From a virus, in the IMG/VR virus record IMGVR_UViG_3300034073_002131, positions 34,029-98,028 of that record: a DNA stretch of 64,000 nucleotides, one strand, 5' to 3'. Both the position numbers and the translations under genes were made by a program. This document shows positions 1 through 64,000 of this stretch, one piece after another. The notes beneath the pieces were generated by a model. It was given only the letters and a program-made list of their open reading frames with translations, made no database searches and had not been told where the DNA came from. Within the stretch, counting starts at the first letter, position 1. Each line of letters opens with the position of its first letter.

Positions 1-432
1 GATATTTTGATTAGCATAGTCCTCAATAGCTTGAGCTACCATATCTAACATATCTTGTTCAATATAACCCTTTTGTGTAAGTAGTATTAAATCTAATGCT
101 TTTTTAGTACGTTCACGTACTATTTGATCGCGTTTAGCTCTAGCCCAAGTCTGAGCACCATCGCCGCCCCATAAATCCCAAGCTACTCTACCCTTACTAG
201 GAAATCCTTCTTGGCCGCTATAAAAACCTTGAGCTTTTTTATCCACTTCGTGACGGGAGAAGAAACTATGCATACGCATTACTGTACTTGCACTTAATGG
301 TTCTCGATCTTTTAATTGATTTGCCCTGGCTAAACCTACAAGGGTGCCGCCTGGTTTTCCTTCGTCTTTCCACTTTAGGGCACGTTTAGCTGCGCTAGCC
401 ATACCTGTAGTGGGTTTATATGTTTTTGCCAT
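1..432 (-). CDS. Conserved phage hypothetical protein, 3'-truncated by window edge
   Basis: Manual translation from ATG at 432: MAKTYKPTTGMASAAKRALKWK...RMHSFFSRHEVDK...GRVAWDLWGGD, open to position 1; not in ORF track. Confidence 0.75.
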   Translation of the reverse strand, partial: MAKTYKPTTGMASAAKRALKWKDEGKPGGTLVGLARANQLKDREPLSASTVMRMHSFFSRHEVDKKAQGFYSGQEGFPSKGRVAWDLWGGDGAQTWARAKRDQIVRERTKKALDLILLTQKGYIEQDMLDMVAQAIEDYANQNI

Positions 433-433
433 G

Positions 434-1123
434 TTAATCCTTATAGGCTATAATTATTTGTTTGCACATACGACTACGCACAATATCTTGTTCTAGGAAT
501 CTAACAACTTCTACGCCTTCTATCTGCTCTAGTCGTTTTATAGCATCTTCTAATCCAGAGTTTGAAATGTCTCGTTGATCAGGATCTCCGCTTAAAATTA
601 CTTTGCAATTTTTACCTACTCTAGATAGTAACATTTTAAGCTCTGTTTTAGTAAGATTTTGTGCTTCATCTACTAAAACTATAGCATTATCAAATGTTGC
701 TCCTCGCATAAAACCAATTGGTCGAGGCTCTATGTCTTTGTTTTTAAGAGCATATTCATAGAATCCCTTACCTAGGCTACGTTGAAATACATTATCAAAT
801 GGTTCTAGGTAGGGTGCGTACTTTTCATCAAGTTCGCCGGGTAAAAATCCAAGTCCTCGCCCTGTTTCTATATTCGGTCGAGTTAGTATAATTTTATTAA
901 CGCGTCTGTGAAAAAGCTCCCCTGCGGCATAACTGGCGGCTATATAGGTCTTACCTGTACCTGCGCTACCTACGCCAAACACAACATCATTTTGTTTAAT
1001 TGCATCTAAATATTGCTCTTGAATATAATTAAGCGGCTTTACATCTTTAAAGCCGTATTCAATCGGATTTTGTGGAGCATTAGACTGTTGTCTACGAGCT
1101 TTCTTACCTGATCTTGTTGCCAT
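434..1123 (-). CDS. phoH: PhoH-family ATPase
   Basis: Walker A GSAGTGKT, LGFLPG, MRGATF, DEAQN, GDPDQRD motifs. Confidence 0.95.
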   Translation of the reverse strand: MATRSGKKARRQQSNAPQNPIEYGFKDVKPLNYIQEQYLDAIKQNDVVFGVGSAGTGKTYIAASYAAGELFHRRVNKIILTRPNIETGRGLGFLPGELDEKYAPYLEPFDNVFQRSLGKGFYEYALKNKDIEPRPIGFMRGATFDNAIVLVDEAQNLTKTELKMLLSRVGKNCKVILSGDPDQRDISNSGLEDAIKRLEQIEGVEVVRFLEQDIVRSRMCKQIIIAYKD

Positions 1124-1163
1124 GTATAAAACCTTGTTAGTAAGTTAAAATTAAACACCTAAA

Positions 1164-1364
1164 TTACTTTTTTGTGTCTGGTTTCACCTCACTGGGTTTT
1201 TGTGCACTTTCTAATTTCTTATGCACTTTTATAGTCTTGCAAACTTCCTTTTCTACACCTTTGCTGTCTTTTTGTTTTTCACACACTCGCTTAGTTTCAG
1301 GTTCAGCATACACAAAACCAACTTGTGCAAGGGTTAACATTGCTGCAAATAGTAGTTTTATCAT
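1164..1364 (-). CDS. Small exported protein
   Basis: Signal-peptide-like N-terminus, two Cys, Lys-rich. Confidence 0.6.
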   Translation of the reverse strand: MIKLLFAAMLTLAQVGFVYAEPETKRVCEKQKDSKGVEKEVCKTIKVHKKLESAQKPSEVKPDTKK

Positions 1365-1853
1365 TTAAATCTCCGGCTGTGGTGCTTGCGGTGGTTTAGC
1401 TCTACCACCAAATCCAGTTTCTATACCACCAGGTTGAAATCCTAGTATAGGCTCTTGTCGTTGAACTGGCTGTTCTCGTGGTTTAATTGCCTCTATAGTA
1501 GCCTTAAAACCATCTTGTTGTTGTTTTTGAGCCTGAAGCATTGCTTGTTGATCTTCTGGTTTTGTACCAGCAAGCATAATGCCACTTAGTGTACCAGTTA
1601 AAAATGTAGCTATAGGTACGATAAGCTCAAAAAACTTTTGATCTATAGGACTCATAGCATTTAGCGGTTGCGTTACAAATATTATGCTGTAAAGCACAAC
1701 AAATACAATACCAGTTAGGGTAAGTGCTAGGCAGACTCCAATAAAAAATTTAAGTCTAGCCATTAGCTGTTCTTCAGTATAAATACGTATCTCCTTATTT
1801 TGCACCTTTTGCTCCCCCTTTATCTGGTTGACATTGCTGACAAGTTTGACCAA
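1365..1853 (-). CDS. Two-TM membrane protein (true start may be downstream)
   Basis: Two hydrophobic segments followed by a Q/P-rich tail. Confidence 0.6.
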   Translation of the reverse strand: MVKLVSNVNQIKGEQKVQNKEIRIYTEEQLMARLKFFIGVCLALTLTGIVFVVLYSIIFVTQPLNAMSPIDQKFFELIVPIATFLTGTLSGIMLAGTKPEDQQAMLQAQKQQQDGFKATIEAIKPREQPVQRQEPILGFQPGGIETGFGGRAKPPQAPQPEI

Positions 1854-2085
1854 TGGGTTCAGTTCTGGTTTCTGGTGGGCCTAGCCTAGGATCTCGCTGT
1901 CCTTTAAATATATGCTCTGGACAAGTGCGAGTAACATCGCATAGTGGTTTTTGACACTGTTTGGTTTCCCAGTTTTGAGGGTCTTGGCAAGGGTATCTAA
2001 ATCTATCGCTACCAAATGCTGCTAGTGCAACTGGTAAGCCTATTAGTACTAGTAAAAATAAAAATAGTTTTTTATCACTAATCAC
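1795..2085 (-). CDS. Membrane-anchored Cys-rich small protein
   Basis: N-terminal TM; RYPCQDP...CQKPLC...TC pattern. Confidence 0.6.
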   Translation of the reverse strand: MISDKKLFLFLLVLIGLPVALAAFGSDRFRYPCQDPQNWETKQCQKPLCDVTRTCPEHIFKGQRDPRLGPPETRTEPIGQTCQQCQPDKGGAKGAK

Positions 2086-2087
2086 GA

Positions 2088-2243
2088 CTACCCCTTTACT
2101 AAATAAACAATACTAGCTAGTATCATTCCTAGTACAACTATTGTTTTCCAGCTAATATCATCTATTTTAAGTTTAAACCAAGGGCTACTAACTTCGACTT
2201 TTTCAACAATGCCATCGTCACCCTTAATAGGTTTAGGTTCCAT
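2088..2243 (-). CDS. 51-aa single-TM protein, possible holin/lysis accessory
   Basis: Manual translation MEPKPIKGDDG...WKTIVVLGMILASIVYLVKG; start abuts endolysin stop. Confidence 0.5.
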   Translation of the reverse strand: MEPKPIKGDDGIVEKVEVSSPWFKLKIDDISWKTIVVLGMILASIVYLVKG

Positions 2244-2872
2244 TAGTGACCTCCTAGTACGTGTAGTGCGTGTTGGTAGTGTTTTTTGCGATCTTCTATG
2301 CCTATTGTACCACCATTAATTCGTTTTGTCAAGGTTAAAATATCACCTTGGTCTGCCCAACGATTTAGGCTGTTGGTTTCCCAAAACCAGCAAGCACTTT
2401 GAGCTGCTCCCTCAAAAGTCTCTAGATAGTCTGCTGCTTCTTCTGGTTTAATTTCTATGCTGTGAGCAAACCAAGTATAGTTATCTCGACCAGTTAGTTG
2501 AATAAGTCCGCGACCCCTATACCGCCAACCGTCACCCGAAGCCTCATCGCCATTACCCATACGACTAGCATATACACGGTTAGCTATAGCTTCTTGTTTA
2601 TTGGGCTTGTTAGCATATTGCTGGGCAAGTTCGTCTGTAGGAAAATATTTAGGAAATACCTTGCGTAAGCTCTGCCAGCGATAGTTAAGGTTTTCTTGTA
2701 GCACAGTAAATTCAGCCGACTCATGAGCACACTGTGCAATCCATGCTGCTTGACGTAGAGGTGTATTTATTTCATAGTCTGGAAATAGTTTGTTAATAAC
2801 ATCTAGCCAATAACTAGTGTACTTATTCCTGGGTATTAATTCACGTAATTGTTCTAGTGTTATAGGTGTCAT
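2243..2872 (-). CDS. Endolysin, glycoside hydrolase family 19
   Basis: AQCAHES, ENLNY, YRGRGLIQLTGRDNY, TKRINGG motifs. Confidence 0.92.
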   Translation of the reverse strand: MTPITLEQLRELIPRNKYTSYWLDVINKLFPDYEINTPLRQAAWIAQCAHESAEFTVLQENLNYRWQSLRKVFPKYFPTDELAQQYANKPNKQEAIANRVYASRMGNGDEASGDGWRYRGRGLIQLTGRDNYTWFAHSIEIKPEEAADYLETFEGAAQSACWFWETNSLNRWADQGDILTLTKRINGGTIGIEDRKKHYQHALHVLGGH

Positions 2873-3132
2873 TTTATACCTTCAAATAATTTGCGTTGAG
2901 TACGATACCACTCCTGCCACATACTAGACTTTAAGCTACAATCATGATATAGATGATAATTTTCTGTAACGGTTTTAGCCACATCGCTAAGTTTAGCATT
3001 TTGTTCTAGTGCTTTTAGTGTTGGGCATGGCTCTAGTAGTATATTAGGTGCTTCTGGAAATTTTGGTGTAAGTGGCACTGTGGTAGTACATCCTACAAGT
3101 ACTAAACTTACTAGTAATATTAAATATTTCAT
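2869..3132 (-). CDS. o-spanin (Rz1-like lipoprotein)
   Basis: Lipobox LVGC, Pro-rich, between i-spanin candidate and endolysin. Confidence 0.75.
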   Translation of the reverse strand: MKYLILLVSLVLVGCTTTVPLTPKFPEAPNILLEPCPTLKALEQNAKLSDVAKTVTENYHLYHDCSLKSSMWQEWYRTQRKLFEGIK

Positions 3133-3563
3133 TGTATTTTTTCCACAGCACGATTATGGGCATCTACAAATGGTTGGGGAATTTCACATTTTGTATCATA
3201 CTTAACTACTTCTCTGTCAACATACTGCACTATATCTCGACCTCGTTCACGTACTACCTTCTGTTGCACTACCACTTTTTCCACAATCTTAATATTTTCT
3301 TTTGCAGCCTCAGCCTCAGCCTGTGCTAGTTTAACTTCTAGTTCCTTTATCTTAGCCTGCCAAGTTTGTTCATTAGCTATAGAACCTAACATATAAATAC
3401 CAATTACAACTAGTAGTATAGATGCTAGTTGTATGGGAAGTTTATAGTAGTGTACGATGGGTACAGGAATAAACTTAAGTAAGTAGGTTACTAATAATCC
3501 TATTAGTCCTGCAGCTAATATTAGGTAAAATAGCCACCAAGGTAGCCATTGAAGAATCCACAT
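3129..3563 (-). CDS. i-spanin (Rz-like)
   Basis: N-terminal TMs, coiled coil, C-terminal CEIP; overlaps lipoprotein gene. Confidence 0.7.
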   Translation of the reverse strand: MWILQWLPWWLFYLILAAGLIGLLVTYLLKFIPVPIVHYYKLPIQLASILLVVIGIYMLGSIANEQTWQAKIKELEVKLAQAEAEAAKENIKIVEKVVVQQKVVRERGRDIVQYVDREVVKYDTKCEIPQPFVDAHNRAVEKIQ

Positions 3564-3571
3564 TGTATCTC

Positions 3572-4195
3572 CTAGTTAGCTAATGGATTATCTAATGCTT
3601 TTTTAATTTTATCGTCTACTTCACGACGAATAGCTCTTATCTCACCATTAGTATCGCGTTCTATTCTGTTTACACGTTCATTTACAGCTTGTACTGTACT
3701 GTCTACTTGACGCTGCATTTCCCGTACACTAGTATCAGTACTTTTTCTAATTTCTTTAATCTCCATATCAATTTGTCGGCGAATCTCTGCAACCTCTTTT
3801 TCTACTTCTCGTTGAGCAACTTTACTACCACGTTCTACACCCTCTAGTACACCTTCAGTTCTACGTATATCGCCCTTTAGATTCTGATTAATATCTCGTG
3901 TATACCCAACCACCTTTTCACTGTTTTCTTCTAATCGAACAATACGTGCTTCATATTCACTAAAATCTGGTGCAACATACTCAGCAATTTTCTTTTTCAT
4001 GCCCATGTAGTCTTTGTAGGTTTCAAACACGCCATAAAGTCCACCCACTACACTACTTAAAATACCAGCAGCAATCATTAGTTTAGCAGGAGTAAAACTA
4101 TAACCACCAATACTAATTACAGTATCCTTACTCATATACTGTTTCTGGGCTTGCTCTAGTTTTTCTACTTGTTTATTTAAGTCTGTATTGCTCAT
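3572..4195 (-). CDS. Membrane-anchored coiled-coil protein
   Basis: One TM followed by long amphipathic helical repeats. Confidence 0.6.
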   Translation of the reverse strand: MSNTDLNKQVEKLEQAQKQYMSKDTVISIGGYSFTPAKLMIAAGILSSVVGGLYGVFETYKDYMGMKKKIAEYVAPDFSEYEARIVRLEENSEKVVGYTRDINQNLKGDIRRTEGVLEGVERGSKVAQREVEKEVAEIRRQIDMEIKEIRKSTDTSVREMQRQVDSTVQAVNERVNRIERDTNGEIRAIRREVDDKIKKALDNPLAN

Positions 4196-5177
4196 CTACC
4201 AATCTCCCATGTGTTAGATTAGAACTACCAGTTAAACCACGAAGTAGTCGTTGATTATCAACAGGCTGAACTGTTTTATAAATATCCTTGACCACATAAA
4301 AAGCGGCATCTAAGATAATAGTTTGCTGATACTGCTCCAAGCTAGGGGCCTGGCTAGTTATACCCGTAATAGTTACTAGTTGCCCCGTGTCTTGTTTGTT
4401 TTCCGCCTGCCTAGTAGCCTGAGTACTAACTCTAATAGCTTGGGTAGTTTTAGGCTTTTCTTCGCTAGCAGTATTACTAGATATGCCGCGGTTTAAGGTT
4501 GGTGGTTGATACTCGCGAATAATTGGTGGATTTTCTAGTACTTGATTTACTACTGGGTCTTGTACTAGTTTTGGTAGAGCATCCTTAACTGGATCTATAT
4601 AAGTTTCTAGTATTTGTGCAGGTAGATCTTTGGGTATTACCAGTTGCTGAGGTTTTTCTGGAATTGAGATAGCTGTATAGGTTAACTTATAGTATGGATT
4701 TGTTATACTAGGGCCTTGCCATTGTTTTTCCGACCACAGCTGTTGGCCTGTAAATTGCAAACCAAATGTTGTAGGTTTTGTAAGGTTTATTTCACCAAGC
4801 GGAGCCTTAGTTGCTACGCTACCAGTACCTATTAGTGAGTATGTTCTAGTGTAGACGCTACCAAAAGTACTAGTAGCTGTTAAATAATTTTTGCATGCGG
4901 TACAGCCTAGTGAGTAGTCCCAGCCATACTCTATGCCAGTAACTCGTAAGGGTATACTTAGTGAATCCAATACAGGCTGTGTAAGAATACCTGAGTATAG
5001 CACACTACCACCCGCCTTACCAAACACTACACCATCGCCAGGAGAAAACTTTATGTTGCCCTGTAGGTTTATACTAGAGTATGGCAGAAGGTCTGGGCTA
5101 GTTTCTTGGCTATAGGAGTAAGACCAATAGCAGAATAGTACCAATGCCAAAACTAAATTTTTTCCAGAATGATTCAT
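4173..5177 (-). CDS. Exported hypothetical protein
   Basis: Signal-peptide-like start; 334-aa ORF in operon. Confidence 0.55.
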   Translation of the reverse strand: MNHSGKNLVLALVLFCYWSYSYSQETSPDLLPYSSINLQGNIKFSPGDGVVFGKAGGSVLYSGILTQPVLDSLSIPLRVTGIEYGWDYSLGCTACKNYLTATSTFGSVYTRTYSLIGTGSVATKAPLGEINLTKPTTFGLQFTGQQLWSEKQWQGPSITNPYYKLTYTAISIPEKPQQLVIPKDLPAQILETYIDPVKDALPKLVQDPVVNQVLENPPIIREYQPPTLNRGISSNTASEEKPKTTQAIRVSTQATRQAENKQDTGQLVTITGITSQAPSLEQYQQTIILDAAFYVVKDIYKTVQPVDNQRLLRGLTGSSNLTHGRLVDEQYRLK

Positions 5178-5655
5178 TTGTTGTAGCCTCTAGCGGTTTA
5201 GGTACACGATCCAAATTTTCTTGCCACAGCTGGCGGGCTTGGTCACCGATTTTGCCCTGTATAGGGCACGGTGTGCCTGCATCCTGCATAGCCTCAAATA
5301 CTCGTGGATCTTGACACAGGGTACTTACCGCAGCTACTTTCATGCCCATATCGTACAAGTTTTTAGCTAGCTTTAATCGTTCGCAGTTTAGATCACGCAC
5401 TGTGCTACCACCACTAATACCTAAGATCTGAGTTTGTACTGCTCCTGACACACCTACAACACATAAATCATTGCTTATAATAGTTATAGGTGGGCTAGTA
5501 GCACTAGGTGGAGGCGATTTAACAGTAGTCTCATTAATACTAGTACTAGTCGAATTAGATTGACTATTACTTGTTGATTCTGAGATAATCCTGTCTGTTG
5601 TTTGTGCAGTGGAAAGGGTTGAAATCAAAAATAATAGCCAAACTAATTTTTGCAT
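5110..5655 (-). CDS. Exported Cys-containing hypothetical protein
   Basis: Signal peptide, S/T-rich linker, C...C...C...C core. Confidence 0.6.
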   Translation of the reverse strand: MQKLVWLLFLISTLSTAQTTDRIISESTSNSQSNSTSTSINETTVKSPPPSATSPPITIISNDLCVVGVSGAVQTQILGISGGSTVRDLNCERLKLAKNLYDMGMKVAAVSTLCQDPRVFEAMQDAGTPCPIQGKIGDQARQLWQENLDRVPKPLEATTNESFWKKFSFGIGTILLLVLLL

Positions 5656-5670
5656 AATAACCTCTAAGTA

Positions 5671-6078
5671 TTAGGGATTAGTAGGTGGAGGCGGTGCTGG
5701 TACTGGTTCTGTAGGCGTTGTTATTTCAGACTGTGGTGCAGGCATTGGTTCGGGTACTGGTGCCCAAGGCATTTGTGTATCCGTTAGGCTCTGTTTTTCT
5801 AGCTCACGTTCAACTACTAATGCAATATGATCTTTAATACTAGGCAGTCTGAGTTCTTGTGCCTCAATCCACTCTATAACCATTTGCTCTGTAATCTGTT
5901 CTAGTGGTACAAAAGTTTGTTGTTCAGGATCAGCTAGTGTAGTAGTGTTTGGTAGTGCAAACTCTACTGTGCCGTCTTTGCCAGTAATAGTCCACTCAAC
6001 TCGTTTAATTACATTAGTTAGTCCATCTAGAGTATGAGTGTAAATTTTATTAGGTTTAATTGTATAGGTAATTGCCAT
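5671..6078 (-). CDS. Fibre-associated hypothetical protein
   Basis: FVPLEQITEQMVIEWI motif of a type seen next to fibre genes; Pro-rich tail. Confidence 0.55.
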   Translation of the reverse strand: MAITYTIKPNKIYTHTLDGLTNVIKRVEWTITGKDGTVEFALPNTTTLADPEQQTFVPLEQITEQMVIEWIEAQELRLPSIKDHIALVVERELEKQSLTDTQMPWAPVPEPMPAPQSEITTPTEPVPAPPPPTNP

Positions 6079-6087
6079 GTTTAATCC

Positions 6088-6591
6088 TTATTGTGGCGCT
6101 TGTGGCCAAATTATATTAGTTGGAAATTCTTGTTGATCAGTTAAATCACGGAGTTGTTGTCTATAAGTAGCCCACTGTTCTTTTTGTTCCGTGGTTAAAC
6201 TAACATCTGGTAACTGCGTCCAATCACTTTGTGTTAGTAAACGATTTCTTTCATATTTTGCATTATTAATTCTGTTTTGTTTTTCTATACTAGCTCTAAT
6301 AGTAGTTTGTGCTATTTCTTCGGGAGTTAAATTAACTATATCATAACCTAAAAGCATATATTCTTCGGTTATCTCAGCTACTTGTCTAGTTAATTTTTCT
6401 GGAGTATATTTTGGTACGAGTTTTTGAGTAGCCAAATTATACGCTGGTTCTGGGGCATACTCAAGTGGGTATATACCAAATGCTTTTAAAACACTAGTAG
6501 CTATAGGAGATTTAAAACTAGTATTAGGAAATAGCTTTCTAATTTCTATTTGGTTTTGTAAAATTTTACCAGTTGATTCTTGTATATACAT
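6088..6591 (-). CDS. Tail fibre assembly chaperone
   Basis: RNRLLTQSDWTQLPD...WATYRQQLRDL...WP motif. Confidence 0.85.
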   Translation of the reverse strand: MYIQESTGKILQNQIEIRKLFPNTSFKSPIATSVLKAFGIYPLEYAPEPAYNLATQKLVPKYTPEKLTRQVAEITEEYMLLGYDIVNLTPEEIAQTTIRASIEKQNRINNAKYERNRLLTQSDWTQLPDVSLTTEQKEQWATYRQQLRDLTDQQEFPTNIIWPQAPQ

Positions 6592-6609
6592 GTTTTATAT
6601 CTCTAAAAT

Positions 6610-8103
6610 TTAAGTGTATAAGTAAGTTGCCCAAGTGCCCGCACCAAAACCATTTGCTCCAGTACCCCCATTAATTGGGCTAGGTGGATTAATACTATTA
6701 TCATATGTAAATGATACTCCATATAAACTTCCCCCTTGGCCGTCTGCATTTGGAATAGTACCATACATAGCGGGCTCTTGTAGATGAAATCTAAAATTTA
6801 CTTGAGCTCCTTCTCCTGTAATACATTCTAAGTCTATATAATACCAAGGCGTAGAAGTATGGCCTGCATAAGGAGTTTCAAAATCATTTACTATATGATT
6901 GTAAAAAGCAGTAGCAAGTGTTGAGCCATTAGGAACACCGCCGGGGAATGTGCCATCATACCAATAAATAGTTAACTGAAAACTACTACTATCTATACTT
7001 ATACCATAGATATTATTACCAGATTGTTGAAGTGTAGTACTGCCACCTCCACCACCTCCACCACCTCCACCACCTCCACCACTTGGAGTATATTTAAACT
7101 GATATAAATAATATTTTGTAGAATCAGGAGCTGAGGAAAATATGCCTCCGTCTACTATTGTTGTTAATATAGTGCCGTCTGGACTAAGGCAACTATTATT
7201 AGGATAAATACTAGAATCTCCTACAAATTCATTAAGTTGATATATAGTGGCAGCTTCGGCGTTAGTTCTAGAAGTGGGCTGTGTATTACTTATTACTCCT
7301 CCATAATCCCATGAATTATTTCCAGAAGGTTTAGGGTAGTATACAAATGGTGTAGGATAGTTTAACGTATCCCATGTAATTAAATAATTTGCCGTAGCAC
7401 CTACAACAAATTCAGGATATGCCCAATATGGACTAGTTGCATTATAACCAGGATATGCTCCTTGCCAAAAAGGAATTGGAGTACTACCATAGTATGTATT
7501 AACAATAGTAGTTAAATTATAGGCCGTGTTTAGCTTGTATAGGGTAGCCGGATGATTACTACTTCCACTGGTTAAAAATGTAGTTCCGTTTCCTAAAAAT
7601 CTAAATCCATCTACTCCATTAGCAACGGGAACATACCCAGTATTTAGTCTGTACAAACTTTGACTAAAACCAGAATCTATTATTAAATTTGATACTTGAA
7701 AACCAATTTGTCCCGATGGTATATAATACCTATTAATAGTATTAGAATCAATATTACTAAAATATGCATAAAATCCTGTATTATCCCACTCTATAGATGA
7801 AGTTCTATTTCCCACTGTCCAATTAGGTAATTGATTTACTGAATAGTATTGAGGCTGGTTAGTACTTAGATCATATGGAGTAGATAGAACAAATCTTTGA
7901 ACCCAACCATCTCCTCCTGTAATATAAAACGCATCTCCAGCACTAGGCCCCGGTTTCCATGAAATATTTATATTAGAAGTAGTAATACTAACGCCGGTAG
8001 GTTTAGATAGTACAATAGGATTTGTAGTTAGTGGAGCCCACTCAGCCCAAAATCCTGTTAGAGATGTAGGTATAGGTTTTTTAAGTAGTAATGGATTTAA
8101 CAT
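6610..8103 (-). CDS. Putative tail/receptor-binding accessory protein with poly-Gly linker
   Basis: Beta-propeller-like repeats (LSTPYDLST, LNTAYNLTT), Gly run. Confidence 0.55.
   Translation of the reverse strand: MLNPLLLKKPIPTSLTGFWAEWAPLTTNPIVLSKPTGVSITTSNINISWKPGPSAGDAFYITGGDGWVQRFVLSTPYDLSTNQPQYYSVNQLPNWTVGNRTSSIEWDNTGFYAYFSNIDSNTINRYYIPSGQIGFQVSNLIIDSGFSQSLYRLNTGYVPVANGVDGFRFLGNGTTFLTSGSSNHPATLYKLNTAYNLTTIVNTYYGSTPIPFWQGAYPGYNATSPYWAYPEFVVGATANYLITWDTLNYPTPFVYYPKPSGNNSWDYGGVISNTQPTSRTNAEAATIYQLNEFVGDSSIYPNNSCLSPDGTILTTIVDGGIFSSAPDSTKYYLYQFKYTPSGGGGGGGGGGGGGSTTLQQSGNNIYGISIDSSSFQLTIYWYDGTFPGGVPNGSTLATAFYNHIVNDFETPYAGHTSTPWYYIDLECITGEGAQVNFRFHLQEPAMYGTIPNADGQGGSLYGVSFTYDNSINPPSPINGGTGANGFGAGTWATYLYT
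7043..7081. repeat. Tandem CCACCTCCA repeat encoding poly-Gly
   Basis: About four copies of a 9-mer. Confidence 0.85.
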
Positions 8104-8112
8104 TTATGATTC

Positions 8113-9309
8113 TCAAGTTGTTGTAGCTTTACCAACATGTAGGCCTGCTAGTCTAGACCCCCCGACACCAGGTACATAAACAGTCCAGAAAACAAAAATA
8201 TCTGGATAATCGGCATCATTAGTTAGAGTAGGCGCACTACTAGACCCTACCCATAACATAGGACTAGGATAAGTAATTGCTGTTGTGTTATACACATAAA
8301 CTACTGCAAATTCAGTTTCGTACGCACCACCAGATAAACCATTTGTAAGAGTTATACTACCACCACTACCATTTATTCTAAGATGTGCTCCGCTGTTTCC
8401 ATTGATTTGATGTGTGGAAGCACCGGAATAAGCATTCATTTGATTATATATGTTACCGTAAAAACTAACTGCATTTAGGTAAGGTGGTATAACTGGATAG
8501 TTACTGTAGTTGCCTTCATGAACTACAATATTGCCACCTACTTTAAGTACAGCACCTCCACTTTCTCCTGGATTATATACGTTTAAAGCACCATCACTAT
8601 CTAAGGCAATATGTCTAGTAGCAATGTTTTCATAATGCCAAGTTAGTGTAGGCTTGGCTCCACTGGCCCTAATTTCAGCAGGAAATGAGTGTCCTGACAT
8701 TCCACTAGTATTTCCACCATAGCTTGATGCATTAACTCTTACACCTAAAGTAACGTTAGTAGCAGTACCACCGCTTAGTGGAAGTGTATAGCTTGAATAG
8801 TTGCCGGCGTGAAGTACAGTATTACCACCAATAGTAATATTAAAGCCACTAGATACGCTTAAGTTATCGTCTATAGTAACTGCACCATTAAAATAACTAA
8901 TACCATTATTATAAAAGTCAAAGTTAGTATTATTAGCAGTGCCAATACCTAGCTGATTAACATGTGTAGTTCCCGCGACACGTAATTTATTGCCATTATC
9001 CGTACCAGTACCAACCAGTACATTACCACTATACTGTGCAAATTTAACTAGGCCGGTATCTAGGACTTCTATGCTGGGAATTCCACTTACGTCATTTACA
9101 CTATAAATAGTTCCGGTTAAACTATTAGTTACACTAAATAGCTGGCCAGCACTACCCTCTAGGCTAATAGTACCATTAGTAGTAGGATATACGCGTAGGG
9201 TAATTGTTTGTGGGCCTAGTGTGCTGCTTGCTCCAACAAACTCAATTTTAGGGTCGGCACTTTGCCCTATATTAGGAGTAATTAAAATATTTTTATCAGA
9301 CAAGGCCAT
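8113..9309 (-). CDS. Tail fibre-like protein
   Basis: Beta-rich; shares LHAGNY..Y.LPLSGG motif with the long fibre. Confidence 0.7.
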   Translation of the reverse strand: MALSDKNILITPNIGQSADPKIEFVGASSTLGPQTITLRVYPTTNGTISLEGSAGQLFSVTNSLTGTIYSVNDVSGIPSIEVLDTGLVKFAQYSGNVLVGTGTDNGNKLRVAGTTHVNQLGIGTANNTNFDFYNNGISYFNGAVTIDDNLSVSSGFNITIGGNTVLHAGNYSSYTLPLSGGTATNVTLGVRVNASSYGGNTSGMSGHSFPAEIRASGAKPTLTWHYENIATRHIALDSDGALNVYNPGESGGAVLKVGGNIVVHEGNYSNYPVIPPYLNAVSFYGNIYNQMNAYSGASTHQINGNSGAHLRINGSGGSITLTNGLSGGAYETEFAVVYVYNTTAITYPSPMLWVGSSSAPTLTNDADYPDIFVFWTVYVPGVGGSRLAGLHVGKATTT

Positions 9310-9328
9310 AGTTAATTCCTATTTGATG

Positions 9329-10582
9329 TTATATGCCGTAACGGCCTCTTAATGCGTAATAATTTTGAGCAGACTCATCCGCTGTTAGTTGACGATTATA
9401 CACTAATATTCTTGATAGTGTGCCGTTCATATTCCATGAGGTGCCATACCCAAACCAATCAAAAACTGTCCAGTTACTAAAATCTACACCTTTTGCTTCC
9501 CACATGTGATACACATTATTTCTATAATTTACTGGAGTAGCTGGATTTACTACAGTATTAAGATCTACGTAATTAACGGGACTACCACAGCCTTCATGAT
9601 AATAATTATTTCCATAACTTGCAGATAAATATACAGATCCACTGTTATTTCCTCTAACCCATAGCTCTTGTGTATCTGAAGTTTTATACCATAAAACTAC
9701 TGTGCAATTATTACTATTTCCTGTTAAAGAACTGCTTCTATTAAAACTATGAGATTCTGTAATATTAAAACTAGTTTTATCAGTAGTTAGAGTAGGCTGA
9801 CCATAAATTGTGTGATCGTTTCCTATACCACTAAGATCATATAATTTATTACCAGCATTAGTTAGTAGTTCAGATATTTTAGGTTCTGTACCGTCAACTA
9901 TATCAACTCTTGGTTGATACCATTGTTGATTAGTAGTAGTATCACTAGAGTAATATAGGAAACTGCGATGGTAAGAGTACGTATTTGTTGACTTCCATAG
10001 ATAATCTGTACAATTTAGTACTTTAGTTCCATTAGTATGATATACACCTGAATCTGGGTGTGTAGCACCTGTACCAGAATTAGCTGGCCAAATATGTCCA
10101 ACTACTAAATACCATTGATTAGCTGTAGCCCAACCCCAACCTTCTGCTGAAAAATATGGGTTTTGATTTGAGGCACCATTACTTCTATTTCTTACTTGTT
10201 GAGCATCTCCATCCCAAGCATGCGGCCCCATGTAAAAGTTACCATTACCTATAGTTTTTCTACGTACCCAAGTTGTATATCTATACATTTTATTAGGGTC
10301 AATAGTAAATGCAGAACCCCACCAACCACCATCTTCATCGCTTGCAGCATCTTGATTACTTACATCCCACACTACATCGGTAATACCAAACGGATTAGTA
10401 TCATTTATTCTTGAATTTCCATCACCATTTGTAGCATATCCAGTAGCTGCACCACTTGTACCAGCAATCCAAGAGTCCCAAGTAATAATAGAACGCCTAC
10501 CTTTACTAGATTTAGGATTTCCAATATCTAAATCTAATATTTTTCCTGCAGTAACAATATTTGGGCCTAAATATGTGCTCAT
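9329..10582 (-). CDS. LamG/concanavalin A-like lectin domain virion protein
   Basis: C-terminal ILVYNRQLTADESAQNYYALRGRYGI. Confidence 0.75.
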   Translation of the reverse strand: MSTYLGPNIVTAGKILDLDIGNPKSSKGRRSIITWDSWIAGTSGAATGYATNGDGNSRINDTNPFGITDVVWDVSNQDAASDEDGGWWGSAFTIDPNKMYRYTTWVRRKTIGNGNFYMGPHAWDGDAQQVRNRSNGASNQNPYFSAEGWGWATANQWYLVVGHIWPANSGTGATHPDSGVYHTNGTKVLNCTDYLWKSTNTYSYHRSFLYYSSDTTTNQQWYQPRVDIVDGTEPKISELLTNAGNKLYDLSGIGNDHTIYGQPTLTTDKTSFNITESHSFNRSSSLTGNSNNCTVVLWYKTSDTQELWVRGNNSGSVYLSASYGNNYYHEGCGSPVNYVDLNTVVNPATPVNYRNNVYHMWEAKGVDFSNWTVFDWFGYGTSWNMNGTLSRILVYNRQLTADESAQNYYALRGRYGI

Positions 10583-11787
10583 AATCCGTATAGCCCCCTT
10601 TGTGCAGCAAAATTTTGTGCTACTTCATTAGCAGATAGTGCTCTATTATAAATTTTTACATTACTAATAGATTTTGAAGTATATTCCCCATTCCAGCCAT
10701 TACCTATATTTAATACTTGTTGTAAAAAATTATTATTAAAACCTGTCTTTGACCCTTTTAAAGTACCATTAAGATACGCATATGCTACTGAAGCATTTCT
10801 TACTAGAGTTACATGATTCCACGTACCTGTTGTTAAAGTCCATCCAGTAGTTGGATAATTATTAAATTCAGAACTATAAAAATATATTGCACCATCTCCA
10901 GTATTAGCCTTTAAACCAAAAGTATACTGATCTGGTAATGCTACCATATGCGTATATCCGTTAAAATTTGTAGGATTAATCCAGCAATCAATAGTAAAAT
11001 CGCCTGTTCCAAATGCAAAACTGGAAGAGGCAGGGCATTGTAGTCGTGCATCTACATCAACACTCCAACTAAAAGTACCATTACTATTATAAGTCAAATT
11101 TTGTGCAGTAATTGTACTTTGTCCAGTTAAATCTAATACGGCTTGTGTGTTTGATCTAGTAGTGTCTGTATATGGTGTAGGAAATGTACCAAATTCTACT
11201 TGAGCACCACCAACTAGTATAAAACCTGTAAAAGAACCATCAGTGACACCAACTCTGTATGGATAAGCAATAATAAAATTTACATTTCCTGAACCAGTTC
11301 CTTGCAGTCCTTGACGTTGCCACGTGCCTTTACGCAATGTATCATATCCAGTCACATATCCTCCAGCTAGTGCAGATACGCTGGCCCCTTCAATTGACGA
11401 ATTCATTCCATCAATATTACAATTACTGCTTAAAAATGTATATGCAGACATTGCATAACTTTGTCCCGCTGTCATAGGTGCAGTTTTTAATACATAAGCA
11501 TAAGAATTGCCAGACCATGATGCTGATAAAGCACCAGACGTATATTTGCGAACTTTTCCCAAGTATATTCCTAAAGGTCCATCTACTCCTGGATGAGTAT
11601 ATGTGCTATCAACTACCCAGTTATTGCCATTCCAAAAATGCAGAGTTTGTGCTGGCCAAGTATAATATCCATCTAACGGATGCAAATTTGTAGTTGGTGC
11701 GCCTTGCCATGACTTCTTGGTATTCTGCATGTCATAGTAAAATACCAACCCATCTGTAACTACTCTAGGGGAATGAACTAATGCCAT
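10579..11787 (-). CDS. LamG/concanavalin A-like lectin domain virion protein
   Basis: VTDGLVFYYD start; FTIDCWI, WNHVTLVR, KIYNRALSANEVAQNF. Confidence 0.8.
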   Translation of the reverse strand: MALVHSPRVVTDGLVFYYDMQNTKKSWQGAPTTNLHPLDGYYTWPAQTLHFWNGNNWVVDSTYTHPGVDGPLGIYLGKVRKYTSGALSASWSGNSYAYVLKTAPMTAGQSYAMSAYTFLSSNCNIDGMNSSIEGASVSALAGGYVTGYDTLRKGTWQRQGLQGTGSGNVNFIIAYPYRVGVTDGSFTGFILVGGAQVEFGTFPTPYTDTTRSNTQAVLDLTGQSTITAQNLTYNSNGTFSWSVDVDARLQCPASSSFAFGTGDFTIDCWINPTNFNGYTHMVALPDQYTFGLKANTGDGAIYFYSSEFNNYPTTGWTLTTGTWNHVTLVRNASVAYAYLNGTLKGSKTGFNNNFLQQVLNIGNGWNGEYTSKSISNVKIYNRALSANEVAQNFAAQRGLYGL

Positions 11788-12491
11788 TATCTTCCGTACC
11801 TTTTTGCGTGTGCTGTTTGATATTGCTGATTAACTTCAGCAGCCGAGTGTGCAGTATTGTAAACCTGCATGGCACCAAAATCACCTAACCAGTATCCCCA
11901 TCCCCAAAAAACTCCAATACTGCCCATATTGCCACCACCTAGATAACGCGGCGAAGACACATTCAATACATAATCTTGCACGCCATTTACGTACATAATC
12001 ATGTTTGTGGAACTTGTTCTTATAAAAGCAAGATGTACCCAATTGCCTGTGTTGACTGATACTCCAGTACTGGTATAATAATTCCATTGACCATCATATT
12101 GAAGATAGTATAGTTTTCCGTCATTTAGTCCGTAGCCTACGTTAACAGGGCCCCCACTCCAATGCGAAAATAATCCTCTCTGGCCGGTGGCAGTTGTTCG
12201 TACAGAAAAATATACTGTGCAGGCAGTTGGCAGTGTAAAATCGCTATGAGCAATATAATCATTTGATCCGTCAAATGATAGATATTTGATATTGTTAATA
12301 TTATTGAACGTAGGACCGTTAAAAAGCGTTCCTACTCTAGTGCCTTGTAAATCGTTTAGCGTAGTTCCTGAGTATGACAATGTTCTATTAAGATCTACTG
12401 CAAAATCTAAATTTGCAGATATAAGGCCTGCCCTAGAATTTTCTTTTGACAAATCAATCCATGTATTTGAGACTCCGTAGTTAATTGACAT
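11787..12491 (-). CDS. LamG/concanavalin A-like lectin domain virion protein
   Basis: FDGSNDY, WVHLAFIR, MYVNG, VYNTAHSAAEV. Confidence 0.8.
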   Translation of the reverse strand: MSINYGVSNTWIDLSKENSRAGLISANLDFAVDLNRTLSYSGTTLNDLQGTRVGTLFNGPTFNNINNIKYLSFDGSNDYIAHSDFTLPTACTVYFSVRTTATGQRGLFSHWSGGPVNVGYGLNDGKLYYLQYDGQWNYYTSTGVSVNTGNWVHLAFIRTSSTNMIMYVNGVQDYVLNVSSPRYLGGGNMGSIGVFWGWGYWLGDFGAMQVYNTAHSAAEVNQQYQTAHAKRYGR

Positions 12492-15400
12492 TTAATCAAT
12501 CTCCACTTCCAGTTTGTCAACGTCTTTACGTTCACCATATACTGTATAAAAGCAGCTAACAGGTTTACCGGTTTCGTTCACAATATATACACAATTGTTT
12601 TCAACACGTTCAACGTATAATTGTTGTCCAGCACTAGCAGCAGTTAAGTTAACTGTAATACTATCAGCATGTACTAAACCAGTCCAGTAATCTGGTAGTT
12701 GGATAGAGCCTGTACCCTGCAACCTACCACGAACATATACACCATTTTCTGGACCTTCCAAGCTGCCGTAACGTAATTTTTTACCCGGTTTAGTTGGGTG
12801 ATCAATAAGGAACGACTTGGTAGTTGCACTAAGTGTACCATTAATAGTTACATTACCATTAATTGTTCCACCACTTAGAGGTAATGCATAATTTGTGTAG
12901 TTTCCGTCGTGTATTATAGTTCGCCAACTTTGATTAGTTCCTCCAGTTTTTCTACGAAATTGAAATGTATCACTAAAAAAACTTAAGGCTAAAGTTGCTG
13001 AGTAGTAGGTAGCTGCATCTCCATGAGACATACGAATAGCATAGTGCCACTCAGTACTAGGATTAAGAGTATTATCTCCAACTAATTGCCAATATTGAAG
13101 TGCATTAGATTTGGAACCAGTATCACTACCTAACTGCCACGAATTACTAGCATTTGAAGCAGTAGCAGCATTACCAGTTATACTTATACCCCAAGTACCC
13201 GACGCTCCGCCGCCTGTTAGGGTTGGTGAATAGCTGTTGTAATTTTGATCTGTTAAAGTTCTATTCCAAGTTTGCCAGCTGTCATTTCCATTCCAACCAC
13301 CACGAAAACATAAGTCATTACCAGCATGACTTATGTACATTTGAGCTCTGCCGGCTGTTCCAACACCTGGGTCAAATGTTAGTATAGTTCCATATGCATA
13401 ACCATAACTAGGTGGTTTATTTGCACTATTTTGTATATAGGCATAATACATTGAATTATATTCTAATGTATTAAAATCCATAGCATCATTACCGCCAAGA
13501 GCGCGCAAGTGTGCATTAAAACTAGTGTAGTTTCCTGCGGCAAGTAACTTGCCAGTTTGACTTCTAGTAGTCCATGGATTTACATATAGTTCACCATCGT
13601 TTTCATACAGTAGTGTTGCACTGTATCCTCCTCGATGAAAGGATATACCTGGAGCAGTATTATCCTCAGTATAAACTTCAAGATTTGAGCCTGTATATGC
13701 TGTGGTCCGGCCATTACGTCTAAATTGTGTGCGTGAGTAAAAAGTACTGTCTGCATTATTACCATAGGCTACTACAACAGCACCCCAAGTAGATAGTCCA
13801 CGGCTAGGAGTATTTGGTAATCCTCCACCCCAACCTGACGGATAGCCAATATCAACATTTGAAAATAGATGAATGCCTTGATTATCGGAACCACCAGTTA
13901 GTTGTCCTCGAACACCTTTAACTTGTATAGACTCATCAGCAGTAAAATAAGTTAAACCTGTTACGGTTCCGCCTGTTAGTGGTAGAGCATAGCTTGAATA
14001 ATTAGCGCTATGTAAAATAGTTCCTGGTAGACCAAACAGGTTATCCCAGTGAGTATAATCATTGGTACTAAAATTTTGATCTTCTTCAGCAGTCCAGCCC
14101 AAGCCCATTAGGTGTATACGACCTTTTCGTTGGTGAAATCTAAGGTGAGTATATAGTTCAAGACTGCTTACTTTATCTACGCGAACACCATCATGAGTGT
14201 TGCCAGTAGACTGATTACTAGCATTTTGGAAGCAGTTAATACGAGCTAAAAACTTGTATTCACCCGTACTGCGCTTACCGTATACATCAAAATATCCGCC
14301 ACTATCCCATGCTAGGTGATTTATATAACAGGTTTTTGCTCCATGCGGTACTAGGTAATCAATATACTCTGCACCACCAGAACTACCTGTACTACCACTA
14401 GTACTACTGTATACATATCCCACGTCGCCAATATGAAATCCAGCACCGCTCCACTCTGTGCTAGCACTGGCTAATGTAAATCCATTTTGAGCTGTGTACT
14501 CACTAGCAACATTTGTAGTAGCTAACCAAGGGCGAAAGAATCTGGTGCGCTCAGCCTCAAAATTTCTAGTTATTTCACTAACATTTAGTGCCTTGTTGTA
14601 AACTCGGGCAATGGCAATATAACCATTCCAAGTTTCGCCACCACCATCACCACCAATCCATAACTTATTTAAATTAGTAAACTGAGCTGCAGCATAAGAT
14701 CCCTGACCCTCTAATTGACCATTAATATAGTGATAGGTACTTCCAGCACTAAATACCCAGACCAAATGATACCAACGACCAGTAGCTAAAACAGGTCCTG
14801 ATCCGTAGTCTGGATAGGAAACCATTGTTCCGCCATTAGTACCTAAAAGAGGTCTTTCACTACCATTATCAAATATAGTATCGTAGTTACTAAACCCATC
14901 TGCCCATGCCCAAGCTTCATAGGTCATGGTAGTGCCTAGTACAATTCCATCAACTATTAGGTAACCGCCGGTTCCATTATTGTAGGTAGCACCAATACCT
15001 TCTTTAGTAGTAATACTAATATTTGAATTTGTTATGGTATAGTCTGTACCACTCAGGTTTTTAAGTGGTATGCTGCAATTTTTATTATTAAAGTCTAGGT
15101 ATAGGATTAGGCTTTCGGTTGTTATACCTGCACCACTTGTGGTGGTTCTGCCTATTTGCAGATATTTAGGGTCGGTATAGGTAGTGTAATTTCCAGCGTG
15201 TAAGATTGGATTAGTTCTGTATTTAAAATCTGCATCTGCACTACTGTTAAATACAATACCGTTTAGAGCCTGAGTAGAACCAATACTAATTTCGTTACCG
15301 TTTTTACCAAGGATCCAGACACCACCAGTATCTCTAATAGTATTTACTTGCAGATCGCCGGTTAAAGTTCCGCCAGTTAGTGGTAATGCATAACTACTAT

Positions 15401-16631
15401 AGTTACTACTATTAAGTACGGCATTGCCTTCCCAAGTTAACCCACTTGCACCACCATCTAGATCTACTGCAAGACGTACGGTACCACCACCAATAAATCT
15501 AACTTGATTGCTATCACCATCCCAACGAATACCCCAAGCATTAGCTACTGTTGCATGTGAAGGATAGTAGTCACGAGAAATGCCCCAGATATCAAAATTT
15601 CCATCGCCAGTATCTAGTCCCAGTATTCCGCCTGGAAACTGTGGACGAGTGTCTATACTATTCTGAAAAGTTGCTCGTCCATAAAAAGTAGTACTACCAC
15701 CACCATACCCAATACCTATAGAACCAGCATGAGCATATTGTAACCATAGAGTATCACTGCTTGTTTTTGTTTGTAGAGTATTGTAATACCCATTATACCC
15801 TACTTCAAGATTACCAAATACTCCCCCTACAGTATTATTTGCAGCAACTATAGCACCAGTAATGGTACCGCCAGTTAGTGGTAAGGCATAACTATTATAA
15901 TTATTGGAATGTAGTATGTCATAAGTACCTACATTATTTATCCACTTTAGGGCTCTACCACGAAAATAATAGTTTCCAGTATCAGTAGGCTCGCCCCAAA
16001 ATACGTCTTTGGCAGTTTGATAGTTATAAACACCGGAAATACTAGCGTGTTGTGATTTATGTACAATACGCCAAAATCCAGATGTAGGATCTATAGTATA
16101 AGTCGGTGTGGTAATATTAGTCCAGTCACCACTACCGCCAGCATAAGCTGAAGAAAATACTGCAGTACCTGTTAGAGTTCCACCAGCCAGCGGCAAGTAA
16201 TTAGCTAGAGCAGCTGAGCTTACATAGGTATTAGTATCTACCTCATAGGTATCGGCCCCAGTTTTCTTAATAAAACCACTACCTGCACCTGTCATTACAC
16301 CAGCCAGTGCTGTCAGTGCAGGGCCTACATTAACCTGATAAGTAGTATCAGTTGCAGTATTAGCACTAAATCCTGTGCCTGTACCAATGGAAACACTAGT
16401 ATTGGTTAGACCTGCTTGGGCTTGCAGGGTTAAGGTGCCGTTGCTAGGTGCGGCACCAGCACCTATAGATGCAATTGTATTATCAGATTTTTTGTAGTAG
16501 AGTGTACCAACTGCATAGTTAATAGCAAGTTCGCCATATTCAAGATCGCCCACCGCAGGTTGCTTTGGTACACCATCTTCTACAACTGATGATTTTTTAA
16601 GTATTAATCTAGCCATAGTGTTTCCTAACAA
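12492..16631 (-). CDS. Long modular tail fibre with internal LamG domain
   Basis: N-terminal LEYGELAINY; repeated NY..YALPLTGG junctions; C-terminal KSFLIDHP...EGPENGVYVRG...ERKDV. Confidence 0.8.
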   Translation of the reverse strand: MLGNTMARLILKKSSVVEDGVPKQPAVGDLEYGELAINYAVGTLYYKKSDNTIASIGAGAAPSNGTLTLQAQAGLTNTSVSIGTGTGFSANTATDTTYQVNVGPALTALAGVMTGAGSGFIKKTGADTYEVDTNTYVSSAALANYLPLAGGTLTGTAVFSSAYAGGSGDWTNITTPTYTIDPTSGFWRIVHKSQHASISGVYNYQTAKDVFWGEPTDTGNYYFRGRALKWINNVGTYDILHSNNYNSYALPLTGGTITGAIVAANNTVGGVFGNLEVGYNGYYNTLQTKTSSDTLWLQYAHAGSIGIGYGGGSTTFYGRATFQNSIDTRPQFPGGILGLDTGDGNFDIWGISRDYYPSHATVANAWGIRWDGDSNQVRFIGGGTVRLAVDLDGGASGLTWEGNAVLNSSNYSSYALPLTGGTLTGDLQVNTIRDTGGVWILGKNGNEISIGSTQALNGIVFNSSADADFKYRTNPILHAGNYTTYTDPKYLQIGRTTTSGAGITTESLILYLDFNNKNCSIPLKNLSGTDYTITNSNISITTKEGIGATYNNGTGGYLIVDGIVLGTTMTYEAWAWADGFSNYDTIFDNGSERPLLGTNGGTMVSYPDYGSGPVLATGRWYHLVWVFSAGSTYHYINGQLEGQGSYAAAQFTNLNKLWIGGDGGGETWNGYIAIARVYNKALNVSEITRNFEAERTRFFRPWLATTNVASEYTAQNGFTLASASTEWSGAGFHIGDVGYVYSSTSGSTGSSGGAEYIDYLVPHGAKTCYINHLAWDSGGYFDVYGKRSTGEYKFLARINCFQNASNQSTGNTHDGVRVDKVSSLELYTHLRFHQRKGRIHLMGLGWTAEEDQNFSTNDYTHWDNLFGLPGTILHSANYSSYALPLTGGTVTGLTYFTADESIQVKGVRGQLTGGSDNQGIHLFSNVDIGYPSGWGGGLPNTPSRGLSTWGAVVVAYGNNADSTFYSRTQFRRNGRTTAYTGSNLEVYTEDNTAPGISFHRGGYSATLLYENDGELYVNPWTTRSQTGKLLAAGNYTSFNAHLRALGGNDAMDFNTLEYNSMYYAYIQNSANKPPSYGYAYGTILTFDPGVGTAGRAQMYISHAGNDLCFRGGWNGNDSWQTWNRTLTDQNYNSYSPTLTGGGASGTWGISITGNAATASNASNSWQLGSDTGSKSNALQYWQLVGDNTLNPSTEWHYAIRMSHGDAATYYSATLALSFFSDTFQFRRKTGGTNQSWRTIIHDGNYTNYALPLSGGTINGNVTINGTLSATTKSFLIDHPTKPGKKLRYGSLEGPENGVYVRGRLQGTGSIQLPDYWTGLVHADSITVNLTAASAGQQLYVERVENNCVYIVNETGKPVSCFYTVYGERKDVDKLEVEID

Positions 16632-16663
16632 GGATTTGTACTAGTAGTTAAAAAACTACTGTT

Positions 16664-18085
16664 TTAATAACTTCCGCCTTCAATAACTGCTATACTTACG
16701 AATCCACTTGTAACTGTAAACTCTGCACTATTAAATTTTGCTAATCCAAGTGTAGCTGCACCACTAGTAGCGGCCGCAGTTGCAGTAGGAATTGCTGTTG
16801 TAGTTACTGCAGTTACTAAGCCCTTGGCATTAACAGTTACTGTGGGTACATTGTAGCCATCACCAAATCCACCAACATTTGAATTAACAGTGGCTAGGGT
16901 AATTGCAGCACTTACTGCAGCACTACCATCTACACCCACTAGAGTAGCTGTAGCATCACCAGTTAAGCTTAGGTCGCGAGCTGTTTGCCATTTAGTAGTT
17001 GTAGCACTGTTACCAATAACTTCTGTAACTACTAAGTTCTTATTTAAGTTCCAGCGATCATCAGCACTAGTATAGGTAAAGGTTGCACCAGCACCTGTTA
17101 CACTTAATCCAGCTCCATTAGCTTGAGCAGCAGTTGTAGCATCTTTGGCTAGTTCAATGTTAATATCACTAATTGCAACTGCTGTGCTATTTACAGTGGT
17201 AGTTGTACCCTGAACAGTAAGGTTGCCAGTAATAGTTGCATTACCAGCTACACTAATATTAGCAGCTGTAATATCATCACTGCTTAGTGTACCATTTACT
17301 GTAACATTATTAAATGTTACATTATCTGTAGTACCAACAGCTTGACCAATACTAATAGTTACTGTATTATTAGTAACTGCTGTGGTGACTCCTGTACCGC
17401 CTGTAAATGTTAGGGTATCAGTTAGTAAGGCAACTGCATCAGTACCGGTGCCACCAGCAATATTTAGGTTAGTAGCAATATTTTGTGTACTAGCACTGGT
17501 AATTTGACCTTGTGCATTAACGGTAAGTACTGGTATTGCTGTAGTTGAACCATAGCTTCCAGCTGTTACACCAGTATCCGTAATACTAATTGTACTAGTA
17601 TTACCCGGATCACTATTAGTTACAGTAATGCCAGTACCAGCAGTAATTGCTCCACCTACTGTATCATAAATATATTCAGCAAGGCTGGTGCTAGCATCAG
17701 TATAAATATTTTTAATTATAGTAATGCCACTACCGTCAGGGGTAATATTTATATTACCATTACTATCAGTACTAGTAATACTATTACCATCAATAGTAAT
17801 ATTATCTACTAAGAGCTCATTGATCTTTTTATTTGCATCAACAATAATGGCTGAACTAGCAGTTAGTGTGCCGCGTGTATGGTCTAGTAGATCGGTAAAG
17901 TATTTACCACCGATTACTACGTGATTAGCAGCGTTACCGTTAGTTTCGGTACCCATACCAATGTATAGACGATCACCACCATTTGAATCATTGTTAATTA
18001 GGCCAGAGTAGGCCATTTCGCCTGCAGCTAGAACACTTGGATTTCCAGCTACCTCTGAACGTTTAATTCTAATAATAGAAGCCAT
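16664..18085 (-). CDS. Tail fibre/baseplate-associated structural protein
   Basis: IRIKRS...AGEMAYS start; T/G-rich repeats (VTAGSYG, TVNAQG). Confidence 0.7.
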   Translation of the reverse strand: MASIIRIKRSEVAGNPSVLAAGEMAYSGLINNDSNGGDRLYIGMGTETNGNAANHVVIGGKYFTDLLDHTRGTLTASSAIIVDANKKINELLVDNITIDGNSITSTDSNGNINITPDGSGITIIKNIYTDASTSLAEYIYDTVGGAITAGTGITVTNSDPGNTSTISITDTGVTAGSYGSTTAIPVLTVNAQGQITSASTQNIATNLNIAGGTGTDAVALLTDTLTFTGGTGVTTAVTNNTVTISIGQAVGTTDNVTFNNVTVNGTLSSDDITAANISVAGNATITGNLTVQGTTTTVNSTAVAISDINIELAKDATTAAQANGAGLSVTGAGATFTYTSADDRWNLNKNLVVTEVIGNSATTTKWQTARDLSLTGDATATLVGVDGSAAVSAAITLATVNSNVGGFGDGYNVPTVTVNAKGLVTAVTTTAIPTATAAATSGAATLGLAKFNSAEFTVTSGFVSIAVIEGGSY

Positions 18086-18096
18086 ATTTATTCCCT

Positions 18097-18333
18097 TTAA
18101 TATTGTCCGGAATCAACTGTTTGTTGATTCAGTAAGGTAGTTGAAATCCATGTTTGTGTTTGGGTATTGTATACCAATATACTTCCTGGATTTAAATTAG
18201 TAGTATTTACATCTGATAGTCCTGATAAACTACTAGGCCCTGGTGGTCCCATAATTCCAGTGTATATTACTTGAGGCTGATTAGTTTGTACTACAACCGT
18301 ATTATTTTTATCAATAACTACAGCATTAGTCAT
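18097..18333 (-). CDS. Small structural protein
   Basis: GPPG, LSGLSDVN, ILVYN...W motif; ends DSGQY. Confidence 0.6.
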   Translation of the reverse strand: MTNAVVIDKNNTVVVQTNQPQVIYTGIMGPPGPSSLSGLSDVNTTNLNPGSILVYNTQTQTWISTTLLNQQTVDSGQY

Positions 18334-18929
18334 CTTGTTACCTCCTTAACTAGTACTAAGTTACCTGTTAAGAAAGGTACTACTTTACCCTGTGCATCAA
18401 ATAATTCTATAGAGTAAACTGCTGTTTCAAAACTAAAATTTTGAGTAACAATTGCAGGAATTGTAAGAGTTATAATTTTTAGTGTATTATCGAACGTAAA
18501 CTGTCCTGCTACACTAGTAGCTTCATATATTACTGTAGAACTCTCAACAGTTTCACGAATCTGCATTCTAGCATTATAGCCAGTAAACTCAACAGGTTGA
18601 TTATACTCTACCACACCACCACTAGTATACTGAGTGTAGTTTAAACTATTTACCTGATTTAGGGTAATTTCATTACCAGCAGTACCAGTAGCTATATAAT
18701 AGGCATCTTCGTTAGTAGTATTAATCTCTTTCATTCCTGCAGCCCCTACCACACGAAATCTCCAGCCTAGGGGGAGGCCGGAAGCTGTAGTTGTAGTTAT
18801 TACACAAGGAGCTGCTCGAGAAATCTGTGAAATGGGTGTATAAACTTTTGTTTGTGATTCCCATCTATAAGTTTCTTGAAAAGTTGCTCCCTGATATACT
18901 TTATAATTAATTTTAGCTGGTTGTTGCAT
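18330..18929 (-). CDS. Tail-associated structural protein
   Basis: YQGATF...ARMQIR...EVTR pattern of fibre attachment proteins. Confidence 0.6.
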   Translation of the reverse strand: MQQPAKINYKVYQGATFQETYRWESQTKVYTPISQISRAAPCVITTTTASGLPLGWRFRVVGAAGMKEINTTNEDAYYIATGTAGNEITLNQVNSLNYTQYTSGGVVEYNQPVEFTGYNARMQIRETVESSTVIYEATSVAGQFTFDNTLKIITLTIPAIVTQNFSFETAVYSIELFDAQGKVVPFLTGNLVLVKEVTR

Positions 18930-19266
18930 CTACATATGCTCCTTGTTTTGCTAGTCGTTTAAATATACCGACTTCATTAGTTAGTGCAACTACCTCAACC
19001 TGTAAGCGTTGGTTTTCTAAGGTAAGCTTTTCTAACTCCTTGTTCAGGGCTATAATTTGCTCGTGTAGTCTACCAAGCTCTAGACTTAGTTTAGTATTCT
19101 GCTCACCCATTCGCTCCAGTTCTCGGTGCATAATTTGTATAATCCCCGACTCTGCTTGGGTTGCTTTCCAATTTTTTATTAGCTGCTGGATGCCAAAAAA
19201 TGCGGCTACAACGGCTATAGCAATAAGGCCCAAGACTTGAATGACTTGTTCTGATATTTCTAACAT
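18913..19266 (-). CDS. TM plus coiled-coil protein (holin-like candidate)
   Basis: Single N-terminal TM and leucine zipper. Confidence 0.5.
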   Translation of the reverse strand: MLEISEQVIQVLGLIAIAVVAAFFGIQQLIKNWKATQAESGIIQIMHRELERMGEQNTKLSLELGRLHEQIIALNKELEKLTLENQRLQVEVVALTNEVGIFKRLAKQGAYVDATTS

Positions 19267-19347
19267 TCTTTACCCTTTCTTTCCGTATAGTAGCCCAAAA
19301 GGTTTGGCTCCTTGAAAATTTTAGTTTTGAAACGGACATTTTCAACT

Positions 19348-19376
19348 ATTGTAACACAAGAGCATAAAGTTGTCAA
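19348..19376 (-). promoter_or_regulatory. sigma70 promoter for fibre/lysis operon
   Basis: TTGACA-17-TACAAT on minus strand. Confidence 0.8.
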
Positions 19377-19380
19377 TGTA

Positions 19381-19416
19381 AAAAAATACCCGACCAGTTT
19401 AAGGTCGGGTATTTTT
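19381..19416. terminator. Bidirectional intrinsic terminator
   Basis: AAAAATACCCGACC...GGTCGGGTATTTTT. Confidence 0.8.
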
Positions 19417-19427
19417 ATTAGATTTAA

Positions 19428-22400
19428 TTACAGTAAACTTTCAAGCTCTATACTTACGGTTGCAAAAGCAGGATTATCTATACTTATACTATATGTTTTA
19501 TAAAATCCATATATAGTTAAATTTTGATATTTGCTTTCATCACTCCCTTGCCAAATAGCAGGCTTAGCTCTTAGTGAGTTTAAAATAGTTTTTACTCTAT
19601 TTACCTCAGTTATAGGAACTAATAATTGTAAAGTTACTTTATCAGTATAAGGTCGCGTAACAATACTTATATTTCCAAATTCATCTATTGTTTTAACACT
19701 ATAATCTACTATAGATAAATTTACTCCTTTTTGAACATCTCCTATACTAGCTTCTGGATATCCAAAAAAAGTATTTGGAATTTTTACAATATCTTTACCA
19801 ATAAGTCTTATGTGATATATTAGTTTTGAATATTTTGTATAACCTGTAGGTATATCTGTTAAATACGCCAATGATGAAGATAGTTTATTTGAATCTTCTA
19901 TATTTAAAGATACTTTTTTGTAATATATAGGATTTTTTATTACTAAAATATTTCTTATTGGAGCTATTACCTTATGGTTAATATCTACAATAATATCTTT
20001 AAAATAAGCATCTGCTCCAGCAAATTTATTATCTAATACTTCTACAGTTGCATAGGTTGAATAAATACTTTCTAATCTATAAATAAACGGTGTACTTGTA
20101 AAAGATCCTGATCTGTATCCAAAACCACAAATTAACCAATTATTTAAAAATGAATCATATGTAATACCTAATGGATAGCCACTATCTAATCCATTATATT
20201 GAGTATTAAATAATGTACTAGAAATATTTTCTATATATAAATCACTAGCTCCAGGAAATATACGGTATAGTCCATTTATTCCTGAAACTAACCATTGTGG
20301 ATTTTTAGTTGAATTATTAAATTTTACATCATATAAAGCATTATTTTCTGTTAAATTAGCTACAATAGTTATCCACCAAGTATCTAAATCATCCGTCCAA
20401 ATCATAGTTGGACCAGACTCTCCTCCTTGACCAACACAAACTAATACGCCTGTGCTTAAAACACCCTCACCCCAACTAAGTTGGGTAGCATAATAAGGAT
20501 TAGTTGTGCTTGGAAGAGTTCGTGAATTTTCCCAAGTATAAGTTATACCATCTATACTTGTTAAAATTTTTCCAGTATAGTCTATAGCTACAAATTTATT
20601 TATATTTCCTGAACAGTACTCTACACAATAAATTCCATTTATTCCACTGGGTAAATTAGCTGCCTGAAAACTAATACCATCGTCTAAACTATATAAAATT
20701 TTTCCGCTTACTGTGACTCCTTGGCCTTGAAAATTATTTGGTCCACAAATTACAAACATATTTTTTAAATATTTTGCGGAATATGCAAGAAAAGGAATAT
20801 TAGGAATAATAGAAGGCTTCCATTCTGTTATACTTAAAGTATTATTTCTATTGTAATATACTAGTGGTGGATTAAGTGTTGGCGACGGTATACTATTTAA
20901 ATTATAGCTTACAGGAGTAGCGATTATAGTTGTACCAGTATTAGGGTTTTGAGCAATTAAATTAAAATCATTATTTACTGGATAATTATTTCCGCGAACT
21001 TGTTCTCCGTATGGATCTTCTTGGCTGTACAATAATTTAATCTCTTGTATTTGAAAAGATAAATTACCATAATAATTTCTAGGATCTTTTGCTTTATAAA
21101 ATATTACTCGATAGTAATAATAAGAATATATATTATTTAAATCATATATTTCAGTACTTTGTAGTCTAGTATCAGGTAAGTTAATTCCTCTATGATCTAT
21201 TAAGGTCCATTCTTGTCCATTGTCACTACCATATAGTACATAAACTGTAGGGTCTCGCCCAGGCTCATCATTTCCTGTTACAAATTGTATTTTTTGTACA
21301 CAACGACGAGTAAACAACTGTATTTGAGCCCACATATAATTAGGACCTTCTGGGGGCATTGCATCCCACCATTTAGAAGCTAAATCATTGTCAAATGCTT
21401 TTGTTGCACCTTCATCACTATATGGAGTAGTAGGACTATTAGTAGTTACATTACTAATATCTCCATAAGGTATTTGAACGTATGTTTGATTTGGTAAATA
21501 TTGAATATCACTAGCAGGTTTAAATGGGTCAAAATAAGTCCAAAAATTTCTTAAATTTCTATAGGCATCTACGCTATCATAATAAAGCTTTATTTCATTA
21601 ACATCTATTTGACTATTATTTGATAATTTTGTACCAATAAATAGTAGCTTATAATATAAATAAGCATTATCATCTAATATAAATTCGTATAGATCGCTTT
21701 TTGTTAATCTACTATCTGTAAGTTGTAGGTTTGTAGTTTCATAAACCGCTGTCCAACTATTGTTAGCGCCGGTATTGCTGCCAAAAATTAATAATTGTAC
21801 TGGATCATAATTTATATTATCTCCAGTAGTTATTTCTAATCCTTGTATAGCTATAGGTCTATAGAGTTTAATAGTTACTTCTGTACTATCATTTAGTTTA
21901 GTCCCTCTCCATCCTCTATTTATATCCCCACTAAAGGCATTCCATAGCTCTTCGCCAGACCCGTAATAATTAGGAGTAGTAAAACTTTCTATATCTAAAT
22001 AAGGCACTATAGGTACTAAATTTCTTTTATAATCAATAGCTGTAGGATCTGCTGTTATTTCTAATTCAGCTGAAACTACGTTTTGTAAATCTGTCATAGC
22101 TAATGCTGGTATAGTGTCCTTTTCATTTAAAGGAACGGAAGCTTTCCAAGTATATTCATTAGCAAAAGAAAAACTAGTACTAGACTGGGAGTCGAACTGT
22201 CTGAAAAAATTAGAGTATCCTAAAAATTCCCATTTTGTTGAATTTTGAAGGTCTGCTATATTTAAGGTTTGCGAAATTAAACTTTTATATAATCTATTAT
22301 TATACTCAATAACTTCTCCTACATCATATGGACTTGAAACGCTTATTTCATGATCAAATCCACTTATTCCTAATAGCTTCCAGTAAGTTGGAAATTGGTC

Positions 22401-22610
22401 TGGAATTTTTCCAGTATTAGATGTATTTAAAGGACTTATTGATTGATACCATTTTCCTTGATAACTAACTATAGTACCAGGTGCAATACCATAATTAACT
22501 TGAGAACTCCATTCAGGATATTGACTTAATGTATAATCATTTATTATATTAGGAATATTTGAGTCTACTATATCCAATATAATAGAATTATCTGGGACAA
22601 ATACTTTCAT
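19428..22610 (-). CDS. Tail-tip protein with discoidin (F5/8-like) and propeller domains
   Basis: Two copies of AF...W...TG.D...DP....GS..G..W; C-terminal DYSVKTIDEFGN. Confidence 0.65.
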   Translation of the reverse strand: MKVFVPDNSIILDIVDSNIPNIINDYTLSQYPEWSSQVNYGIAPGTIVSYQGKWYQSISPLNTSNTGKIPDQFPTYWKLLGISGFDHEISVSSPYDVGEVIEYNNRLYKSLISQTLNIADLQNSTKWEFLGYSNFFRQFDSQSSTSFSFANEYTWKASVPLNEKDTIPALAMTDLQNVVSAELEITADPTAIDYKRNLVPIVPYLDIESFTTPNYYGSGEELWNAFSGDINRGWRGTKLNDSTEVTIKLYRPIAIQGLEITTGDNINYDPVQLLIFGSNTGANNSWTAVYETTNLQLTDSRLTKSDLYEFILDDNAYLYYKLLFIGTKLSNNSQIDVNEIKLYYDSVDAYRNLRNFWTYFDPFKPASDIQYLPNQTYVQIPYGDISNVTTNSPTTPYSDEGATKAFDNDLASKWWDAMPPEGPNYMWAQIQLFTRRCVQKIQFVTGNDEPGRDPTVYVLYGSDNGQEWTLIDHRGINLPDTRLQSTEIYDLNNIYSYYYYRVIFYKAKDPRNYYGNLSFQIQEIKLLYSQEDPYGEQVRGNNYPVNNDFNLIAQNPNTGTTIIATPVSYNLNSIPSPTLNPPLVYYNRNNTLSITEWKPSIIPNIPFLAYSAKYLKNMFVICGPNNFQGQGVTVSGKILYSLDDGISFQAANLPSGINGIYCVEYCSGNINKFVAIDYTGKILTSIDGITYTWENSRTLPSTTNPYYATQLSWGEGVLSTGVLVCVGQGGESGPTMIWTDDLDTWWITIVANLTENNALYDVKFNNSTKNPQWLVSGINGLYRIFPGASDLYIENISSTLFNTQYNGLDSGYPLGITYDSFLNNWLICGFGYRSGSFTSTPFIYRLESIYSTYATVEVLDNKFAGADAYFKDIIVDINHKVIAPIRNILVIKNPIYYKKVSLNIEDSNKLSSSLAYLTDIPTGYTKYSKLIYHIRLIGKDIVKIPNTFFGYPEASIGDVQKGVNLSIVDYSVKTIDEFGNISIVTRPYTDKVTLQLLVPITEVNRVKTILNSLRAKPAIWQGSDESKYQNLTIYGFYKTYSISIDNPAFATVSIELESLL

Positions 22611-22628
22611 AGTATAGTTACGCCTGGG

Positions 22629-25097
22629 TTAAAATTGTAATAGTCCTTCTACTGAAAAGGTACAAAATGCATATTCGGGATATTGTATATTAATATTAAA
22701 ATCTTTATAGTAACCTAGTGCAGTTAAAAATGTATAATTAAAATCAGTGGGTTTAGGTGCACCTATCCATAAACATGCAGTATTTCTAATACCTGTTAAT
22801 TTTTTATAAATATCAGGTATTTTTGTTTCTGGTATAATAATACTTACATCATACCTTTCACTAAATCCTCTTTCTATAAATGTAGTATTTCCAAATTCAT
22901 CAGTAGATTTTTTACTATAATCAATAATACTTAAAGTACTATTTAACTGAGTAACTCCAAGAGTTTCTTGCGTTCCTGCTATTAAATTTTTTATAACTGC
23001 TACATCTTCTGTATTTTCTAATACAAAATATAAATGTACTTTAGTTGTAGTAGTACCATCGGTTGAAAGCGCACTAGACGAAGCGGATTGAAGGTTTGTA
23101 TAGTCTACTGGTATTGATTGTAAATTATGCGGGTATTCAGCTTCTAAATATCCTATTTCTTTACTTAGAACACAAATTGTACCTGTAGTTTTAATTTGTG
23201 CCATTGAAACATCATAAGTACCAAAAAGACTTTCTTTAATAAGTGTATAAACTGGTGGACTAAATCCTATAGCGCTACCATTAAGTGTATCTCTATTAAA
23301 ATCCCATCCAAAGGAAAATGTTCCTGCTGTATTTTTAGTTTTTACAATACGCATATTTTGAACATTGAATTGCTGTGAAGATACAGAACTTAAAGGAGTT
23401 ATAAGTTTTAAAATAAGCCCCTCACCTTGACTATATTTTATATCTGCTATAGAATACTGCTCTGGAGGAGCTCCTGGTCCCACCTCTTGAAGATAAAAAT
23501 CTAGTGCAAGCTCTTGACTACTTAGGGGCGCTAATGCTTGAATTTCAGCTATAGTTTTATTTTTTGCACTAAGGAGATAATATAATTTATTCTGCGAACC
23601 AACTAATAGTTCGTTTGATTGTTTATTATAAAAGGTTGATAGTTTTATATCAGCATATCTAGGTATACTAAATTCTTTATCTGGTAAAAATACGTCACCT
23701 ACATAGTTATTAGACTTTGTAAATATCCAAGCATATCCTTCTGTACTTACGCCTTTATCTCCTACTATACATATATAATTATATATTGTAGAACCTATAG
23801 TAGTTTCATCTCCTACATAAGCAATTTGATGAAACTTATATCCAGCAGAAGACGAAAATGTTTCAAATATACATTGCCAACTAGCACCATCTACACTACT
23901 CCATATTTGATCTTCAGTTATAGCTATTATTCTATCATCTGTATCTATAATATCTATAAAACCTGTTTGCCTATAAACTCCGCCAGTATAAGCAATAGGG
24001 GTATAATCCACTGTTTGCGAATATATCCAATTAATTCCATCAAAGCTCTTTAATATAATAATTCTATCATTAGTAATATCTGATCCTAGTGCAAAGAAAC
24101 AATCAAATAAATTAGACCAATATATTTTATTTATTTTTATAGTATTATATTGAGAAACTTGAGCTATAGGCAACGAATTATCTAGTGTTCCTATTTGCCA
24201 AGGATATGTTACACTATTACTAGGAAGTTGTGGACCTACAAAATCTACTGGATATTGAATAGCAGATTTTGTAAATTCTTTATTAAGAGCTACATCTTTT
24301 ATATACTTTATAGTTAGCTGATTATTTGCAACTATATAACCCATAGCTACTAATATATCTAACTTTTCGCTATAAGCAAGTGCGGTCCATTTAGTATTTA
24401 AAGTTATAGGTCCCGGTATAGGGCCAAGGGGGGCCCCAACTGTAGCATCTACTAATTGGTCATTAAAAATAAAAAAGGCACCAGTTAATGGTTTTTCAGT
24501 AGAAAAAATATGACTAATATTTTCTAAACCTAAAAATCCTAGTTTTGAACAGTTTTTGGGCTTTATAAAAGTTATTTCAGCATTTTTAAAAAATCTTGTA
24601 TAGCCTAATTTTTGATTTTGTAAAAAACTATATTTGTTATTGTAATCTGCAAACTCCCAGTAGTTTTCCCAAGTACCTGCTCCTGGCTGTTTTCCAATAC
24701 TTGAAACTATAGCTCTAAATATTCTGCCTTCAAATGTTCTTAAATCATTAGTTTGAATTGATTCTGTATATTTAAAGTCTGTTGCAAAATTATTATTATT
24801 TGTTAAATTATCTATGAGCTTCCAATAAGTGTTTAAAGGTAGCTCAGTAGATTCGGAAGGAAACGTAGCACCAACCTGATTATTAGATCTTACACTTTTA
24901 TAAATTTTTAACTCATTAGATTCAGTAGTTCCCCACCCCTTTGTAATAATAGGAGCAAGGGAACTACTTTTAGGCCAGACAGTGCCATTAAAAATCTCAG
25001 AAATATCACTAGGAATATTACTTCTATAGGTATCCCAAATTTCACTGGTACTACCAGGACTTTGATAAGCTATTTGAATTGGTACAATTAAATCCAT
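22629..25097 (-). CDS. Tail-tip protein, paralogue of neighbour
   Basis: C-terminal IIDYSKKSTDEFGN...GYYKDF; SxDG..W propeller repeats; directly after tape measure. Confidence 0.65.
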   Translation of the reverse strand: MDLIVPIQIAYQSPGSTSEIWDTYRSNIPSDISEIFNGTVWPKSSSLAPIITKGWGTTESNELKIYKSVRSNNQVGATFPSESTELPLNTYWKLIDNLTNNNNFATDFKYTESIQTNDLRTFEGRIFRAIVSSIGKQPGAGTWENYWEFADYNNKYSFLQNQKLGYTRFFKNAEITFIKPKNCSKLGFLGLENISHIFSTEKPLTGAFFIFNDQLVDATVGAPLGPIPGPITLNTKWTALAYSEKLDILVAMGYIVANNQLTIKYIKDVALNKEFTKSAIQYPVDFVGPQLPSNSVTYPWQIGTLDNSLPIAQVSQYNTIKINKIYWSNLFDCFFALGSDITNDRIIILKSFDGINWIYSQTVDYTPIAYTGGVYRQTGFIDIIDTDDRIIAITEDQIWSSVDGASWQCIFETFSSSAGYKFHQIAYVGDETTIGSTIYNYICIVGDKGVSTEGYAWIFTKSNNYVGDVFLPDKEFSIPRYADIKLSTFYNKQSNELLVGSQNKLYYLLSAKNKTIAEIQALAPLSSQELALDFYLQEVGPGAPPEQYSIADIKYSQGEGLILKLITPLSSVSSQQFNVQNMRIVKTKNTAGTFSFGWDFNRDTLNGSAIGFSPPVYTLIKESLFGTYDVSMAQIKTTGTICVLSKEIGYLEAEYPHNLQSIPVDYTNLQSASSSALSTDGTTTTKVHLYFVLENTEDVAVIKNLIAGTQETLGVTQLNSTLSIIDYSKKSTDEFGNTTFIERGFSERYDVSIIIPETKIPDIYKKLTGIRNTACLWIGAPKPTDFNYTFLTALGYYKDFNINIQYPEYAFCTFSVEGLLQF

Positions 25098-25114
25098 AAT
25101 AATTATTGCCTATA

Positions 25115-28100
25115 TTAAGTAACTACTGTAACATCTACTGGTAAACTATCTTCAGATACTGAAATAGTAATACTATCTCCAGCTTGAGTTACTCGTTCTA
25201 AAATTCTGGTAGTTTTTCCAGTATTTGTAACTGTAGCACGTGTTTCTGCTCTTAGATATTCTACTTCTTTTCTGAGATTTTTTAACTCTAATATTAGCTC
25301 TCTATTAGATTGTAGTGCAAAATCATTCATTGGTGTAATATCTGCTGTAACACCAAGCCTGCCTGTACTAGTTCTAGATAGTGGCATTATGGCCTCTGGC
25401 CCAGCTTCGCCCATTATACCCATGTTAAATGCTGTAGCGCCATCAAAAACTCCGCCATTAGCAAATTTAAACACATTCATAGGTACACCTAATTTGGTAT
25501 AATCAACACTCATTATACCAGCACGATTTTTACTAACAGCATTAGGATATTTTTCAATAACTTCTTGAGCAAGTACACCACGCTTTGTACCAGCTCCATA
25601 CAGAGCATTATAAGGTGCTTTGTATTCAAAGTCATAAAGATTTAAGCCATTGGATAGTGTATCTACATAGCTAATATTTTGCTTGACTCTAGCATCGGAA
25701 AGTAATTTTTTTGCCCATCTAACCGGAGCAAAGACAATGTCTACTACAGTACTAATAACTTTACCGGCACCTTTAAATAAATTACTTAGGAAGTTTCCGC
25801 TGCCAGATACAGCAGCACCTGGACTAGCTTGAGCAGCTGTAGCTAAGTTACTCATACTAGTAGCTATAGAAGCTAAATAATTAATTTGAGTTACCTGATT
25901 ATTAGATACAGTTTCTAGTGCACTAACGGTTCCGCTTGTATTACCTGCTACCGCTAATAGAGTAGAATTATTTTGTTCGGAAATAATTTTTGCTAAACCT
26001 TCTGTTCCTGCTATAGTTGCTTCAGCTACAGTATTTCCTGCATCTGCTATTACTTGACCTACCGCATCAGTAATTGTATTTGTAGTTTCAATATTACTAC
26101 TTGTATTTTCAGTATTAGTACCTACAGTACCTGTTGCTTCGGAAAGTTTAAGTAACCAATCTCCAGCAGTCGTATTATCACTACTAGTTAATTTACTTGC
26201 TATAGCCCCGGTACCACTTAAACTATCTTTTGTAGTTGTATCTAGGGTAGCTAGTGCTTTATTAATTATGCCTTCTACACCTAGACCAGCTGCAGTAGTT
26301 GCGTCCAGAACTCCTAGTGCTTTATCAATTACACTGCCGGATCCTAGGCCTAGCTCTGTAGTTGTATTTAAGGTATTTAGGGTTGTATTTATAGGACTGT
26401 CTACACTTAAACTAGATTCAGTAGCTGTTGTTAGTTTATTGATGCCTTCTCTAACTGCACCACTTAGTCCAGTATTTGTAGATATTTCGCGTAGTATTGA
26501 TTTAATATCTTCAACTTGTACTTGTAGTTTATCTGCATCTGCTTTAGCTATTTTATACTCGCTTACTAGATCTCGCGTAGCTTGCTCTAGTGGCGCTGAA
26601 ATTTGAAGTGCAACACTAACTGCATCTTCAAACTCTTTCTTAGCAGTAGCCATACTTTCTACAGCTATAGTTAGTGGATCTTTTGTAGTTTCAGGAAACG
26701 CCTGATCAACTTTGCTAGCTTGTTGTTCAGTATAGTCTGCAACCTTAGTTAGAGAAGCTAAGACTTGACGACGTGAACTTTCAAATTGTTGATAGGTACT
26801 GCTTGAGTCTTTTAAGGACTCTAGTAGGCCGCTTGCAAGATTTTGTAGTCCGGCAATATCCTCTTCACTACCACCAAGAGCACGAGTTACACTTGCCTCA
26901 AACTCTCTACGTAGTAGACTAACGGAGCGAGTTCCTGTAGTGCCAACGCCACTTTGCTCAGCTACAAACTCGCGTAAGGAGCCACCTAGGTCACGCATAC
27001 GTTTTGCAGCTTCAATTGCAAAATTAGCAACTTCTTTTTGTGCTTGCAAGTACTTTTGCTGTGCACTAACTACTCTGTTTGTTGCTTCTGCTTGTATACC
27101 TTGTACACGTTGCTGTGCTTGTTGTAAGTTTGCTTCTGCTTTGGCTAAGTCTTCTACTGCATATAGTAAAACTTTTAGTACTCTATTAGTTTGATCTAAT
27201 GCTTCAATTTCTTGTAAGCGTAGTAGGTAGGTTTGTCCAAAAGCTTGATATAGCTGAGTGTTTAGTTGTTTAGTTTCATCCGCTATTTTCTTAGCCACTT
27301 CAGCAGCATCTTCAGCAGCTTGTTTAGCAGCTTCAGCTGCTTTTTCTGCTGCTGCTGTAGCCTCTTCTGCAGCCTTATCTGCTGCATCACTGATTTCCTT
27401 CATGCCATCGGCTAAGGATAACAAGCTAATAAAGGTCTCTCTACCCCGTTCACTAGTTAAATCTTGTGCACGAACTAGGCCAATATACTGGTCTTTAGTT
27501 ATATTAGCAGTATAACCTAGGCGCTCCAATTCTTGATTTACATTTCTGGTAATATTAGCTAAGCGTTGTTCGTCCGTTAGGAAGCTGCTAGCAAAGCTAC
27601 CAGTAATATCTAAGAAATTGTCTAAGCCACCAGCAAGTTCTGCTAAGCTATCAGTTATATCATATGTAGTATTTTTAATTAGTGTAGGATCAAAGCTCAT
27701 AAAAGGTTTAGTAGTATCTTCCCATAATACTCCTATTCTTACACCAAATTCTTTAAGAGTATTTTCTATGCCTTTAAAACCTAGATTTTGTAATTGTGCT
27801 TCTACTTTTTTATTAGTATCTATAACTCTGGTTACAGTCTCCAATAACCCTTCACCAAAGTTTTGTAGTCGTCTAAAACTACCAAATATAACTTCGGCAG
27901 CATCATCCATTACAGCACTAAATACTGCACTAAGCTCTTTGGTAAAGTCTTCGCCGGTTAAGCCGCGAAGGCTAGCCATTTCATCTACACGTATTTTTCC
28001 TAGTACTTGATCTACTACTGAGGCTGTTTGGCCTGCTTGCTCAGCAGTTGCTATAAGCACATCTCTGCCGTAATCAAATACACGACTAAATGTTTGTAGC

Positions 28101-31100
28101 TCTTTGCCTACAAGATCGGCATAGTTTGTTGCAGTAGTTGTACTAGTTCCGCCACCAATACCAAAAAACCCGCCTTTAGTAACAGTAGTACTAACAATCT
28201 CAAATTGTCTAACAGTTCCCTGTACAGCATTAGCTAGGTCTAAGAATGTTCCGCGTAGCTGAATACCGCTATCCTGAATTTCACGACTAGTTTTGCTGCC
28301 AAATAACCAGCTTGCTATTCCACTTGTAGTTGTACCAGTTTGAGTACCAAAAGCACTTCCACCCTGTAGACCTTGTATTCTAAAGGCACCTTTTGCAACA
28401 TTTTCAATACTGGCACTTAGCTTTCTAAATGCTAAAAGTAACTTGTTATCATAGCCAAGGCTAGCATCACTGTTTTTACTAATAATCTCTAGTGAATTTG
28501 CAATTGATTCAGATTTTGCTCCGGTATCGCCAAAAACTCCTGAGCGTACTTGTACCTGATTACCTTGGGTATCCCAACCCATTGCTGTGCCTTGGGTCTG
28601 CTGACGTTGCTCAGCTGAGGGTACAAATATACCACTAGTACCGCGCTTGCCAAATGCGGCTAAGCCTATTGCGGCTACTAGGGCTGCTGCAACTGGGGGT
28701 CCAAATACACCTAATTGTCCAATAGTTTTTGCATAAATTTCTGATACATAAATACCTGCGCGAGCAAAAAATCCTGCACTTGTAGCTGCTGTTTGTGCTG
28801 CTTCAGCCCCTACTTTTGCCGTTGTACCAGCAATTGCAGAACCTATTTTTACAGCTAACTCTTTAGCATCCATTGCTAGTCGAACTAGGTGCATAGCTTT
28901 TTCTGTTTTATCTAGTACTTTATATGCAAGTGTTTTTTCTTTAAACAATTTCTTAGTAGAATTAAGTGTTGCTGCATCTGCTGTTAATTCATCTTTAGCA
29001 GCTCTTTGGCGAAGTTTATTTAGCTTTTGTTCCTCTTTGCCAGCATCTTGGCCAGTCATGTATAGGGTGTCTACTAGCTCTTGTTGTTGTTTTATTGCTT
29101 TATTATTTCGTTCTTCTAGTAGTGCACGCTTATCGATATTGGTTACAAGGTCGGCTAATTTTGTGCCAATACCTTCATATACAAAATCTAAATTTTTAAC
29201 TGCTTCTAGTTGTTTGCTAAAATCTTCCCGTTGTTCTCTGTAAGCCTGTACTGCATTAATGGAACTAATTCTAGCTGCTTTTTCAGCTTCTATTTGACTA
29301 ATTCTTTGGCTATGTGCTTCAACATCTAACTGCATTTGTGATTGTAGTCGATCAGCTTGAATATTAAAACCAATATCCCTTAATCTATTAACTTCTATTT
29401 GATTATTTATTTGTTGTTGAGCAAAACTTAAACTAGCGTCTTGTATTTGTTTAGTAGCATTTTGCTCTTCTCTTATTAGGTCCAGCTGTGTTCTGCGAGC
29501 CTGTAAAACTTCTGGAGGTAGACTTTCAGTTTGTTCTGCTCTTTGTAGAGCTATATCTTGTAGGGTTAGTGCACTTTCGGCACGAGCAGCAGCAATAGCA
29601 AGTTCTGCCCTACCTAAACTAATAACATAGTCTAATTCTTTTTTTCTGTAGTCAGCTAATTTATTAGCTTCAGCATTTGCTGCAGTTGCGGTTGCTAATC
29701 CTTTTCTATAAAAAGCTACTATTTGTTCTGAATTATATACTTGGCGAGCTTGTTTTAGTATTAATTCTGAATCCGCTTTTCCTTGATCTTCTTTGCCTTG
29801 TTTAATACTTTCATTAAGTACATTTTGTGCACGTAACTCTTCTTGAGCATACTTTCTATTAGCTTGATTTATAGCCTCGTCATAATCAAGTGCTGCTTTT
29901 TTATCAATTAAACTAAGCTTTTGTTGGTAATATTGCTCATAAGAAATTGTACCCAGCTCTTGTCTTTGATCAAGTAGTTGAGTATTAATATCAAGTTCAG
30001 ATTTTTGTAATCCAATATTTTGTTGTTGCTGAGCAAATATTGCGCTAACAATTGCTTGACGTTTATTAATATCTGTTTGCTCTATGGCTCTATCAATACC
30101 TTTTAATTGTGTAGCTAATCCAGTAGATACCTGTGCAGCAGCTATAATATTTTGACTATACTTTGCTAATTCTGGATTTCCTGACTTTATTTCTTCTTGA
30201 AGTCTGCTAAGGACCCCTAGTGGATCTTTATAAGCATCTTGAATAAAACTACGAACTTTAGTAGCTATATCTACCTGTTTTTGAGCAGCTTCGGCAGCAG
30301 CAAGAAGCTGAGGATCTTCTTTATTAGCTTCAAGATCTTTCTTAGCTTGTTGTAAAGTTTGTCTAGCAGTAACTAAATCTAGACTAGCTTTTAATTCATA
30401 ATTAGATCTAGCAATTTCTGCTTGTTGCCTAATAATTTCTTTATCATTATTAAGTTCTTCTACTTTTAGTTCAAATTGGCGGCTGGCAAGTTGCGGAATT
30501 GTATCAATACCAGCATATAAGTTTTGTAGTATTTCGTTAGCACCTTTTTGAAGTGCTGCACGCATTCCGGCCGCAATATTACTAAAATTATTCACAAGTC
30601 CCTGTTGTATGCCTTGAATAACTTGTGCACTAACTTTTCCTAGTTTTGTTTCTACTATACTTAAATCTTGATATAAATTACTTCTAATATCTTCTAATTC
30701 TTTTAATGCATCTTTACGTCTGCGTTCTGCACTAGCGGCAGGTCCTTGTTCTATTGTCCCTTGAGGACCAAAACCTGCCATTACATCTAGTTTTGTAATT
30801 TCTCTGATTCTGCTTTCAACTTTTTTGATTTCTTGACTAGTTTTTGTAAAGTTTTTACCTAGTAATTGAACATCTTCGTTTAAATTAAATAGTTCTGCAC
30901 TTACTTTTATACCAAAAATAGGTCTGTCACCTAGACTGGCAATACTGCCTGTTAGTGCATCTAAGTTTTCACGAAGTGGACCCTCTAGGGCAGTATTTAA
31001 TTTTAGTAATGCAGTAACATTATCACTAGCAAATTTTGTAACAGGATCACTTACTTGAAACTGTCTGGCTAAGTCTAAAAAGCTTTCTTTGGCTTTGGTT

Positions 31101-33370
31101 TGGGCATCTACAAACTCGCGACTTTTAGACGCAGCATTACCTGCCTCTATTGCGGCATCGCGTAATGCTTTTCTAATATTTTTTACCTTTTCGCTACCTG
31201 GCTCTAAGCCTTCAAGGGCTTTTTCTAGCTGTTTAAAATTAGTTACATCTTTTACTTCAAGTAATTTTTGTAGATTCTCTTTTACTTTAGTTTGAATAGG
31301 TGAATTTTCTAAATCATCAATAGCCCCTAGTATACTAGTACCAAGTGCTTTTTCAAAATTACCTTGTACGCCCCCGCCAAAAAAGCTAAAAATTCTATCC
31401 CAGAATTTATCCCATCCACTACTTGTAACAGCACTTTGAGCAGCTTTAGCAGAATTAGTAAACTTATCAAAGCTGTCTGCAACCTCTAACATTGCGCGAC
31501 CCTGTGCTTCTAGGGAGGTAACACTAAAAGGATTAGTTGCATATATACTTGACATTGTTCTGCCAAGATTGGCGGTGGACTCGTTTAAGCGCTCTATACT
31601 AGTTTTAAATTCACGAGTAGCTTCAGCACTTTTAGTAAAAAATCCATTAATAAGTTCGGCTATGCCAATTATAGCACCTGCAACCATACCTACAGTACCT
31701 AGTCTACTTACTACAGTACTAATAGCTCCGCCAATAGCTGCAAAACTTCCACGTGTTATGATAGCAGCTTTTTGTAAGCTGTTCATTGCTACTTCAGAAT
31801 TATTTAATTCTGTAGTCATTAGTCTAATAGATTTTGTAATCCCGATTAAACCACCATTATATGCAGCATTACTTACAATAGCAGAAGCAGTAGCTTTTCG
31901 CTCAGCTTCTTGTGCTGCTTTCTGGGTCATGGAATATACACTCCAACCCTTAGTGCCTTCAGCTACTTCTTGACGAAGCTTTTCTTTTGTTTTCTTAAGA
32001 TTTTCTTCTTCGCGCTGTGCACTGCGTATAGAATCACCTACTTCACGATAAGCTTCCGCCTCTTTAGTTTTACCAGCACGTTTAGCGCGTTCAATTGATC
32101 GCTCTAAGCGTTGAAAATCGGCTTGATCAACATCACGAATATCTTTTTGTAGTAGCTGATAGGCAACAGTTTGTTTAGCTATACTTGATTTTTTAAGTTC
32201 AAGTACGCGTTTTTCTGCAGCATCTACACGTGCAATCTCAGCATCTGCTCTGCGCTCTACTTCGCGCTGAATTTCTTGTGAATATTTTTGTTGAGCCTGT
32301 AAGGCTGCCTGTCCACGTTCTTTGGCTACAGCTTGAGCTTGATCAGCTGCAGTTTTTAAACCCAGCTTAAATTCGCCAATAGTAGGTAGGGCTTGTTTAA
32401 TAAGTACTGCACTTACTGCAGCTAAAGCTGTTAATAATCCTGTTGGGCTTTCTGCTAGTAATTTAACCATTGGCGCAATACCCTTGTTAACAGTCTCTAG
32501 GACACTTTGTAGGGTATTTTGTAGGGCTGCACTTAATTTAGTATAAGGATTTACATCTATATCAATAGCCTTAAACTTTCGTTCGCCTTCAGTTAAAACT
32601 GCATTAGCAAATGCCATGCGCTTTTCAAAATCAGTAAGCTGCTCAGCACTCTTGCCAATGCTACGAGCATACTCTCGGCTAGCTTGATCTACTTTAGTAA
32701 AAATACCAAGTTCGTCTAGTAATTCAGGTTCTAGTTTTGTTACACCACGGCTTAATCTACTTAGTGCATCTGCAGCATCTACGCCTAGTGCTTGTGAAGC
32801 TTGTTGTGCTACCTTACCTAGGCGTAGTACACTTTCGCTGCTTAGGCCTGCCGCAGTAGCTTTTGCAGTAGCTGTCATAGCTTCACGTAAGCTAACAGCA
32901 CCATCTGTGGTTTCTACTAGTCGTTTAGATAAGGTACCTAAGGCCATACCACTAGCAGCACCTAGTTGGTCTAAGCCTTTGATCATGTTAGTTGTATCCA
33001 TTGCCCTGCTCAGGCCCTGGAATGCAGCAGTTACAGCAAATATATTAGCAGCAAAAGTAGCATAAAGTCTAACTAATCCACCTAGACCTTGTGCTTGGTT
33101 GGCAAAATCTCTAGCACTAGCTCCGGTACTTCCTGCCGAACCACGAGCACGACCATACTCCTCGCCACTCATAAGAGCTTGCGATCCAGTAGGTGCTCCT
33201 GCCGCCCGAGCAGCAGCCTGCCAGCGCTTTTGGCCTTGCGCTTGCATTTGCTTAATAGACTGAGTGGTCTCTTCTACGGTTTTACGCAACTCTTTTACAT
33301 CTTTAATAACCTTTTTAGCTGAACCATTATCGTCTATATTTACGGTATAATTAGTACTTTTTGTAGCCAT
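25115..33370 (-). CDS. Tape measure protein with S74-like chaperone insert near C-terminus
   Basis: 2751 aa helical; T5-like LSRGVTKLEPELLDELGI; FANGG...GEAGPEAIMPL. Confidence 0.92.
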   Translation of the reverse strand: MATKSTNYTVNIDDNGSAKKVIKDVKELRKTVEETTQSIKQMQAQGQKRWQAAARAAGAPTGSQALMSGEEYGRARGSAGSTGASARDFANQAQGLGGLVRLYATFAANIFAVTAAFQGLSRAMDTTNMIKGLDQLGAASGMALGTLSKRLVETTDGAVSLREAMTATAKATAAGLSSESVLRLGKVAQQASQALGVDAADALSRLSRGVTKLEPELLDELGIFTKVDQASREYARSIGKSAEQLTDFEKRMAFANAVLTEGERKFKAIDIDVNPYTKLSAALQNTLQSVLETVNKGIAPMVKLLAESPTGLLTALAAVSAVLIKQALPTIGEFKLGLKTAADQAQAVAKERGQAALQAQQKYSQEIQREVERRADAEIARVDAAEKRVLELKKSSIAKQTVAYQLLQKDIRDVDQADFQRLERSIERAKRAGKTKEAEAYREVGDSIRSAQREEENLKKTKEKLRQEVAEGTKGWSVYSMTQKAAQEAERKATASAIVSNAAYNGGLIGITKSIRLMTTELNNSEVAMNSLQKAAIITRGSFAAIGGAISTVVSRLGTVGMVAGAIIGIAELINGFFTKSAEATREFKTSIERLNESTANLGRTMSSIYATNPFSVTSLEAQGRAMLEVADSFDKFTNSAKAAQSAVTSSGWDKFWDRIFSFFGGGVQGNFEKALGTSILGAIDDLENSPIQTKVKENLQKLLEVKDVTNFKQLEKALEGLEPGSEKVKNIRKALRDAAIEAGNAASKSREFVDAQTKAKESFLDLARQFQVSDPVTKFASDNVTALLKLNTALEGPLRENLDALTGSIASLGDRPIFGIKVSAELFNLNEDVQLLGKNFTKTSQEIKKVESRIREITKLDVMAGFGPQGTIEQGPAASAERRRKDALKELEDIRSNLYQDLSIVETKLGKVSAQVIQGIQQGLVNNFSNIAAGMRAALQKGANEILQNLYAGIDTIPQLASRQFELKVEELNNDKEIIRQQAEIARSNYELKASLDLVTARQTLQQAKKDLEANKEDPQLLAAAEAAQKQVDIATKVRSFIQDAYKDPLGVLSRLQEEIKSGNPELAKYSQNIIAAAQVSTGLATQLKGIDRAIEQTDINKRQAIVSAIFAQQQQNIGLQKSELDINTQLLDQRQELGTISYEQYYQQKLSLIDKKAALDYDEAINQANRKYAQEELRAQNVLNESIKQGKEDQGKADSELILKQARQVYNSEQIVAFYRKGLATATAANAEANKLADYRKKELDYVISLGRAELAIAAARAESALTLQDIALQRAEQTESLPPEVLQARRTQLDLIREEQNATKQIQDASLSFAQQQINNQIEVNRLRDIGFNIQADRLQSQMQLDVEAHSQRISQIEAEKAARISSINAVQAYREQREDFSKQLEAVKNLDFVYEGIGTKLADLVTNIDKRALLEERNNKAIKQQQELVDTLYMTGQDAGKEEQKLNKLRQRAAKDELTADAATLNSTKKLFKEKTLAYKVLDKTEKAMHLVRLAMDAKELAVKIGSAIAGTTAKVGAEAAQTAATSAGFFARAGIYVSEIYAKTIGQLGVFGPPVAAALVAAIGLAAFGKRGTSGIFVPSAEQRQQTQGTAMGWDTQGNQVQVRSGVFGDTGAKSESIANSLEIISKNSDASLGYDNKLLLAFRKLSASIENVAKGAFRIQGLQGGSAFGTQTGTTTSGIASWLFGSKTSREIQDSGIQLRGTFLDLANAVQGTVRQFEIVSTTVTKGGFFGIGGGTSTTTATNYADLVGKELQTFSRVFDYGRDVLIATAEQAGQTASVVDQVLGKIRVDEMASLRGLTGEDFTKELSAVFSAVMDDAAEVIFGSFRRLQNFGEGLLETVTRVIDTNKKVEAQLQNLGFKGIENTLKEFGVRIGVLWEDTTKPFMSFDPTLIKNTTYDITDSLAELAGGLDNFLDITGSFASSFLTDEQRLANITRNVNQELERLGYTANITKDQYIGLVRAQDLTSERGRETFISLLSLADGMKEISDAADKAAEEATAAAEKAAEAAKQAAEDAAEVAKKIADETKQLNTQLYQAFGQTYLLRLQEIEALDQTNRVLKVLLYAVEDLAKAEANLQQAQQRVQGIQAEATNRVVSAQQKYLQAQKEVANFAIEAAKRMRDLGGSLREFVAEQSGVGTTGTRSVSLLRREFEASVTRALGGSEEDIAGLQNLASGLLESLKDSSSTYQQFESSRRQVLASLTKVADYTEQQASKVDQAFPETTKDPLTIAVESMATAKKEFEDAVSVALQISAPLEQATRDLVSEYKIAKADADKLQVQVEDIKSILREISTNTGLSGAVREGINKLTTATESSLSVDSPINTTLNTLNTTTELGLGSGSVIDKALGVLDATTAAGLGVEGIINKALATLDTTTKDSLSGTGAIASKLTSSDNTTAGDWLLKLSEATGTVGTNTENTSSNIETTNTITDAVGQVIADAGNTVAEATIAGTEGLAKIISEQNNSTLLAVAGNTSGTVSALETVSNNQVTQINYLASIATSMSNLATAAQASPGAAVSGSGNFLSNLFKGAGKVISTVVDIVFAPVRWAKKLLSDARVKQNISYVDTLSNGLNLYDFEYKAPYNALYGAGTKRGVLAQEVIEKYPNAVSKNRAGIMSVDYTKLGVPMNVFKFANGGVFDGATAFNMGIMGEAGPEAIMPLSRTSTGRLGVTADITPMNDFALQSNRELILELKNLRKEVEYLRAETRATVTNTGKTTRILERVTQAGDSITISVSEDSLPVDVTVVT

Positions 33371-33444
33371 TTTAGCTCCATAAGCCAGTTCTTAACTTTT
33401 TCAAACTACTTAAAATTTTTAAGTAAAGTTTTGAATTTACCACG

Positions 33445-33473
33445 ATTATAACATGTCGGCAAGTTTGTGTCAA
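33445..33473 (-). promoter_or_regulatory. sigma70 promoter for tape measure operon
   Basis: TTGACA-17-TATAAT. Confidence 0.85.
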
Positions 33474-33494
33474 TAGTTAAAATTTTTAAGCAAT

Positions 33495-33534
33495 AAAAAA
33501 CCCCAGCACAAAAATTATTTGGCTGGGGTTTTTT
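33495..33534. terminator. Intrinsic terminator
   Basis: AAAAAACCCCAGC...GCTGGGGTTTTTT. Confidence 0.7.
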
Positions 33535-33847
33535 CAGGAATGTTGTTTTTTACTTTTTGCTGTATTACTTCACTGCGAGCTTCATCTATGTATCTAATTA
33601 ACTCTAGGTATAAGAGTTGTTCAGGCCTTTCTAGGATCTCGTATAGGTCGAATAGTTGAAAAACTATACTGTAATCTTTACCTAGATAATTTCCGGCCAT
33701 AAACTCCCAGTTGTCTGAGAGCATACCGTAAATTTCAAAAGCCTGTTTAACTGTATCTTCAAAATCATCTAGTTCAACCGGAACTTCTTCCGGTTTAGGT
33801 TCGTTGCCCAGCATTTCACACATTTCGAAATACTGGTCTTTGGTCAT
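33515..33847 (-). CDS. Tail assembly chaperone, frameshifted (T) portion
   Basis: Position before TMP; reached in -1 frame from slippery site at 33916-33922. Confidence 0.8.
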   Translation of the reverse strand: MTKDQYFEMCEMLGNEPKPEEVPVELDDFEDTVKQAFEIYGMLSDNWEFMAGNYLGKDYSIVFQLFDLYEILERPEQLLYLELIRYIDEARSEVIQQKVKNNIPEKTPAK

Positions 33848-33894
33848 GCCGACCTCGCGATTTTGAAAAAAGTTTTTTACCTTAGTACGTAGTT

Positions 33895-34308
33895 CTAGGA
33901 TTTGCTCGTAGAAAAGTTTCCCAAGTCTGTGACCTGTTCACTAACAAAACTATCAAAGTTTTGAGAATTTTTCATTAGGTATAGTGCGTTTTCTTCGCTA
34001 TACTCTAGTTCAGTTTCAGGATCTTGGCCACTAATATCAACTGGGGCTAGTTGCTCTAGATAGGTCAGCTTTAAGCCTTTCCAGCCTTTAATACTAGCTT
34101 TTACATAAAGCTCTAAGAATAGTTCGTCATTTAGCTCTTCGATAGGTTGACGATTTTTAAAACTAGTTTTAGTAGCTTTTTTTCTAATTGTTTGCAGTGT
34201 CTCACGACTTAAGAATGCTAGATCAATTTTAAAATCTGGCATTCCAGGGTATTCGACTTCAATTGCTTTGGATGGGACTAGTAGAGATTTAAGAGAAATG
34301 TTTGACAT
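33895..34308 (-). CDS. Tail assembly chaperone (G)
   Basis: Between major tail and TMP; IKGWKGL motif. Confidence 0.8.
   Translation of the reverse strand: MSNISLKSLLVPSKAIEVEYPGMPDFKIDLAFLSRETLQTIRKKATKTSFKNRQPIEELNDELFLELYVKASIKGWKGLKLTYLEQLAPVDISGQDPETELEYSEENALYLMKNSQNFDSFVSEQVTDLGNFSTSKS
33916..33922 (-). other. -1 programmed ribosomal frameshift site G GGA AAC
   Basis: X XXY YYZ in correct phase; -1 frame open into ATG at 33847. Confidence 0.85.
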
Positions 34309-34339
34309 AAAAACCTTGATTTATTACTTAGGGATAGAA

Positions 34340-34366
34340 AACTAGGCTAGAAGGTCTAGCCTAGTT
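34340..34366 (-). terminator. Hairpin terminator after major tail gene
   Basis: AACTAGGCTAGA...TCTAGCCTAGTT. Confidence 0.65.
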
Positions 34367-34382
34367 AGAGTTTAATTTTTAA

Positions 34383-35495
34383 TTAAGCGTTAGGATGATA
34401 GTATTCTATTGTTAGCTCATTTGCTTGTTCTAAGTCAAAATCGCTTCCAGTGTAGCCTTGAGCTGTAAAGTTAATACTTGTACTTACAACTTGTTCAGTG
34501 TTTACAGTAGGAATACTTAGTACAACTGCAGGCATGCTAAGATCAACACGAATAGCTGCAGAGGCACTGCCACCAACACTTATCTTTAGGTTATAAGCAG
34601 GATCAACATCTGTTACGCTGTCTGTTAATAACTGACTCATTAGAGCAGCGCTAGCACCAGCACCAGTCTTTAAGTAGCAGTTTAGGGTACCACTAATAGC
34701 GCGAGTACCAGTAAAGTAGGTAGCAGGTTTGTTTACAACACCTAAGTTAGCAGGTGTTAAGTAGGTAACATTATTGCTAATTGTTAAACTACCACCAGTA
34801 ATAGCTAGAGTATAAGCTGTACCACCACTTCCAATTCCACTATCAAGAGTAATTGTGCTTAGTTTATTAGCAATAAATGGTGCTGTTGTATTTTTTGCTA
34901 AGAAATTACCAGCTAAAGTACCACTAAGTGTTCCGCTGCCAATTGTAGGAGAAGTAATTTGACGCAGCACGCTTCCTTGACCTGCCCACTGAATTGTTGC
35001 AATTGCATCTAGGCCAAAGTCAATAGTTGCAGTATTCATAACGCAATTATCAACCACAAAAGTTGTAGCATCTAATATAAATATTAAACCAAATTTTTGT
35101 AGTTGGTGTACATTTGAATCTGATACTACTACTGTTACTTTAGTTGTGCTTTCTGTTGCTGCACCACCGTCGTCACTAAACATTGCACCCCATAGTGCAG
35201 ATTCTTCACAAGTTACATTTGTGCCACCATCAGCAGGACGCATATAGGTAGAGAAGGAGAAATCGACGGGGTCTAAGCTAGTATTAAACTGACGCTGACC
35301 ACGAGTAGGTGCAGCACCTGCCTCGTTAAGAGTAACTGTTTCTGAAGTAGTATTTTGTGAAAAACTCATACCGTCCAGAACTTGAATTTCGCGAGTATCG
35401 GTAGCAGTAAAACCAGTTGCTGCTACTACACCAGTGTTTGGGTCCACGTTTGTAGTAAAGAATACTCGCGCATTACGAACTAAATTATAAGCCAT
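34383..35495 (-). CDS. Major tail tube protein (T5 pb6-like)
   Basis: LVRNARVFF...FSQNT...TLNEAG..PTRG...FNT.L.P.DFSFSTY.RP. Confidence 0.88.
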   Translation of the reverse strand: MAYNLVRNARVFFTTNVDPNTGVVAATGFTATDTREIQVLDGMSFSQNTTSETVTLNEAGAAPTRGQRQFNTSLDPVDFSFSTYMRPADGGTNVTCEESALWGAMFSDDGGAATESTTKVTVVVSDSNVHQLQKFGLIFILDATTFVVDNCVMNTATIDFGLDAIATIQWAGQGSVLRQITSPTIGSGTLSGTLAGNFLAKNTTAPFIANKLSTITLDSGIGSGGTAYTLAITGGSLTISNNVTYLTPANLGVVNKPATYFTGTRAISGTLNCYLKTGAGASAALMSQLLTDSVTDVDPAYNLKISVGGSASAAIRVDLSMPAVVLSIPTVNTEQVVSTSINFTAQGYTGSDFDLEQANELTIEYYHPNA

Positions 35496-35574
35496 ATCTG
35501 TTCCTTTTTATATTACTACTAATATATGTAAACTAGATATTTATCTGTTTTTATATATTAAGTAGAGGTTATAC

Positions 35575-36015
35575 TTACACAATATCATAGCGTACTTGTA
35601 AGTTTATTTCACCTACTGCATAGGGGGCTAGGATGCCCTCATCGGTTACAATAGATATAATAGTTATCTCTGTAATATCCTTGCCTGTTAGGGGGTCATA
35701 TACAAGAGTATTATTTGCATCTAAGCACTTTTCTATATCTTCTAGTAAGACTTCTAGTTCTTGTTGGGACTCTTCACTTTTACAATACACTTTTATACTT
35801 ACACCCAAATAACCCCACTTAAAATCAGCTGGATGATACTCTCGGGTTTCATTTCCAGGAGTTATATAGATACTAGGAAAATCTTGTACTTCGTCCCAGA
35901 ATTTTAGCTTTGGATAACTATTATTATAAATATTTGTTTTGTATGGAGGGTCTCCAGTAAGGCTCTCATTAAACTTGTTACTAAGAGCTGTAACTATGGA
36001 TGTTCTTCTAGTCAT
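35575..36015 (-). CDS. Tail terminator protein (T5 p142-like)
   Basis: KFWDEVQDFP...ETREY...TDEG.L.PY.VGEI; synteny. Confidence 0.8.
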   Translation of the reverse strand: MTRRTSIVTALSNKFNESLTGDPPYKTNIYNNSYPKLKFWDEVQDFPSIYITPGNETREYHPADFKWGYLGVSIKVYCKSEESQQELEVLLEDIEKCLDANNTLVYDPLTGKDITEITIISIVTDEGILAPYAVGEINLQVRYDIV

Positions 36016-37679
36016 ACTAACACTGCCCTTAGTCTATTTATTGCTTGTTGTTGCGCTAGTTCTCTAATTGACTTAGATATTAGCAGTTTAGGGTCTCTGG
36101 ATCTAGGATACTGCTGTCTACCGCCTTGTGAAAATGTTCCATAAGGATTACGCATATAATTATAAAATGCACTAATCATTCCACTCTTACTTTGGGTTAA
36201 ATTTACTATCTTTACACTTTCAGCAAATCTACCAGTTCGTAAATTTAAAATATCTTTGCGCGAGCCATCTCCCATATTATTTTTAACTTTATTTACTAAT
36301 TCTGAATTTAGTAAAGTTAGTAAATTTAATATAGTGTTATCTTTTTCAACTTTTATACTTCCAGTTACTTTTATTCGTTTAGGAGTAGTTAGTTGAGATT
36401 TTACAGTTTTTAATTCATTTTTTAATCTAGCTACTACTTTTTCAGTACTTTTTGCGCTTGAAGATACTTTTGCAGAATAAGGTTTACTTTTTAATACTGA
36501 AACTGGTCTTGTATTAACTTTTATTTTTCTATTAGTACCTTTACCAGTTAGTATATCGTCTACTAATTTTGGAATATAATCTGGTATACTGTCTGAAGTT
36601 CTAAGCTCTAATAGATAATCTGGATTATTTGTGTTCTTAAGAACTTCATTTAATCGCTGAGCATAGTTTTGTAATTTTTTATCAAAATCTAATAAAGCCT
36701 TTTCAAATTCTTTTATACTTGTGGCGGCTGGTTGACCTAATTGCCTTTTTCCGTCTCTACTTAATTTAGAATTTTGAATTAGATTTTGTAAAAACCCAAC
36801 TATTTGAATTGCCTGACTTATACTACCAGAATCTCTATTTTCTAAAATAGACTGTAGTTGAATATTCATTCGCAGATGATCAGAAGTAAAGTCTTTATTT
36901 GCTCTCGCTAGTAATTCGTTATACTTTCCATTTACAGTATTTAGACTTGTTGTTCCTTCGTCTAGTAGTTGATATAGTTTAACTATTCTAGTTAAAATAT
37001 TATCTTCAGCGGCTAGATCTCCTAGACTAACTATAGCCCTTCCATACGTTTGAGCATATATGTGTCCTCGATCATAACTTCCACTTAATATTTTTTCTAC
37101 ATCTTTTCTAGTTTTACCAGGAAATGCATTTAAGTCATGTAAAAAATGAGCAACATGTATTAGAGTATTTTTATGCGAAAAATTTAATCCACGTACAGCA
37201 ATTATATTTTCTAATTGTTCTTTTGTAAAACTATTAATTACGTCAGCTATAGTTTTTCTTTTATAAGAATAACTAGTTTCTTTGTCTAGTACAGTTCCAT
37301 CTGAAAAATATACTTCATAATGTCTGGCCATATAGGCTTTATAATTTTTACTGAGAAACTTAAGATAGGCTACTATAGGTTTAACATTAGATATTATATT
37401 AAATCTTTTAAATATATCTATTAAATCATCTTCTGTTAATATAAGAGCTGTTCTACCCTGTTTTTCGCCTAATTCTCTAAATCTTTGTGATAGATTAACT
37501 TCTTTACCACCAACTGTGACTTTTCCAGTACTAAGTACAGAAGCTGCTTGAACTATTCCTTTTTTATTAAAGGCTTTATCTGCTTCAGTTACAAAATTTT
37601 GTAATAAAGTTTGGGCTTCTGAAACAGCAGTTTGGTTTGCTCTATTTCTTAATGCTTCTGTAAATTCTTTAATACTCAT
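36012..37679 (-). CDS. Tail completion/neck protein with long N-terminal extension
   Basis: C-terminal LNLRTGRFAESV...YMRNPY...RDPK.LI.KSIR; synteny. Confidence 0.7.
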   Translation of the reverse strand: MSIKEFTEALRNRANQTAVSEAQTLLQNFVTEADKAFNKKGIVQAASVLSTGKVTVGGKEVNLSQRFRELGEKQGRTALILTEDDLIDIFKRFNIISNVKPIVAYLKFLSKNYKAYMARHYEVYFSDGTVLDKETSYSYKRKTIADVINSFTKEQLENIIAVRGLNFSHKNTLIHVAHFLHDLNAFPGKTRKDVEKILSGSYDRGHIYAQTYGRAIVSLGDLAAEDNILTRIVKLYQLLDEGTTSLNTVNGKYNELLARANKDFTSDHLRMNIQLQSILENRDSGSISQAIQIVGFLQNLIQNSKLSRDGKRQLGQPAATSIKEFEKALLDFDKKLQNYAQRLNEVLKNTNNPDYLLELRTSDSIPDYIPKLVDDILTGKGTNRKIKVNTRPVSVLKSKPYSAKVSSSAKSTEKVVARLKNELKTVKSQLTTPKRIKVTGSIKVEKDNTILNLLTLLNSELVNKVKNNMGDGSRKDILNLRTGRFAESVKIVNLTQSKSGMISAFYNYMRNPYGTFSQGGRQQYPRSRDPKLLISKSIRELAQQQAINRLRAVLV

Positions 37680-38245
37680 GAGTAATCTGCCATATATAGA
37701 TCAAATACTCTTTTAATATGTGCTGGCAAACTGCTACTTTGTATGTATTCTATTTGAGTACTATTTGTACCTGCTGCTTTAGTAGATTTTACAGCAGCTT
37801 CATTATCTTTATAATAGGTTAATAGATCCATACAAGCAACTTTTAAGTCTTCAGGTACAGTTTCATAACCACCAAAGTAAGCAATTTTATAACCACGAAT
37901 TAATTTTTCAAATATACCACTGGAATGTAAACTAATTATATCATCACCATCTTGTACCCAATCAGTAAATTTTACTAGAGTAGTCCAAGTTTGGCCGTAG
38001 TCTTTACTTTGTTGAACACTAGTAACATTTGCTACAGGTATTTCGTGTAGTAAAATACGATCAAATCCGCCTGGACTATATTGTATAATTGGATCGTTAT
38101 AGTAATCTATAAATGTACGTTTACAATACGTTTTTGTAAACTCTGAAACTTTAGGAATTAAACTATCAATTTGACCATCAGAATTTGAGCTAGTAATTCC
38201 CTTGTATGACTTATATTCTTGTCTGGTAAATAGGTTCAATCCCAT
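37676..38245 (-). CDS. Head completion / head-tail connector
   Basis: YC.R.F...Y.GGY...P.DLK.A motif; synteny. Confidence 0.8.
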   Translation of the reverse strand: MGLNLFTRQEYKSYKGITSSNSDGQIDSLIPKVSEFTKTYCKRTFIDYYNDPIIQYSPGGFDRILLHEIPVANVTSVQQSKDYGQTWTTLVKFTDWVQDGDDIISLHSSGIFEKLIRGYKIAYFGGYETVPEDLKVACMDLLTYYKDNEAAVKSTKAAGTNSTQIEYIQSSSLPAHIKRVFDLYMADYS

Positions 38246-38334
38246 ATTAGCTCCCTTATGTTTCCGGGCTAGACTCGTTAGAATCTAGCCAAGAAACAGG
38301 GCTCTTAAGCCCTGTTAGTTCCCATCCCTGAGAA

Positions 38335-40254
38335 TTAGGCTACGTAACGTAGAGCACTTACGCCCTGACCGTTGTTTGTAGTAATTTGAGTCATACCAGT
38401 ACGTAGGCTGGCGACCATGACACGACGTTGTGTTTCAACTAGGTCGTCGGTGTCAACGCGTAGACCACGCTGGTTACCAACTACGAAGTTCATAGGAGCA
38501 AATGCGATTGCACCAACAACACCGGCAGCCTTGTCTTCGAACTCGCCACTTACTAGAACAGGTGAATTACCAACTGAACCAATTTGGCCAGTTAGGATAG
38601 TGGCTTGATTGCCAACTTTATCAACTGTTAGGAAGTTGTCATCGTCTAGTAGGTCAAAATAACCGTCTGTGCTTACAATGTAAATTAGTTCAGCAGGATC
38701 AAGACCCCAGACACCTAGATCACGACGCATTGCACGTAGTGCTGCAACTGTTAGTTTAGCGTTATCGCTAATGTCTAGGTTAACTGCGCTGCTTGCGTCG
38801 TATGTGGCTAGACCTTTAACGGGGTCTGCACCAGCACCGGCACCACGTAGCATTGCGCGATCAACAGCGCGAGCAACACGGCGAACCATTGCATCACGGA
38901 TAACAGGCATAATTGCTAGTAGAGCATCTTCTTCTTCTTCAAAAGCTACATACTCATTGGTAGCAACTTTGTAGGCGTTAAGAGTGATCTCTTTAAGAGT
39001 GTGAGTAGCGTTACCACCAGCACTGTTAGCAGTACCAAACTGAGCATTCTGAACCCAAGTTGCAACACCGGCTTCTGGGTTAACAGGAATAGTCATTACA
39101 TTGGTTTGCATTGCAATACCACGAATGGTAGGAGCAACTACTAGGCGACGGCGAACTTCAGCTTCCATTGCTAGGCTAACTTCTAGTTCCCAAGTTGCGC
39201 TAGGAACGTGTGCACCGTACTTTTGTACAAGATCACGACCTAGGCGTGTGCTGTCAATACTCTTGCCAGTCATTTTTGCTAGGAGAACAGCTTTTTCTTT
39301 GTCCTCATAGCTCATATCACCAGACTTGCCATCAACGAATTGCATTTTGCTTTTCTGAATGGCTTCTAGCTCTTGTGCTTTTTCTTTTAGAGCAGCTTCT
39401 AGGCCACTGATAACACTCTTGGTGCTTTCTGCTTGCTCTTGGAAACGCTTCTCTACTTCGGCTAGTAGCTTTTCTGCACCAGTTTCGGTAGGAGTTACTG
39501 CAGCAACAGCTGCTTTAATACGTGCTTGTAGCTCAGCTTCTGCTGCTTCTTTAGCAGCTTTTTCAGCTTCGGCACGAGCCTGTTCTTCTTTAATAGCTTT
39601 GGCAGCTTGCTGTGCAGCATCTTGAGCTGTTTGGGCTAGTAATTGTTTTAATTCTTCTGGAGTCATATCCAATTCCTCTTTGGTTGTGCTATTTGCTTGC
39701 CTAGTAGTGTCTAGCCCTTTAGCTGACTCGCTTGGGGGTGCAAATTGCGCTATAAATTCACGATACTCCTGTGTGGAGTTAAATGATTTTGAAAGGTTAA
39801 AAAGTGTGTTTTGATTAGCTGGTACCGAAACTACTGAAATTTCATGTAATTCTAAGTCTTTGACTAGGAAAACTTCTGCGGCACTATTATATTCCGCATC
39901 TTTAATTCTAAATCCAACTGAAAATGCTGTTAAAACTTCGTCTTTAATAAGCTGGTATACCTTTTCAGCAGCTTTTGAGATCCTAGCTTTAATCCACAAT
40001 CCTTTTGCATCCACTTTGTGTTCGGTCATGCGGCCAACTGGCTGTGTATGATCGTGAAATGCTAGGATAACAGGATTTTTTATGTAGTTCTCTAAGCCTT
40101 TTTCCCAAACTGAGGTAGGGATTACATCACCGTGTCTGTCAACATCCACAGTTGATGCATATCCACTAATCTCAATTACGTCTGGTTCTGCTGGTAGCGG
40201 CTCAGCTTTAGTAAAGACACTGTTAAAGTACAGAATCTTATTTTTGTCTACCAT
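38335..40254 (-). CDS. HK97-type prohead protease fused to major capsid protein
   Basis: N-terminal GYAST..DR.GD...H...FSVGF...EISVVSVPAN; coiled delta domain; HK97-fold capsid C-terminus. Confidence 0.92.
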   Translation of the reverse strand: MVDKNKILYFNSVFTKAEPLPAEPDVIEISGYASTVDVDRHGDVIPTSVWEKGLENYIKNPVILAFHDHTQPVGRMTEHKVDAKGLWIKARISKAAEKVYQLIKDEVLTAFSVGFRIKDAEYNSAAEVFLVKDLELHEISVVSVPANQNTLFNLSKSFNSTQEYREFIAQFAPPSESAKGLDTTRQANSTTKEELDMTPEELKQLLAQTAQDAAQQAAKAIKEEQARAEAEKAAKEAAEAELQARIKAAVAAVTPTETGAEKLLAEVEKRFQEQAESTKSVISGLEAALKEKAQELEAIQKSKMQFVDGKSGDMSYEDKEKAVLLAKMTGKSIDSTRLGRDLVQKYGAHVPSATWELEVSLAMEAEVRRRLVVAPTIRGIAMQTNVMTIPVNPEAGVATWVQNAQFGTANSAGGNATHTLKEITLNAYKVATNEYVAFEEEEDALLAIMPVIRDAMVRRVARAVDRAMLRGAGAGADPVKGLATYDASSAVNLDISDNAKLTVAALRAMRRDLGVWGLDPAELIYIVSTDGYFDLLDDDNFLTVDKVGNQATILTGQIGSVGNSPVLVSGEFEDKAAGVVGAIAFAPMNFVVGNQRGLRVDTDDLVETQRRVMVASLRTGMTQITTNNGQGVSALRYVA

Positions 40255-40262
40255 AATTTCCT

Positions 40263-41444
40263 CTATTCACTTCCACCCTCAGGCCTGCCGCCTTGTGATG
40301 GATTTGCTGCACTACCAGCAATATTAGCTGGAATTCTTATCTCGTCAGCTCCCGCTAGTTTGTCATAGCGGAGCTCTTGGCGAGCTTCATTTGGTGTTAT
40401 AATACCGCCATTAACCAGTGTAGCATGATAGCTGGCAATATCTTTAATATCTGGTTGTAAGGCACTCACAGTTTGTGTAATTGCTTCTACATCGTATCCA
40501 AAATACCGTTCCACAGCACTTACCCAACTCTTAACAATAGGCATTACAGTTTCTAGATAGAACAGCCTTAAGTTAGGAGCAATATTAGCGTTATTGCCGC
40601 CCATTAACAAGATAGGTGGAACGCCTAGTGCCTGCAGGATCTTTTCTTGATGAGTCTTGATCGATTGATCAAAATCCATTTCTTTGAAACTGGTGTCTGT
40701 AATTTTTTGTGGCTTCAATCCACTATCCAAGATCACCGGACGTCGACCACCAACTTTAGGATTATACTTTTGTTGCCAGTACTGTATAGTACGCTCTTTG
40801 GCTATGGTCGATAGCGTATTTTCAGTGGTTAAGACCATACCAAACACAGCACCATTTTCAAAGAACGCGTCCTGAAACTGTTCCATGTTGTAGAGTGTCT
40901 TGATTGATCTGCTAGCACTTTCCAGCCTGCTAGATCCGCGATAGATACTCTCACTACTTAAATCTTTAAGAGAGAATACTTCCCCTTCCCGAAAATCTAC
41001 TAGCCCATTGTACCTATAACCTTTAATAAAGGTTTTTTCATCGGTGAGTATTTCTACCCTGCTAGCGGGTAGGTGGTAGAGAAATGTACCGTCGTAGTGT
41101 ACGAACACATTGCCCTCTAGTAAATAATCCGTAAATATGTTTTTACGAAAATCTTGTGCCGACTGGTAGGGATTGGGTCTGTAGTTTAGCAGTGTACTTA
41201 GAGACTTTTGACGAGTCCCTACCACTACACCTTCATACAGTTTGTCTTTTATATCGTAATCTAAGCCGCTACAAGCACTTACTATTAGGTTAACACCACG
41301 ATTAACCATCTCAACACGCTTAAATGCTTGCTGATAGGTAATTGGCGCAGTGGTACCAACCATGGTACCTTCTTCTTGTGCTATACGTACCTGCGCAGGA
41401 TTAAGTTTCCAGCGCAAGTCACTAAAAAATTCTTTAATGCCCAT
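40263..41444 (-). CDS. Portal protein (HK97 family)
   Basis: PNPYQS, FFENGA, ALGVPP, ITPNEAR; start chosen after GGAGG SD. Confidence 0.92.
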   Translation of the reverse strand: MGIKEFFSDLRWKLNPAQVRIAQEEGTMVGTTAPITYQQAFKRVEMVNRGVNLIVSACSGLDYDIKDKLYEGVVVGTRQKSLSTLLNYRPNPYQSAQDFRKNIFTDYLLEGNVFVHYDGTFLYHLPASRVEILTDEKTFIKGYRYNGLVDFREGEVFSLKDLSSESIYRGSSRLESASRSIKTLYNMEQFQDAFFENGAVFGMVLTTENTLSTIAKERTIQYWQQKYNPKVGGRRPVILDSGLKPQKITDTSFKEMDFDQSIKTHQEKILQALGVPPILLMGGNNANIAPNLRLFYLETVMPIVKSWVSAVERYFGYDVEAITQTVSALQPDIKDIASYHATLVNGGIITPNEARQELRYDKLAGADEIRIPANIAGSAANPSQGGRPEGGSE

Positions 41445-41445
41445 G

Positions 41446-41877
41446 TCAGCCTCCAGTAAACTCACTAAACGGAGAGCCCCACGTAGGCTGCTTTAGCACT
41501 TCACCACTCTGTTTCTGACGTTGCAGTTCCAACCAAGATTGTTGCTTACTAGCGGTACCCAGACCAGGCGCTTTGCCAAATATCTGGTGTAGCCGAACGT
41601 GGTGCCTGTTACATAGTGTGTATACTAGTTCATACAGCTCACGCTGGTGCTCTTCAATGAACTGGTCCCTAACCCTAAGTACCTCATCATCCGTATCCAG
41701 CTGGATGCCTTGGAGTTGGCACCAGCGCTCTAGGAGTAAGGTGATACTGTGGGTATGGTGTAGTTCAAGGTCTTGGTTAGTTCCACAAACCCAGCACTGA
41801 GATTGCTTTTGGTAAGCACCCTTTGCACGGTCTCGGATCCATTTTACAGGTATACGTTTTTGAGTATTTTTTGCCAT
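41446..41877 (-). CDS. HNH-like packaging/nicking endonuclease
   Basis: CWVCG...LELHH...TLCNRHH..LH; start MAKNTQ just below promoter. Confidence 0.8.
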   Translation of the reverse strand: MAKNTQKRIPVKWIRDRAKGAYQKQSQCWVCGTNQDLELHHTHSITLLLERWCQLQGIQLDTDDEVLRVRDQFIEEHQRELYELVYTLCNRHHVRLHQIFGKAPGLGTASKQQSWLELQRQKQSGEVLKQPTWGSPFSEFTGG

Positions 41878-41886
41878 AATGTTAGT

Positions 41887-41915
41887 ATTATACCACCGGG
41901 GCACGAGGAGGTCAA
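41887..41915 (-). promoter_or_regulatory. sigma70 promoter for head operon
   Basis: TTGACC-17-TATAAT. Confidence 0.8.
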
Positions 41916-41948
41916 TGTGGTAATTTTCCTAGCCTTAGAATTTTACAC

Positions 41949-41977
41949 TTGAACTGCCTACTAGAATGTGTTATAAT
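41949..41977 (+). promoter_or_regulatory. Promoter-like element antisense to terL
   Basis: TTGAAC-17-TATAAT with extended -10 TG. Confidence 0.55.
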
Positions 41978-41979
41978 AG

Positions 41980-43293
41980 TTATCTAGTAAACGAGTATAA
42001 ACAGTATCTGAGCGCATCCATAAGGTGTGAATACTTGTCGTGTTTTGGCTTTTCCCGAGTCAAACCCTCACGATCATCCCACTTGTATTGATTTAGGGCT
42101 TCTATGGTCTTGGTACAGCCCGGGTCTACCCACAGTTTACCTTGTGCTACCAGTGTTTGTACATAGGCGATACCTGGTAGTACATCCTTTCGAGCACGTA
42201 CAGTAGGAATATCATACTGGTAAGCAAGGTCTTGGGCAAATTGTGCTGCTGCCGAGTCTATAAAGATTAATTCGATTTGGAACTCATCCGCTAGACCTTT
42301 AATCTGCTGGGCATGGTATTCAGTAGTCTGCTCCGCCTCCTCGTACTCACGGATAACCCAGAACCTGTCCTCCCCAGCATCGCGGGGGTCTGGCAGGTAA
42401 GCTACTACTAAGAAGGCTGTGGGGTCACGGTATCCAGGATCGCAGCCAGCAATAAACTGGGTGCTCCCATCTAGCTGCAGTTGGGGGTCCCAAGGGACAA
42501 TATTATCATCACCGAGTTCATAAATCTGACCCTCAAATGTGGTAAATGACGCCAAGTACTCCTGCTCAAACTCCTGCTTTGACATAGATCGTCTGGCTTC
42601 TTCAATGTCCTTAGGCGACATGCGTGGGTTTTCTTCATAGTCTGCCCACAAACTACACCACTCGGGAAACTCACTACTAAACCCACGATTCCAGAATCTG
42701 CTAAACCAGTTTTGCTTGCCACGGGGTGTGGAGATAAATATAGCTTTAGCGTCGACACGATCTAGGGTCGGTCTGAGCTGAATGTTAAAGGCTTCCTCGC
42801 CACCATCACCTAGTGCAGCCTCGTCAAAAAGGATAAGCTGGTACGAACGGCCTACCGTTGAGTCTACAGTGCTTAAGGAGCCCATACGCACAGTTGAGCC
42901 GTTTGATAACTCAATTACCCGGTCTTTAAGGTTATCCCGTTCCACTTCCAGCTCAAAGTGCTTGATAAACTTACGCTGAAGTTCGAAACTTATTGAGCTG
43001 AGATTGTAGTTGGGACTAATGACCAGGACATTGCAGTTGGGCACTAGGCTTACAAGTTGCGCGATAATATTTGCTATATAAGTTTTGCCAAGTCGACGTG
43101 CTAGTGCGGCTACAACAAAACGGTATTTGGGATTGTTGACGGCATTGATTAGTGCCAACTGCGCGCGGTTTAGCTGATCCCAAGCTCCGATAAGCTTAAG
43201 ATAGTTTTCGATTGGTAGTTTAATAAATCGGGTATGTGGGTCGAATTCTTGAATCCCGTCCCACTCAACATCGGACCTGGAGACTTTAAGCAA
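41980..43293 (-). CDS. terL: Terminase large subunit
   Basis: ARRLGKT, LILFDEAA, ISTPRG, DPGYRD, HLMDALRY. Confidence 0.95.
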   Translation of the reverse strand: MLKVSRSDVEWDGIQEFDPHTRFIKLPIENYLKLIGAWDQLNRAQLALINAVNNPKYRFVVAALARRLGKTYIANIIAQLVSLVPNCNVLVISPNYNLSSISFELQRKFIKHFELEVERDNLKDRVIELSNGSTVRMGSLSTVDSTVGRSYQLILFDEAALGDGGEEAFNIQLRPTLDRVDAKAIFISTPRGKQNWFSRFWNRGFSSEFPEWCSLWADYEENPRMSPKDIEEARRSMSKQEFEQEYLASFTTFEGQIYELGDDNIVPWDPQLQLDGSTQFIAGCDPGYRDPTAFLVVAYLPDPRDAGEDRFWVIREYEEAEQTTEYHAQQIKGLADEFQIELIFIDSAAAQFAQDLAYQYDIPTVRARKDVLPGIAYVQTLVAQGKLWVDPGCTKTIEALNQYKWDDREGLTREKPKHDKYSHLMDALRYCLYSFTR

Positions 43294-43753
43294 GTTTATC
43301 TCCCAGCAATTTCTGGATTAATTGCCCGTATCGGGTACCGTCTCCACCCTCGTTGATCTGTACATTAACCTGATTTTTGGGTCCACCTTGCCGGAGCTTT
43401 TCTAGCTGAATTTCACGGTCTAGGAGTTCCATTGACATTTTGTGTGAGAGTGCAAGTAGTTCACTTATGTCTTTAGTCGATCCGGTTTGCGACTCCTCTA
43501 ATTCCTGAAACTTTTGCTGGATTAAGGCGTCCATTGCACGGCGCATGCGGAATCGGTTGTTAAAGCCCAAGTCAAAGAATACCTGATTTATGTAGGATTT
43601 AACATCTGGACGCTTTAGGATTTGTGCTACATCATGTGGGTCTAGCTGAAGTACCTGGGCTACTTCTTGGGTGTTTTGATGTTCTAGGTAAAGATTGGCC
43701 ACCTCGAGTAGTTCGGGTGAGATGGGGATGGTGTCGGTGGGTAGTTGGTTCAT
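43286..43753 (-). CDS. terS: Terminase small subunit
   Basis: ISPE.LEVAN.YL HTH, T5-like, upstream of terL. Confidence 0.8.
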   Translation of the reverse strand: MNQLPTDTIPISPELLEVANLYLEHQNTQEVAQVLQLDPHDVAQILKRPDVKSYINQVFFDLGFNNRFRMRRAMDALIQQKFQELEESQTGSTKDISELLALSHKMSMELLDREIQLEKLRQGGPKNQVNVQINEGGDGTRYGQLIQKLLGDKLA

Positions 43754-43891
43754 GGGTGTTCCGGTAGTTTTTTAAAGTGTATCATATTCTGCGGTTTGGG
43801 GTCAATGGTGAAATTTTTTGAGGTGTTACACGCGTGGGTGGGCGCAGCGACCTTCGGGTATGTCAAGTCAAAAAACCGCCCCTATTTTACA

Positions 43892-43920
43892 ATTATAGTC
43901 TAGTATGGTAGTCATGTCAA
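43892..43920 (-). promoter_or_regulatory. Leftward consensus sigma70 promoter
   Basis: TTGACA-17-TATAAT. Confidence 0.75.
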
Positions 43921-43930
43921 GGCCTGTCCA

Positions 43931-43975
43931 ATTGTATTTTTCTATGGCAGCCTGGACTCGATTAATAAATACAAT
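43931..43975. promoter_or_regulatory. Bipartite LysR-like inverted repeat, copy 1 of 4
   Basis: ATTGTATTTTTCTAT-N15-ATTAATAAATACAAT; related copies near 45050-45089, 45835-45875, 48618-48657. Confidence 0.6.
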
Positions 43976-44047
43976 CACAATTTACTTGCACAAAATTTTC
44001 AACCCTGTATAATTAAACACATCGAAGCACACAACCTGGTAAGCAAG

Positions 44048-44200
44048 ATGAAAAACACCTACACGATCAGTTACTACTTGCAAGGCAAGCAAGGCTCTGT
44101 TACACTACAGGCTCAAAGCGAGGATGAAGCTTGCCATCAAGTTAAGGCAATGCGCAAGGGTTGCCGTATTTTCCACGTTATGAATTATAATCTTTATTGA
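44048..44200 (+). CDS. 50-aa hypothetical protein
   Basis: Manual translation MKNTYTISYYLQGK...; follows promoter at 43986-44013. Confidence 0.5.
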   Translation: MKNTYTISYYLQGKQGSVTLQAQSEDEACHQVKAMRKGCRIFHVMNYNLY

Positions 44201-44207
44201 GGCTAAC

Positions 44208-44390
44208 ATGAAAAACATTCTAGGATTCTTTCTGGTTGTGCTGGCCGTCATTGTAATGGCCGGTACTGGTGGCGGAGCGGATACCATGCCGCCCGATGCT
44301 GGATTCGTGCAATGGGTTAGCCTTGCTTGCCTTGCACTAGGCGCGCTGGCTTCTGGATTCGTTGGGGTTCTTTTGATGCTTGAAGATTGA
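44208..44390 (+). CDS. Small two-TM membrane protein
   Basis: Hydrophobic segments, GAGG SD. Confidence 0.6.
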   Translation: MKNILGFFLVVLAVIVMAGTGGGADTMPPDAGFVQWVSLACLALGALASGFVGVLLMLED

Positions 44391-44393
44391 AAA

Positions 44394-44717
44394 ATGACTA
44401 CTGAAAAAACCGTGAATTATACCGCCGAACAAACCCTTAAACTTGTGGCCGACTACAAGGCGGGCACTAGCGTTGAGGATATCGCTAAAGGAATGGGTAA
44501 ATCTGTTCGGTCGATTGTTGCTAAACTCTCACGCGAAGGCGTATACCAGAAAAAGGAATACACAACCAAAACGGGCGAGGCTCCCGTCAAAAAGGATGAG
44601 CATGCCGATATGATCGGCAAGGCCTTGAACCTTAGCGAAGGGGACACCGATTCGCTTGCCAAGGCTAACAAGCGCGCGCTTGCCGCGATTGTGGAATTTA
44701 TCAAGGCTCGGGCTTGA
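44394..44717 (+). CDS. T5 A2-like HTH DNA-binding protein, copy 1
   Basis: NYT.EQT...Y...IA...GKSVRSIVAKLSREGVY; recalled similarity to T5 A2. Confidence 0.7.
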   Translation: MTTEKTVNYTAEQTLKLVADYKAGTSVEDIAKGMGKSVRSIVAKLSREGVYQKKEYTTKTGEAPVKKDEHADMIGKALNLSEGDTDSLAKANKRALAAIVEFIKARA

Positions 44718-44765
44718 CAATAGGGGCGCAAGCCCCTATAATAGAATCTTTACTAGGGGGATGAG

Positions 44766-44960
44766 ATGGGCTTTTTAACGCGCAGGGAACGCTACGATTT
44801 GCTTTGTGCTGTAAAGCGTGGAGACAACCCTAAGATTCTGCAACGTGCGCTAACTGTTGAGGAGGAGGAATTTGTCAAGGAATTCGCTACCGAAGAGTTC
44901 GACAAGATTATGCAAGACCCCGAAATTGTGGCGGTAATGCAACGATTGCTCGATATATAG
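44766..44960 (+). CDS. Hypothetical protein
   Basis: Own promoter TTGACA-17-TATAAT at about 44714-44742. Confidence 0.55.
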   Translation: MGFLTRRERYDLLCAVKRGDNPKILQRALTVEEEEFVKEFATEEFDKIMQDPEIVAVMQRLLDI

Positions 44961-44967
44961 GCCTGGT

Positions 44968-45033
44968 AGCGTGTTGTATTTTTACAACACGCTGGCGCCA
45001 AAATTATATCATATAATTTTGGCGGGTGTCAAG
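44968..45033 (-). repeat. Cassette: TGTTG palindrome plus hairpin-embedded leftward promoter
   Basis: GTGTTGTATTTTTACAACAC; CGCCAAAATTATATCATATAATTTTGGCG-GGTGTCAAG. Confidence 0.8.
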
Positions 45034-45134
45034 GGCTCTGGCAAAAATATTTTTCTATGGGCTTGGCTGGGTCGATTAAAAAATACAATCAATAAAGGGT
45101 TGCACAACACTGGAAAGCCTGTATAATTCTCTAC

Positions 45135-45389
45135 ATGAACACAACACCTGGGAACAAAATGATGAACGATCCACAACAGATTATTGACCATGCAATGCAA
45201 TGTGGCGCGATTTGGGCTGGCATTGATAACCTTGCACTTCACAAGGATCGCAAAGCAGTTGCGGCATCGTTTCCACACTCACATGATGCGGAAGAATTCG
45301 TGTATCATGTATGGGATTGGTTGGACGATCACGGCTTCGAGGGTTTGCAAGTAACCCATGACGAAGAATTTGTTTTAATCTGGCTCTGA
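45135..45389 (+). CDS. Hypothetical protein
   Basis: ORF after promoter near 45100-45127. Confidence 0.55.
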   Translation: MNTTPGNKMMNDPQQIIDHAMQCGAIWAGIDNLALHKDRKAVAASFPHSHDAEEFVYHVWDWLDDHGFEGLQVTHDEEFVLIWL

Positions 45390-45398
45390 AACTTAACC

Positions 45399-45746
45399 TT
45401 GAAAGGGTTTATCATGCGCAACAAATTTGATTTTGTTTATCGTCGTAACCTTCTGGCCGACCTTGAAGGCGAAGGTGGTTCGCTTGTGTATGATGTTGAT
45501 GAAGGCATCACGGTTGCCGTTCGGCCGAGCGTACCCGAATCGTGGGCGCGTAATTCCGTGAATTGGGTAAAAATTGCGGTTGCCTACTGTTCAGACATTG
45601 ATACCTATGACCCGCTCAAAGGCGAGATTCTGGCAATGGAACGGGCTTTTCAGGGTGAGACGGTTTCGTTTCCCCGTATGCCCGGTGAAACCACGCTGGA
45701 AGTTGCACTGAACTTTTTGCGGTTTGTCAAGGGTGACGTAAACTAA
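45399..45746 (+). CDS. Hypothetical protein
   Basis: ORF; AVAYCS..D.Y...KG pattern. Confidence 0.6.
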   Translation: MKGFIMRNKFDFVYRRNLLADLEGEGGSLVYDVDEGITVAVRPSVPESWARNSVNWVKIAVAYCSDIDTYDPLKGEILAMERAFQGETVSFPRMPGETTLEVALNFLRFVKGDVN

Positions 45747-45754
45747 GGTAAACC

Positions 45755-45819
45755 CCAGGTGTTGCCTTTTAGCAACACCTGGGCGCCAATTTTATCATAT
45801 AAAATTGGCGGGTGTCAAG
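45755..45819 (-). repeat. Cassette: TGTTG palindrome plus hairpin-embedded leftward promoter
   Basis: CCAGGTGTTGC...GCAACACCTGG; CGCCAATTTTATCATATAAAATTGGCG-GGTGTCAAG. Confidence 0.8.
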
Positions 45820-45912
45820 GGCTTGGGCAAAAAATTTTTTCTATGGGCATGCGCGTGTGGATTAAAAAATACAATGGGACTTGGCTTGCTGTAGGCTAAA
45901 TTTTCCTGTACT

Positions 45913-46263
45913 ATGTTGTTTATGAACTCAAACCCGCTCATGAAACCCTGGTACGATGCCTGCCAAATTTGGCCGGAATTGGAACTCTACAATCCGCCGA
46001 CCTTCAAAATCTCGGAACGGCTTACCCGTACCGCTGGCTTGTGTATTGTGGAGACTGGCGAGATTACCTTGTCCGGACCATACTTGCGCGAATACCGCAA
46101 TTATATGATGGGACAAATTCTCACCCATGAGACTGCGCATTATATCGACTACTGTTTAAACGGTTGGCACAAATATAAGCGTCATCATGGCAAGCAATGG
46201 CAGGAAATCATGTATAATCTAGGCTACAAACCCGAACCCTTTCACACAATGGAATTGAGATAA
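45913..46263 (+). CDS. SprT-like zinc metalloprotease
   Basis: RLTRTAG...I.LS...HETAH...HGKQW. Confidence 0.8.
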   Translation: MLFMNSNPLMKPWYDACQIWPELELYNPPTFKISERLTRTAGLCIVETGEITLSGPYLREYRNYMMGQILTHETAHYIDYCLNGWHKYKRHHGKQWQEIMYNLGYKPEPFHTMELR

Positions 46264-46736
46264 TGGCAATCAAGCGAATCAGAATTTACGATATGGATGG
46301 CACAATTGTATGCTCCTTGCATCGTTACCGGACCATTATTGATGAGCGTGGCGAGCGTATCGACCTAGAATATTGGCGCGAGAATGAATACCGCGCGCTT
46401 GACGATTCCCTGCTACCGCTAGCAGAACAATATCGCGCAGACCTTGCCGATCCTGAATGCTATACCATCATTGCCACTGCGCGCGTACTAGGTGAACCAG
46501 ATATGCAATTTATTAGGGAGACACTAGGCGAACCCGATTATATCGTTTCCCGTAAATCGGGCGATACGCAATCGGGTCGAACTCTGAAAATCGGTGGGCT
46601 AGCAAAGTTTTTTAATCTTGTCAACTTCAAAACCGATGACGTTATCTTTTATGAAGATAACGCGGAATATCTGAAAGCCGTTTGTGACCGGTTTGATATC
46701 CGTGGAGTTTACATTCCAAGCCGTCAAGGGCACTAG
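46263..46736 (+). CDS. HAD-superfamily phosphatase
   Basis: DMDGT motif I, TAR motif II, YEDN motif IV. Confidence 0.8.
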   Translation: MAIKRIRIYDMDGTIVCSLHRYRTIIDERGERIDLEYWRENEYRALDDSLLPLAEQYRADLADPECYTIIATARVLGEPDMQFIRETLGEPDYIVSRKSGDTQSGRTLKIGGLAKFFNLVNFKTDDVIFYEDNAEYLKAVCDRFDIRGVYIPSRQGH

Positions 46737-46737
46737 A

Positions 46738-46761
46738 CAAACCGGGCAAATGCCCGGTTTT
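46738..46761 (+). terminator. Intrinsic terminator
   Basis: AAACCGGGCAAATGCCCGGTTTT. Confidence 0.8.
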
Positions 46762-46775
46762 ATTTTGCCCACCAA

Positions 46776-46795
46776 GTTAGTAAGCACTTACTAAC
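46776..46795. promoter_or_regulatory. SlmA-binding-site-like palindrome, copy 1
   Basis: GTTAGTAAGCACTTACTAAC. Confidence 0.6.
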
Positions 46796-46800
46796 TTGAC

Positions 46801-46987
46801 CTGGGCGCCAAATTTTATCATATAAAATTTGGGCGTGTCAAGGACCAAATTGTAACAATGTGTAACTGTTGCTTTTTTACCACGGGCACGATTTTATCAC
46901 TAAAATCGTGCCCGTGTCAAGGACCAAATTGTAACAATATGTAACAAGGCCTGGTCGTGTCGTTTTTTGTACACAAGGGTTTCCCCT
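46801..46987. repeat. Double cassette: two hairpin promoters, each followed by a TGTAAC-N4-TGTAAC box
   Basis: GTGTCAAGGACCAAATTGTAACAAT(G/A)TGTAAC twice. Confidence 0.85.
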
Positions 46988-47083
46988 ACTAGAAAATTTT
47001 GCACGGGGCTGAATTGTGTGCTATTATCTGGGTGTGGCACTTGTCACGCGCGATTTCCGGCGCTTTCCGGTAAAGGGTAGAAA

Positions 47084-47782
47084 ATGGCTCGCAAACAATT
47101 CTTTTGTATAGTTGACACTGAAACCACAATCGAGGATACCGTAGCCGATTTTGGCGCGTTAATCTGCGACCGTGAAGGCAAGATTTTTACGCAATGCGCG
47201 GTTTTGGTTCGTGGTGAATATGGGGATAAAACCCTTTTTCACGATAAAGCAAAATCCGATATTTGGGGATATGCTGGCTTGCATAAGCGCGAACAGGATT
47301 ATATCGCAATGCTAGATTCTGGTTTGCGTATGCTTGCAAGCGTACAGGCGATTAATCGCTGGCTTGCCCTTGCGGTTGGTAAATATAATCCCATTCTCAC
47401 GGCATATAATCTAAACTTTGACGAGGGTAAATGTCGGAATACCGGAATTGACCTTCAATTATTTACCGATCGGTTTTGCTTGTGGCAAGCGGCGATAGGT
47501 AACGTCTGCGGAACCCGCAAATATCGTCAATTTTGCCTTGAAAATCACCTATTTAATCCGCCGACCGACAAGGGTAATATGTCATTTAAAACTACTGCGG
47601 AATCGGTTTGCGGATTTATTCAAGGCAAATTCAAAACGGAACCCCATACCGCCATCGAGGATGCGCGCGATTTTGAATTGCCGATATTAACCGGGATTGT
47701 CAAGCGTAAAGGTTGGCGCGATAATCTTAAAGCCCATACATGGTATGATTTTCAGGTAAAAAACCACTTCAAGGCGATTTAA
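47084..47782 (+). CDS. DEDDh 3'-5' exonuclease
   Basis: DTETT, AYN..FD, HTAIEDA. Confidence 0.85.
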   Translation: MARKQFFCIVDTETTIEDTVADFGALICDREGKIFTQCAVLVRGEYGDKTLFHDKAKSDIWGYAGLHKREQDYIAMLDSGLRMLASVQAINRWLALAVGKYNPILTAYNLNFDEGKCRNTGIDLQLFTDRFCLWQAAIGNVCGTRKYRQFCLENHLFNPPTDKGNMSFKTTAESVCGFIQGKFKTEPHTAIEDARDFELPILTGIVKRKGWRDNLKAHTWYDFQVKNHFKAI

Positions 47783-47783
47783 T

Positions 47784-48038
47784 ATGATGGATGCAATCGG
47801 TATTATTGGCTCGATTGCATTCGCAACCTGCGCAATTCCGCAGGTTGTAGAATGCTACCGTAAACGATCCGCTGAAGGTTTGTCGTGGATGTTTTTAATC
47901 TTGTGGGCTATTGGCGAAATATTTACCATTATTTATATCTGGCCTAAACAAGATTGGATTTTACTCGGTAATTATTTCTTTAATTCGCTTTGCCTTGCGG
48001 TTATGATTTTCTTTAAAATTGAGGATACTAGAAAATGA
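47784..48038 (+). CDS. PQ-loop / SemiSWEET-like membrane protein
   Basis: IPQVVECYRKRSAEGLS; three TMs. Confidence 0.8.
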   Translation: MMDAIGIIGSIAFATCAIPQVVECYRKRSAEGLSWMFLILWAIGEIFTIIYIWPKQDWILLGNYFFNSLCLAVMIFFKIEDTRK

Positions 48039-48382
48039 TTTTCCACAAATCAGATATTGAACTATTTCAGCGAATTGCGGAAACTGAAATTCGAATCCGC
48101 AAACCCGTTGTTTTGCAGGTTCAGAAAACCGTGAAACTAAATTCCGATTGGTGCATTGGCCTATGGGAAGATGAATGGGATTATCATTCTATTAAAATCT
48201 CACGCGCTGAAATTTGGAATCCCGTAGAATTATTCGCTACCATTATTCACGAATATGTCCATGCGTGGCAATCGGAAAATAACCTACCCGTAAACCATTC
48301 TCCTTCAGGTTATTTTCCACATTGGCGAAAATATTTTAGGCGATACTATGGCGTTAATATTGCAGGATTAAACCATGCGTAA
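48035..48382 (+). CDS. Zincin-like metallopeptidase
   Basis: TIIHEYVHAWQ...H. Confidence 0.7.
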   Translation: MIFHKSDIELFQRIAETEIRIRKPVVLQVQKTVKLNSDWCIGLWEDEWDYHSIKISRAEIWNPVELFATIIHEYVHAWQSENNLPVNHSPSGYFPHWRKYFRRYYGVNIAGLNHA

Positions 48383-48490
48383 AATAATCGTTTGCGGGTT
48401 TTTGCTTGCCTTTTTAATTGCGGATAGGCGATACCCGGAATTAAAGATTGAAACTCAATATTTAATTCCGCATATTACGCTTGTGGTATA

Positions 48491-48520
48491 AATAAAAACC
48501 CCGAATAGGGGTTTTTATTT
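48491..48520. terminator. Bidirectional terminator
   Basis: AATAAAAACCCC-GAATA-GGGGTTTTTATT. Confidence 0.8.
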
Positions 48521-48530
48521 ACCAGGCTAA

Positions 48531-48550
48531 GTTAGTAAGCACTTACTAAC
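48531..48550. promoter_or_regulatory. SlmA-binding-site-like palindrome, copy 2
   Basis: Identical to 46776-46795. Confidence 0.6.
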
Positions 48551-48560
48551 TTGCTTTTGC

Positions 48561-48600
48561 TGGCGCCAAATTTTATCATATAAAATTTGCTCGTGTCAAG
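48561..48600 (-). repeat. Hairpin-embedded leftward promoter cassette
   Basis: GGCGCCAAATTTTATCATATAAAATTTGCTCGTGTCAAG. Confidence 0.8.
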
Positions 48601-48746
48601 GGGGTTTTTGAAAAAAATTTTTCTATGGGCTTGCCCTAGTCGATTAAAAAATACAATCACGCTACCAGGGCACGGGGCTGAATTTTCGTGTAGAATTCTT
48701 TTTGTGGCGAGTGCATGGGGCGCTTGCCCGAACTAGGGAAACTGTC

Positions 48747-49073
48747 ATGGCTGAAAAAACCGTGAACTACACTGCGGAACAAACCGCGAAACTTGTGGCC
48801 GACTATCAAGCCGGTGTAACCGTGGAATCAATTGCGGAAGGGTTGGGCAAATCAGTTCGAAGCATCGTGGCGAAACTGTCACGCGAGGGTGTTTACCAGA
48901 AAAAGGTTTATACCACAAAAACGGGCGAACCCGTTCAGAAAAAGGATATGACAGCCGACGCAATCGGTCGAATCTTGAACCTTTCGGAAAGCGATACCGA
49001 TTCGCTCACCAAAGCGAACAAGCGTGCTTTGAAAGCGATTTTCGAAGCGCTTGCAAACTCGAAACCCCTGTAA
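48747..49073 (+). CDS. T5 A2-like protein, copy 2
   Basis: Highly similar to 44394-44717; start MAEKTVNY. Confidence 0.75.
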   Translation: MAEKTVNYTAEQTAKLVADYQAGVTVESIAEGLGKSVRSIVAKLSREGVYQKKVYTTKTGEPVQKKDMTADAIGRILNLSESDTDSLTKANKRALKAIFEALANSKPL

Positions 49074-49120
49074 ACTGAAAAAACCCTAGGCTTTAGCCTA
49101 GGGTTTTGAAGGGATAAATT

Positions 49121-49306
49121 ATGCTCAATCATTCTGTTATCGCTATAATGCGCGATGGTGAAGGCTTTGTATCCGTTGGGTATGGTACTGATCCAGAATC
49201 AGCACTGCAAGATTTGCAAGCAAATCTTGATGAAGAACTTTTAGACCATCGAATGATAACCTTTTACCGTTCGATGGACGTTAAAATTAAACTGTGCATA
49301 GAATAG
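49121..49306 (+). CDS. Hypothetical protein
   Basis: ORF with SD, followed by terminator 49326-49348. Confidence 0.5.
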   Translation: MLNHSVIAIMRDGEGFVSVGYGTDPESALQDLQANLDEELLDHRMITFYRSMDVKIKLCIE

Positions 49307-49310
49307 CCTA

Positions 49311-49325
49311 GCATAATTCGTGCCA
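49311..49325 (-). promoter_or_regulatory. sigma54 -24/-12 site
   Basis: TGGCACGAATTATGC (GG-N10-GC). Confidence 0.6.
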
Positions 49326-49364
49326 GCCCCGAAAGGGGCTTTTTTTTTGTGTCCAGACCCAGCC

Positions 49365-49398
49365 CGGCACGTTTTTTGCCTTAGCAAGAATCGTGCCA
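49365..49398. promoter_or_regulatory. Two head-to-head sigma54 -24/-12 sites
   Basis: CGGCACGTTTTTTGC (+) and TGGCACGATTCTTGC (-), 4 bp apart. Confidence 0.75.
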
Positions 49399-49402
49399 GG
49401 TC

Positions 49403-49495
49403 TGGGCGCCGATTTTATCATATAAAATCGGGTGGTGTCAAGCGCAGAATTGTAACAATTTGTAACTGTTGCTTTTTTGTGTCAGGGTTTCCCCT
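49403..49495. repeat. Hairpin promoter plus TGTAAC box plus AGGGTTTCCCCT
   Basis: Same modules as 46801-46987. Confidence 0.8.
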
Positions 49496-49546
49496 AATTG
49501 ACACCGGCCCGGCGCGTATGCTATACTAGAAGGTTCGGGGTTTTCT

Positions 49547-49567
49547 AAATGCGAATGATTCTCATTT
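49547..49567. promoter_or_regulatory. Fur box-like site
   Basis: AAATGCGAATGATTCTCATTT; core AATGAGAATCATT vs Fur AATGATAATCATT. Confidence 0.7.
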
Positions 49568-49574
49568 GCACCAA

Positions 49575-49589
49575 GCAAGATTCGTGCCA
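49575..49589 (-). promoter_or_regulatory. sigma54 -24/-12 site
   Basis: TGGCACGAATCTTGC. Confidence 0.75.
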
Positions 49590-49595
49590 GCCATA

Positions 49596-49615
49596 GTTAG
49601 TGAGCGCTTACTAAC
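49596..49615. promoter_or_regulatory. SlmA-binding-site-like palindrome, copy 3
   Basis: GTTAGTGAGCGCTTACTAAC. Confidence 0.65.
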
Positions 49616-49620
49616 CTCCA

Positions 49621-49707
49621 GGGGGGGGGTTGCGCCAGTGCAAAACCTTGTCAAGTGCAAAATCTTGCGCGTGCGCCAGTGCAAAACCTTCAAGTGCAAA
49701 ATCTTGG
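49621..49707. repeat. G9 tract plus near-perfect ~36-bp direct repeat x2
   Basis: TGCGCCAGTGCAAAACCTT(GT)CAAGTGCAAAATCTTG twice. Confidence 0.85.
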
Positions 49708-49845
49708 GGTTGCCTGTGAGTGCTAAACCTTGTATAATATTTATATTGAGTCAGTGATCAAGGCGTCCAAACCCTAAAAAATCCTGACTTGATTCCCAAG
49801 CCTAATCCCTGTATAATATTTATATTGATTGATTGGAGAACCCAA

Positions 49846-50154
49846 ATGACTGACAAAGTAATGAACTATACCCCTGAACAGGTTCAGGAACTGGTCCAGA
49901 AGTATCAGCAAGGCGTTAGCGTTGAGCAACTGGCCGAGCAAGTAGGTAAATCCGTGCGTTCGGTGGTTGCTAAGCTGAGCCGCGAGGGTGTGTATGTGGC
50001 TAAGACTCGGAACACACAGGCGGCCCGAGTCACCAAAGCTGAGCTGGTAGAGCGCATCGCCCGAGTATGCGATCGTAATAGTGAACAGTTTGAAAGCCTA
50101 GAAAAAGCAAATCAGGATGTTTTGACCCGCCTGGTCGAAGTGCTCAAAGCCTGA
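49846..50154 (+). CDS. T5 A2-like protein, copy 3
   Basis: NYTPEQ...GKSVRSVVAKLSREGVY; GGAG SD; two tandem promoters upstream. Confidence 0.75.
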   Translation: MTDKVMNYTPEQVQELVQKYQQGVSVEQLAEQVGKSVRSVVAKLSREGVYVAKTRNTQAARVTKAELVERIARVCDRNSEQFESLEKANQDVLTRLVEVLKA

Positions 50155-50179
50155 TCCCCCGGGGCTGCAAAAATTTACT

Positions 50180-50208
50180 CTTGCGGCCTCCACCTAAACA
50201 GTGTATAA
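50180..50208 (+). promoter_or_regulatory. sigma70 promoter of ncRNA locus
   Basis: TTGCGG-17-TATAAT. Confidence 0.75.
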
Positions 50209-50602
50209 TATTATTTATAGTTTGGGAAGGGCGATATAGATCGCACAAACAGAGTCCACTTAGCCAACTACAAGTGTACATACCTAAGTATTGGACTCAA
50301 GTTTGATTCCCAAACTATCTACTATACTTTATTACTAGGGCGACAGCGGTCACAGCGATATACTACTGCTATGTGATACGTCTTAATTGTGGAGAACTAC
50401 ATGACCGAGCCACAGCCCCACTCTCAGAAAGGCAGCAGTTAGTTACTGCTAGCAGATGGTAATATTGGTCTGTAGTTTTATAATGTCTGGCTCTGCTGGC
50501 GCTTGAGGCTAGTATGGGGTATCAGTAAATACTCCAGAACACAATATAGCGAGCAACCAGACCCTAAACTAGAGCAATCCCAACCATCGTTGCTGCTTTT
50601 CC

Positions 50603-50695
50603 CCTATTCCTCTGATGAGCTCACCGAGAGCGAAACCCAAACCCGAAAACTGGTGCCCCATGCCCAGCAGACTACGGTTTAGGGTCAGGAATTGG
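50603..50695 (+). ncRNA. Hammerhead ribozyme (type I topology), predicted cleavage after C50686
   Basis: Stem I AUUCCU/AGGAAU; CUGAUGA; stem II GCUC/GAGC; GAAA; stem III CCC-AAACC/GGUUU-A-GGG; GUC triplet. Confidence 0.88.
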
Positions 50696-50765
50696 TCCTT
50701 TCACTTCCCGGTCTGCCAGGACGCTAAACTGTGCAGGGACGGCACAACCCTAAAAGTGCCTAGTC

Positions 50766-50797
50766 AAGCCCACCAGTGCAAACTGGTGGGCTTTTTT
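50766..50797 (+). terminator. Intrinsic terminator
   Basis: AAGCCCACCAGT-GCAA-ACTGGTGGGCTTTTTT. Confidence 0.9.
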
Positions 50798-50817
50798 ATT
50801 TGAGGTTAGGCGCCCCT

Positions 50818-50847
50818 ATTATACAGTGCTAAAGCAATATGTGTCAA
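50818..50847 (-). promoter_or_regulatory. Leftward sigma70 promoter facing ncRNA 3' end
   Basis: TTGACA-18-TATAAT then GGGGCGCC. Confidence 0.6.
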
Positions 50848-50972
50848 GACGAAATTTGTAGGTGTTATGACCCTAAACTGTGTTAGTCTTTAATATGGGC
50901 TAGCCCGTATTAAAGTTTTCTTTAATTGACCCTAAGCCGTATGAAGTCTCCACAGGCCACACCCACCAAAAC

Positions 50973-51009
50973 AAAACCCCCAAGACCTATGCGGTTTTGG
51001 GGGTTTTTT
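50973..51009. terminator. Terminator for leftward early operon
   Basis: AAAACCCCCAAGACC...GGTTTTGGGGGTTTT. Confidence 0.7.
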
Positions 51010-51022
51010 AACTTGCAACGAC

Positions 51023-51334
51023 TTAGGGTCGGTTATTCTTGGATAATTCGCGTTCGATGACCTCTAAGACACCTTTATTGACCTTTTCTAGACTTTCAAG
51101 CAGTTCAAGGTTCATGTTGAGCAGCAAGGCAATCCGTTCGATATATTCCGACTTTTTAACCGGGACCTCACCACGCTTGTTTAGGTACTGTTTTTTCTGG
51201 TACACCTCGAGCGAGCTGAGCTTGGCAATTATGCTCCTGGTTGGGACCTGGAGCTCTTGAGCCAGCTCCTCCACGGGGACCCCAGCCCTATATTGTTGTA
51301 CTAGACGGTCAGTGATTTCTTTAGTATATTTCAT
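51023..51334 (-). CDS. T5 A2-like protein, copy 4 (divergent)
   Basis: MKYTKE...Y..G..VE.LA....TRSIIAKLSSLEVYQKK...ESLEK.NK. Confidence 0.7.
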   Translation of the reverse strand: MKYTKEITDRLVQQYRAGVPVEELAQELQVPTRSIIAKLSSLEVYQKKQYLNKRGEVPVKKSEYIERIALLLNMNLELLESLEKVNKGVLEVIERELSKNNRP

Positions 51335-51338
51335 GTTG

Positions 51339-52121
51339 TTAGTCGTCCCAGGGCATATCTGCAACTTTAACGTGTTTTGGACCCTCAACCAGAGCACTTG
51401 CAAAAATCTCATCTGGTACTAAGGGTTGGGGCATCCTGTCCCAGGTCCACGGGTCTAGGATTAGGTAGGGTGTTCGAAGCTGTGGATGGCAAACCCAAAT
51501 TTGCGTCAACATGGTAAGTACAAGTTTAGGCACACTACGCCAAGGCTCCGCTAGCCCAGTAAGTTGCCAAGTTGTAAGTGCACTTTTATACCTACCCTGT
51601 TTTTGGCCAGTTTTGTATAACAACCCTTGCTGCCTGAGCTCAACTAACTCCTGGGACCCTAAATCGCACAGGTGTGGGTTCTGGCGAGCCCACAGTAGGC
51701 ACTCATATAAATCTTTGGAGATCACACGGTCTAGACCGATTAGCGGCCAGCTCTGGTATGGAACTCCCCGATCTCGTTTTTGTGCTAGCATGATAGTAGG
51801 AGCTAGTGAGCTCCAATTTACCGAACCAGGATCACTTTGACGCCGGACTAGGTGGCTGCGATTTACTCGATTTACTAGCCTCCACAAGCCCAAGTCCCAA
51901 TCGCTGCAAATATTGATACGGAGGGTTTTAGGAATGTCTACCACACCATTAGGATCTAAGATAAGATTCCAGCGGGTATAGTGTGCCACGATTTGAGGCC
52001 ACAGCCAATCTTCTTTTAGCTGTAGCTGTTGTTCCGCAACCCAAACCTCCAACACCTTAGGGTCAGTTGTATTAGCGATTTCATGTAGTGGGATTGCTTC
52101 CAGCTTATTTAGTTTTTGCAT
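51339..52121 (-). CDS. Conserved phage hypothetical protein
   Basis: Long ORF; start at MQKLNK chosen because the upstream part is a hairpin leader. Confidence 0.65.
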   Translation of the reverse strand: MQKLNKLEAIPLHEIANTTDPKVLEVWVAEQQLQLKEDWLWPQIVAHYTRWNLILDPNGVVDIPKTLRINICSDWDLGLWRLVNRVNRSHLVRRQSDPGSVNWSSLAPTIMLAQKRDRGVPYQSWPLIGLDRVISKDLYECLLWARQNPHLCDLGSQELVELRQQGLLYKTGQKQGRYKSALTTWQLTGLAEPWRSVPKLVLTMLTQIWVCHPQLRTPYLILDPWTWDRMPQPLVPDEIFASALVEGPKHVKVADMPWDD

Positions 52122-52359
52122 CGAGTTTTTGTGTAAAAATTGGGGGTATAAAAATATATAATAATTCTTTAAAAAATAAACAATTCGCCAACCTATTAAG
52201 TTGGTAGTGATTAACACCTCTAGTTTTAAAAACAACTGCACTAGGCTTACTGGTCCTCTGGGTCCCTCGCGAAACGTCGCCAGGTCCTGCATAGCTTTGT
52301 GCAGTTGTTTTAAACTAGGGTTTAATCACCAATTGTTTAATCTCTTTAGATATAACAAT

Positions 52360-52388
52360 ATTATATCATACTTTTTTGTGTTTTGCAA
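52360..52388 (-). promoter_or_regulatory. sigma70 promoter
   Basis: TTGCAA-17-TATAAT, extended -10. Confidence 0.75.
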
Positions 52389-52599
52389 GCCAAAATTTAG
52401 TTGAGCCCTGAGTTATTAGTCGTGTTGGACCCGGACATAGCAATCTGTGTACATTGGGGTACTGGTAAATACGTAGATTTCTTTGTGTGGAAATAGTTGG
52501 TGGAAGTATAGCCTAACCTGTTCTGAGTTGATGGGTTGGTGATTGAGGTTCTTGACCCACCAGGTGTTGTGGTTGAGTACTTCTATAAATTGTGGAGGG

Positions 52600-52782
52600 T
52601 TATTCATGGCGGTCTTTTTGAAAGTCAAACCACTCATCCAATTCACTCCAGATGGCTTGGTAGATTTGAGTGTAGACGTGGTCTGGTGTGGGGTTATCGG
52701 TATGTTTATGTGCACGTTGCCAGCCTAGTTGAATGCCGGTTTCAATGCATACATCTAGGAGCGGTAGAATTTTAGGTTTCAT
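52600..52782 (-). CDS. Hypothetical protein
   Basis: Coupled small ORF in leftward operon; RAHKHTDNP motif. Confidence 0.6.
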   Translation of the reverse strand: MKPKILPLLDVCIETGIQLGWQRAHKHTDNPTPDHVYTQIYQAIWSELDEWFDFQKDRHE

Positions 52783-52969
52783 TTACATTCCAGGTTTGTG
52801 GGTAAACAATTTGGTAGAGTTGGTCATAGGCTTTACCGATCTGACCACTCTCCAGCAATTCGAGGATCTTTTCTAGTTCGTGTTGTTGAACTGTGTATAG
52901 TGCTTGGGTGATTTCGGTTCGCCATAGGTTGGTGCTGAAATCAGGTTTTTTATAGGTATCATCCCACAC
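52772..52969 (-). CDS. Hypothetical protein
   Basis: Overlapping start/stop coupling. Confidence 0.5.
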   Translation of the reverse strand: MWDDTYKKPDFSTNLWRTEITQALYTVQQHELEKILELLESGQIGKAYDQLYQIVYPQTWNVNET

Positions 52970-53300
52970 AATATCTCTCCATAATGGTTCTAATACAATC
53001 GCTAATGGTGTTAATTTCCACAGTACTATGTGGTTCCGTGTTATAGTAGACCGGCATCTGCTCTAGTTGTTGCACACAGTCTTTGGCTACTAGTTGTACT
53101 AGCTGGATTATACAATCCCGCTGGTAGGGGTCTAGTTCATCCCAGCCACCTTGGGCTATAAGCCCGCTGTTATAGAGCAGCTCTTCAAAGGGATGGTGTG
53201 GAAAGTCTATAGGATTTGTGGTGTTTGTCTGGTGCATCATTTGTCTCGTCATCAGGTATTCGTTCGCCGTCAGGCCCAATAATATCAAATCGGCCACCAC
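52959..53300 (-). CDS. Hypothetical protein, distant FGVE-family member (start likely internal)
   Basis: LVQLVAKDC...IMERYCVG resembles FAELIVREC...FGVE. Confidence 0.5.
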   Translation of the reverse strand: MVADLILLGLTANEYLMTRQMMHQTNTTNPIDFPHHPFEELLYNSGLIAQGGWDELDPYQRDCIIQLVQLVAKDCVQQLEQMPVYYNTEPHSTVEINTISDCIRTIMERYCVG

Positions 53301-53406
53301 ATTGCTTACACCACCACCATGACCAGCCTAGGCCGTTGTAGTGAAATAATTTTTGGCCTGTGTGGTTGTTGGGCGGACAGGGAGTTCTGTCTAGGTTTAG
53401 GTTCAT
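53185..53406 (-). CDS. Small Zn-ribbon-like protein
   Basis: C...H...CKQC. Confidence 0.5.
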   Translation of the reverse strand: MNLNLDRTPCPPNNHTGQKLFHYNGLGWSWWWCKQCGGRFDIIGPDGERIPDDETNDAPDKHHKSYRLSTPSL

Positions 53407-53412
53407 AGTTCG

Positions 53413-53739
53413 TCAAAACATTTTTGTATGGTCAGTAATGCTATAACCGTGGAGGTTTAGTTTGCTTCGTGTGGGAATATTACCTCGCACATACTCATAC
53501 TTAACAAACTTTCCCAAGCCTTGATCAATTTCTTTTACAGTCTTTCCATGCCAAGGCTTGCCAAGGGTGTATTTGACTTTTACCCACTTTGCATTGTTTT
53601 CGGGAGTGCCTGTGTACTCACTTTTAAAACTGTAGTAATCACTGTGACCACCACTCATAGAAACAATATTTAGTGGACGACACCAGTCTTCTGGGTGAAT
53701 GTGATCACTATCTTCAAGAACTTGAATGGAGATCATCAT
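53413..53739 (-). CDS. Hypothetical protein
   Basis: Coupled ORF. Confidence 0.6.
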   Translation of the reverse strand: MMISIQVLEDSDHIHPEDWCRPLNIVSMSGGHSDYYSFKSEYTGTPENNAKWVKVKYTLGKPWHGKTVKEIDQGLGKFVKYEYVRGNIPTRSKLNLHGYSITDHTKMF

Positions 53740-54077
53740 TCAACTCCGAAATGTTGTTTAATTTCTTGATAGATTTCAAGACGAATACGCTGTTCTTTTG
53801 ACATACCATATTCTTCCCATCGGATAAGCCTAGCACATTCCCGGACAATCAACTCGGCGAACTTTTGTAAATTGACAGTTTCTTGTACCGTAAGTGTTGA
53901 TGGCACATACATCCTATACCTATCAAACTTTAACCCAGCCTGTTCAGCAAGTTCTCGAATTCGTTCGTTCATCTTGATAAATCTTCCTACATTCTTACCG
54001 CTTTTGACAATTGTTAGTTCTTGACCAATGGTAATACCACCATGTTTGTCAAGGGTTTTAAATTGTTCGTTCATCAT
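53736..54077 (-). CDS. FGVE-family small protein
   Basis: MNERIRELAEQA...KFAELIVREC...KQHFGVE. Confidence 0.7.
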   Translation of the reverse strand: MMNEQFKTLDKHGGITIGQELTIVKSGKNVGRFIKMNERIRELAEQAGLKFDRYRMYVPSTLTVQETVNLQKFAELIVRECARLIRWEEYGMSKEQRIRLEIYQEIKQHFGVE

Positions 54078-54385
54078 TCAACTCCAAAATGTTTCTTTAC
54101 GTCCTTCACAGCCAAATCGGCAGGCCGGGTTCTAAGTTCCACAAAGATATCGCAACATTCCCTAACAATCAACTGGGCGAACTTTTCAGGATTCAGCACA
54201 TAGACGTAATTGCTATACATCTCACCAGGCTTGGCACCAGCACCACCGTATTGAAACTTTTCCTCTAGCGATTGTTCGTAAAGTTCTAGAATTCGTGGGT
54301 TCATCTTTGTCTCTGACTGTTTTGTTTTGGGCATCGGTGGTATTTGCTTTGGTATCGGTAAACCAAACTCATCAAACTTTGTCAT
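54074..54385 (-). CDS. FGVE-family small protein
   Basis: MNPRILEL...KFAQLIVREC...KKHFGVE. Confidence 0.7.
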   Translation of the reverse strand: MTKFDEFGLPIPKQIPPMPKTKQSETKMNPRILELYEQSLEEKFQYGGAGAKPGEMYSNYVYVLNPEKFAQLIVRECCDIFVELRTRPADLAVKDVKKHFGVE

Positions 54386-54592
54386 TCATTCAACTCCAAA
54401 ACGTCCTTTGAAATACTTTTGATAATCAATATCCGTATCTCCCTTTGCATATTCTGCATATGCTGCACATTCCAGAATAATCAACTCGGCGAACTTTTCT
54501 GGATTCAGTTCCATATAAGAACCACCTAAACCTTCAACACCTGTTGACTCCATTGCCTGATTCATTAGTTCTTGAATTCGTAGGTTCATCAT
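54386..54592 (-). CDS. FGVE-family small protein
   Basis: MNLRIQEL...KFAELIILEC...RFGVE. Confidence 0.7.
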   Translation of the reverse strand: MMNLRIQELMNQAMESTGVEGLGGSYMELNPEKFAELIILECAAYAEYAKGDTDIDYQKYFKGRFGVE

Positions 54593-54879
54593 TATGTCTC
54601 AAAAAAGTCTACCACATCATTCGTCTGTACGTCAATAATTCTAGTCATAACAATATGGTCTTTTAGTTTAGACTTAGCGAATAGGCGTGCTTCATTCAAG
54701 TCCTCAAAATACATTTCATTACCAGCAATATCTGTACAACCATAACCAGTACCTTGTGCATCTTGCAATTCAATGTAATATTCGTTCATTTGGGGTTTTA
54801 TCTTGATGGGACCACAAAGGTGTGCATAGTCCCATGCAGGATCAAATTGACCACACTTGTAACATTGAATAAGCTGCAT
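54592..54879 (-). CDS. Hypothetical protein
   Basis: N-terminal CxxC...HxC module plus acidic domain. Confidence 0.55.
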   Translation of the reverse strand: MQLIQCYKCGQFDPAWDYAHLCGPIKIKPQMNEYYIELQDAQGTGYGCTDIAGNEMYFEDLNEARLFAKSKLKDHIVMTRIIDVQTNDVVDFFET

Positions 54880-55100
54880 TATTCAACTCCAAACCGCTGT
54901 TTAACAGCTAATATAACTTCTGGTGGCAACTCAAACCGTTCCGCCTCAATTGCATCTAAAGTTTTTAAAACGATTAGTTCACTAAATTTTTCAATAAAGT
55001 CTACTTGCGTTTGCCATGAGTTTGGTTGAGTCCGGCGATAGGCTATAGACCACGCTGCTTGATCCCATAGATCACTTACTAGTTTATTCACAGTTCCCAC
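54879..55100 (-). CDS. FGVE-family small protein
   Basis: KFSELIV...KQRFGVE. Confidence 0.65.
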   Translation of the reverse strand: MGTVNKLVSDLWDQAAWSIAYRRTQPNSWQTQVDFIEKFSELIVLKTLDAIEAERFELPPEVILAVKQRFGVE

Positions 55101-55360
55101 CAGTTGTAAAAGTTAACGGTTTGTTTCACACTATTAGCCCAGCGATCAAATTGAGGAATAGGACAGCTTTCATCCACAAAGAACTCAGTACCAGGCCCCC
55201 AGTATCGGAAGCGATAAAGCCTGTTGCCCTTACGAGCCACACTGCCCAGCTTAAAAAAGTCACGGGTGATTTGGTAACCACGACGCCGCAACATGGTTTT
55301 AAATTGGCTAGGACTCATGCCCCACAACTGATCGCGATCGGGCTTGCTGTACTGGATCAT
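55088..55360 (-). CDS. Hypothetical protein
   Basis: ORF with GGAG SD. Confidence 0.6.
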   Translation of the reverse strand: MIQYSKPDRDQLWGMSPSQFKTMLRRRGYQITRDFFKLGSVARKGNRLYRFRYWGPGTEFFVDESCPIPQFDRWANSVKQTVNFYNWWEL

Positions 55361-55362
55361 GT

Positions 55363-55611
55363 TTACTCCTTGTAGTGTGCAAGTACGTTAATGGCCTCTA
55401 GCTGACCCCAAGTCAAAGCAAACCTCTGCCCATCCAGCTCGCAGTCAAAGCCCTCGCCATTCTGCCACTCGGTCAGGTAAAGTTGCTTGTCCTCACTCAT
55501 GTAGCAGTACTTGTCTAAGTCTAGTTCACGTGCAGTAACTTGGTAGGTTTTAATCATGTTTGTTTCCTCATCAATATATAATATTATAGCACAAACAAAA
55601 AGGGCATTCAA
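55363..55611 (-). CDS. Hypothetical protein (start likely MIKTY)
   Basis: LTEWQNGEGFD motif; promoter overlaps the upstream extension. Confidence 0.6.
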   Translation of the reverse strand: MNALFVCAIILYIDEETNMIKTYQVTARELDLDKYCYMSEDKQLYLTEWQNGEGFDCELDGQRFALTWGQLEAINVLAHYKE

Positions 55612-55646
55612 GCGAATTATTTTTCGCCTAAATGCCCCTCAAGTGC

Positions 55647-56033
55647 TTACAGCTGAATCCAGTCAATCTCGTGTTTGTACCAAACACTCTCCATGCCATC
55701 ATACTCGTGTATAAAGAACTTTTTATGACGGTCTACCCAACATACTTCTAGCTTTTGCATATCATGGATTTCAAGACCCTCTAGCAGATTAGTGCATTCT
55801 AGCTCAGCAATCTCCTTAGCTAAATCTAGGGCATCTCCCCAAAAACCCTCATCAATAGCCCTGCATAGCTTGGCATCTACACACAACCTCCAGATACCGT
55901 GCCGGGTAAACCAACCACCGCCATACGCTCCACTAACCAGCACAGCAACTTGACCTTGTTCGTTTATGTAGTAATTACCCACGGTATGCCCACTCCTTAA
56001 TCTGAATTCTAGCTTGATCAATAGCTTCCTCAC
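55647..56033 (-). CDS. Conserved phage hypothetical protein
   Basis: VAVLVS..YGGGW...IHEYDG.E. Confidence 0.6.
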   Translation of the reverse strand: MRKLLIKLEFRLRSGHTVGNYYINEQGQVAVLVSGAYGGGWFTRHGIWRLCVDAKLCRAIDEGFWGDALDLAKEIAELECTNLLEGLEIHDMQKLEVCWVDRHKKFFIHEYDGMESVWYKHEIDWIQL

Positions 56034-56187
56034 AGTGTGGTAGTGGCCCCCTATAGCTGTCTAGCAATACCTGATCTACTCTAGCCAGTAGAACATGAAT
56101 AAACCACTCGGTAGGTTCTACATTAAGTGGAGCTTGCATACGACTATCGGTCCACATCTGATACACTTCTTCACTTAGCTTGTTCAC
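55975..56187 (-). CDS. Hypothetical protein
   Basis: Coupled ORF. Confidence 0.45.
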   Translation of the reverse strand: MNKLSEEVYQMWTDSRMQAPLNVEPTEWFIHVLLARVDQVLLDSYRGPLPHCEEAIDQARIQIKEWAYRG

Positions 56188-56500
56188 TGCAGTGCCATCC
56201 CCGTTGAGATTTGATTACTAGACCCCCGCGTTTCCAGCAGTCTTGGTGCGGGTCTAGTTGATACCTAATAAAATTGCCCACAACTGCTAGGGACACTAAC
56301 ACAAACATTATTGCTAGTGTCCACTTAAGTATGGTTTTATTTTTCATTATTTATAGTTTTTAATCCGCGGTTGTAGGCTACATAGTCGATAAGGAGAATT
56401 AAGGCTAAGAGGCTAGAAAACTCGAGAGGTTTGTCTAAGACACTAATGCCTAGAGTATTAAGTAACAAGCCTAGCATACCGTATAGCAAAATATTTAAGA

Positions 56501-56755
56501 TCATACCATATCCATGTTGTGATACTTGTTGAGACCCTTGAGTAGCTCGGGGTTAACAATAGGCTGATAAGCACCCTTAGCAAGCGGAACTACACAGTGT
56601 GTTTGTTGGCGAGCTTTACGTTCGCCGCATTTAAGGCACAGCTTGCTGATCCTGAGATAGCGCTCGCGCGGCACGTCGTCTTGACACTGGGGATTAACGC
56701 AGAAAAACATTTGTGTTATTCCTTTATTTGATTTCGTAAAGAATATATTATACAC
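56501..56755 (-). CDS. Zn-finger small protein (DksA/TraR-like Cys pattern)
   Basis: C...C...R....CLKC; P..KGAYQ. Confidence 0.55.
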   Translation of the reverse strand: MYNIFFTKSNKGITQMFFCVNPQCQDDVPRERYLRISKLCLKCGERKARQQTHCVVPLAKGAYQPIVNPELLKGLNKYHNMDMV

Positions 56756-56771
56756 GGCTAGTCATACATAA

Positions 56772-56978
56772 TCAAGTGCGAATTCCTAGAGTTTTTTCTA
56801 CTTCTTGTTTGGCTACTTCAGGGCTAAGAAATTTACCTAATGTACGACCCTCAGCCATAGCAATCCAGTCCGTACTATGTAATCCAGGCCTCATTACGTG
56901 GGCCTGAATATGATTCCAACTATCTTTAAGAACCCAAGTAGCATTTACTAAAAAATGCCAAGTAAATTTTTCATTCAT
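56772..56978 (-). CDS. Hypothetical protein
   Basis: Coupled ORF. Confidence 0.5.
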   Translation of the reverse strand: MNEKFTWHFLVNATWVLKDSWNHIQAHVMRPGLHSTDWIAMAEGRTLGKFLSPEVAKQEVEKTLGIRT

Positions 56979-57342
56979 CTCTATTCATTGCCTTTTTAAG
57001 CATATAAACTAAGTTAGTAATAGTTTGTTTGTAGTTATTAATACTAGCACGCTGGCCCGGCAACCAATCGGGTCTAAGTGTAAGTGCTAGTTCATCATCT
57101 TGTGTAACAATAATAGGTTTTTGTGTACCGTCACTCCATCGAAGCCTGTAGCACTCTAAGATCACAGTTTTAGGTTCGTGCAAGGTAGTAGCATCTGCAT
57201 CAGTCATCCAAGTATTGCTAAGTGGTTCTTGGACTGCTACACGTACTCTGCCCTGCCGTTCCATTTGTTCTACTAGCCATAGGGGTAAGTCTAGGATTGT
57301 GATAGGTTCAAAGTCCCGGGTATAAAGTACTATGTTCACCAC
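56971..57342 (-). CDS. Hypothetical protein
   Basis: Coupled ORF. Confidence 0.6.
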   Translation of the reverse strand: MVNIVLYTRDFEPITILDLPLWLVEQMERQGRVRVAVQEPLSNTWMTDADATTLHEPKTVILECYRLRWSDGTQKPIIVTQDDELALTLRPDWLPGQRASINNYKQTITNLVYMLKKAMNRDE

Positions 57343-58127
57343 AATCTCCTGTAGATGTCAACTACACGGTGTAGCTGCTGTTTATCTTCGGCTAGGTGGG
57401 CTTTTTCCAGTTCATTAAGCTCGTCTAGCATTTGTTCTACCCGAGCCCGAGTATCCTCGTCATAGTCTTTGCTAAGAAAGCCCTTACCTTTACGGCTTGC
57501 CGACCATTGGGTCCATCCAGTAACCTCATAAGGATCAGGACGATTGGGTCGCACCTGAGTCCACCATATATACAGCTCTTTAATCTCACGAGCAGCGTGT
57601 GCTTGATCTGGACTCTCGTCTCCGAGCTGGATCTCCCAGTCTAAGTAGTCTAGGCCTGCTTGAGCACACCGCCAACCGCGTGGATAAGGCCACCTAAACA
57701 TCCACCAAGGTACCCTATACTTAGTACGACTTTCAACATCCCAGCGTACTTGATCTAATGCTTTATCAATCTCTACAAAGTCCACTAGTTCGCTCATTAT
57801 GCAGGGTAAGAGCCTGTCACAAAAATCCCAGCCCGTTCCGGGCTTAATGTGTTGTTTATGCGATCTGAGCACATGCATAGGTCTTTGCCAGCGAGTATAC
57901 CACCAGTATACTAGGGCATCAATTTTTTCCGGAATCCAGTAAACTATGTCTTGTAGCTTTTGTAAACCAGTTTCAGCAATCCAATAGCGGACCGGATGTT
58001 TGCTCTTAGCCTCGGTATGCCAGTGATCCCAAGCATCCCACTCTAGGGCTGTTGGCTTAGCAATACCACGAATCCGATCTGCTAGTGGTGTACAAGACCA
58101 GTGTTCGGATCTCATGCTCGACTCCAA
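57336..58127 (-). CDS. Conserved Trp-rich phage hypothetical protein
   Basis: 263-aa ORF; ELVDFVE, GLDYLDW, AREIKELY.WW..RP.R.DP. Confidence 0.7.
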   Translation of the reverse strand: MESSMRSEHWSCTPLADRIRGIAKPTALEWDAWDHWHTEAKSKHPVRYWIAETGLQKLQDIVYWIPEKIDALVYWWYTRWQRPMHVLRSHKQHIKPGTGWDFCDRLLPCIMSELVDFVEIDKALDQVRWDVESRTKYRVPWWMFRWPYPRGWRCAQAGLDYLDWEIQLGDESPDQAHAAREIKELYIWWTQVRPNRPDPYEVTGWTQWSASRKGKGFLSKDYDEDTRARVEQMLDELNELEKAHLAEDKQQLHRVVDIYRRLW

Positions 58128-58312
58128 GTGTGCGCGATCTTAACAAAAACACCAGCTATGCAGAGCAACCAAGCACCAGTAAACTTTGTAGAGTCCCAGT
58201 CTAGTACAACGGAATTACCAAACATAATTAATGACCACAAGTCAACAACTCCTACTAATATGGGTAGGAATAGTAATAGGGCTATTAGGTTAAATAGAAT
58301 ATTCTTTACCAC
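58112..58312 (-). CDS. Small membrane protein
   Basis: Two hydrophobic segments. Confidence 0.5.
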   Translation of the reverse strand: MVKNILFNLIALLLFLPILVGVVDLWSLIMFGNSVVLDWDSTKFTGAWLLCIAGVFVKIAHTWSRA

Positions 58313-59268
58313 TTAGCTTCTCCTGGAATAAGTTTACGGTACTGAATCCATCCACAAAAATTGCCACTCCATAGTTGACCATGCCTGTCCTGGTGCGATA
58401 TACCAATACGCTCTAGAGTATCCCATGTAGTAATAGGAGTAGCTTGATGCTCAACTGGACTGGCGTGTGCAGGTTTTGATTCAACCAGTTGATCGTATAT
58501 ACGAATAGCTTTGGCTAGGGAAGTATCCTGCTTACGGTAGCTTACCTGCGCACAGCAACTAGCACTAATCTTAATAGCCTCTTGCAGCTTGATCTCTAGA
58601 CCTGTTTGCTCGTCTAAGAACATTTGAGTATGATTAGCAGCACGAGCCGATTTAACGTAAGGTAGATGCCAGTCTTCTGAATGTAGAGGTTTAGGCTGCG
58701 ATGCTTTGTATAGTCTGTGCATTATGTGGGCCAGTTCTCGGAATTCGGGCTGTGCATCCGTATGATCTCGCAACCAGAAGAAGTTTTCCCACTCTGTGGC
58801 AGTTACTACAGTTTTAACAATTTGAAATGGTTCTGTTAAACGGTTAGTAATTTGCTTGTGTACATCAAAGTCAGCTAGAAGTCTGCTGTATCTGAGTGCG
58901 CTATCACGAGCTTCCATCCAAGTTAGTCTAGCATAGTTTTGCATATCTGGCAGGATTTCTTCATCTGCTTGCATACCTGCTTTATTCTGACCCCAAGCCA
59001 CAGGGGCTGCAGTATTGTCACGAATGTGTTGGTGCATTTTTTCAACAGGAATTGCTCTAGAACTAGCAGTATTACGTGAAAGCATACGGTGAGTATTAAA
59101 CTCGGCTAAAATAAAGCGAGGATACTCAATCTCAAAAGTAGTAATACGATGTTGAGTAGGAGTATAAATACTGTCTAGGACAACGCTGGCACTTATGCCT
59201 TCACGACCCCTACAAGTTATAAGGTGTTGTGAGTTAGTCGTTTCTATGGTAAAATTATTTATTTGCAT
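58306..59268 (-). CDS. thyX: Flavin-dependent thymidylate synthase (phage type)
   Basis: EFNTHRMLSRNTASSRAIP, HKQITNRL, LRDH..AQPE, HASPVEHQATP. Confidence 0.85.
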   Translation of the reverse strand: MQINNFTIETTNSQHLITCRGREGISASVVLDSIYTPTQHRITTFEIEYPRFILAEFNTHRMLSRNTASSRAIPVEKMHQHIRDNTAAPVAWGQNKAGMQADEEILPDMQNYARLTWMEARDSALRYSRLLADFDVHKQITNRLTEPFQIVKTVVTATEWENFFWLRDHTDAQPEFRELAHIMHRLYKASQPKPLHSEDWHLPYVKSARAANHTQMFLDEQTGLEIKLQEAIKISASCCAQVSYRKQDTSLAKAIRIYDQLVESKPAHASPVEHQATPITTWDTLERIGISHQDRHGQLWSGNFCGWIQYRKLIPGEAKW

Positions 59269-59269
59269 T

Positions 59270-59695
59270 TTAGTAGTAAAATGTATGCCGACCTATAGTA
59301 GCCAGCTTTCGGTGATGCCAACGTGGACGAACTGTGTGGTTGTGAAAGTATAGTGCAGGAAAGTGTCGGGCATATTCATGTGCAAACTCTTGTGCAATAA
59401 GTGCTACCAGCATACTGTCATTCCAAGCAGTTTTATCAGTTACTCTAAGTTGTTTATTTTGAGTCCACTGAAATTGTCCTGGCTGATAAACTACTTTGCA
59501 TATAGTATTAGGAAACCGCCAATGTTTAGCACGATTTATAGTAGTTATAGCAACTGCCATCTTACCGTGCCAAGGTTCGCCACGGGCTTCATGATAAATA
59601 TTACGAGCCAAGCATTGTGTTTCCGTATCCGCTTGTTTTGCCCAAGCACCAGAAATTAGCACTGCGCCACACAACACAACAAAAAACTTTTTCAT
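59270..59695 (-). CDS. SleB-like cell wall hydrolase (Hydrolase_2)
   Basis: CLARNIYHEARGE...NR...ICKVVYQ..QF.W...IG.H.FY. Confidence 0.9.
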   Translation of the reverse strand: MKKFFVVLCGAVLISGAWAKQADTETQCLARNIYHEARGEPWHGKMAVAITTINRAKHWRFPNTICKVVYQPGQFQWTQNKQLRVTDKTAWNDSMLVALIAQEFAHEYARHFPALYFHNHTVRPRWHHRKLATIGRHTFYY

Positions 59696-59734
59696 TTGAG
59701 CCTCCTGGGTAGATTGCTCAAATCACACACTAGT

Positions 59735-59881
59735 TTAGTCTACAATTTGCCATACTTGCCAGTTCTTTCGTTTAATTCGGTGAAGATCAATTCGGTTCTT
59801 GTAACAATGAAGCCACGCATCTAGATAGAATAGGAATTCGTTAGCCAGAAGGGGTACTTTGTCCATTTTTACGATTTGCAT
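59735..59881 (-). CDS. 48-aa hypothetical protein
   Basis: Manual translation MQIVKMDKVPLLANEFLFYLDAW... Confidence 0.4.
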   Translation of the reverse strand: MQIVKMDKVPLLANEFLFYLDAWLHCYKNRIDLHRIKRKNWQVWQIVD

Positions 59882-60073
59882 TTTTGGTGTGATTTGGTAA
59901 AGGTTGGTGATAGTTCTAGCCTATATAACGACGACTAGATTCTATATTATATCCTATCAACAAAAATAAATCAAGTCCGAAATATAACCAGGTCTTGGGC
60001 AGGCAACAAAAATTTTGTATTGCACAAGGTTCTGCTAGAGTGCTATAATTATAAAAATTGTGGAGGATTTACT

Positions 60074-60256
60074 ATGCAAACAGATTACACTAAAAATCTA
60101 GAACAGGTTATTAGGCAGGAGCTACTTCCCACATACTTAAAGTATAATAGGGAACACACCATAGAAACAAGTCCAAAAGTAAATGAACTTATAGAAACAC
60201 TTGCTATTCGTCGTGAACAGCAAGTTCCTGCACTATTTAAACCACCAAAAAAGTAG
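60074..60256 (+). CDS. Hypothetical protein
   Basis: GGAGG SD before MQTDY; promoter TTGCAC...TATAAT. Confidence 0.6.
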   Translation: MQTDYTKNLEQVIRQELLPTYLKYNREHTIETSPKVNELIETLAIRREQQVPALFKPPKK

Positions 60257-60293
60257 CGTTGACATAGTCTTCCACAAATGCTATAATATTACT

Positions 60294-60478
60294 TTGCGTG
60301 GTGTTACAGGATTTGACCACGAACTGCTAGTTGCAAGAAACAACTCAAATGCCGTAATCCGCTATAAAATCTGGACAGTACACAGTCTGGAGGTACAAGC
60401 AGGATGCCACACTATAATTCCTGTGTACAGGTAAGTGTACCCCCGCGGCCAAGTTCTCTAACGAGACTTGGCCGCCTT
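60294..60478 (+). ncRNA. Candidate small RNA with GGA motifs
   Basis: TTGACA-17-TATAAT at 60259-60287; strong hairpin 60445-60478; no SD-led ORF. Confidence 0.45.
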
Positions 60479-60938
60479 TGTCTATACTATAACCATGACA
60501 ACCATAAATTTTTCACAAACACCACTATACTCCCAACAAGACGTAGAAAAAATGAAACAGGCTGTTGAAACCAGTCTGTTTTTTGGCGGTCCTACTTGGC
60601 AAGAAGCACCGCCAAAACCACAAGGGACTGCACTAAAGTACGATAGTCACAAAGCTCCAATGAGTCTACTTAGCAGTGAAGCACTACATCAAACTGCAAT
60701 GGTCTTAGCATTTGGTAAAGAAAAGTACGCTGCACATAACTGGCGCAATGGATTTGAGTGGTCACGCCCACTAAGTGCAGCACTACGTCATATCTTAGCC
60801 TTTCAAGACGGTGAAGATCGTGACCCTGAGTCGGGACTAAGCCACTTAGCTCATGCTATGTGCTGCCTTATGTTCCTCCTAGAATTTGAAAAAACACACC
60901 GTGAACTCGATGACCGTTGGAAGCCTGAAAATAAGTGA
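60468..60938 (+). CDS. dATP/dGTP diphosphohydrolase domain protein (DUF5664-like)
   Basis: KYD..K...L...VL.FG..KY..HNW..G...A.RH......GE..DPESGL.HLAHA. Confidence 0.85.
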   Translation: MAAFVYTITMTTINFSQTPLYSQQDVEKMKQAVETSLFFGGPTWQEAPPKPQGTALKYDSHKAPMSLLSSEALHQTAMVLAFGKEKYAAHNWRNGFEWSRPLSAALRHILAFQDGEDRDPESGLSHLAHAMCCLMFLLEFEKTHRELDDRWKPENK

Positions 60939-61137
60939 ACTAGTAAAACGCCTAGAGCGTACTCGTGTTCCACTTAAAAAAGTATGCGATGAACTTGACC
61001 TAGACTATGACAGCATAGTTAGCATGGATATTGGTATAGAGCAGTGTACGCACTGTAATATATGGTCTAAAAGACTAATCTTAGACCTAGATCAAAACCC
61101 AATCTGTAGTGTTTGCAGAGACATTGCAGGTATGTAA
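60886..61137 (+). CDS. Small Zn-binding protein
   Basis: CTHC...CSVC. Confidence 0.55.
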   Translation: MKKHTVNSMTVGSLKISELVKRLERTRVPLKKVCDELDLDYDSIVSMDIGIEQCTHCNIWSKRLILDLDQNPICSVCRDIAGM

Positions 61138-61140
61138 ATA

Positions 61141-61215
61141 CTGGCCGTCGTTCAACGGATAGGACAGCATTCTTCTAAAGTGCGAATGGGGGTTCGATTC
61201 CCTCCGGCCGGGCCA
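61141..61215 (+). tRNA. tRNA-Arg (UCU)
   Basis: Cloverleaf, anticodon loop CTTCTAA, GGTTCGATTCC, encoded CCA. Confidence 0.93.
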
Positions 61216-61285
61216 AATATTTTAGTCTTGACCCTAAGGCTCAATAACTGTATAATATTTATTCAATAATCAAACTGAGACAATC

Positions 61286-62143
61286 ATGCGAGTTCATGTC
61301 GCTAGTGACCTACACATTAACTTTGATACTGGACGCGATCCGCTAGTCTTGCCCGGGGGTGATTTACTCTTACTGTGCGGCGACGTTATGGAGGCTGGAC
61401 ACATTCGCCTAGCCCAAAACGTGGGACGTGGTCAGAGTACACTAGATACCTATAGGCATTTTTGTGATACCCAGCTTACCAAGTACGATCAAGTTCTGTA
61501 CGTATTTGGTAATCACGAATACTACCAGCATGACTTTAGTACCGCTCGTGAGCGTATTGAGCCCCTACTACCGCCCAATGTAACTATTCTCCAAAATAGT
61601 TATGTAAAGGTTGAGGACTACCTCATCTGGGGTGCCACCTTGTGGACAGATAATAATGGTGGTAACCCAACAGTTAAGTACGCTATTCGTGGAGCTATGA
61701 GCGACTACCAAGTAATTAAACACGAACCGGCTAAGCTTGTTGATGGAGTTGGTGGTAAATACTGGACTAACAAGTTTTCACCGGACGACAGTGAACAAGA
61801 ACACTTGTACAGCCGTGCCAGGCTTGAGGAGTTCCTCTTAGCCTACCCAAGCCATAAAACTATTGTTATGACTCACCACGCTCCTCACTACGAGTCAATT
61901 GCTAGTGAGTACCGTGACCACGTACATGGTTATATCAACCATGCCTACTACAGCGATCTTACTAGAATCATGATAGATAATCCGCAGCTTAAACTGTGGT
62001 GTCATGGTCATGTACATACTATGAATGACTATCAAATTGGTAGTTGCCGTGTAGTCAGTAATCCCAGAGGTTACGCTGGCTATGAGCAACAGGCTGAAAG
62101 ATTTGACAAAGCCTCAAAGTTTGCGACTATTGAACTGGAGTAA
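61286..62143 (+). CDS. Calcineurin-like metallophosphoesterase
   Basis: SDLH, GD, GNHE, THH.P, HGHVH, NPRGY. Confidence 0.9.
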   Translation: MRVHVASDLHINFDTGRDPLVLPGGDLLLLCGDVMEAGHIRLAQNVGRGQSTLDTYRHFCDTQLTKYDQVLYVFGNHEYYQHDFSTARERIEPLLPPNVTILQNSYVKVEDYLIWGATLWTDNNGGNPTVKYAIRGAMSDYQVIKHEPAKLVDGVGGKYWTNKFSPDDSEQEHLYSRARLEEFLLAYPSHKTIVMTHHAPHYESIASEYRDHVHGYINHAYYSDLTRIMIDNPQLKLWCHGHVHTMNDYQIGSCRVVSNPRGYAGYEQQAERFDKASKFATIELE

Positions 62144-62145
62144 CC

Positions 62146-62328
62146 ATGACCGACTTTGAAGTGCATGAGCGGGGGACACACAGAGAACTATTTCTAAGCC
62201 GACAACTTGCCCGAGAAATTGAGCAAGTCATCGCTCAGTACGGAGCTGTAGTACCTAAACAAGTTCTAGATAAGTATGAGTTGTTAAAGGCGCACTATGA
62301 CTACCAACGACAGTGTGAAATGCTGTAA
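62146..62328 (+). CDS. Hypothetical protein
   Basis: GGAG SD; DFEVHERG. Confidence 0.55.
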   Translation: MTDFEVHERGTHRELFLSRQLAREIEQVIAQYGAVVPKQVLDKYELLKAHYDYQRQCEML

Positions 62329-62512
62329 CGGTGATTGTAATCAAGGCAGAGATTGTCCCCTACGTAAAGAGTTACGTAGTCGTCCCCTAAACTGGAAAGC
62401 TGCGTGGCATAACTTTGTAAATGCTGGTAGTTTTACCATAACAGAGCGGATTGTACTAGTTGGGTCTAGTATACTAATAATGACTTGGTTATATTCTCTC
62501 TTGAATTACTAA
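62297..62512 (+). CDS. Small Cys-rich membrane protein
   Basis: CCNGDCNQGRDCPLR plus C-terminal TM. Confidence 0.55.
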   Translation: MTTNDSVKCCNGDCNQGRDCPLRKELRSRPLNWKAAWHNFVNAGSFTITERIVLVGSSILIMTWLYSLLNY

Positions 62513-62552
62513 ACCAGCCGTGCTATAATATTCTTTCATTTGGAGAATAAAC

Positions 62553-62741
62553 ATGGCAGGCTATACCCGTGAATTTTTACTAGAATGTTTTGCGAGCCGT
62601 TATGAACCACTGGGACTTGAAGCCACAGAAAAGCAGTACAAACTGGCTAGGGAATTCTACGACCAAGTCGGCAAAGACAAATTCCGAGTCTACGCTAGCT
62701 TGGACGCCGAAACAATCCGCAACTACAAAAACAGACGATAA
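62553..62741 (+). CDS. Hypothetical protein
   Basis: GGAG SD, promoter upstream, coupled to uvsE. Confidence 0.6.
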   Translation: MAGYTREFLLECFASRYEPLGLEATEKQYKLAREFYDQVGKDKFRVYASLDAETIRNYKNRR

Positions 62742-63742
62742 TGTTCAAACAATACCCACGAATTGGTTTTGCTTGCAAGATTCAAGAAAGCCATGATAAA
62801 GCAGCTCCAGGTCTAAACACTGGCACTACCACAATTACTTGGCTAAACAATCAGACCCGTGATGTAGCTGTGGCTAAGCTGTGGGGCATTCTTGACAAGA
62901 ATACAAATGCCGTTCGTAAACAGCTTGACTGGATCAGCAAACTGCCACCAAGTCAACGTATGTTTCGCCTCAGCAGCGATCTGCTTCCAGCATACACTCA
63001 TGACGACTGGTCGTGGTTTTACTGGCAAGGGGGTGTTGTCAGTGAACTAGAAGCTCGATTTGCACAGATAGGTGACCTTGCCAGACAACACGATATTCGC
63101 CTTAGCTTTCATCCAGGACAATTTTGTGTACTAGCTAGTGACAATCCTGAAATTGTGGAGAATAGTATTCAGGAGTTTGAGTACCACTGCGATCTTATCC
63201 GTTACATGGGATACGGCCGTGAGTTTCAAGACTTTAAATGCAACGTGCATATTGCAGGTAAACAAGGCCCGGATGGCATTAAGCGTGCAATGACTAAGTT
63301 GAGTCGTGAAGCTCGTAATACACTAACCATTGAGAATGCCGAGTTTACATGGGGCATTGATGCTAGCCTAGAACTAGTAGATACTTGTGCTCTTGTACTA
63401 GATATTCACCATCACTGGATTATGAGTGGCGAGTATATCGAGCCCCAAGACCCTCGTGTGCAGCGACTATGGGAATCTTGGCGTGGTGTCCGACCAGTCA
63501 TCCACTACAGCTTGAGTCGTGAAAATGTGGTGGTAGATCACGATGCTCAAACCAAGCCCGAGCTGAGTGAGCTGCTCCAGCAAGGTTTTACCAAAGCCAA
63601 GTTGCGAGCACATAGCGATTATTACTGGAATGAGGAGTGTAATCGCTGGGCAGCAAGTTTTTCTCCTTATGCTGATATTATGCTAGAGGCTAAAGAAAAG
63701 AACCTTGCCCAACAGGGTTTTGTCAAGCAAATGAAAATTTAG
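62741..63742 (+). CDS. uvsE: UV damage endonuclease
   Basis: RIGFAC, RLSSDLLP, RLSFHPGQF.VL.S, LTIEN, DIHHH, HYS, AHSD, EAK.K. Confidence 0.9.
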   Translation: MFKQYPRIGFACKIQESHDKAAPGLNTGTTTITWLNNQTRDVAVAKLWGILDKNTNAVRKQLDWISKLPPSQRMFRLSSDLLPAYTHDDWSWFYWQGGVVSELEARFAQIGDLARQHDIRLSFHPGQFCVLASDNPEIVENSIQEFEYHCDLIRYMGYGREFQDFKCNVHIAGKQGPDGIKRAMTKLSREARNTLTIENAEFTWGIDASLELVDTCALVLDIHHHWIMSGEYIEPQDPRVQRLWESWRGVRPVIHYSLSRENVVVDHDAQTKPELSELLQQGFTKAKLRAHSDYYWNEECNRWAASFSPYADIMLEAKEKNLAQQGFVKQMKI

Positions 63743-63874
63743 ACTTGCCCTAGCCCGGTATTTGTGATATAATATTATTATAATGTGAATGGGGCGGCTA
63801 ACGCTGCAAAAGCTCAACAAGCGTCAGCTTGGGGTACATGAGCCACAACGATTAAATCCTTAGATCGTTACCAT

Positions 63875-63957
63875 GCCCAGGTGGTGAAATTGGTAGACAC
63901 GCTGGTCTTAGAAGCCAGTGCTTCGGCGTGACGGTTCGAGTCCGTCCCAGGGCACCA
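63875..63957 (+). tRNA. tRNA-Leu (UAG)
   Basis: Class II cloverleaf, anticodon loop CTTAGAA, GGTTCGAGTCC, CCA. Confidence 0.93.
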
Positions 63958-64000
63958 TACTAGAGCATATTGGCACAGTAATATTTTAGCTCGGTGAAAG

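Follow-up and report, generated by a model that had tools for sequence, protein, structure and literature searches.

Slightly better than even is the probability we give to the reading that the intergenic gaps at approximately 43.9–50.85 kb of the window (the whole stretch of 64,000 nt analysed) are copies of one composite promoter cassette, acting as an antisense brake or insulator and as a swap patch within a pre-early region whose right end is the counterpart of the T5 injection stop signal (iss). The repeats are real and conserved, and judged by their sequence they look like parts of promoters, hairpins and an entry signal rather than the decoy for many host regulators that the first-pass annotation had proposed.

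By gene content and order, the segment is a T5-type pre-early region, as had been supposed before, and the phage is uncultured and distantly related to T5. This assignment follows from the kinship of TerL (47–49% identical to T5-like phages), from the order terL-terS, pre-early block, gene-free gap and early genes, which is the same in T5 and Vibrio phage PG07, and from the presence of one Dmp homologue and three A2-family DNA-binding paralogues. T5 A2 itself belongs to phrog_1725, the PHROG matched by all three paralogues, and the hhalign alignment of paralogue 1 with A2 spans almost the whole length. The kinship of the paralogues to A2 is remote. A1 was absent from the pre-early segment. The host is probably a betaproteobacterium. 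By homology, the segment would be the first-entering DNA and is probably terminally repeated; we infer both the terminal repetition and a two-step entry. The assembly forms a circle closed by a 126-bp overlap, and unitig depth at 43.9–50.66 kb was 1.2–3.9 times that of both flanks (four runs, one study), a weak hint of a collapsed repeat, Logan contig depth not being equal to copy number.

All modules that the first-pass annotation had described as shuffled among the gaps were found, in the counts it gave (Table 1). A regular-expression scan of the whole 98,028-bp genome showed them to be restricted to the segment, except for TGTCAAG[GC], of which a few chance copies lie outside. Nine of the 13 genome matches to TTGACA-N16-19-TAnAAT fell inside the segment, which makes up approximately 7% of the genome, and TGGCACG-N4-TTGC (at most one mismatch) matched five times in the window compared to 0.66 expected, four of the matches lying inside 280 bp. 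The block was shown to reach approximately 50.85 kb, past the right limit drawn earlier, and no conserved ORF was found in 49310–49845.

Table 1. Features of the pre-early block and its left neighbour (positions in the window)
Feature	Position	Strand	Details
terS (small terminase)	43286–43753	-	Left neighbour of segment; phrog_3802, E 2.6e-34
Leftward consensus sigma70 promoter	43892–43920	-	TTGACA-N17-TATAAT, no palindrome; upstream of terS
TTTTCTATGG and rightward promoter	43938–44013	+	UP-like box ATTAATAAATACAAT 43961–43975; TTGCAC-N16-TATAAT, TG before -10, 43986–44013
A2-family paralogue 1 (107 aa)	44394–44717	+	phrog_1725, E 1.6e-6; hhalign vs A2, E 3.4e-4
Rightward consensus promoter	44714–44742	+	TTGACA-N17-TATAAT, 8-bp hairpin in spacer
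64-aa gene	44766–44960	+	Driven by promoter 44714–44742; absent from close relatives
Hairpin slot	44968–44993		TGTTG..CAACA, 11-bp stem
Leftward promoter, extended -10	44994–45032	-	GGCGCC; 14-bp perfect palindrome 44996–45024 holding -10; -35 TTGACA
Shared upstream zone	45044–45127		AAAAATATTTT; UP-like box 45075–45089; rightward promoter 45100–45127
Second cassette	45754–45818	-	Hairpin 45754–45783; GGCGCC 45782–45787; 12-bp palindrome 45784–45810; leftward promoter 45789–45818
Upstream zone	45829–45914		UP distal subsite 45829–45839; UP-like box 45861–45875; rightward promoter 45886–45914
SprT-like protein gene	45913–46263	+	PF10263, E 2e-16
Homologue of T5 pre-early Dmp	46263–46736	+	HAD-type 5'-deoxynucleotidase; tblastn with T5 Dmp, 32% identity over 100 aa, E 4.8e-11
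Third cassette	46739–46841		Rightward terminator 46739–46767; GTTAGT..ACTAAC hairpin 46773–46798; GGCGCC 46804–46809; palindrome 46808–46832; leftward promoter 46812–46841
TGTAAC-N4-TGTAAC	46851–46866	+	9 nt upstream of leftward -35
Tandem second leftward promoter	46881–46945	-	Promoter 46891–46920; 16-bp palindrome of other sequence 46881–46916; own TGTAAC x2 46930–46945
AGGGTTTCCCCT, then rightward promoter	46976–47027	+	TTGCAC-N17-TATTAT
Genes	47084–48491	+	Served by rightward promoter TTGCAC-N17-TATTAT
Fourth cassette	48489–48599		Bidirectional terminator 48489–48521; GTTAGT hairpin 48529–48552; GGCGCC 48562–48567; palindrome 48567–48589; leftward promoter 48570–48599
Upstream zone	48611–48696		UP distal subsite 48611–48621; UP-like box 48643–48657; weak rightward promoter GGGCAC-N17-TAGAAT (by eye)
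A2-family paralogue 2	48747–49073	+	Profile match
Three sigma54-type boxes	49311–49398		49311–49325 minus, 1 mismatch; 49365–49379 plus, 1 mismatch; 49384–49398 minus, exact
Rightward terminator	49325–49340		Inside sigma54-box zone
Leftward promoter	49405–49466	-	GGCGCC; palindrome 49409–49431; promoter 49412–49441; TGTAAC x2 49451–49466
AGGGTTTCCCCT, then rightward promoter	49484–49527	+	TTGACA-N18-TATACT, reading into gene-free block
Palindrome AAATGCGAATGATTCTCATTT	49547–49567		Minus strand: exact T5 iss repeat AAATGAGAATCATT
Exact sigma54 consensus TGGCACGAATCTTGC	49575–49589	-	Directed at palindrome 49547–49567
Third GTTAGT..ACTAAC palindrome	49596–49615		One G.T position
Two copies TGCGCCA + GTGCAAAACCTT.. 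+ GTGCAAAATCTT	49631–49705	+	Four GTGCAAAAYC repeats
Two rightward promoters	49710–49817	+	Extended -10 TGTATAAT type, for paralogue 3
A2-family paralogue 3	49846–50154	+	Also above Pfam GcrA cut-off
Right-edge element (probable right edge of block)	50766–50847		Terminator 50766–50793; GGCGCC 50809–50814; eighth leftward consensus promoter 50818–50847, no palindrome
Module GTTAGT-N8-ACTAAC, 3 copies	46776, 48531, 49596
Module TGTAAC-N4-TGTAAC, 3 copies	46851, 46930, 49451
Module TTTTCTATGG..ATTAAWAAATACAAT, 4 copies	43938/43961, 45051/45075, 45837/45861, 48619/48643
Module TGTTG..CAACA hairpin, 2 full copies	44968–44993, 45754–45783
Module AGGGTTTCCCCT, 2 copies	46976, 49484
Sigma54-like boxes, 4 copies	49311, 49365, 49384, 49575
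Fur-like palindrome, 1 copy	49547–49567
Palindromic leftward promoters, n = 6 (-10 to -35)	45003–45032, 45789–45818, 46812–46841, 46891–46920, 48570–48599, 49412–49441	-	TTGACA-N17/18-TA(T/A)AAT

All genes of the block lie on the plus strand, as do their family matches, and the consensus promoters lie on the minus strand: eight leftward near-consensus sigma70 promoters were found, antisense to every gene of the block. In the six palindromic ones the palindromes are perfect and contain the -10 and the spacer. Six of the eight promoters lead into GGCGCC, placed in fixed register 1–3 nt past the -10 (all six genomic copies of GGCGCC stand just after leftward promoters), and five of these then enter a hairpin of interchangeable sequence; the eighth promoter runs into a reversed ncRNA terminator. 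The other modules were also shown to keep fixed offsets from promoter hexamers, contrary to the earlier statement that most of the sites regulate no neighbouring gene: AAAWWTWTTTT sits 10–11 nt upstream of the leftward -35, TGTAAC x2 always 9 nt upstream of a leftward -35 and ATTAAWAAATACAAT exactly 10 nt upstream of rightward -35 hexamers, while AAAAATATTTT equals the UP distal-subsite consensus for its leftward promoter, 11 nt from the -35. The CTAT/ATTAAAAAATACAAT module is read as a pair of UP-type elements belonging to two promoters placed back to back, and the remaining modules as UP-type elements of the leftward promoters or of the rightward gene promoters.

From left to right, the proposed cassette would comprise the last part of a rightward operon, carrying a terminator, a hairpin whose sequence is interchangeable, or both; GGCGCC; a leftward sigma70 promoter, predicted to be very strong, with a consensus -35, a TG-extended -10, a perfect palindrome over the spacer and -10, and a UP element or TGTAAC direct repeat upstream; an A-rich UP-like box; and a weaker rightward promoter for the next operon. 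Since the cassette is fixed around sigma70 promoters, the main protein served would be host RNA polymerase, for which most modules appear to be made. From the backward promoters, transcription would run into the hairpin and then into the 3′ part of the operon upstream, and these promoters may act as an antisense brake, or as an insulator between gene cassettes that have promoters of their own. In the terminators the T-runs point rightward, which makes leftward termination uncertain, so that the brake could be a long antisense RNA or nothing.

TGTTG..CAACA, GTTAGT..ACTAAC and the sigma54-like repeats were shown to share one slot, a hairpin right after the predicted leftward start, and a strong hairpin of variable sequence immediately followed the promoter in nearly all of 134 distinct copies, relatives included. 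The sites listed before as separate SlmA, LysR and, in part, sigma54 sites are thus occupants of one common slot. Palindromic promoters, the iss motif and sigma54 boxes recur in the relatives, where the slot holds unrelated palindromes. The predicted strength of the promoters, the position of the hairpin a few nt after the predicted start in nearly all these copies, and the bidirectional terminator that comes after the GTTAGT hairpin in the fourth cassette would also agree with short stable leftward RNAs carrying a 5′ hairpin and acting in trans or as OOP-like antisense; two of approximately 70 nt are predicted, which would run from near 46805 and 48563 to reversed terminators. We consider such RNAs very unlikely, as most leftward paths lack a T-run past the hairpin, the hairpin sequence differs between cassettes, an Rfam search (E<0.01) gave no family except one terminator-like match, and G-U pairs in the slot hairpins favour the opposite RNA sense (173 favouring rightward RNA compared to 93). 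This bias hints that the slot hairpins act in mRNAs and not in leftward RNAs. Besides, slot palindromes kept in sequence across distant relatives (GTTAGT..ACTAAC, and the exact SlmA consensus in relative L066) suggest protein recognition in addition to structure.

In terS-anchored loci of relatives from metagenomes (TerS 56–99% identical), a perfect palindrome of at least 8 bp was present in 79 of 172 distinct consensus-promoter windows compared to 0.4% of shuffled windows; all 79 were on the terS strand, and 78 were followed by GCGC. The antisense arrangement was alike in relative L041. The backward-promoter design is family-wide and under selection. Palindrome arms differ between copies, in this genome and in relatives, with complementarity kept, which points to structure rather than to the half-site of one protein; the palindrome may modulate the promoter by folding, either as a cruciform in the DNA or as a hairpin in the RNA. 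Alternatively, the palindromes (promoter, GTTAGT..ACTAAC, AAATG.GAAT) and direct repeats (TGTAAC x2, GTGCAAAAYC) might bind the three A2-family paralogues of the phage, which would switch off the pre-early promoters or set their timing, and would join the second step of DNA transfer. This alternative, which overlaps with the cassette reading, is conceivable though rather improbable: the paralogues are encoded in the block, with one flanking the iss-like gap, the annotation of T5 A2 describes a protein that binds DNA and is needed for its transfer, a palindrome over the -10 and spacer occupies the classical operator position, and some palindromes and TGTAAC x2 are unchanged in relatives with approximately 60% TerS identity, but the variation of perfectly self-complementary promoter arms within one genome and the filling of the post-promoter slot by unrelated palindromes speak against it. 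In the cassette reading, the conserved promoter core would double as a homology patch for swapping gene cassettes, comparable to PeSLs. Relatives at 80% nucleotide identity showed whole-gene indels with cassettes at the borders, and strain variants in the reads part exactly at 45000 and 45035/45037, one variant joining 46794 to 49637.

The gene-free end at 49.3–49.7 kb is, by shared repeats, assigned as the counterpart of the T5 injection stop signal/Repeat Region 3, with which it has AAATGAGAATCATT and GCGC-GTGCAAA repeats in common. Allowing one mismatch, AAATGAGAATCATT was found as 3+3 exact copies in the T5 iss, with one further T5 copy elsewhere (24426, 1 mismatch); solely in the iss-like gap in PG07 and this genome; and in three relatives solely in the iss-like gap or in or close to the pre-early block. 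Controls with the pattern reversed gave 0 matches. To the right of AAATGAGAATCATT on the same strand, GCGC followed by GTGCAAA repeats was present in T5, the window and two relatives (L084 and L051), and the repeats at 49631–49705 correspond to the GCGC nick site and GTGCRAATCC (DRD) repeats of T5. The palindrome described before as Fur-like has the motif of the T5 iss repeat, which matches 12 of 13 positions of the Fur-box core. Exact sigma54 boxes, present at this end, also mark the PG07 pre-early region, and the middle two boxes of the 49311–49398 zone are arms of an inverted repeat occupying the hairpin slot. T5 contains neither palindromic promoters nor sigma54 boxes, and DnaA boxes, which T5 carries, are not enriched here; functional homology with the T5 iss is therefore only partial. 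The end probably serves pausing of DNA transfer and/or terminal-repeat processing.

GGCGCC with flanking hairpins might also represent T5-type single-strand interruptions, or cruciforms for replication or packaging, with the promoter likeness secondary. In the T5 annotation, the nick of the terminal repeat is placed on the minus strand, at a GCGC that precedes a hairpin and adjoins GTGCAAATCC repeats; here, read on the minus strand, all six GGCGCC have the context TTTGGCGCC(C)AG and come directly before a hairpin, and TGCGCCA stands before GTGCAAAA repeats. However, T5 major nicks are spread genome-wide and not clustered in the repeat, and the conservation of the -35, the spacer length and the TG-extended -10 is exactly what a sigma70 promoter would need. 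The T5 major nick consensus, R/GCGCRGG (PMC3517423), is matched only partially, and we hold this explanation to be highly improbable.

Quite unlikely, too, is the proposal that abundant host proteins (RNA polymerase with sigma70 or sigma54, SlmA, OmpR/LysR-type regulators, Fur) bind the segment and ratchet the incoming DNA inwards, anchor it or mask it, or are themselves titrated. Its likenesses to sigma70 and sigma54 sites were confirmed as exact consensus matches; neither the eight consensus promoters nor the exact sigma54 boxes have a gene downstream that they could drive, no sigma54 activator gene was found in the phage, and sigma54 boxes cluster only in the pre-early region of PG07 and of relatives. 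The half-site rules of E. coli SlmA (GT-R-AG-Y, PMC3020112) hold for the GTTAGT palindromes, and L066 carries the exact SBS consensus. Against this stand the fixed promoter registers, the interchangeability of several supposed regulator sites within one hairpin slot, the lack of DnaA-box enrichment and the short, degenerate motifs behind the OmpR and LysR likeness. By our estimate from typical copy numbers, 1–8 sites on a single entering DNA copy cannot titrate proteins present at hundreds to thousands of copies, and a role as decoy or titrator is without support. At the iss-like right end, anchoring or pausing is possible by analogy with the T5 iss, for which it is a hypothesis and for which binding of host DnaA has been proposed (Davison, 10.1101/866236). 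Candidate binders of the right end include the three A2-like proteins of the phage and, possibly, the sigma54 holoenzyme as well as Fur, binding by the phage's own proteins being at least as likely as binding by host proteins.

The window makes up the last 64 kb of a single-contig virus record of 98,028 bp, the ends of which overlap by 126 bp and thus indicate a circular assembly. Up to position 43,753 the minus strand was filled with structural genes (a 2,751-aa tape-measure-like ORF, capsid/protease, portal, terL, and terS). TerL showed 47–49% identity to large terminases of T5-like phages (Demerecviridae) of Vibrio, Serratia, and Yersinia, which makes the phage a distant relative of T5, and the genome is of the T5-like siphovirus type. 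A nucleotide search of the whole segment against the phage collection gave no matches in either the near or the distant mode. Relatives were found in IMG/VR at 10 loci by means of a 232-aa protein and at 80 loci by means of TerS (56–99% identity). DNA of the phage was present in metagenomes from the subsurface and from soil, all belonging to one study, and to a small extent in freshwater runs. Outside the window, at 8482–8858 of the phage's own 98,028-bp genome (G000; L092:683–1059), a permuted two-piece tmRNA is encoded, which scored 143 bits against Rfam beta_tmRNA and 126 bits against tmRNA_permuted. Its tag peptide (ANDETFALAA, as predicted by ARAGORN) is common to many Burkholderiaceae and Neisseriaceae and some gammaproteobacteria and therefore names no host; the beta_tmRNA match, the sole pointer to a host, suggests a betaproteobacterium.

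The block between the terminase genes and the early region is best explained, as judged from the sequence, as a pre-early region of T5 type, and its place in the gene order matches both T5 and the Vibrio phage PG07 (accession no. MH645904). In the T5 record, the left terminal repeat (1–10219) contains dmp, A1, and A2 in leftward orientation, followed by small genes that run rightward and then by the gene-free injection stop signal (iss; 9140–10149). PG07, deposited as a circle, shows the order terL, terS, dmp/A1/A2, small rightward genes, a 1.4-kb gene-free gap and early genes. A homologue of T5 Dmp (E 4.8e-11) and three paralogous DNA-binding proteins of 102–108 aa were found in the block. 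The paralogues matched phrog_1725 at E 1e-5 to 1e-6, a family that also takes in T5 A2 and the protein at the A2 position in PG07, and a profile of the three aligned with A2 over nearly its full length (hhalign, E 3.4e-4, probability 38%), a remote kinship. No homologue of T5 A1 was detected by tblastn against the phage genome at E up to 1. Unitig depth over 43.9–50.66 kb was 1.2–3.9 times that of either flank in four runs of one study, which fits a collapsed terminal repeat weakly, because strains were mixed and contig depth is not copy number.

Positions of features within the window
Feature	Position	Strand	Remark
A2-family paralogues	44394, 48747, 49846		
Cassette-bounded genes missing from relatives	44703–44958, 49067–49319		compared to related locus L002
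Divergence points of strain variants	45000, 45035/45037		GGCGCC; just past −35
T5 Dmp homologue	46263–46736		
Junction in one strain variant	46794 to 49637		46794 in GTTAGT palindrome
Conserved 232-aa protein	47084–47782		
Exact sigma54 boxes	49384, 49575		
Fur-like palindrome	49547–49567		
Exact AAATGAGAATCATT	49554–49567		inside the Fur-like palindrome
Nine-G run	49621–49629		one-base length variant at 49621
Four GTGCAAAAYC repeats	49638–49703		
Non-coding stretch	50215–50797		
BjrC68 match	50731–50801		terminator-like
Reversed terminator	50766–50793		
Eighth leftward promoter, with GGCGCC	50809–50847	−	block reaches slightly past the limit of the first-pass annotation
Same promoter without the GGCGCC (sixth of the GGCGCC-bearing ones)	50818–50847	−	
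Hypervariable spot	53739–54505		

The first-pass annotation had described the block as a shuffled array of sites for host DNA-binding proteins that might act as a decoy or landing strip. Every module it listed was present in the number it gave, and a whole-genome regex scan bore out their enrichment, the motifs being confined to 43.9–50.85 kb except for a few chance copies of TGTCAAG[GC]. The gaps are best explained as copies of one composite promoter/hairpin cassette, of which the main ligand would be host RNA polymerase. All genes with family matches and ribosome-binding sites were found on the plus strand and the consensus promoters on the minus strand; leftward protein-coding genes were rejected on the same grounds. 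Inside the block lay nine of the 13 genome matches to TTGACA-N16-19-TAnAAT. The leftward promoters consisted of TTGACA, a spacer of 17–18 nt and TATAAT or TAAAAT, with TG before the −10 in six, and in six the spacer and the −10 formed a perfect palindrome (10–16 bp, 1–4-nt loop). Upstream of the leftward −35, AAAAATATTTT was found at a distance of 10–11 nt (three copies), which we take to be a match to the distal UP-element subsite AAAWWTWTTTT at its canonical position, and TGTAAC-N4-TGTAAC at exactly 9 nt (three copies).

GGCGCC was found six times in 98 kb, and every copy followed the −10 of a leftward promoter at a distance of 1–3 nt. No copies occurred away from promoters in the phage genome, and about six would be expected genome-wide from base composition by our own estimate; this distribution suggests either avoidance elsewhere (e.g., of a restriction site) or a dedicated function. 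The GGCGCC-linked sites are possibly nick sites of T5 type, for which the consensus is R/GCGCRGG (PMC3517423).

In each of its four copies, the box ATTAAWAAATACAAT lay upstream of a rightward −35 hexamer, with exactly 10 nt between the two, and because of this fixed register the module listed as CTAT..ATTAAAAAATACAAT is seen as the upstream zone that two back-to-back promoters share. A rightward −35 hexamer followed AGGGTTTCCCCT at a distance of 2 or 11 nt, and akin GGGAAACCCCTA elements abutted TTGACA in relatives. A hairpin followed a few nt past the predicted start in five of the six GGCGCC-bearing leftward promoters; for the sixth, the first hairpin was a reversed terminator about 15 nt beyond GGCGCC. 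These hairpins were TGTTG..CAACA (twice), GTTAGT..ACTAAC (twice) and an inverted repeat (once) with two sigma54-like boxes as its arms. From their identities, the modules annotated as LysR-like, SlmA-like and, in part, sigma54 are alternative occupants of one slot.

Both the fixed promoter registers and the interchange of several of the supposed sites within one hairpin slot weaken the decoy idea. Titration of host regulators lost ground as well, since one entering DNA copy with 1–8 sites cannot, by our own estimate, use up proteins of which a cell has hundreds to thousands. Hairpin promoters of N4 type were rejected in the absence of a virion polymerase gene, the large ORF being that of a tape-measure protein. 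Possibly the leftward promoters make short RNAs with a 5′ hairpin; an Rfam E-value scan of 43.5–51.5 kb gave only weak terminator-like matches and no known RNA family for the hairpins. A non-coding stretch near the right end of the block was seen to run from promoter to terminator, and an Rfam scan of it (E up to 1) revealed no hammerhead and only the BjrC68 match.

Family-wide counts were taken from terS-anchored loci. A perfect palindrome of at least 8 bp was found in 79 of 172 distinct consensus-promoter windows compared to 14 of 3,440 shuffled windows; all 79 were on the terS strand, and 78 had GCGC within 8 nt after the promoter. The arms varied between copies (e.g., CGCCAAAATTATAT, CCGATTTTAT, and CACGGGCACGATTTTA), each being self-complementary. 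Whichever variant the −10 had, TATAAT or TAAAAT, was mirrored in the opposite arm. The palindromes and repeats could be operators for the A2-like paralogues, which is possible; since the arms are variable yet self-complementary and the −10 variant is mirrored, the promoter palindrome itself argues for selection on base-pairing rather than on the half-site of one protein. Nearly all of 134 distinct downstream regions contained a strong hairpin of variable sequence. G-U pairs were about twice as common in the rightward RNA sense of these regions (173 vs. 93), a bias which hints that the slot hairpins function partly, or even chiefly, at the 3′ ends of gene transcripts. In the related locus L041 the same promoters were again found antisense to small genes. 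The pre-early promoters of T5 itself were checked for the palindrome design, and none was palindromic.

We favor the interpretation that the backward promoters are an antisense brake, or an insulator, placed between gene cassettes that each have a promoter of their own. The palindrome would then be a structure-forming modulator of the backward promoter and the conserved promoter core a recombination patch. If the arrangement were an antisense brake, a supercoil-sensitive switch or a recombination core, it would bear on the timing and shuffling of host-takeover genes in lytic phages. A comparable placement is known from the lambda pO promoter and its OOP antisense RNA, in which a host-type promoter follows closely on the 3′ end of an early gene and points back into the gene. 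The leftward promoters described here are likewise placed beyond gene 3′ ends and point back, but the window contains an array of eight near-consensus predicted promoters, one after every operon, with no consistent terminator. The sigma70 promoters of the window, predicted to be very strong, resemble N25 and D/E20, strong pre-early promoters of T5, in their A/T-rich upstream regions and in their place on DNA that would enter first. The T5 promoters drive the leftward genes dmp, A1, and A2, whereas the leftward promoters of the window are without leftward genes.

Relatives with about 80% nucleotide identity were syntenic but did not contain certain whole cassette-bounded genes. Strain variants among the metagenome contigs diverged exactly at GGCGCC and just past the −35; one had a different hairpin before the same GGCGCC, and another joined a GTTAGT palindrome to the gene-free right end. 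In these respects the cassettes resemble the promoter-early stem-loop cassettes (PeSLs) of T4-type phages (PMC2839356, PMC4122927), short composites of a terminator or stem-loop and an early sigma70 promoter that are repeated between small variable early genes and likewise found where indels and replacements between related genomes begin or end. They differ in belonging to another phage lineage: PeSLs are from T4-type myoviruses and have the promoter oriented with the genes, whereas the strongest cassette promoter of the window is antisense to the genes, lies in a perfect palindrome followed by GGCGCC and has extra upstream modules.

The right end of the block is best explained as homologous to the T5 iss, on the basis of shared motifs and their order. 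The T5 iss contains the repeat AAATGAGAATCATT and nine GTGCRAATCC repeats, the latter after a GCGC annotated as the major nick of the repeat. In the window, an exact AAATGAGAATCATT and four GTGCAAAAYC repeats, with TGCGCCA before alternate repeats, were found in the same order and on the same strand as in T5. Allowing for up to one mismatch, AAATGAGAATCATT was found in T5 as 3+3 exact copies in the iss and one further copy with one mismatch at 24426, four times in the iss-like gap of PG07 and once in that of this genome. Copies in three relatives were within or near the pre-early block, and reversed-pattern controls gave no matches. The related locus L084 (about 60% TerS identity) was shown to keep the sigma54 box, a AATGCGAATCATTCTCATT palindrome, GTTAGT palindromes and CTGCGCCAGTGCAAAACCTT, and its sigma54 box was again aimed at the palindrome, in opposite orientation. 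Like the T5 iss, the end lies at the right of the pre-early block beside the early genes, with dmp and A2-family genes nearby, and is free of genes and densely packed with repeats, inverted repeats and palindromes, with AAATGAGAATCATT followed by GCGC and GTGCAAA-type direct repeats. Unlike in T5, it is about 0.4 kb instead of about 1 kb long, there is no A1 gene, and the repeat modules occur in every intergenic gap as parts of promoter cassettes. Nine consecutive G residues lie after the third GTTAGT palindrome and before the GCGC-GTGCAAA repeats, and a length variant of this stretch was present in one metagenome run (X3).

The Fur-like box of the first-pass annotation matched at 14 of 19 positions what we take to be the Fur consensus, a 19-bp GATAATGATAATCATTATC-like palindrome, and at 12 of 13 positions its core AATGATAATCATT in our own alignment with the textbook consensus; the same element contains the exact T5 iss motif AAATGAGAATCATT. 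The PG07 copies AAATGATAATCATT were identical to the Fur core, and the PG07 pre-early region also contained DnaA boxes. Sigma54 (RpoN) recognizes a −24/−12 consensus, and the noted likeness to it was confirmed by five matches to TGGCACG-N4-TTGC in the window compared to 0.66 expected. Four of these were within 280 bp (two exact, two with one mismatch), and the exact ones also fitted the Y, R, and W flanks of the extended consensus. The exact consensus was found three times in the related genome G001, all within 80 bp of the pre-early region, and three times in PG07 (112 kb), all in the pre-early region (106930–110100); T5 had none. Two of the PG07 sites are intergenic, upstream of rightward small genes. 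The candidate sites of the block differ from sigma54 promoters in that no ORF was found downstream of any of them, no sigma54 activator domain (PF00158) was found in the phage genome, a host activator being possible, and two copies are the arms of one hairpin.

The annotated SlmA resemblance was also upheld. Binding sites of SlmA in E. coli are 12-bp palindromes with G, T, A, and G at positions 1, 2, 4, and 5, a purine at 3 and a pyrimidine at 6 (PMC3020112), and in each of the three GTTAGT..ACTAAC palindromes both half-sites of the inner 12 bp obeyed GT-R-AG-Y. The half-sites were GTAAGC/ACTTAC (twice) and GTGAGC/GCTTAC (once), the rules being those of E. coli and the host probably a betaproteobacterium. 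These candidate sites differ from the E. coli ones in that the conserved palindrome is 20 bp long and lies in the hairpin slot after leftward promoters. About 6675 nt rightward of terS in the distantly related locus L066 (reverse complement), the same slot, ahead of GGCGCC and a leftward promoter with a palindrome, was occupied by GTTAGTGAGTACTCACTAAC, the inner 12 bp of which are identical to the SlmA consensus published for E. coli, GTGAGTACTCAC (PMC3020112).

For the decoy idea, a variant limited to anchoring at the iss-like end is possible. It is close to the DnaA proposal for T5 by Davison (10.1101/866236), who stressed paired DnaA boxes as a conserved feature of the T5 iss. DnaA boxes (TTWTNCACA) gave 12 matches in the window compared to 9.5 expected, thus no enrichment, and none in the gene-free block; a reading of the GTGCAAA repeats as a replication origin found no support and was rejected. 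A bolder reading, which we consider improbable, is that the gene-free end is a docking site for host factors conserved across T5-like phages. The sigma54 boxes would be aimed at the Fur-box-like AAATGAGAATCATT palindrome, with the GCGC-GTGCAAA repeats behind it. The site would be occupied by silent closed complexes of sigma54 polymerase and/or by Fur, which, helped by polymerase on the backward super-promoters, would pause, anchor or cap the first-entering DNA.

The stop and restart of T5-type DNA entry, and the role of repeat-rich untranslated first-entering DNA, have been an open question for decades, and the docking site, if real, would make the block the long-sought physical basis of the injection stop. 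This lineage shows cis elements that survive deep divergence, the AAATGAGAATCATT palindromes and GCGC-GTGCAAA repeats being common to T5 and the sigma54 boxes to the Vibrio T5-like phage. The shared sites, including AAATGAGAATCATT and the GTGCAAATCC repeats, make a short list that can be mutated in T5 or PG07. T5 repeat regions and PeSLs are already known kinds of element. Literature searches on T5-like pre-early promoters and palindromes gave no description of a palindrome-embedded backward super-promoter array with GGCGCC and a hairpin slot, those on sigma54 promoters in T5-like pre-early regions gave nothing relevant and no report of boxes confined there, and no description was found of iss motifs common to so distant a lineage.

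The conserved 232-aa pre-early protein was 88–92% identical in relatives, with phrog_20187 (unknown function) as its sole family match and no Pfam match. Besides, a spot among the early genes showed dozens of joints, loose ends and replaced stretches of 37–39 nt in all four metagenome runs, with summed depth up to about tenfold higher, and looks like a hypervariable or repeated cassette region.

Follow-up and report, generated by a model that had tools for sequence, protein, structure and literature searches.

Sigma-54-type -24/-12 elements clustered in a gene-free region of a T5-like phage and recurring in its relatives

Sigma-54 (RpoN) serves enhancer-dependent promoters of the -24/-12 type, among them glnAp2, pspA and pspG, with the consensus YTGGCACG-N4-TTGCW. 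In the prevailing view, all three gene classes of T5 and its relatives are transcribed by the host sigma-70 polymerase, and the stop signal of their two-step DNA injection has been unexplained for decades. The sigma-54 holoenzyme is inactive when it binds its promoters, and it can repress where its site overlaps another promoter (PMC4591121). At intragenic sites of E. coli and Salmonella the polymerase is likewise bound, and these sites are mostly inactive (PMC4591121, PMC3844500). For T5, the injection stop signal has been proposed to be an array of paired DnaA boxes, in a work that mentions neither sigma-54 nor promoters (Davison 2020, bioRxiv 10.1101/866236). Sigma-54 sites as such are textbook material, and one phage user, Pseudomonas phage YuA, has been published according to the account in PMC10914365. 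Sigma-54 sites in T5-like phages were the subject of no paper that our literature search found, nor did it return a transcriptome of a Vibrio T5-like phage. Here we describe four sites of the sigma-54 type in a T5-like phage, and their counterparts in metagenomic and cultured relatives.

The gene-free region and its four sites

The window, that is, the whole 64,000-nucleotide stretch that was analysed, is the final 64 kb of a 98,028-bp IMG/VR phage genome (39.6% G+C), the large terminase of which is 47–49% identical to those of the Demerecviridae (T5-like phages). A block of small plus-strand genes lies to the right of the terminase genes, at 44.4–49.3 kb, and is regarded as pre-early-like because it contains a homologue of T5 dmp; homologues of A1 and A2 were undetected in this phage. 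Between this block and the first early genes sits a gene-free, repeat-rich control region (49307-49845), flanked by two D5-like DNA-binding genes. Upstream of this region come first the dmp homologue, at a distance of 2.6 kb, and then the terminase genes, an arrangement also seen in phage PG07; the assembly hides the true terminal repeat. The record ends in a 126-bp repeat, beginning with a tRNA-Leu gene (C1 1-83 and 97903-97985), which is probably an assembly overlap rather than a true terminal repeat. The features of the region and its surroundings, in window coordinates, are:

46263..46736, plus strand: counterpart of dmp, a pre-early gene of T5 (tblastn match to the T5 protein at 5e-11)
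49080..49107, both strands: bidirectional terminator just upstream of the control region (promoter/terminator scan and sequence)
49121..49306, plus strand: 61-aa ORF, final gene of the plus-strand block, no family match
49307..49845, no strand: modular control region of 540 bp holding sites 1–4 (ORF list, sequence, promoter/terminator scan, modules of relatives)
49311-49325, minus strand: site 1, sigma-54-type, TGGCACGAATTATGC, 9/10 against TGGCAC-N5-TTGC
49325..49349, plus strand: intrinsic terminator closing the pre-early-like block (promoter/terminator scan)
49353..49408, no strand: extended palindrome of sites 2 and 3 plus CCAGACC/GGTCTGG arms (folding)
49365-49379, plus strand: site 2, sigma-54-type, CGGCACGTTTTTTGC, 9/10, left half of the facing pair
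49384-49398, minus strand: site 3, sigma-54-type, TGGCACGATTCTTGC, 10/10, right half of the facing pair
49412..49441, minus strand: sigma-70-like promoter TTGACA-18-TAAAAT, 11/12, leftward into the facing pair (scan)
49498..49527, plus strand: sigma-70-like promoter TTGACA-18-TATACT, 11/12, rightward (scan)
49550..49570, no strand: Fur-box-like palindrome TGCGAATGATTCTCATTTGCA, recurrent beside sigma-54 sites
49575-49589, minus strand: site 4, sigma-54-type, TGGCACGAATCTTGC, 10/10, 4 nt from the Fur-box-like palindrome
49596-49615, no strand: GTTAGT..ACTAAC palindrome GTTAGTGAGCGCTTACTAAC, directly behind site 4
49630-49705, no strand: four AGTGCAAAAYCTTG repeats, right of the sigma-54 sites
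49710-49738, plus strand: sigma-70-like promoter before the D5-like gene (scan)
49789-49817, plus strand: sigma-70-like promoter before the D5-like gene (scan)
49846..50154, plus strand: D5-like DNA-binding protein gene, first to the right, preceded by the two promoters above

The first-pass annotation had listed four -24/-12-like sequences, and all of them were found as it gave them, with correct coordinates and strands. The GG and GC dinucleotides are exactly 10 bp apart within TGGCAC-N5-TTGC in every one, as it had claimed, and sites 2 and 3 do stand face to face across 4 bp (49380-49383). The pattern GGCACG-N5-TGC matches four times in the 64-kb window, against 0.12 ± 0.33 in shuffled sequences (n = 100, maximum 1), and a search of the entire 98,028-bp genome returned sites 1–4 as its sole matches. 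Their presence, uniqueness, location and conservation pattern are direct observations. The idea that they are chance matches, for which only the short length of the motif speaks, is refuted by these shuffles and by the conservation described below.

The three minus-strand sites aim back into the plus-strand genes. The earlier statement that the cluster has no gene to drive holds for these three, which are antisense to plus-strand genes and lack the co-orientation with a downstream gene expected of promoters, but not for site 2 (+), which faces the D5-like gene at a distance of 460 bp, across intervening sigma-70-like promoters. Site 1 adjoins the plus-strand terminator hairpin and is directed into the 61-aa ORF, and its placement beside the terminator is kept in the close relatives L005-L012. 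A transcript from site 1 would run for about 220 nt to the bidirectional terminator, in antisense to the 61-aa ORF; any antisense transcript from site 3 would likewise fall on this ORF.

Four sigma-70-like promoters were found in the control region, one leftward and three rightward. The facing pair is located at about +8 to +40 of the leftward one, and the rightward promoter at 49498-49527 meets site 4 head-on, at about +40 to +55. This overlap is present here and in the closest relatives, and is absent in a more distant clade. A palindrome, CCGATTTTAT..ATAAAATCGG, encloses the leftward promoter, and GGCGCC comes next (49407-49442; for example, 3361-3398 in L025); the module is conserved, and the side on which the sigma-54 sites lie differs by clade.

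Other elements of the region also recur. The Fur-box-like palindrome in the form AATGAGAATnATTCTCATT is, we presume, close enough to the Fur box consensus for a putative Fur assignment. This form is also found beside sigma-54 sites in L005, L013, L060 and the unrelated contig L097, and the palindrome appears in PG07 (L208, record 109.6-110.1 kb), with at least eight copies in the distal untranslated region of that phage, and in phage My1 (L215, about 7350). The GTTAGTGAGCGCTTACTAAC palindrome behind site 4 has one to three similar counterparts, of the GTGAGYACTCAC type, in this region of the relatives. The AGTGCAAAAYCTTG repeats stay to the right of the sigma-54 sites in every relative, irrespective of site orientation, and similar GAGTGCAAAAG / GAGTGCGGATTCTAT repeats occupy the matching place in PG07 (record 110.13-110.25 kb). 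No DnaA box (TTWTNCACA) is found in 49307-49845, and the 12 in the window, against 9.5 expected, represent no enrichment. An Rfam search of the region gave only sub-threshold hits, on the terminator, and megablast against cultured phages gave no near DNA match. Two contigs from four DNA runs (X1-X4) cover the stretch without change. A more abundant, about 90% identical relative in the same samples has 90 other letters in place of 49064-49383, and so is without the 61-aa ORF and sites 1 and 2, with site 3 and the leftward promoter hairpin kept.

Regarding the machinery that could use such sites, no PF00158 match, the mark of a sigma-54 activator, was found in the genome, and the phage encodes no sigma-54 DNA-binding domain; it would therefore borrow the host enzyme. 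ARAGORN identified 21 tRNA genes in the genome and a permuted two-piece tmRNA at C1 8482-8879, 25 kb before the window. Its tag, ANDETFALAA, points to a host among the Beta- or Gammaproteobacteria.

Distribution in metagenomic and cultured relatives

A set of 80 related metagenomic loci was collected via the D5-like gene, and the 800 bp upstream of that gene were scanned. At least one site was present in 36 of the 80. The density, 98 sites in 64 kb of upstream sequence against 41 in 508 kb of flank, represents a 19-fold excess, and near-complete genomes of relatives contain 0–2 sites elsewhere. The TGGCAC and TTGC boxes are fixed across the relatives, whereas the spacer, the copy number (1–7), the spacing and the orientation vary. 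Many relatives have a single asymmetric copy only. The window's own clade carries 4–7 copies, mostly on the minus strand, some of them 18 bp apart and with varied spacers. In a distant clade the exact 15-mer of site 3, spacer included, is invariant and on the plus strand, either as one copy or as two tandem copies spaced by 26 bp, to which a third, inverted one is sometimes added; this 15-mer is the version kept by most relatives and by Vibrio phage Achelous. Tandem copies peak at periods of 25–28 bp. From clade to clade the sites change orientation, whereas the order of the neighbouring modules is preserved. The primary sites of the distant relatives (n = 27) are directed toward early genes, and co-orientation with a downstream gene is found in many relatives, so that the absence of a gene to drive is not a general property. 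The leaders from the sites to the next gene measure 300–750 nt and contain sigma-70-like promoters.

The 66 distinct sequence contexts of the motif reveal further preferences at positions that the search did not fix: a G follows TGGCAC in 50, a pyrimidine precedes TGG in 51, and the spacer, though variable, is T-rich at -17 to -14. W follows TTGC in 40. The unfixed positions reproduce the sigma-54 consensus, and fixed boxes amid a changing spacer, copy number, spacing and orientation are the conservation pattern expected of sigma-54. The sigma-54-type identity proposed in the first-pass annotation is backed by this consensus match and by the conservation of the boxes. We consider the sites to be, with high probability, docking sites for the host sigma-54 polymerase. 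A consistent upstream palindrome that could serve as an activator site was not found among the relatives. Candidate NtrC-type sites, GCAC-N7-GTGC, were noted in seven relatives and rejected, as their arms co-vary like plain hairpins and are uncoupled from the sites.

Sites of the same type are found in cultured T5-like phages. Vibrio phages PG07, X1, D254 and 234P7B have 5–9 each, Vibrio phage Achelous one, Aeromonas phage AhSzq-1 three and Pectobacterium phage My1 one per terminal repeat, and none occurs in T5, Serratia phage Slocum or Proteus phage Stubb. According to the annotation of PG07, X1, 234P7B, AhSzq-1, My1 and Achelous, the sites are confined to the first-injected dmp-A1-A2/small-gene region and, within it, lie mostly in untranslated gaps. 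Their spacers vary while TGGCAC and TTGC stay fixed. The facing pair is also present in PG07, X1 and 234P7B; in PG07, where it spans 106930-106962 of NC_048041, and in phage X1 it lies between two divergent pre-early operons, with one half toward each. PG07 has a further site, 109111, 80 nt upstream of gp154, and a weaker look-alike before a terminator. A site aimed into the small-gene operon from its 3' end is found in PG07, AhSzq-1, 234P7B and My1.

The same gaps contain Fur-box-like palindromes, DnaA boxes, LexA-like CTGT-N8-ACAG boxes and AGTGCRRA repeats, and the module set is therefore common to the cultured phages and this window. This suggests a general array of candidate host-factor sites in the untranslated gaps of the first-step-transfer DNA. 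In PG07 (L208, record 106.9-110.0 kb), perfect DnaA boxes TTATCCACA are mixed with LexA-like and sigma-54 sites, and mixed arrays of these three kinds are also seen in My1 (L215 7240-7870) and Achelous (L216, record 120.7-120.85 kb). The DnaA box comes within about 10 nt of a sigma-54 site in PG07 and Achelous.

The hosts of the cultured relatives (Vibrio, Aeromonas and Pectobacterium) have RpoN. The only protein common to the block of this phage and the first-step-transfer regions of the cultured phages is dmp, and the D5-like protein had no tblastn match in cultured phages. A DNA-binding protein common to these phages is thus no explanation of the motif, and a universal host factor is the best account of it. 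This bears on the possibility that the motif is merely sigma-54-like and serves as the operator of some other phage or host DNA-binding protein. The two D5-like genes flanking the region would supply such a protein, palindromic pairs would suit a dimer, and the 15-mer of the distant clade is invariant down to its spacer. An operator is nevertheless improbable, given the single asymmetric copies of many relatives, the free variation of the spacer around fixed boxes in the close clade and the cultured phages, the restriction of shared proteins to dmp, and the agreement of the unfixed positions with sigma-54.

Facing pairs and secondary structure

The facing pair and its flanks have a strong folding potential. 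The 63-nt stretch 49350-49412 folds at -33 kcal/mol on the plus strand (z -5.3) and at -36.7 kcal/mol on the minus strand (z -5.9), while the region of site 4 shows no excess structure (z 0.18). The pair could accordingly be read as a structural element, namely a backup terminator, an RNA hairpin, a cruciform or a recombination site, with an incidental likeness to sigma-54 promoters. As a terminator, it has a stable stem in this phage and follows the intrinsic terminator, but its T-run is weak.

The composition of the pairs argues otherwise. Across 39 distinct facing pairs the boxes are complementary in 92%, whereas the spacers reach 41% by Watson-Crick pairing and 53% when G-U is included. 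As the boxes are complementary and the spacers are not, what is kept is two independent sites and not a hairpin, and the hairpin was rejected as a general account of facing pairs, the spacers failing to pair or to co-vary. A purely structural explanation would also cover at most two of the four sites, and single and tandem copies are common. We therefore judge it very improbable as the origin of the motif, although the facing pair may have a structural side role in this phage.

The gap between convergent neighbours is tightly constrained, 27 of 30 such pairs being 3–7 bp apart. Between L005 and L006 (3393-3425 in each), the neighbouring proteins of which are 98% identical, the inner 20 bp of the facing pair are inverted and the arms kept. 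This inversion speaks for the structural reading; at a palindrome, strand switching or recombination would also be expected to produce such a change.

Facing pairs are not limited to relatives of this phage. Among 118 viral contigs with the 16-mer, 74 have no protein in common with this phage, and several of these unrelated contigs have 5–10 sites each. L085, without a detectable protein in common with the phage, has 10 sites in 3.8 kb. L097 has four facing pairs at 328-520, with a Fur-like palindrome and TGTGCAAA repeats alongside, and again no detectable shared protein. Dense sigma-54-type clusters, often with facing pairs, are present in L169, L093 and L111, for which no protein common to the phage was detected either. 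The occurrence of facing sigma-54 pairs in many unrelated viral contigs suggests that the use of sigma-54 by phages is under-appreciated.

Possible functions and comparison with known systems

The binding of sigma-54 polymerase to these sites, and what follows from it, we infer from the motif and its surroundings. The host enzyme would need no activator to bind and would form a stable closed complex that stays silent. Parked at the facing pair, it would follow closely on the start point of the leftward sigma-70-like promoter; at site 4, it would lie 40–55 bp downstream of the rightward one; and it would also be positioned at the 3' end of the final pre-early gene. There, the parked enzyme could occlude ordinary transcription at the boundary of pre-early and early genes or compete with it. 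Such putative silent occupancy is the function toward which we lean, tentatively and with somewhat less than even confidence, and it is slightly favoured over transcription fired by an activator. The boxes are kept while copy number, spacing (18 or about 26 bp; 3–7 bp in facing pairs) and orientation change, and selection therefore appears to look for occupancy and not for a particular transcript. The tight packing would preclude simultaneous firing, and the sites neighbour other candidate host-factor sites.

Several points weigh against silent occupancy. Simultaneous occupation of sites that are 18–26 bp apart or facing may be doubtful. The overlap with sigma-70-like promoters is missing in the distant clade. 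The early-gene-facing sites of the relatives, the divergent pair of PG07 and X1 and the gp154 site would fit ordinary promoters. Finally, the first-pass annotation had proposed that the sites are roadblocks, a claim contradicted in E. coli by 85 intragenic sites of the sigma-54 polymerase, at which expression of the overlapping genes was not lowered (PMC4591121). That study is the only genome-wide roadblock test that was found in the literature, and a simple roadblock to elongating polymerase is disfavoured.

Activator-fired transcription is the closest competitor, and we give it roughly one chance in three. Under this explanation the sites would be conditional promoters, fired by an enhancer-binding activator of the host in response to a stress or nutrient signal. 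Here, three of the four would yield antisense RNA over the last pre-early gene or genes, and the product of site 2 would be a transcript with a long leader, directed at the early genes. For most relatives, the sites would provide an extra, signal-dependent promoter for early genes. The sigma-54 consensus, the orientation of the primary sites in the 27 distant relatives, the PG07 and X1 pair in the gap of divergent operons and site 109111 before gp154 are all consistent with it, as are the neat antisense unit of about 220 nt that site 1 would produce and the recurrence of a 3'-end site directed into the small-gene operon. There is precedent in the sigma-54-like promoter of Pseudomonas phage YuA, which has a mapped start in the account of PMC10914365, and many gene-distant sites in E. 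coli are long-leader promoters. On the other hand, the phage lacks an activator gene, and no activator site recurs consistently upstream. Clades carry the sites in opposite orientations, promoters do not usually come in overlapping tandem and facing copies, and the leaders of 300–750 nt have sigma-70-like promoters inside them.

The first-pass annotation had added a possible part in an injection-stop signal, a role that is purely inferential. T5 itself is without sigma-54-type sites, and 49307-49845 is without DnaA boxes of the kind proposed by Davison. A modular array of host-factor sites (for sigma-54 polymerase, Fur-like, DnaA, LexA-like and SlmA-like proteins) in the untranslated stretches of the first-injected DNA might form a nucleoprotein complex that holds or stops the DNA at the injection pause, or might read out the state of the host before the second step, with the facing pair as a non-transcribing clamp. 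We regard this as unlikely. Were the clamp to exist, the facing pair with its gap of 3–7 bp would represent a phage-specific use of the sigma-54 polymerase.

The conserved motif and its confinement to the first-injected, gene-free DNA point to the recruitment of a second form of host polymerase at the stage of first injection in T5-like phages of Vibrio, Aeromonas, Pectobacterium and fresh water. As several of the carriers are cultured and their hosts tractable, the choice between a promoter, a silent clamp and a part of the stop signal can be settled in the laboratory.

Compared with bacterial sigma-54 promoters, the sites share the GG-N10-GC spacing, the extended boxes, the pyrimidine before and the G after them and the T-rich spacer, and the E. 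coli pspG site TTGGCATGATTCTTGTA has the same GATTC spacer as phage sites (PMC4591121). They differ in that three of the four are not co-oriented with a gene, in their facing pairs and tight tandems, and in being an element of a virulent phage in which neither an activator gene nor a consistent activator site is seen. YuA likewise has host-type -24/-12 elements and no sigma-54 of its own, as far as it is described in PMC10914365 (citing Ceyssens et al. 2008); its site is, in that description, a mapped promoter before genes, whereas the cluster reported here is gene-free, mostly antisense and in another, Demerecviridae-like family. The untranslated repeats of T5 (Davison 2020) resemble this region in being gene-free, rich in repeats and palindromes, conserved in order and proposed to bind host proteins; DnaA boxes are mixed with sigma-54 sites in the Vibrio and Pectobacterium T5-like phages, while T5 has no sigma-54 site. 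The silent or intragenic sigma-54 sites of E. coli and Salmonella similarly combine a strong consensus with a position that is often antisense or distant from genes (PMC4591121, PMC3844500), but they are single and scattered over the chromosome, whereas the phage has its sites multiplied in one cluster that is conserved in its syntenic position.

Follow-up and report, generated by a model that had tools for sequence, protein, structure and literature searches.

A folded non-coding RNA gene with a predicted hammerhead ribozyme in an uncultured, distantly T5-like freshwater siphophage

What is encoded by the ORF-free stretch at positions 50215-50797 of the window, the 64,000-nt piece of viral DNA analysed here as a whole? 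To our knowledge, few large phage RNAs with elaborate folds and no assigned function exist, GOLLD and ROOL being the known examples; both have recently been found to form RNA-only cages. An earlier note on this DNA had proposed a single dedicated, multi-domain RNA of ~580 nt that it did not recognise as any known class. We find that an uncultured freshwater siphophage, distantly T5-like, carries at 50215-50797 a real plus-strand gene for a folded non-coding RNA; the anatomy of this RNA, its conservation and covariation, its polarity and its occurrence in RNA libraries are matters of observation. The idea of one dedicated ~580-nt RNA did not survive: two modules are absent from six distinct close relatives, and predicted cleavage by the hammerhead would leave two fragments of ~470 and 111 nt. 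Read from its sequence, the RNA is a mosaic of separable, exchangeable modules and not one indivisible 580-nt molecule.

Setting and limits of the transcription unit

The upstream gene (49846..50154, plus strand) encodes a small helix-turn-helix protein (Pfam GcrA, 29.8 bits against a cut-off of 26.9; PHROG 323, transcription regulator), is one of several paralogues and shows 94-98% amino-acid identity in close relatives. Downstream lies a convergent paralogue of this gene (51023..51337, minus strand) with a weak GcrA/HTH signal, the two being 44% identical to each other (E 2e-16). The flanking genes had been described as convergent and A2-like; the convergent, paralogous arrangement stands, but at the sequence level the likeness to A2 does not, as BLASTP against T5 A2 (T5.006) gave no alignment at E up to 100 and a tblastn search for A2 similarity across 50,697 phage records gave no match at 1e-3. 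The nearest cultured phages are T5-like, and a DNA similarity search of cultured phages returned no match. Two apparent terminal repeats were discarded, the record's "direct terminal repeat" being just a 126-bp assembly overlap and the duplicated ends of another contig a strain bubble (90% identical).

The non-coding stretch forms a plus-strand, ORF-free unit bounded by a sigma-70-type promoter and a terminator. The promoter (50181..50209, plus strand), previously placed at 50180-50208, is present and comprises a -35 box TTGCGG (50181-50186), a 17-nt spacer and a perfect -10 box TATAAT (50204-50209), with a predicted transcription start near A50217. Just 3 of the 6 positions of the -35 box match the consensus, and because of this weak match the promoter went unlisted by a simple promoter scan; across six relatives the -10 box is invariant and the -35 box conserved. 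It belongs to a repeated promoter family (D1), CTAAAC..TGTATAATATT, with further copies at 49723 and 49802. The right arm of an inverted repeat, GGGGCTGCAA / TTGCGGCCTC (50163..50193, read from the sequence), contains the -35 box, and distant relatives carry an inverted repeat of other sequence around the -35 box at the equivalent place. This element is a candidate for either an operator or an mRNA 3' hairpin.

At the distal end, an intrinsic terminator (50766..50797, plus strand) joins a 12-bp stem (50766-50793; 7 GC pairs, GCAA loop) to the U tract TTTTTTATTT, so that a GC-rich hairpin and a U tract close the unit, as expected of Rho-independent termination. The strong terminator proposed for these positions is thereby borne out, and its stem co-varies: in one relative (L017) the stem sequence is wholly replaced and complementarity is kept. 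Beyond it lies a perfect-consensus promoter on the opposite strand (50818..50847, minus strand; TTGACA, 18-nt spacer, TATAAT; 12/12 matches), aimed at the 3' end of the RNA and conserved in all close relatives and in L064. Since no U tract follows the hairpin on the minus strand, an antisense transcript from this promoter is possible.

Within the RNA, the only ORFs are short (29-62 aa) and none has a Shine-Dalgarno sequence, in agreement with the earlier reading; indels of the relatives in this stretch, with lengths that are not multiples of three, break the frame. Hidden small protein genes, for example a 62-aa ORF (50615-50803) or a 59-aa ORF (50503-50682), would lie on the plus strand, as the RNA does. 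However, neither is preceded by a Shine-Dalgarno sequence; the 62-aa ORF begins at the AUG of the ribozyme core CUGAUGA and crosses Insert 2, a module missing in relatives, and indels of 1 and 2 nt in relatives interrupt the 59-aa ORF. We regard a protein gene here as exceedingly improbable.

Modules of the RNA, their conservation and covariation

Folding of the whole RNA gave a z-score of -5.3 for the plus strand versus -3.1 for the minus strand, and 0/100 shuffles folded as well, which upholds the proposal of a structured non-coding RNA; the hammerhead and the terminator could work on the plus strand only. The modules follow one another in the order Domain 1, Insert 1 with Unit 1, Domain 3, hammerhead, Insert 2 and terminator. 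By alignment, Insert 1 (50320-50420) and Insert 2 (50695-50766) are missing in 6/6 distinct close relatives; invariant-word searches for such relatives yielded only eight known viral contigs, plus two metagenome contigs without new sequence. Unit 1 and the hammerhead recur, with compensatory base changes, in dozens of more distant phages, which combine Unit 1 (usually together with a weaker second copy) with the same hammerhead, other folded RNA and, in some, an adjoining tRNA-Glu. Compared with these, the version in the window is a short mosaic specific to its clade: Domain 1 and Domain 3 are its own, Unit 1 is single instead of tandem, Insert 2 is unique, and both a tRNA and the long downstream RNA are missing.

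Domain 1 (50217..50318, plus strand) is a branched hairpin closed by a 12-bp helix from the predicted 5' end (MFE -37.8 kcal/mol, z -6.5). The helices previously read in it, ATAGTTTGGGAA/TTCCCAAACTAT, GAGTCCA/TGGACTC and CTTAG/CTAAG, are all found in the minimum-energy fold, and its minus strand folds equally well (z -7.3). Identity to close relatives is 89-91%, and covariation support is absent because these relatives are nearly invariant among themselves. In distant relatives, the first promoter is followed by a 5' RNA of ~125-136 nt (AGACAGUCGGGAAGGGC ... CGACUGUCU plus a U tract). As a covariance model of that small RNA (R2) had no match in the window at E up to 1, we claim only positional equivalence for Domain 1, the two being linked by position and a common GGGAAGGGC word only.

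Insert 1 (50320..50420, plus strand) is a cassette made of a decayed promoter remnant, with TATACT (50323-50328) only 14 nt after TTGATT, and of Unit 1; in distant relatives, the Unit 1 element is preceded by its own promoter. Unit 1 itself (50338..50418, plus strand) is a compact, pseudoknotted three-way junction with highly conserved junction nucleotides. Its pairing consists of P1 (GGGC/GCCC), P2 (GAC/GUC, around a variable hairpin), P3 (UGUGG/CCACA) and a CGG/CCG pseudoknot. Across 31 distinct homologues, 99.6% of cells are paired and there are 5 compensatory pairs, the pseudoknot included, versus 0.4 in shuffles. The copy in the window forms 15/15 tested pairs and possesses the conserved strands GUCUUAAUUGUGG and CCGAGCCACAGCCC and the CGG/CCG pseudoknot by which the family is defined; a covariance model (R1) recovered it as its sole match in the window (75.8 bits, E 1e-18 at 50338-50418). 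The CGGTCA/TGACCG helix formerly assigned to a Domain 2 needs recasting: it does form here, but all that the 31 homologues conserve of it is CGG/CCG, as a pseudoknot in a different, three-way-junction fold. The exact core pattern of Unit 1 occurs in 42 viral contigs and in 0/185,579 species genomes, and the model found no match in T5 or Aeromonas phage AhSzw-1. Even with its hypervariable hairpin included, Unit 1 is 88-89% identical to the copies in two relatives (L050 and L021), where the neighbouring protein is only 58-69% identical.

Unit 1 and its weaker second copy could represent a new class of small functional RNA, perhaps a ribozyme of a new type that cleaves itself, or an aptamer that binds a metabolite or protein with high affinity. 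Such a class would move among T5-like phages as a mobile cassette, accompanied always by the hammerhead and sometimes by a tRNA; we hold this reading to be unlikely. The compact pseudoknotted junction, the near-invariant unpaired nucleotides and the tandem copies in relatives fit such a class, as does the fact that ribozymes of different classes are known to cluster in phage DNA. Were Unit 1 to self-cleave, at least three defined RNAs would arise from the single transcript of this locus. Unit 1 offers a small, well-defined target for cleavage, ligand- or protein-binding biochemistry.

Domain 3 (50424..50600, plus strand) is a long irregular rod closed by GAAAGGCAGCA/UGCUGCUUUUC and bearing a variable apical hairpin (z -3.4). 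In a consensus fold of Domain 3 and the hammerhead together, made from seven sequences, 96.7% of cells pair, and both helices previously noted in this domain, GATGGT/ACCATC and GTCTGG/CCAGAC, are present. Compensatory change occurs at 12 pairs of this fold, where shuffles gave 4.6 +/- 1.5 and slid controls 1-5; n=7, and the tested structure was derived from the same sequences. G-U pairs and UA/UG alternations are frequent in the fold, many of the G-U pairs being compatible with the plus strand only.

The hammerhead (50606..50692, plus strand) is of type I and carries a 46-nt stem III arm. It consists of stem I (50606-50611/50687-50692), CUGAUGA (50612-50618), stem II (50619-50622/50628-50631), GAAA (50632-50635) and GUC (50684-50686), with predicted cleavage between C50686 and A50687. 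Scored against the consensus core (C3 U4 G5 A6 N7 G8 A9; G12 A13 A14; an A15.1-U16.1 pair; H17, not G), the element has every part, namely CUGAUGA, GAAA, U50685 and C50686, and its three stems, with stem I open, belong to the MFE fold. A set of 42 distinct homologues preserves the core, with U7C and C17A as the only variants, and the hammerhead claimed earlier can be retained. Among 35 aligned homologues, covariation is seen in stem II (UA:14/AU:13/CG:4 and CG:15/GC:12/UA:3) and stem I (UA:32/AU:3), and stem III alternates between CG and UG. The hammerhead is the most conserved part of the RNA, being 90-100% identical in close relatives and conserved above the DNA of the neighbouring gene. Structural covariation, the absence of which would have spoken against the original proposal, is thus present as compensatory changes in Unit 1, in Domain 3 with the hammerhead and in the hammerhead stems.

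Insert 2 (50695..50766, plus strand), a pair of hairpins, occurs in this genome only: it is absent from close relatives and had no homologue in any fetched locus. A visual likeness to the GACCCTAAAC...CTAGTC repeats of relatives was dropped, as no search bore it out. Insert 2 and the terminator together make up the predicted ~111-nt 3' cleavage product (region 50687-50797, z -3.6).

The relatives' form of the RNA, with 50319 joined directly to 50424, is carried by river and lake metatranscriptome contigs, and word depth in one run (X17) is 22-68 over the RNA versus 3.4 over the adjacent gene; these data are contigs assembled from relatives, which show neither ends nor strand and could contain DNA. 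In four RNA runs, no contig, again from relatives, covers 50553-51100.

Processing of the transcript and its possible role

We think it probable that this gene yields a sigma-70 transcript of independently folding modules, which the hammerhead cuts into mature pieces that act in trans. Host sigma-70 RNA polymerase would start near A50217 and stop at 50766-50797, giving a primary transcript of ~583 nt that would fold as a chain of the Domain 1 hairpin, Unit 1, the Domain 3 rod and the type I hammerhead, each independently of the others. Cleavage after C50686 would then release a 5' product of ~470 nt, comprising Domains 1-3 and the ribozyme, with its 2',3'-cyclic phosphate end buried at the ribozyme junction, and a 3' product of ~111 nt with a 5'-OH, comprising the Insert 2 hairpins and the terminator. 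In this scheme, the ribozyme would serve to give the mature RNAs defined, nuclease-resistant ends, the modules would be cassettes that move between phages, and the mature pieces would be stable and would act in trans at an early stage of infection, protein binding being the most likely mode. The roles suggested earlier, those of a scaffold, sponge, anti-defence or primer RNA, stay conjectural, with no observation here that favours one over the others.

A complementarity within the RNA brings in a different reading. The strand CCAGACCCUAAAC of Domain 3 (50557..50569, plus strand) is 92% complementary, as one arm of an inverted repeat (I11), to the hammerhead substrate strand at 50677-50689. Both arms are invariant in relatives save for one A-to-U change (in L010 and L013), which perfects the alternative pairing and breaks a Domain 3 helix. 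This 13-nt complementarity is suggestive of a ribozyme-off state. The locus might accordingly be a cis-acting unit, either a buffer for convergent transcription between the gene blocks or a sense/antisense pair with the RNA from the minus-strand promoter, the hammerhead being switched by 50557-50569/50677-50689; its position in a zone of convergent terminators and the conserved 12/12 promoter facing a hairpin without a U tract on that strand would suit such a unit. However, the minimum-energy structure of the full transcript is the active hammerhead fold with the Domain 3 rod, the arms of the alternative pairing vary so little that they lie beyond a covariation test, elaborate conserved modules such as Unit 1 would be superfluous for a mere buffer, and in distant relatives the modules accompany a tRNA gene, in the manner of an operon for stable RNAs. 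We therefore judge a purely cis-acting role to be improbable and favour the cleaved, trans-acting RNA.

The locus is a member of a further uncatalogued RNA family, common in uncultured freshwater T5-like phages, found in lake and river RNA libraries and built of cassettes exchanged between distantly related phages.

Relation to known phage RNAs and to the T5 iss region

The earlier note had recognised no known RNA class, and a search of Rfam agrees, nothing catalogued being found besides the hammerhead. No family matched Domain 1, Unit 1 or Domain 3; a gathering-score scan of the whole window returned two tRNAs elsewhere and nothing else, and the Rfam 15 models of GOLLD and ROOL had no match at gathering score in the window or in 18 related loci. 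E-value scans of 49400-51200 and 50210-50610 added nothing credible beyond a weak hammerhead match; a 25-bit match to BjrC68 was rejected, being two hairpins, one of them the terminator. The best hammerhead match, Hammerhead_HH9, reached 17.3 bits against a gathering threshold of 52 (E 0.59, with a 43-nt stem III insertion); this sub-threshold score is due to the long stem III arm and not to defects of the core. RF00163 matched neither T5, AhSzw-1 nor the window's own hammerhead, so its negative result in those two phages carries no weight.

The hammerhead resembles the type I hammerheads of phages and prophages (Perreault et al. 2011, PMC3088659) in its CUGAUGA, GAAA and GUC core, its three stems with stem I open and its phage context, and would share with them the presumed role of cutting a long transcript into pieces (PMC3088659). 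It differs in a conserved 46-66-nt stem III arm, in falling below every Rfam threshold and in being embedded in a non-coding RNA instead of separating protein genes. As it stands directly before the terminator in this clade, its role may be to shape the ends of the non-coding RNA and not to separate mRNAs. We found no paper in the literature that connects hammerheads to T5-like phages.

GOLLD and ROOL are large ornate RNAs of phages and prophages, of unknown function and often near tRNA genes (PMC5737381, PMC12286853), and GOLLD sometimes holds tRNAs in its linker (PMC12286853). The RNA of the window is likewise phage-encoded, several hundred nt long, ORF-free and multi-domain with pseudoknots, with conserved junction modules and variable rods, and its relatives have a tRNA gene inside or beside the RNA, tRNA-Glu lying within the same non-coding stretch. 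It could thus be a self-assembling or cargo RNA of the same kind, its modules building either a multimer of RNA alone or a scaffold tied to phage tRNAs. No model of GOLLD, ROOL or another large RNA matched at E up to 10 in 49400-51200 or 50210-50610, however, nor did the GOLLD and ROOL models at E up to 5 in one relative (L025, 4280-6000). The window's RNA contains no tRNA and gives no sign of conserved inter-molecular contacts, and, unlike GOLLD and ROOL, it has a predicted self-cleaving ribozyme and modules that are shuffled, gained and lost between close relatives, a freedom that sits awkwardly with a precise cage. A cage or cargo RNA is, on this evidence, a very unlikely alternative to the trans-acting pieces.

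T5 has a 1.66-kb non-coding, palindrome-rich region containing iss between its rightward pre-early genes and leftward genes (10.1101/866236; NC_005859), for which ordered, paired DnaA boxes, TT(A/T)TNCACA, in large inverted repeats have been proposed as the hallmark (10.1101/866236). The RNA of the window occupies the equivalent position: here too, a long stretch without ORFs and rich in inverted repeats separates rightward from leftward gene blocks. With T5-like phages as the nearest cultured ones, the locus might therefore be an element of the DNA itself, a counterpart of iss or another protein-binding site whose inverted repeats act in DNA. Such a site would suit the motif GACCCTAAAC, which occurs 17 times in the window against 3.6 expected, clustered at the RNA locus and in both orientations, and would suit Domain 1, which folds equally well from either strand. 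Yet there is no DnaA-box cluster: none of these boxes lies in 50150-51022 or in the wider 48321-52130, and the whole window holds 12 against 9.5 expected. Beyond this, a complete, co-varying hammerhead together with promoter and terminator defines an RNA, G-U pairs and compensatory changes keep plus-strand RNA pairing, and the sequence is present in RNA libraries. T5 for its part has no Unit 1, and a core-pattern scan of its iss stretch found no hammerhead. We consider a DNA-level element most improbable and retain the RNA gene with trans-acting products. As the locus takes the place of the long-unexplained untranslated region at the pre-early/early junction of T5, it may be relevant to how phages of this group take over the host early on. 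It resembles the iss region in position and in its inverted repeats, and departs from it in having neither a DnaA-box array nor sequence similarity to it and in having features that are those of an RNA: a promoter, a terminator, a ribozyme and G-U covariation.

Boundaries and setting of a plus-strand non-coding RNA

The window, 64 kb long, forms the right-hand part of an IMG/VR virus record of 98 kb and carries siphovirus-type structural genes (portal, large terminase, fused protease-capsid and major tail protein), with T5-type Demerecviridae (Aeromonas, Vibrio and Salmonella phages) as the nearest cultured phages, at only 35-39% amino-acid identity across the capsid gene. The record's "direct terminal repeat" proved to be a 126-bp exact overlap (genome 1-126 / 97903-98028) typical of circular assembly; a long T5-type terminal repeat, if any, was probably collapsed in assembly.

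The RNA (50215-50797, plus strand) sits where a rightward gene block meets a leftward one, and is a real plus-strand non-coding feature. Its promoter, as the earlier note had claimed, is present (TTGCGG, 17-nt spacer, TATAAT; 50181-50209) and belongs to a repeated promoter family, the terminator was likewise found at 50766-50797, and the absence of an SD-led ORF was borne out, only short ORFs being present, all without ribosome-binding sites. The -35 of this promoter falls within an inverted repeat (50163-50193) that recurs at the equivalent place in three contigs of relatives (L021, L025 and L050); the repeat's sequence varies between clades with the symmetry retained, and it may serve as an operator or belong to the upstream mRNA as its 3' hairpin.

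In four metatranscriptome runs from different studies, some contigs match parts of the locus. Assembled contigs from relatives in run X17 gave a word depth of 22-68 on the RNA versus 3.4 on the adjacent gene, and in run X5 distant relatives' copies of Unit 1 (a structured element described below) reached depth 17-31; contigs of this kind place the sequence in RNA libraries but carry no information on its strand, ends or level.

Both flanking genes (49846-50154, plus strand; 51023-51337, minus strand) encode helix-turn-helix proteins with a weak GcrA-like signature. They had been described as two convergent A2-like genes: convergent they are, and paralogous (44% identity), but similarity to T5 A2 was undetectable, as it was for all four such small paralogues in the window (the others at 44394-44717 and 48747-49073). 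The four have in common the motif GVxVExLAExxGKSVRSxVAKLSREGVY, and two of them bracket the RNA convergently.

A mosaic of folded units

On the plus strand the whole RNA folds at -194.8 kcal/mol, with a z (folding energy relative to shuffled sequence) of -5.3, versus -3.1 for the minus strand; in the consensus fold, G-U pairs and UA/UG alternation are frequent, and are compatible with the plus strand only. The helices proposed earlier for Domain 1 (50217-50318) and Domain 3 (50424-50600) were recovered in predicted and consensus folds. Domain 1 is thermodynamically outstanding (z -6.5), and support for its fold is of this kind because near-invariance across relatives places it outside the reach of covariation. 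Domain 3 together with the hammerhead (50606-50692) has 96.7% of cells paired in only seven sequences, from which the structure was itself derived, and 12 compensatory pairs in the same set; shuffles gave 4.6 ± 1.5 and slid controls 1-5.

Relatives were found via neighbouring proteins: 8 contigs are close, representing 6 distinct sequences, and approximately 70 are more distant. An alignment with the close relatives revealed that they keep the RNA without Insert 1 (50320-50420) and Insert 2 (50695-50766), and the insert-free join 50319→50424 is also found in metatranscriptome contigs from two independent studies. The proposed structured RNA of ~580 nt stands as real, plus-strand and non-coding, whilst its multi-domain form is a mosaic with inserts missing in close relatives. 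No homologue of Insert 2 was found in any of the loci retrieved. Insert 1 is not junk: many distant relatives have an element with 76-89% identity to its core, Unit 1 (50338-50418). Across 31 distinct sequences, Unit 1 adopts a three-way junction that includes a CGG/CCG pseudoknot, 99.6% paired, with two-sided changes at 5 pairs versus 0.4 in shuffles and 0-1 with slid partners. The "Domain 2" helix CGGTCA/TGACCG survives as a window-specific extension of this pseudoknot, but not as a conserved fold in the 31-sequence comparison.

In distant relatives, the Unit 1 element lies downstream of its own promoter and opens a long non-coding stretch that goes on to contain a weaker second copy, a tRNA-Glu(UUC) bearing an encoded CCA (only in certain phages), a hammerhead, and further conserved RNA. 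This tRNA was located in L025 (4734-4805, where the CCA was read), L067 (4719-4791), L018 (4725-4796), L076 (4896-4968) and L021 (4860-4931), and in all of these except L018 was placed 1-10 nt upstream of hammerhead stem I. The window's Unit 1 keeps a decayed remnant of the promoter (TATACT just 14 nt past TTGATT), so co-transcription with Domain 1 is probable. A single base separates its hypervariable hairpin from the one in L050, a phage with just 58% identity in the neighbouring protein, and the cassette has therefore undergone recent exchange.

The relatives' RNA 3' of the hammerhead is conserved and folded (GAGUAA..CUAGGGA.CCGUCCCUAUAUCC..GUUAAA; L025 4925-5600, L050 5090-5150, L080 4990-5080), and the same region carries repeated small hairpins CGACCCUAAGUCG then UAAAA; both are absent from the window. 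Distant relatives also possess a separate small RNA of ~125-136 nt immediately 3' of the HTH gene (L036 4357-4490 and about 28 other loci), with its own promoter, a closing helix AGACAGUCG/CGACUGUCU that precedes a U tract, and GGGAAGGGCUUAAUGAAU and CUAGUCUG as conserved motifs; compensatory changes occur in the closing and inner helices. It is not in Rfam, and a model of it did not recognise Domain 1, which occupies the same position.

The hammerhead and proposed processing

The hammerhead that had been reported is genuine, with a complete core, and cleavage itself is predicted. Its core is intact in 42 distinct copies, among which stem II covaries freely, stem I shows a switch of U-A to A-U, and stem III varies between C-G and U-G; a long stem III arm, found in all copies, explains the sub-threshold Rfam score. 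Among close relatives, identity is 90-100% in the ribozyme, 87-90% in the adjacent gene's DNA and 69-83% in Domain 3.

We propose that a primary transcript from ~50217 to ~50797 would be cut by this type I hammerhead between C50686 and A50687. The 5' product of ~470 nt would keep the ribozyme and end in a cyclic phosphate at the base of stem III, and the 3' product of ~111 nt (folding z -3.6) would carry a 5'-OH, the two Insert 2 hairpins and the terminator. Where relatives lack the inserts, ribozyme and terminator are directly adjacent, so that cleavage would simply take off the terminator's hairpin and U tail; in distant relatives the same ribozyme would part Unit 1/Unit 2 (and the tRNA where present) from the long downstream RNA. 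The common denominator under this model would be the shaping of non-coding RNA ends, and we infer that the mature pieces act in trans, binding a protein.

A cis-regulatory or antisense role is a live alternative. The Domain 3 stretch CCAGACCCUAAAC (50557-50569) shows complementarity to the substrate strand of the ribozyme, and its sole natural substitution perfects that pairing whilst disrupting the Domain 3 helix. In addition, a minus-strand promoter (50847-50818) of perfect sigma-70 consensus (TTGACA, 18-nt spacer, TATAAT, then GGGGCGCC), on the opposite strand to the local genes, is aimed into the RNA's 3' end at the terminator hairpin; it is kept in all close relatives and in the contig L064, and no effective terminator was found past it on the minus strand. 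This promoter may yield an antisense RNA or serve as a polymerase trap, and both features might modulate the RNA's processing. Similar elements are reported at 45027, 45813, 46836, 46915, 48594 and 49436.

Repeated motif and comparison with known systems

The motif GACCCTAAAC(Y)GCAG is enriched (17 matches with at most one mismatch versus 3.6 expected) and clustered around the RNA in both orientations; sites lie at 50560, 50677(-), 50720, 50869, 50928, 51030(-), 43803(-) and 61230, plus others genome-wide. Some copies form a promoter -35 (TTGACC) with TATAAT 17-18 nt downstream, e.g. 61225-61260 and 43803(-), and the 3' strand of hammerhead stem III with the cleavage site is the motif's reverse complement in the window and distant relatives alike. 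The HTH paralogues are candidate binders of this motif or of the RNA.

The suggestion that the RNA belongs to no known class agrees with an Rfam search, in which Domain 1, Unit 1 and Domain 3 matched no family even at E 10; related loci matched none either. A model search ruled out GOLLD and ROOL. The T5 injection-stop region has an analogous genome position, but an injection-stop array was rejected, there being no DnaA-box cluster and no similarity to T5. We found no paper on this RNA family, nor on any hammerhead in T5-like phages. Hammerheads cutting long phage transcripts are established (PMC3088659), as are large phage RNAs near tRNAs, such as GOLLD and ROOL, which are functionally unexplained (PMC5737381, PMC12286853). 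The RNA described here belongs to an uncatalogued family of phage RNAs, as a short mosaic form specific to its clade.
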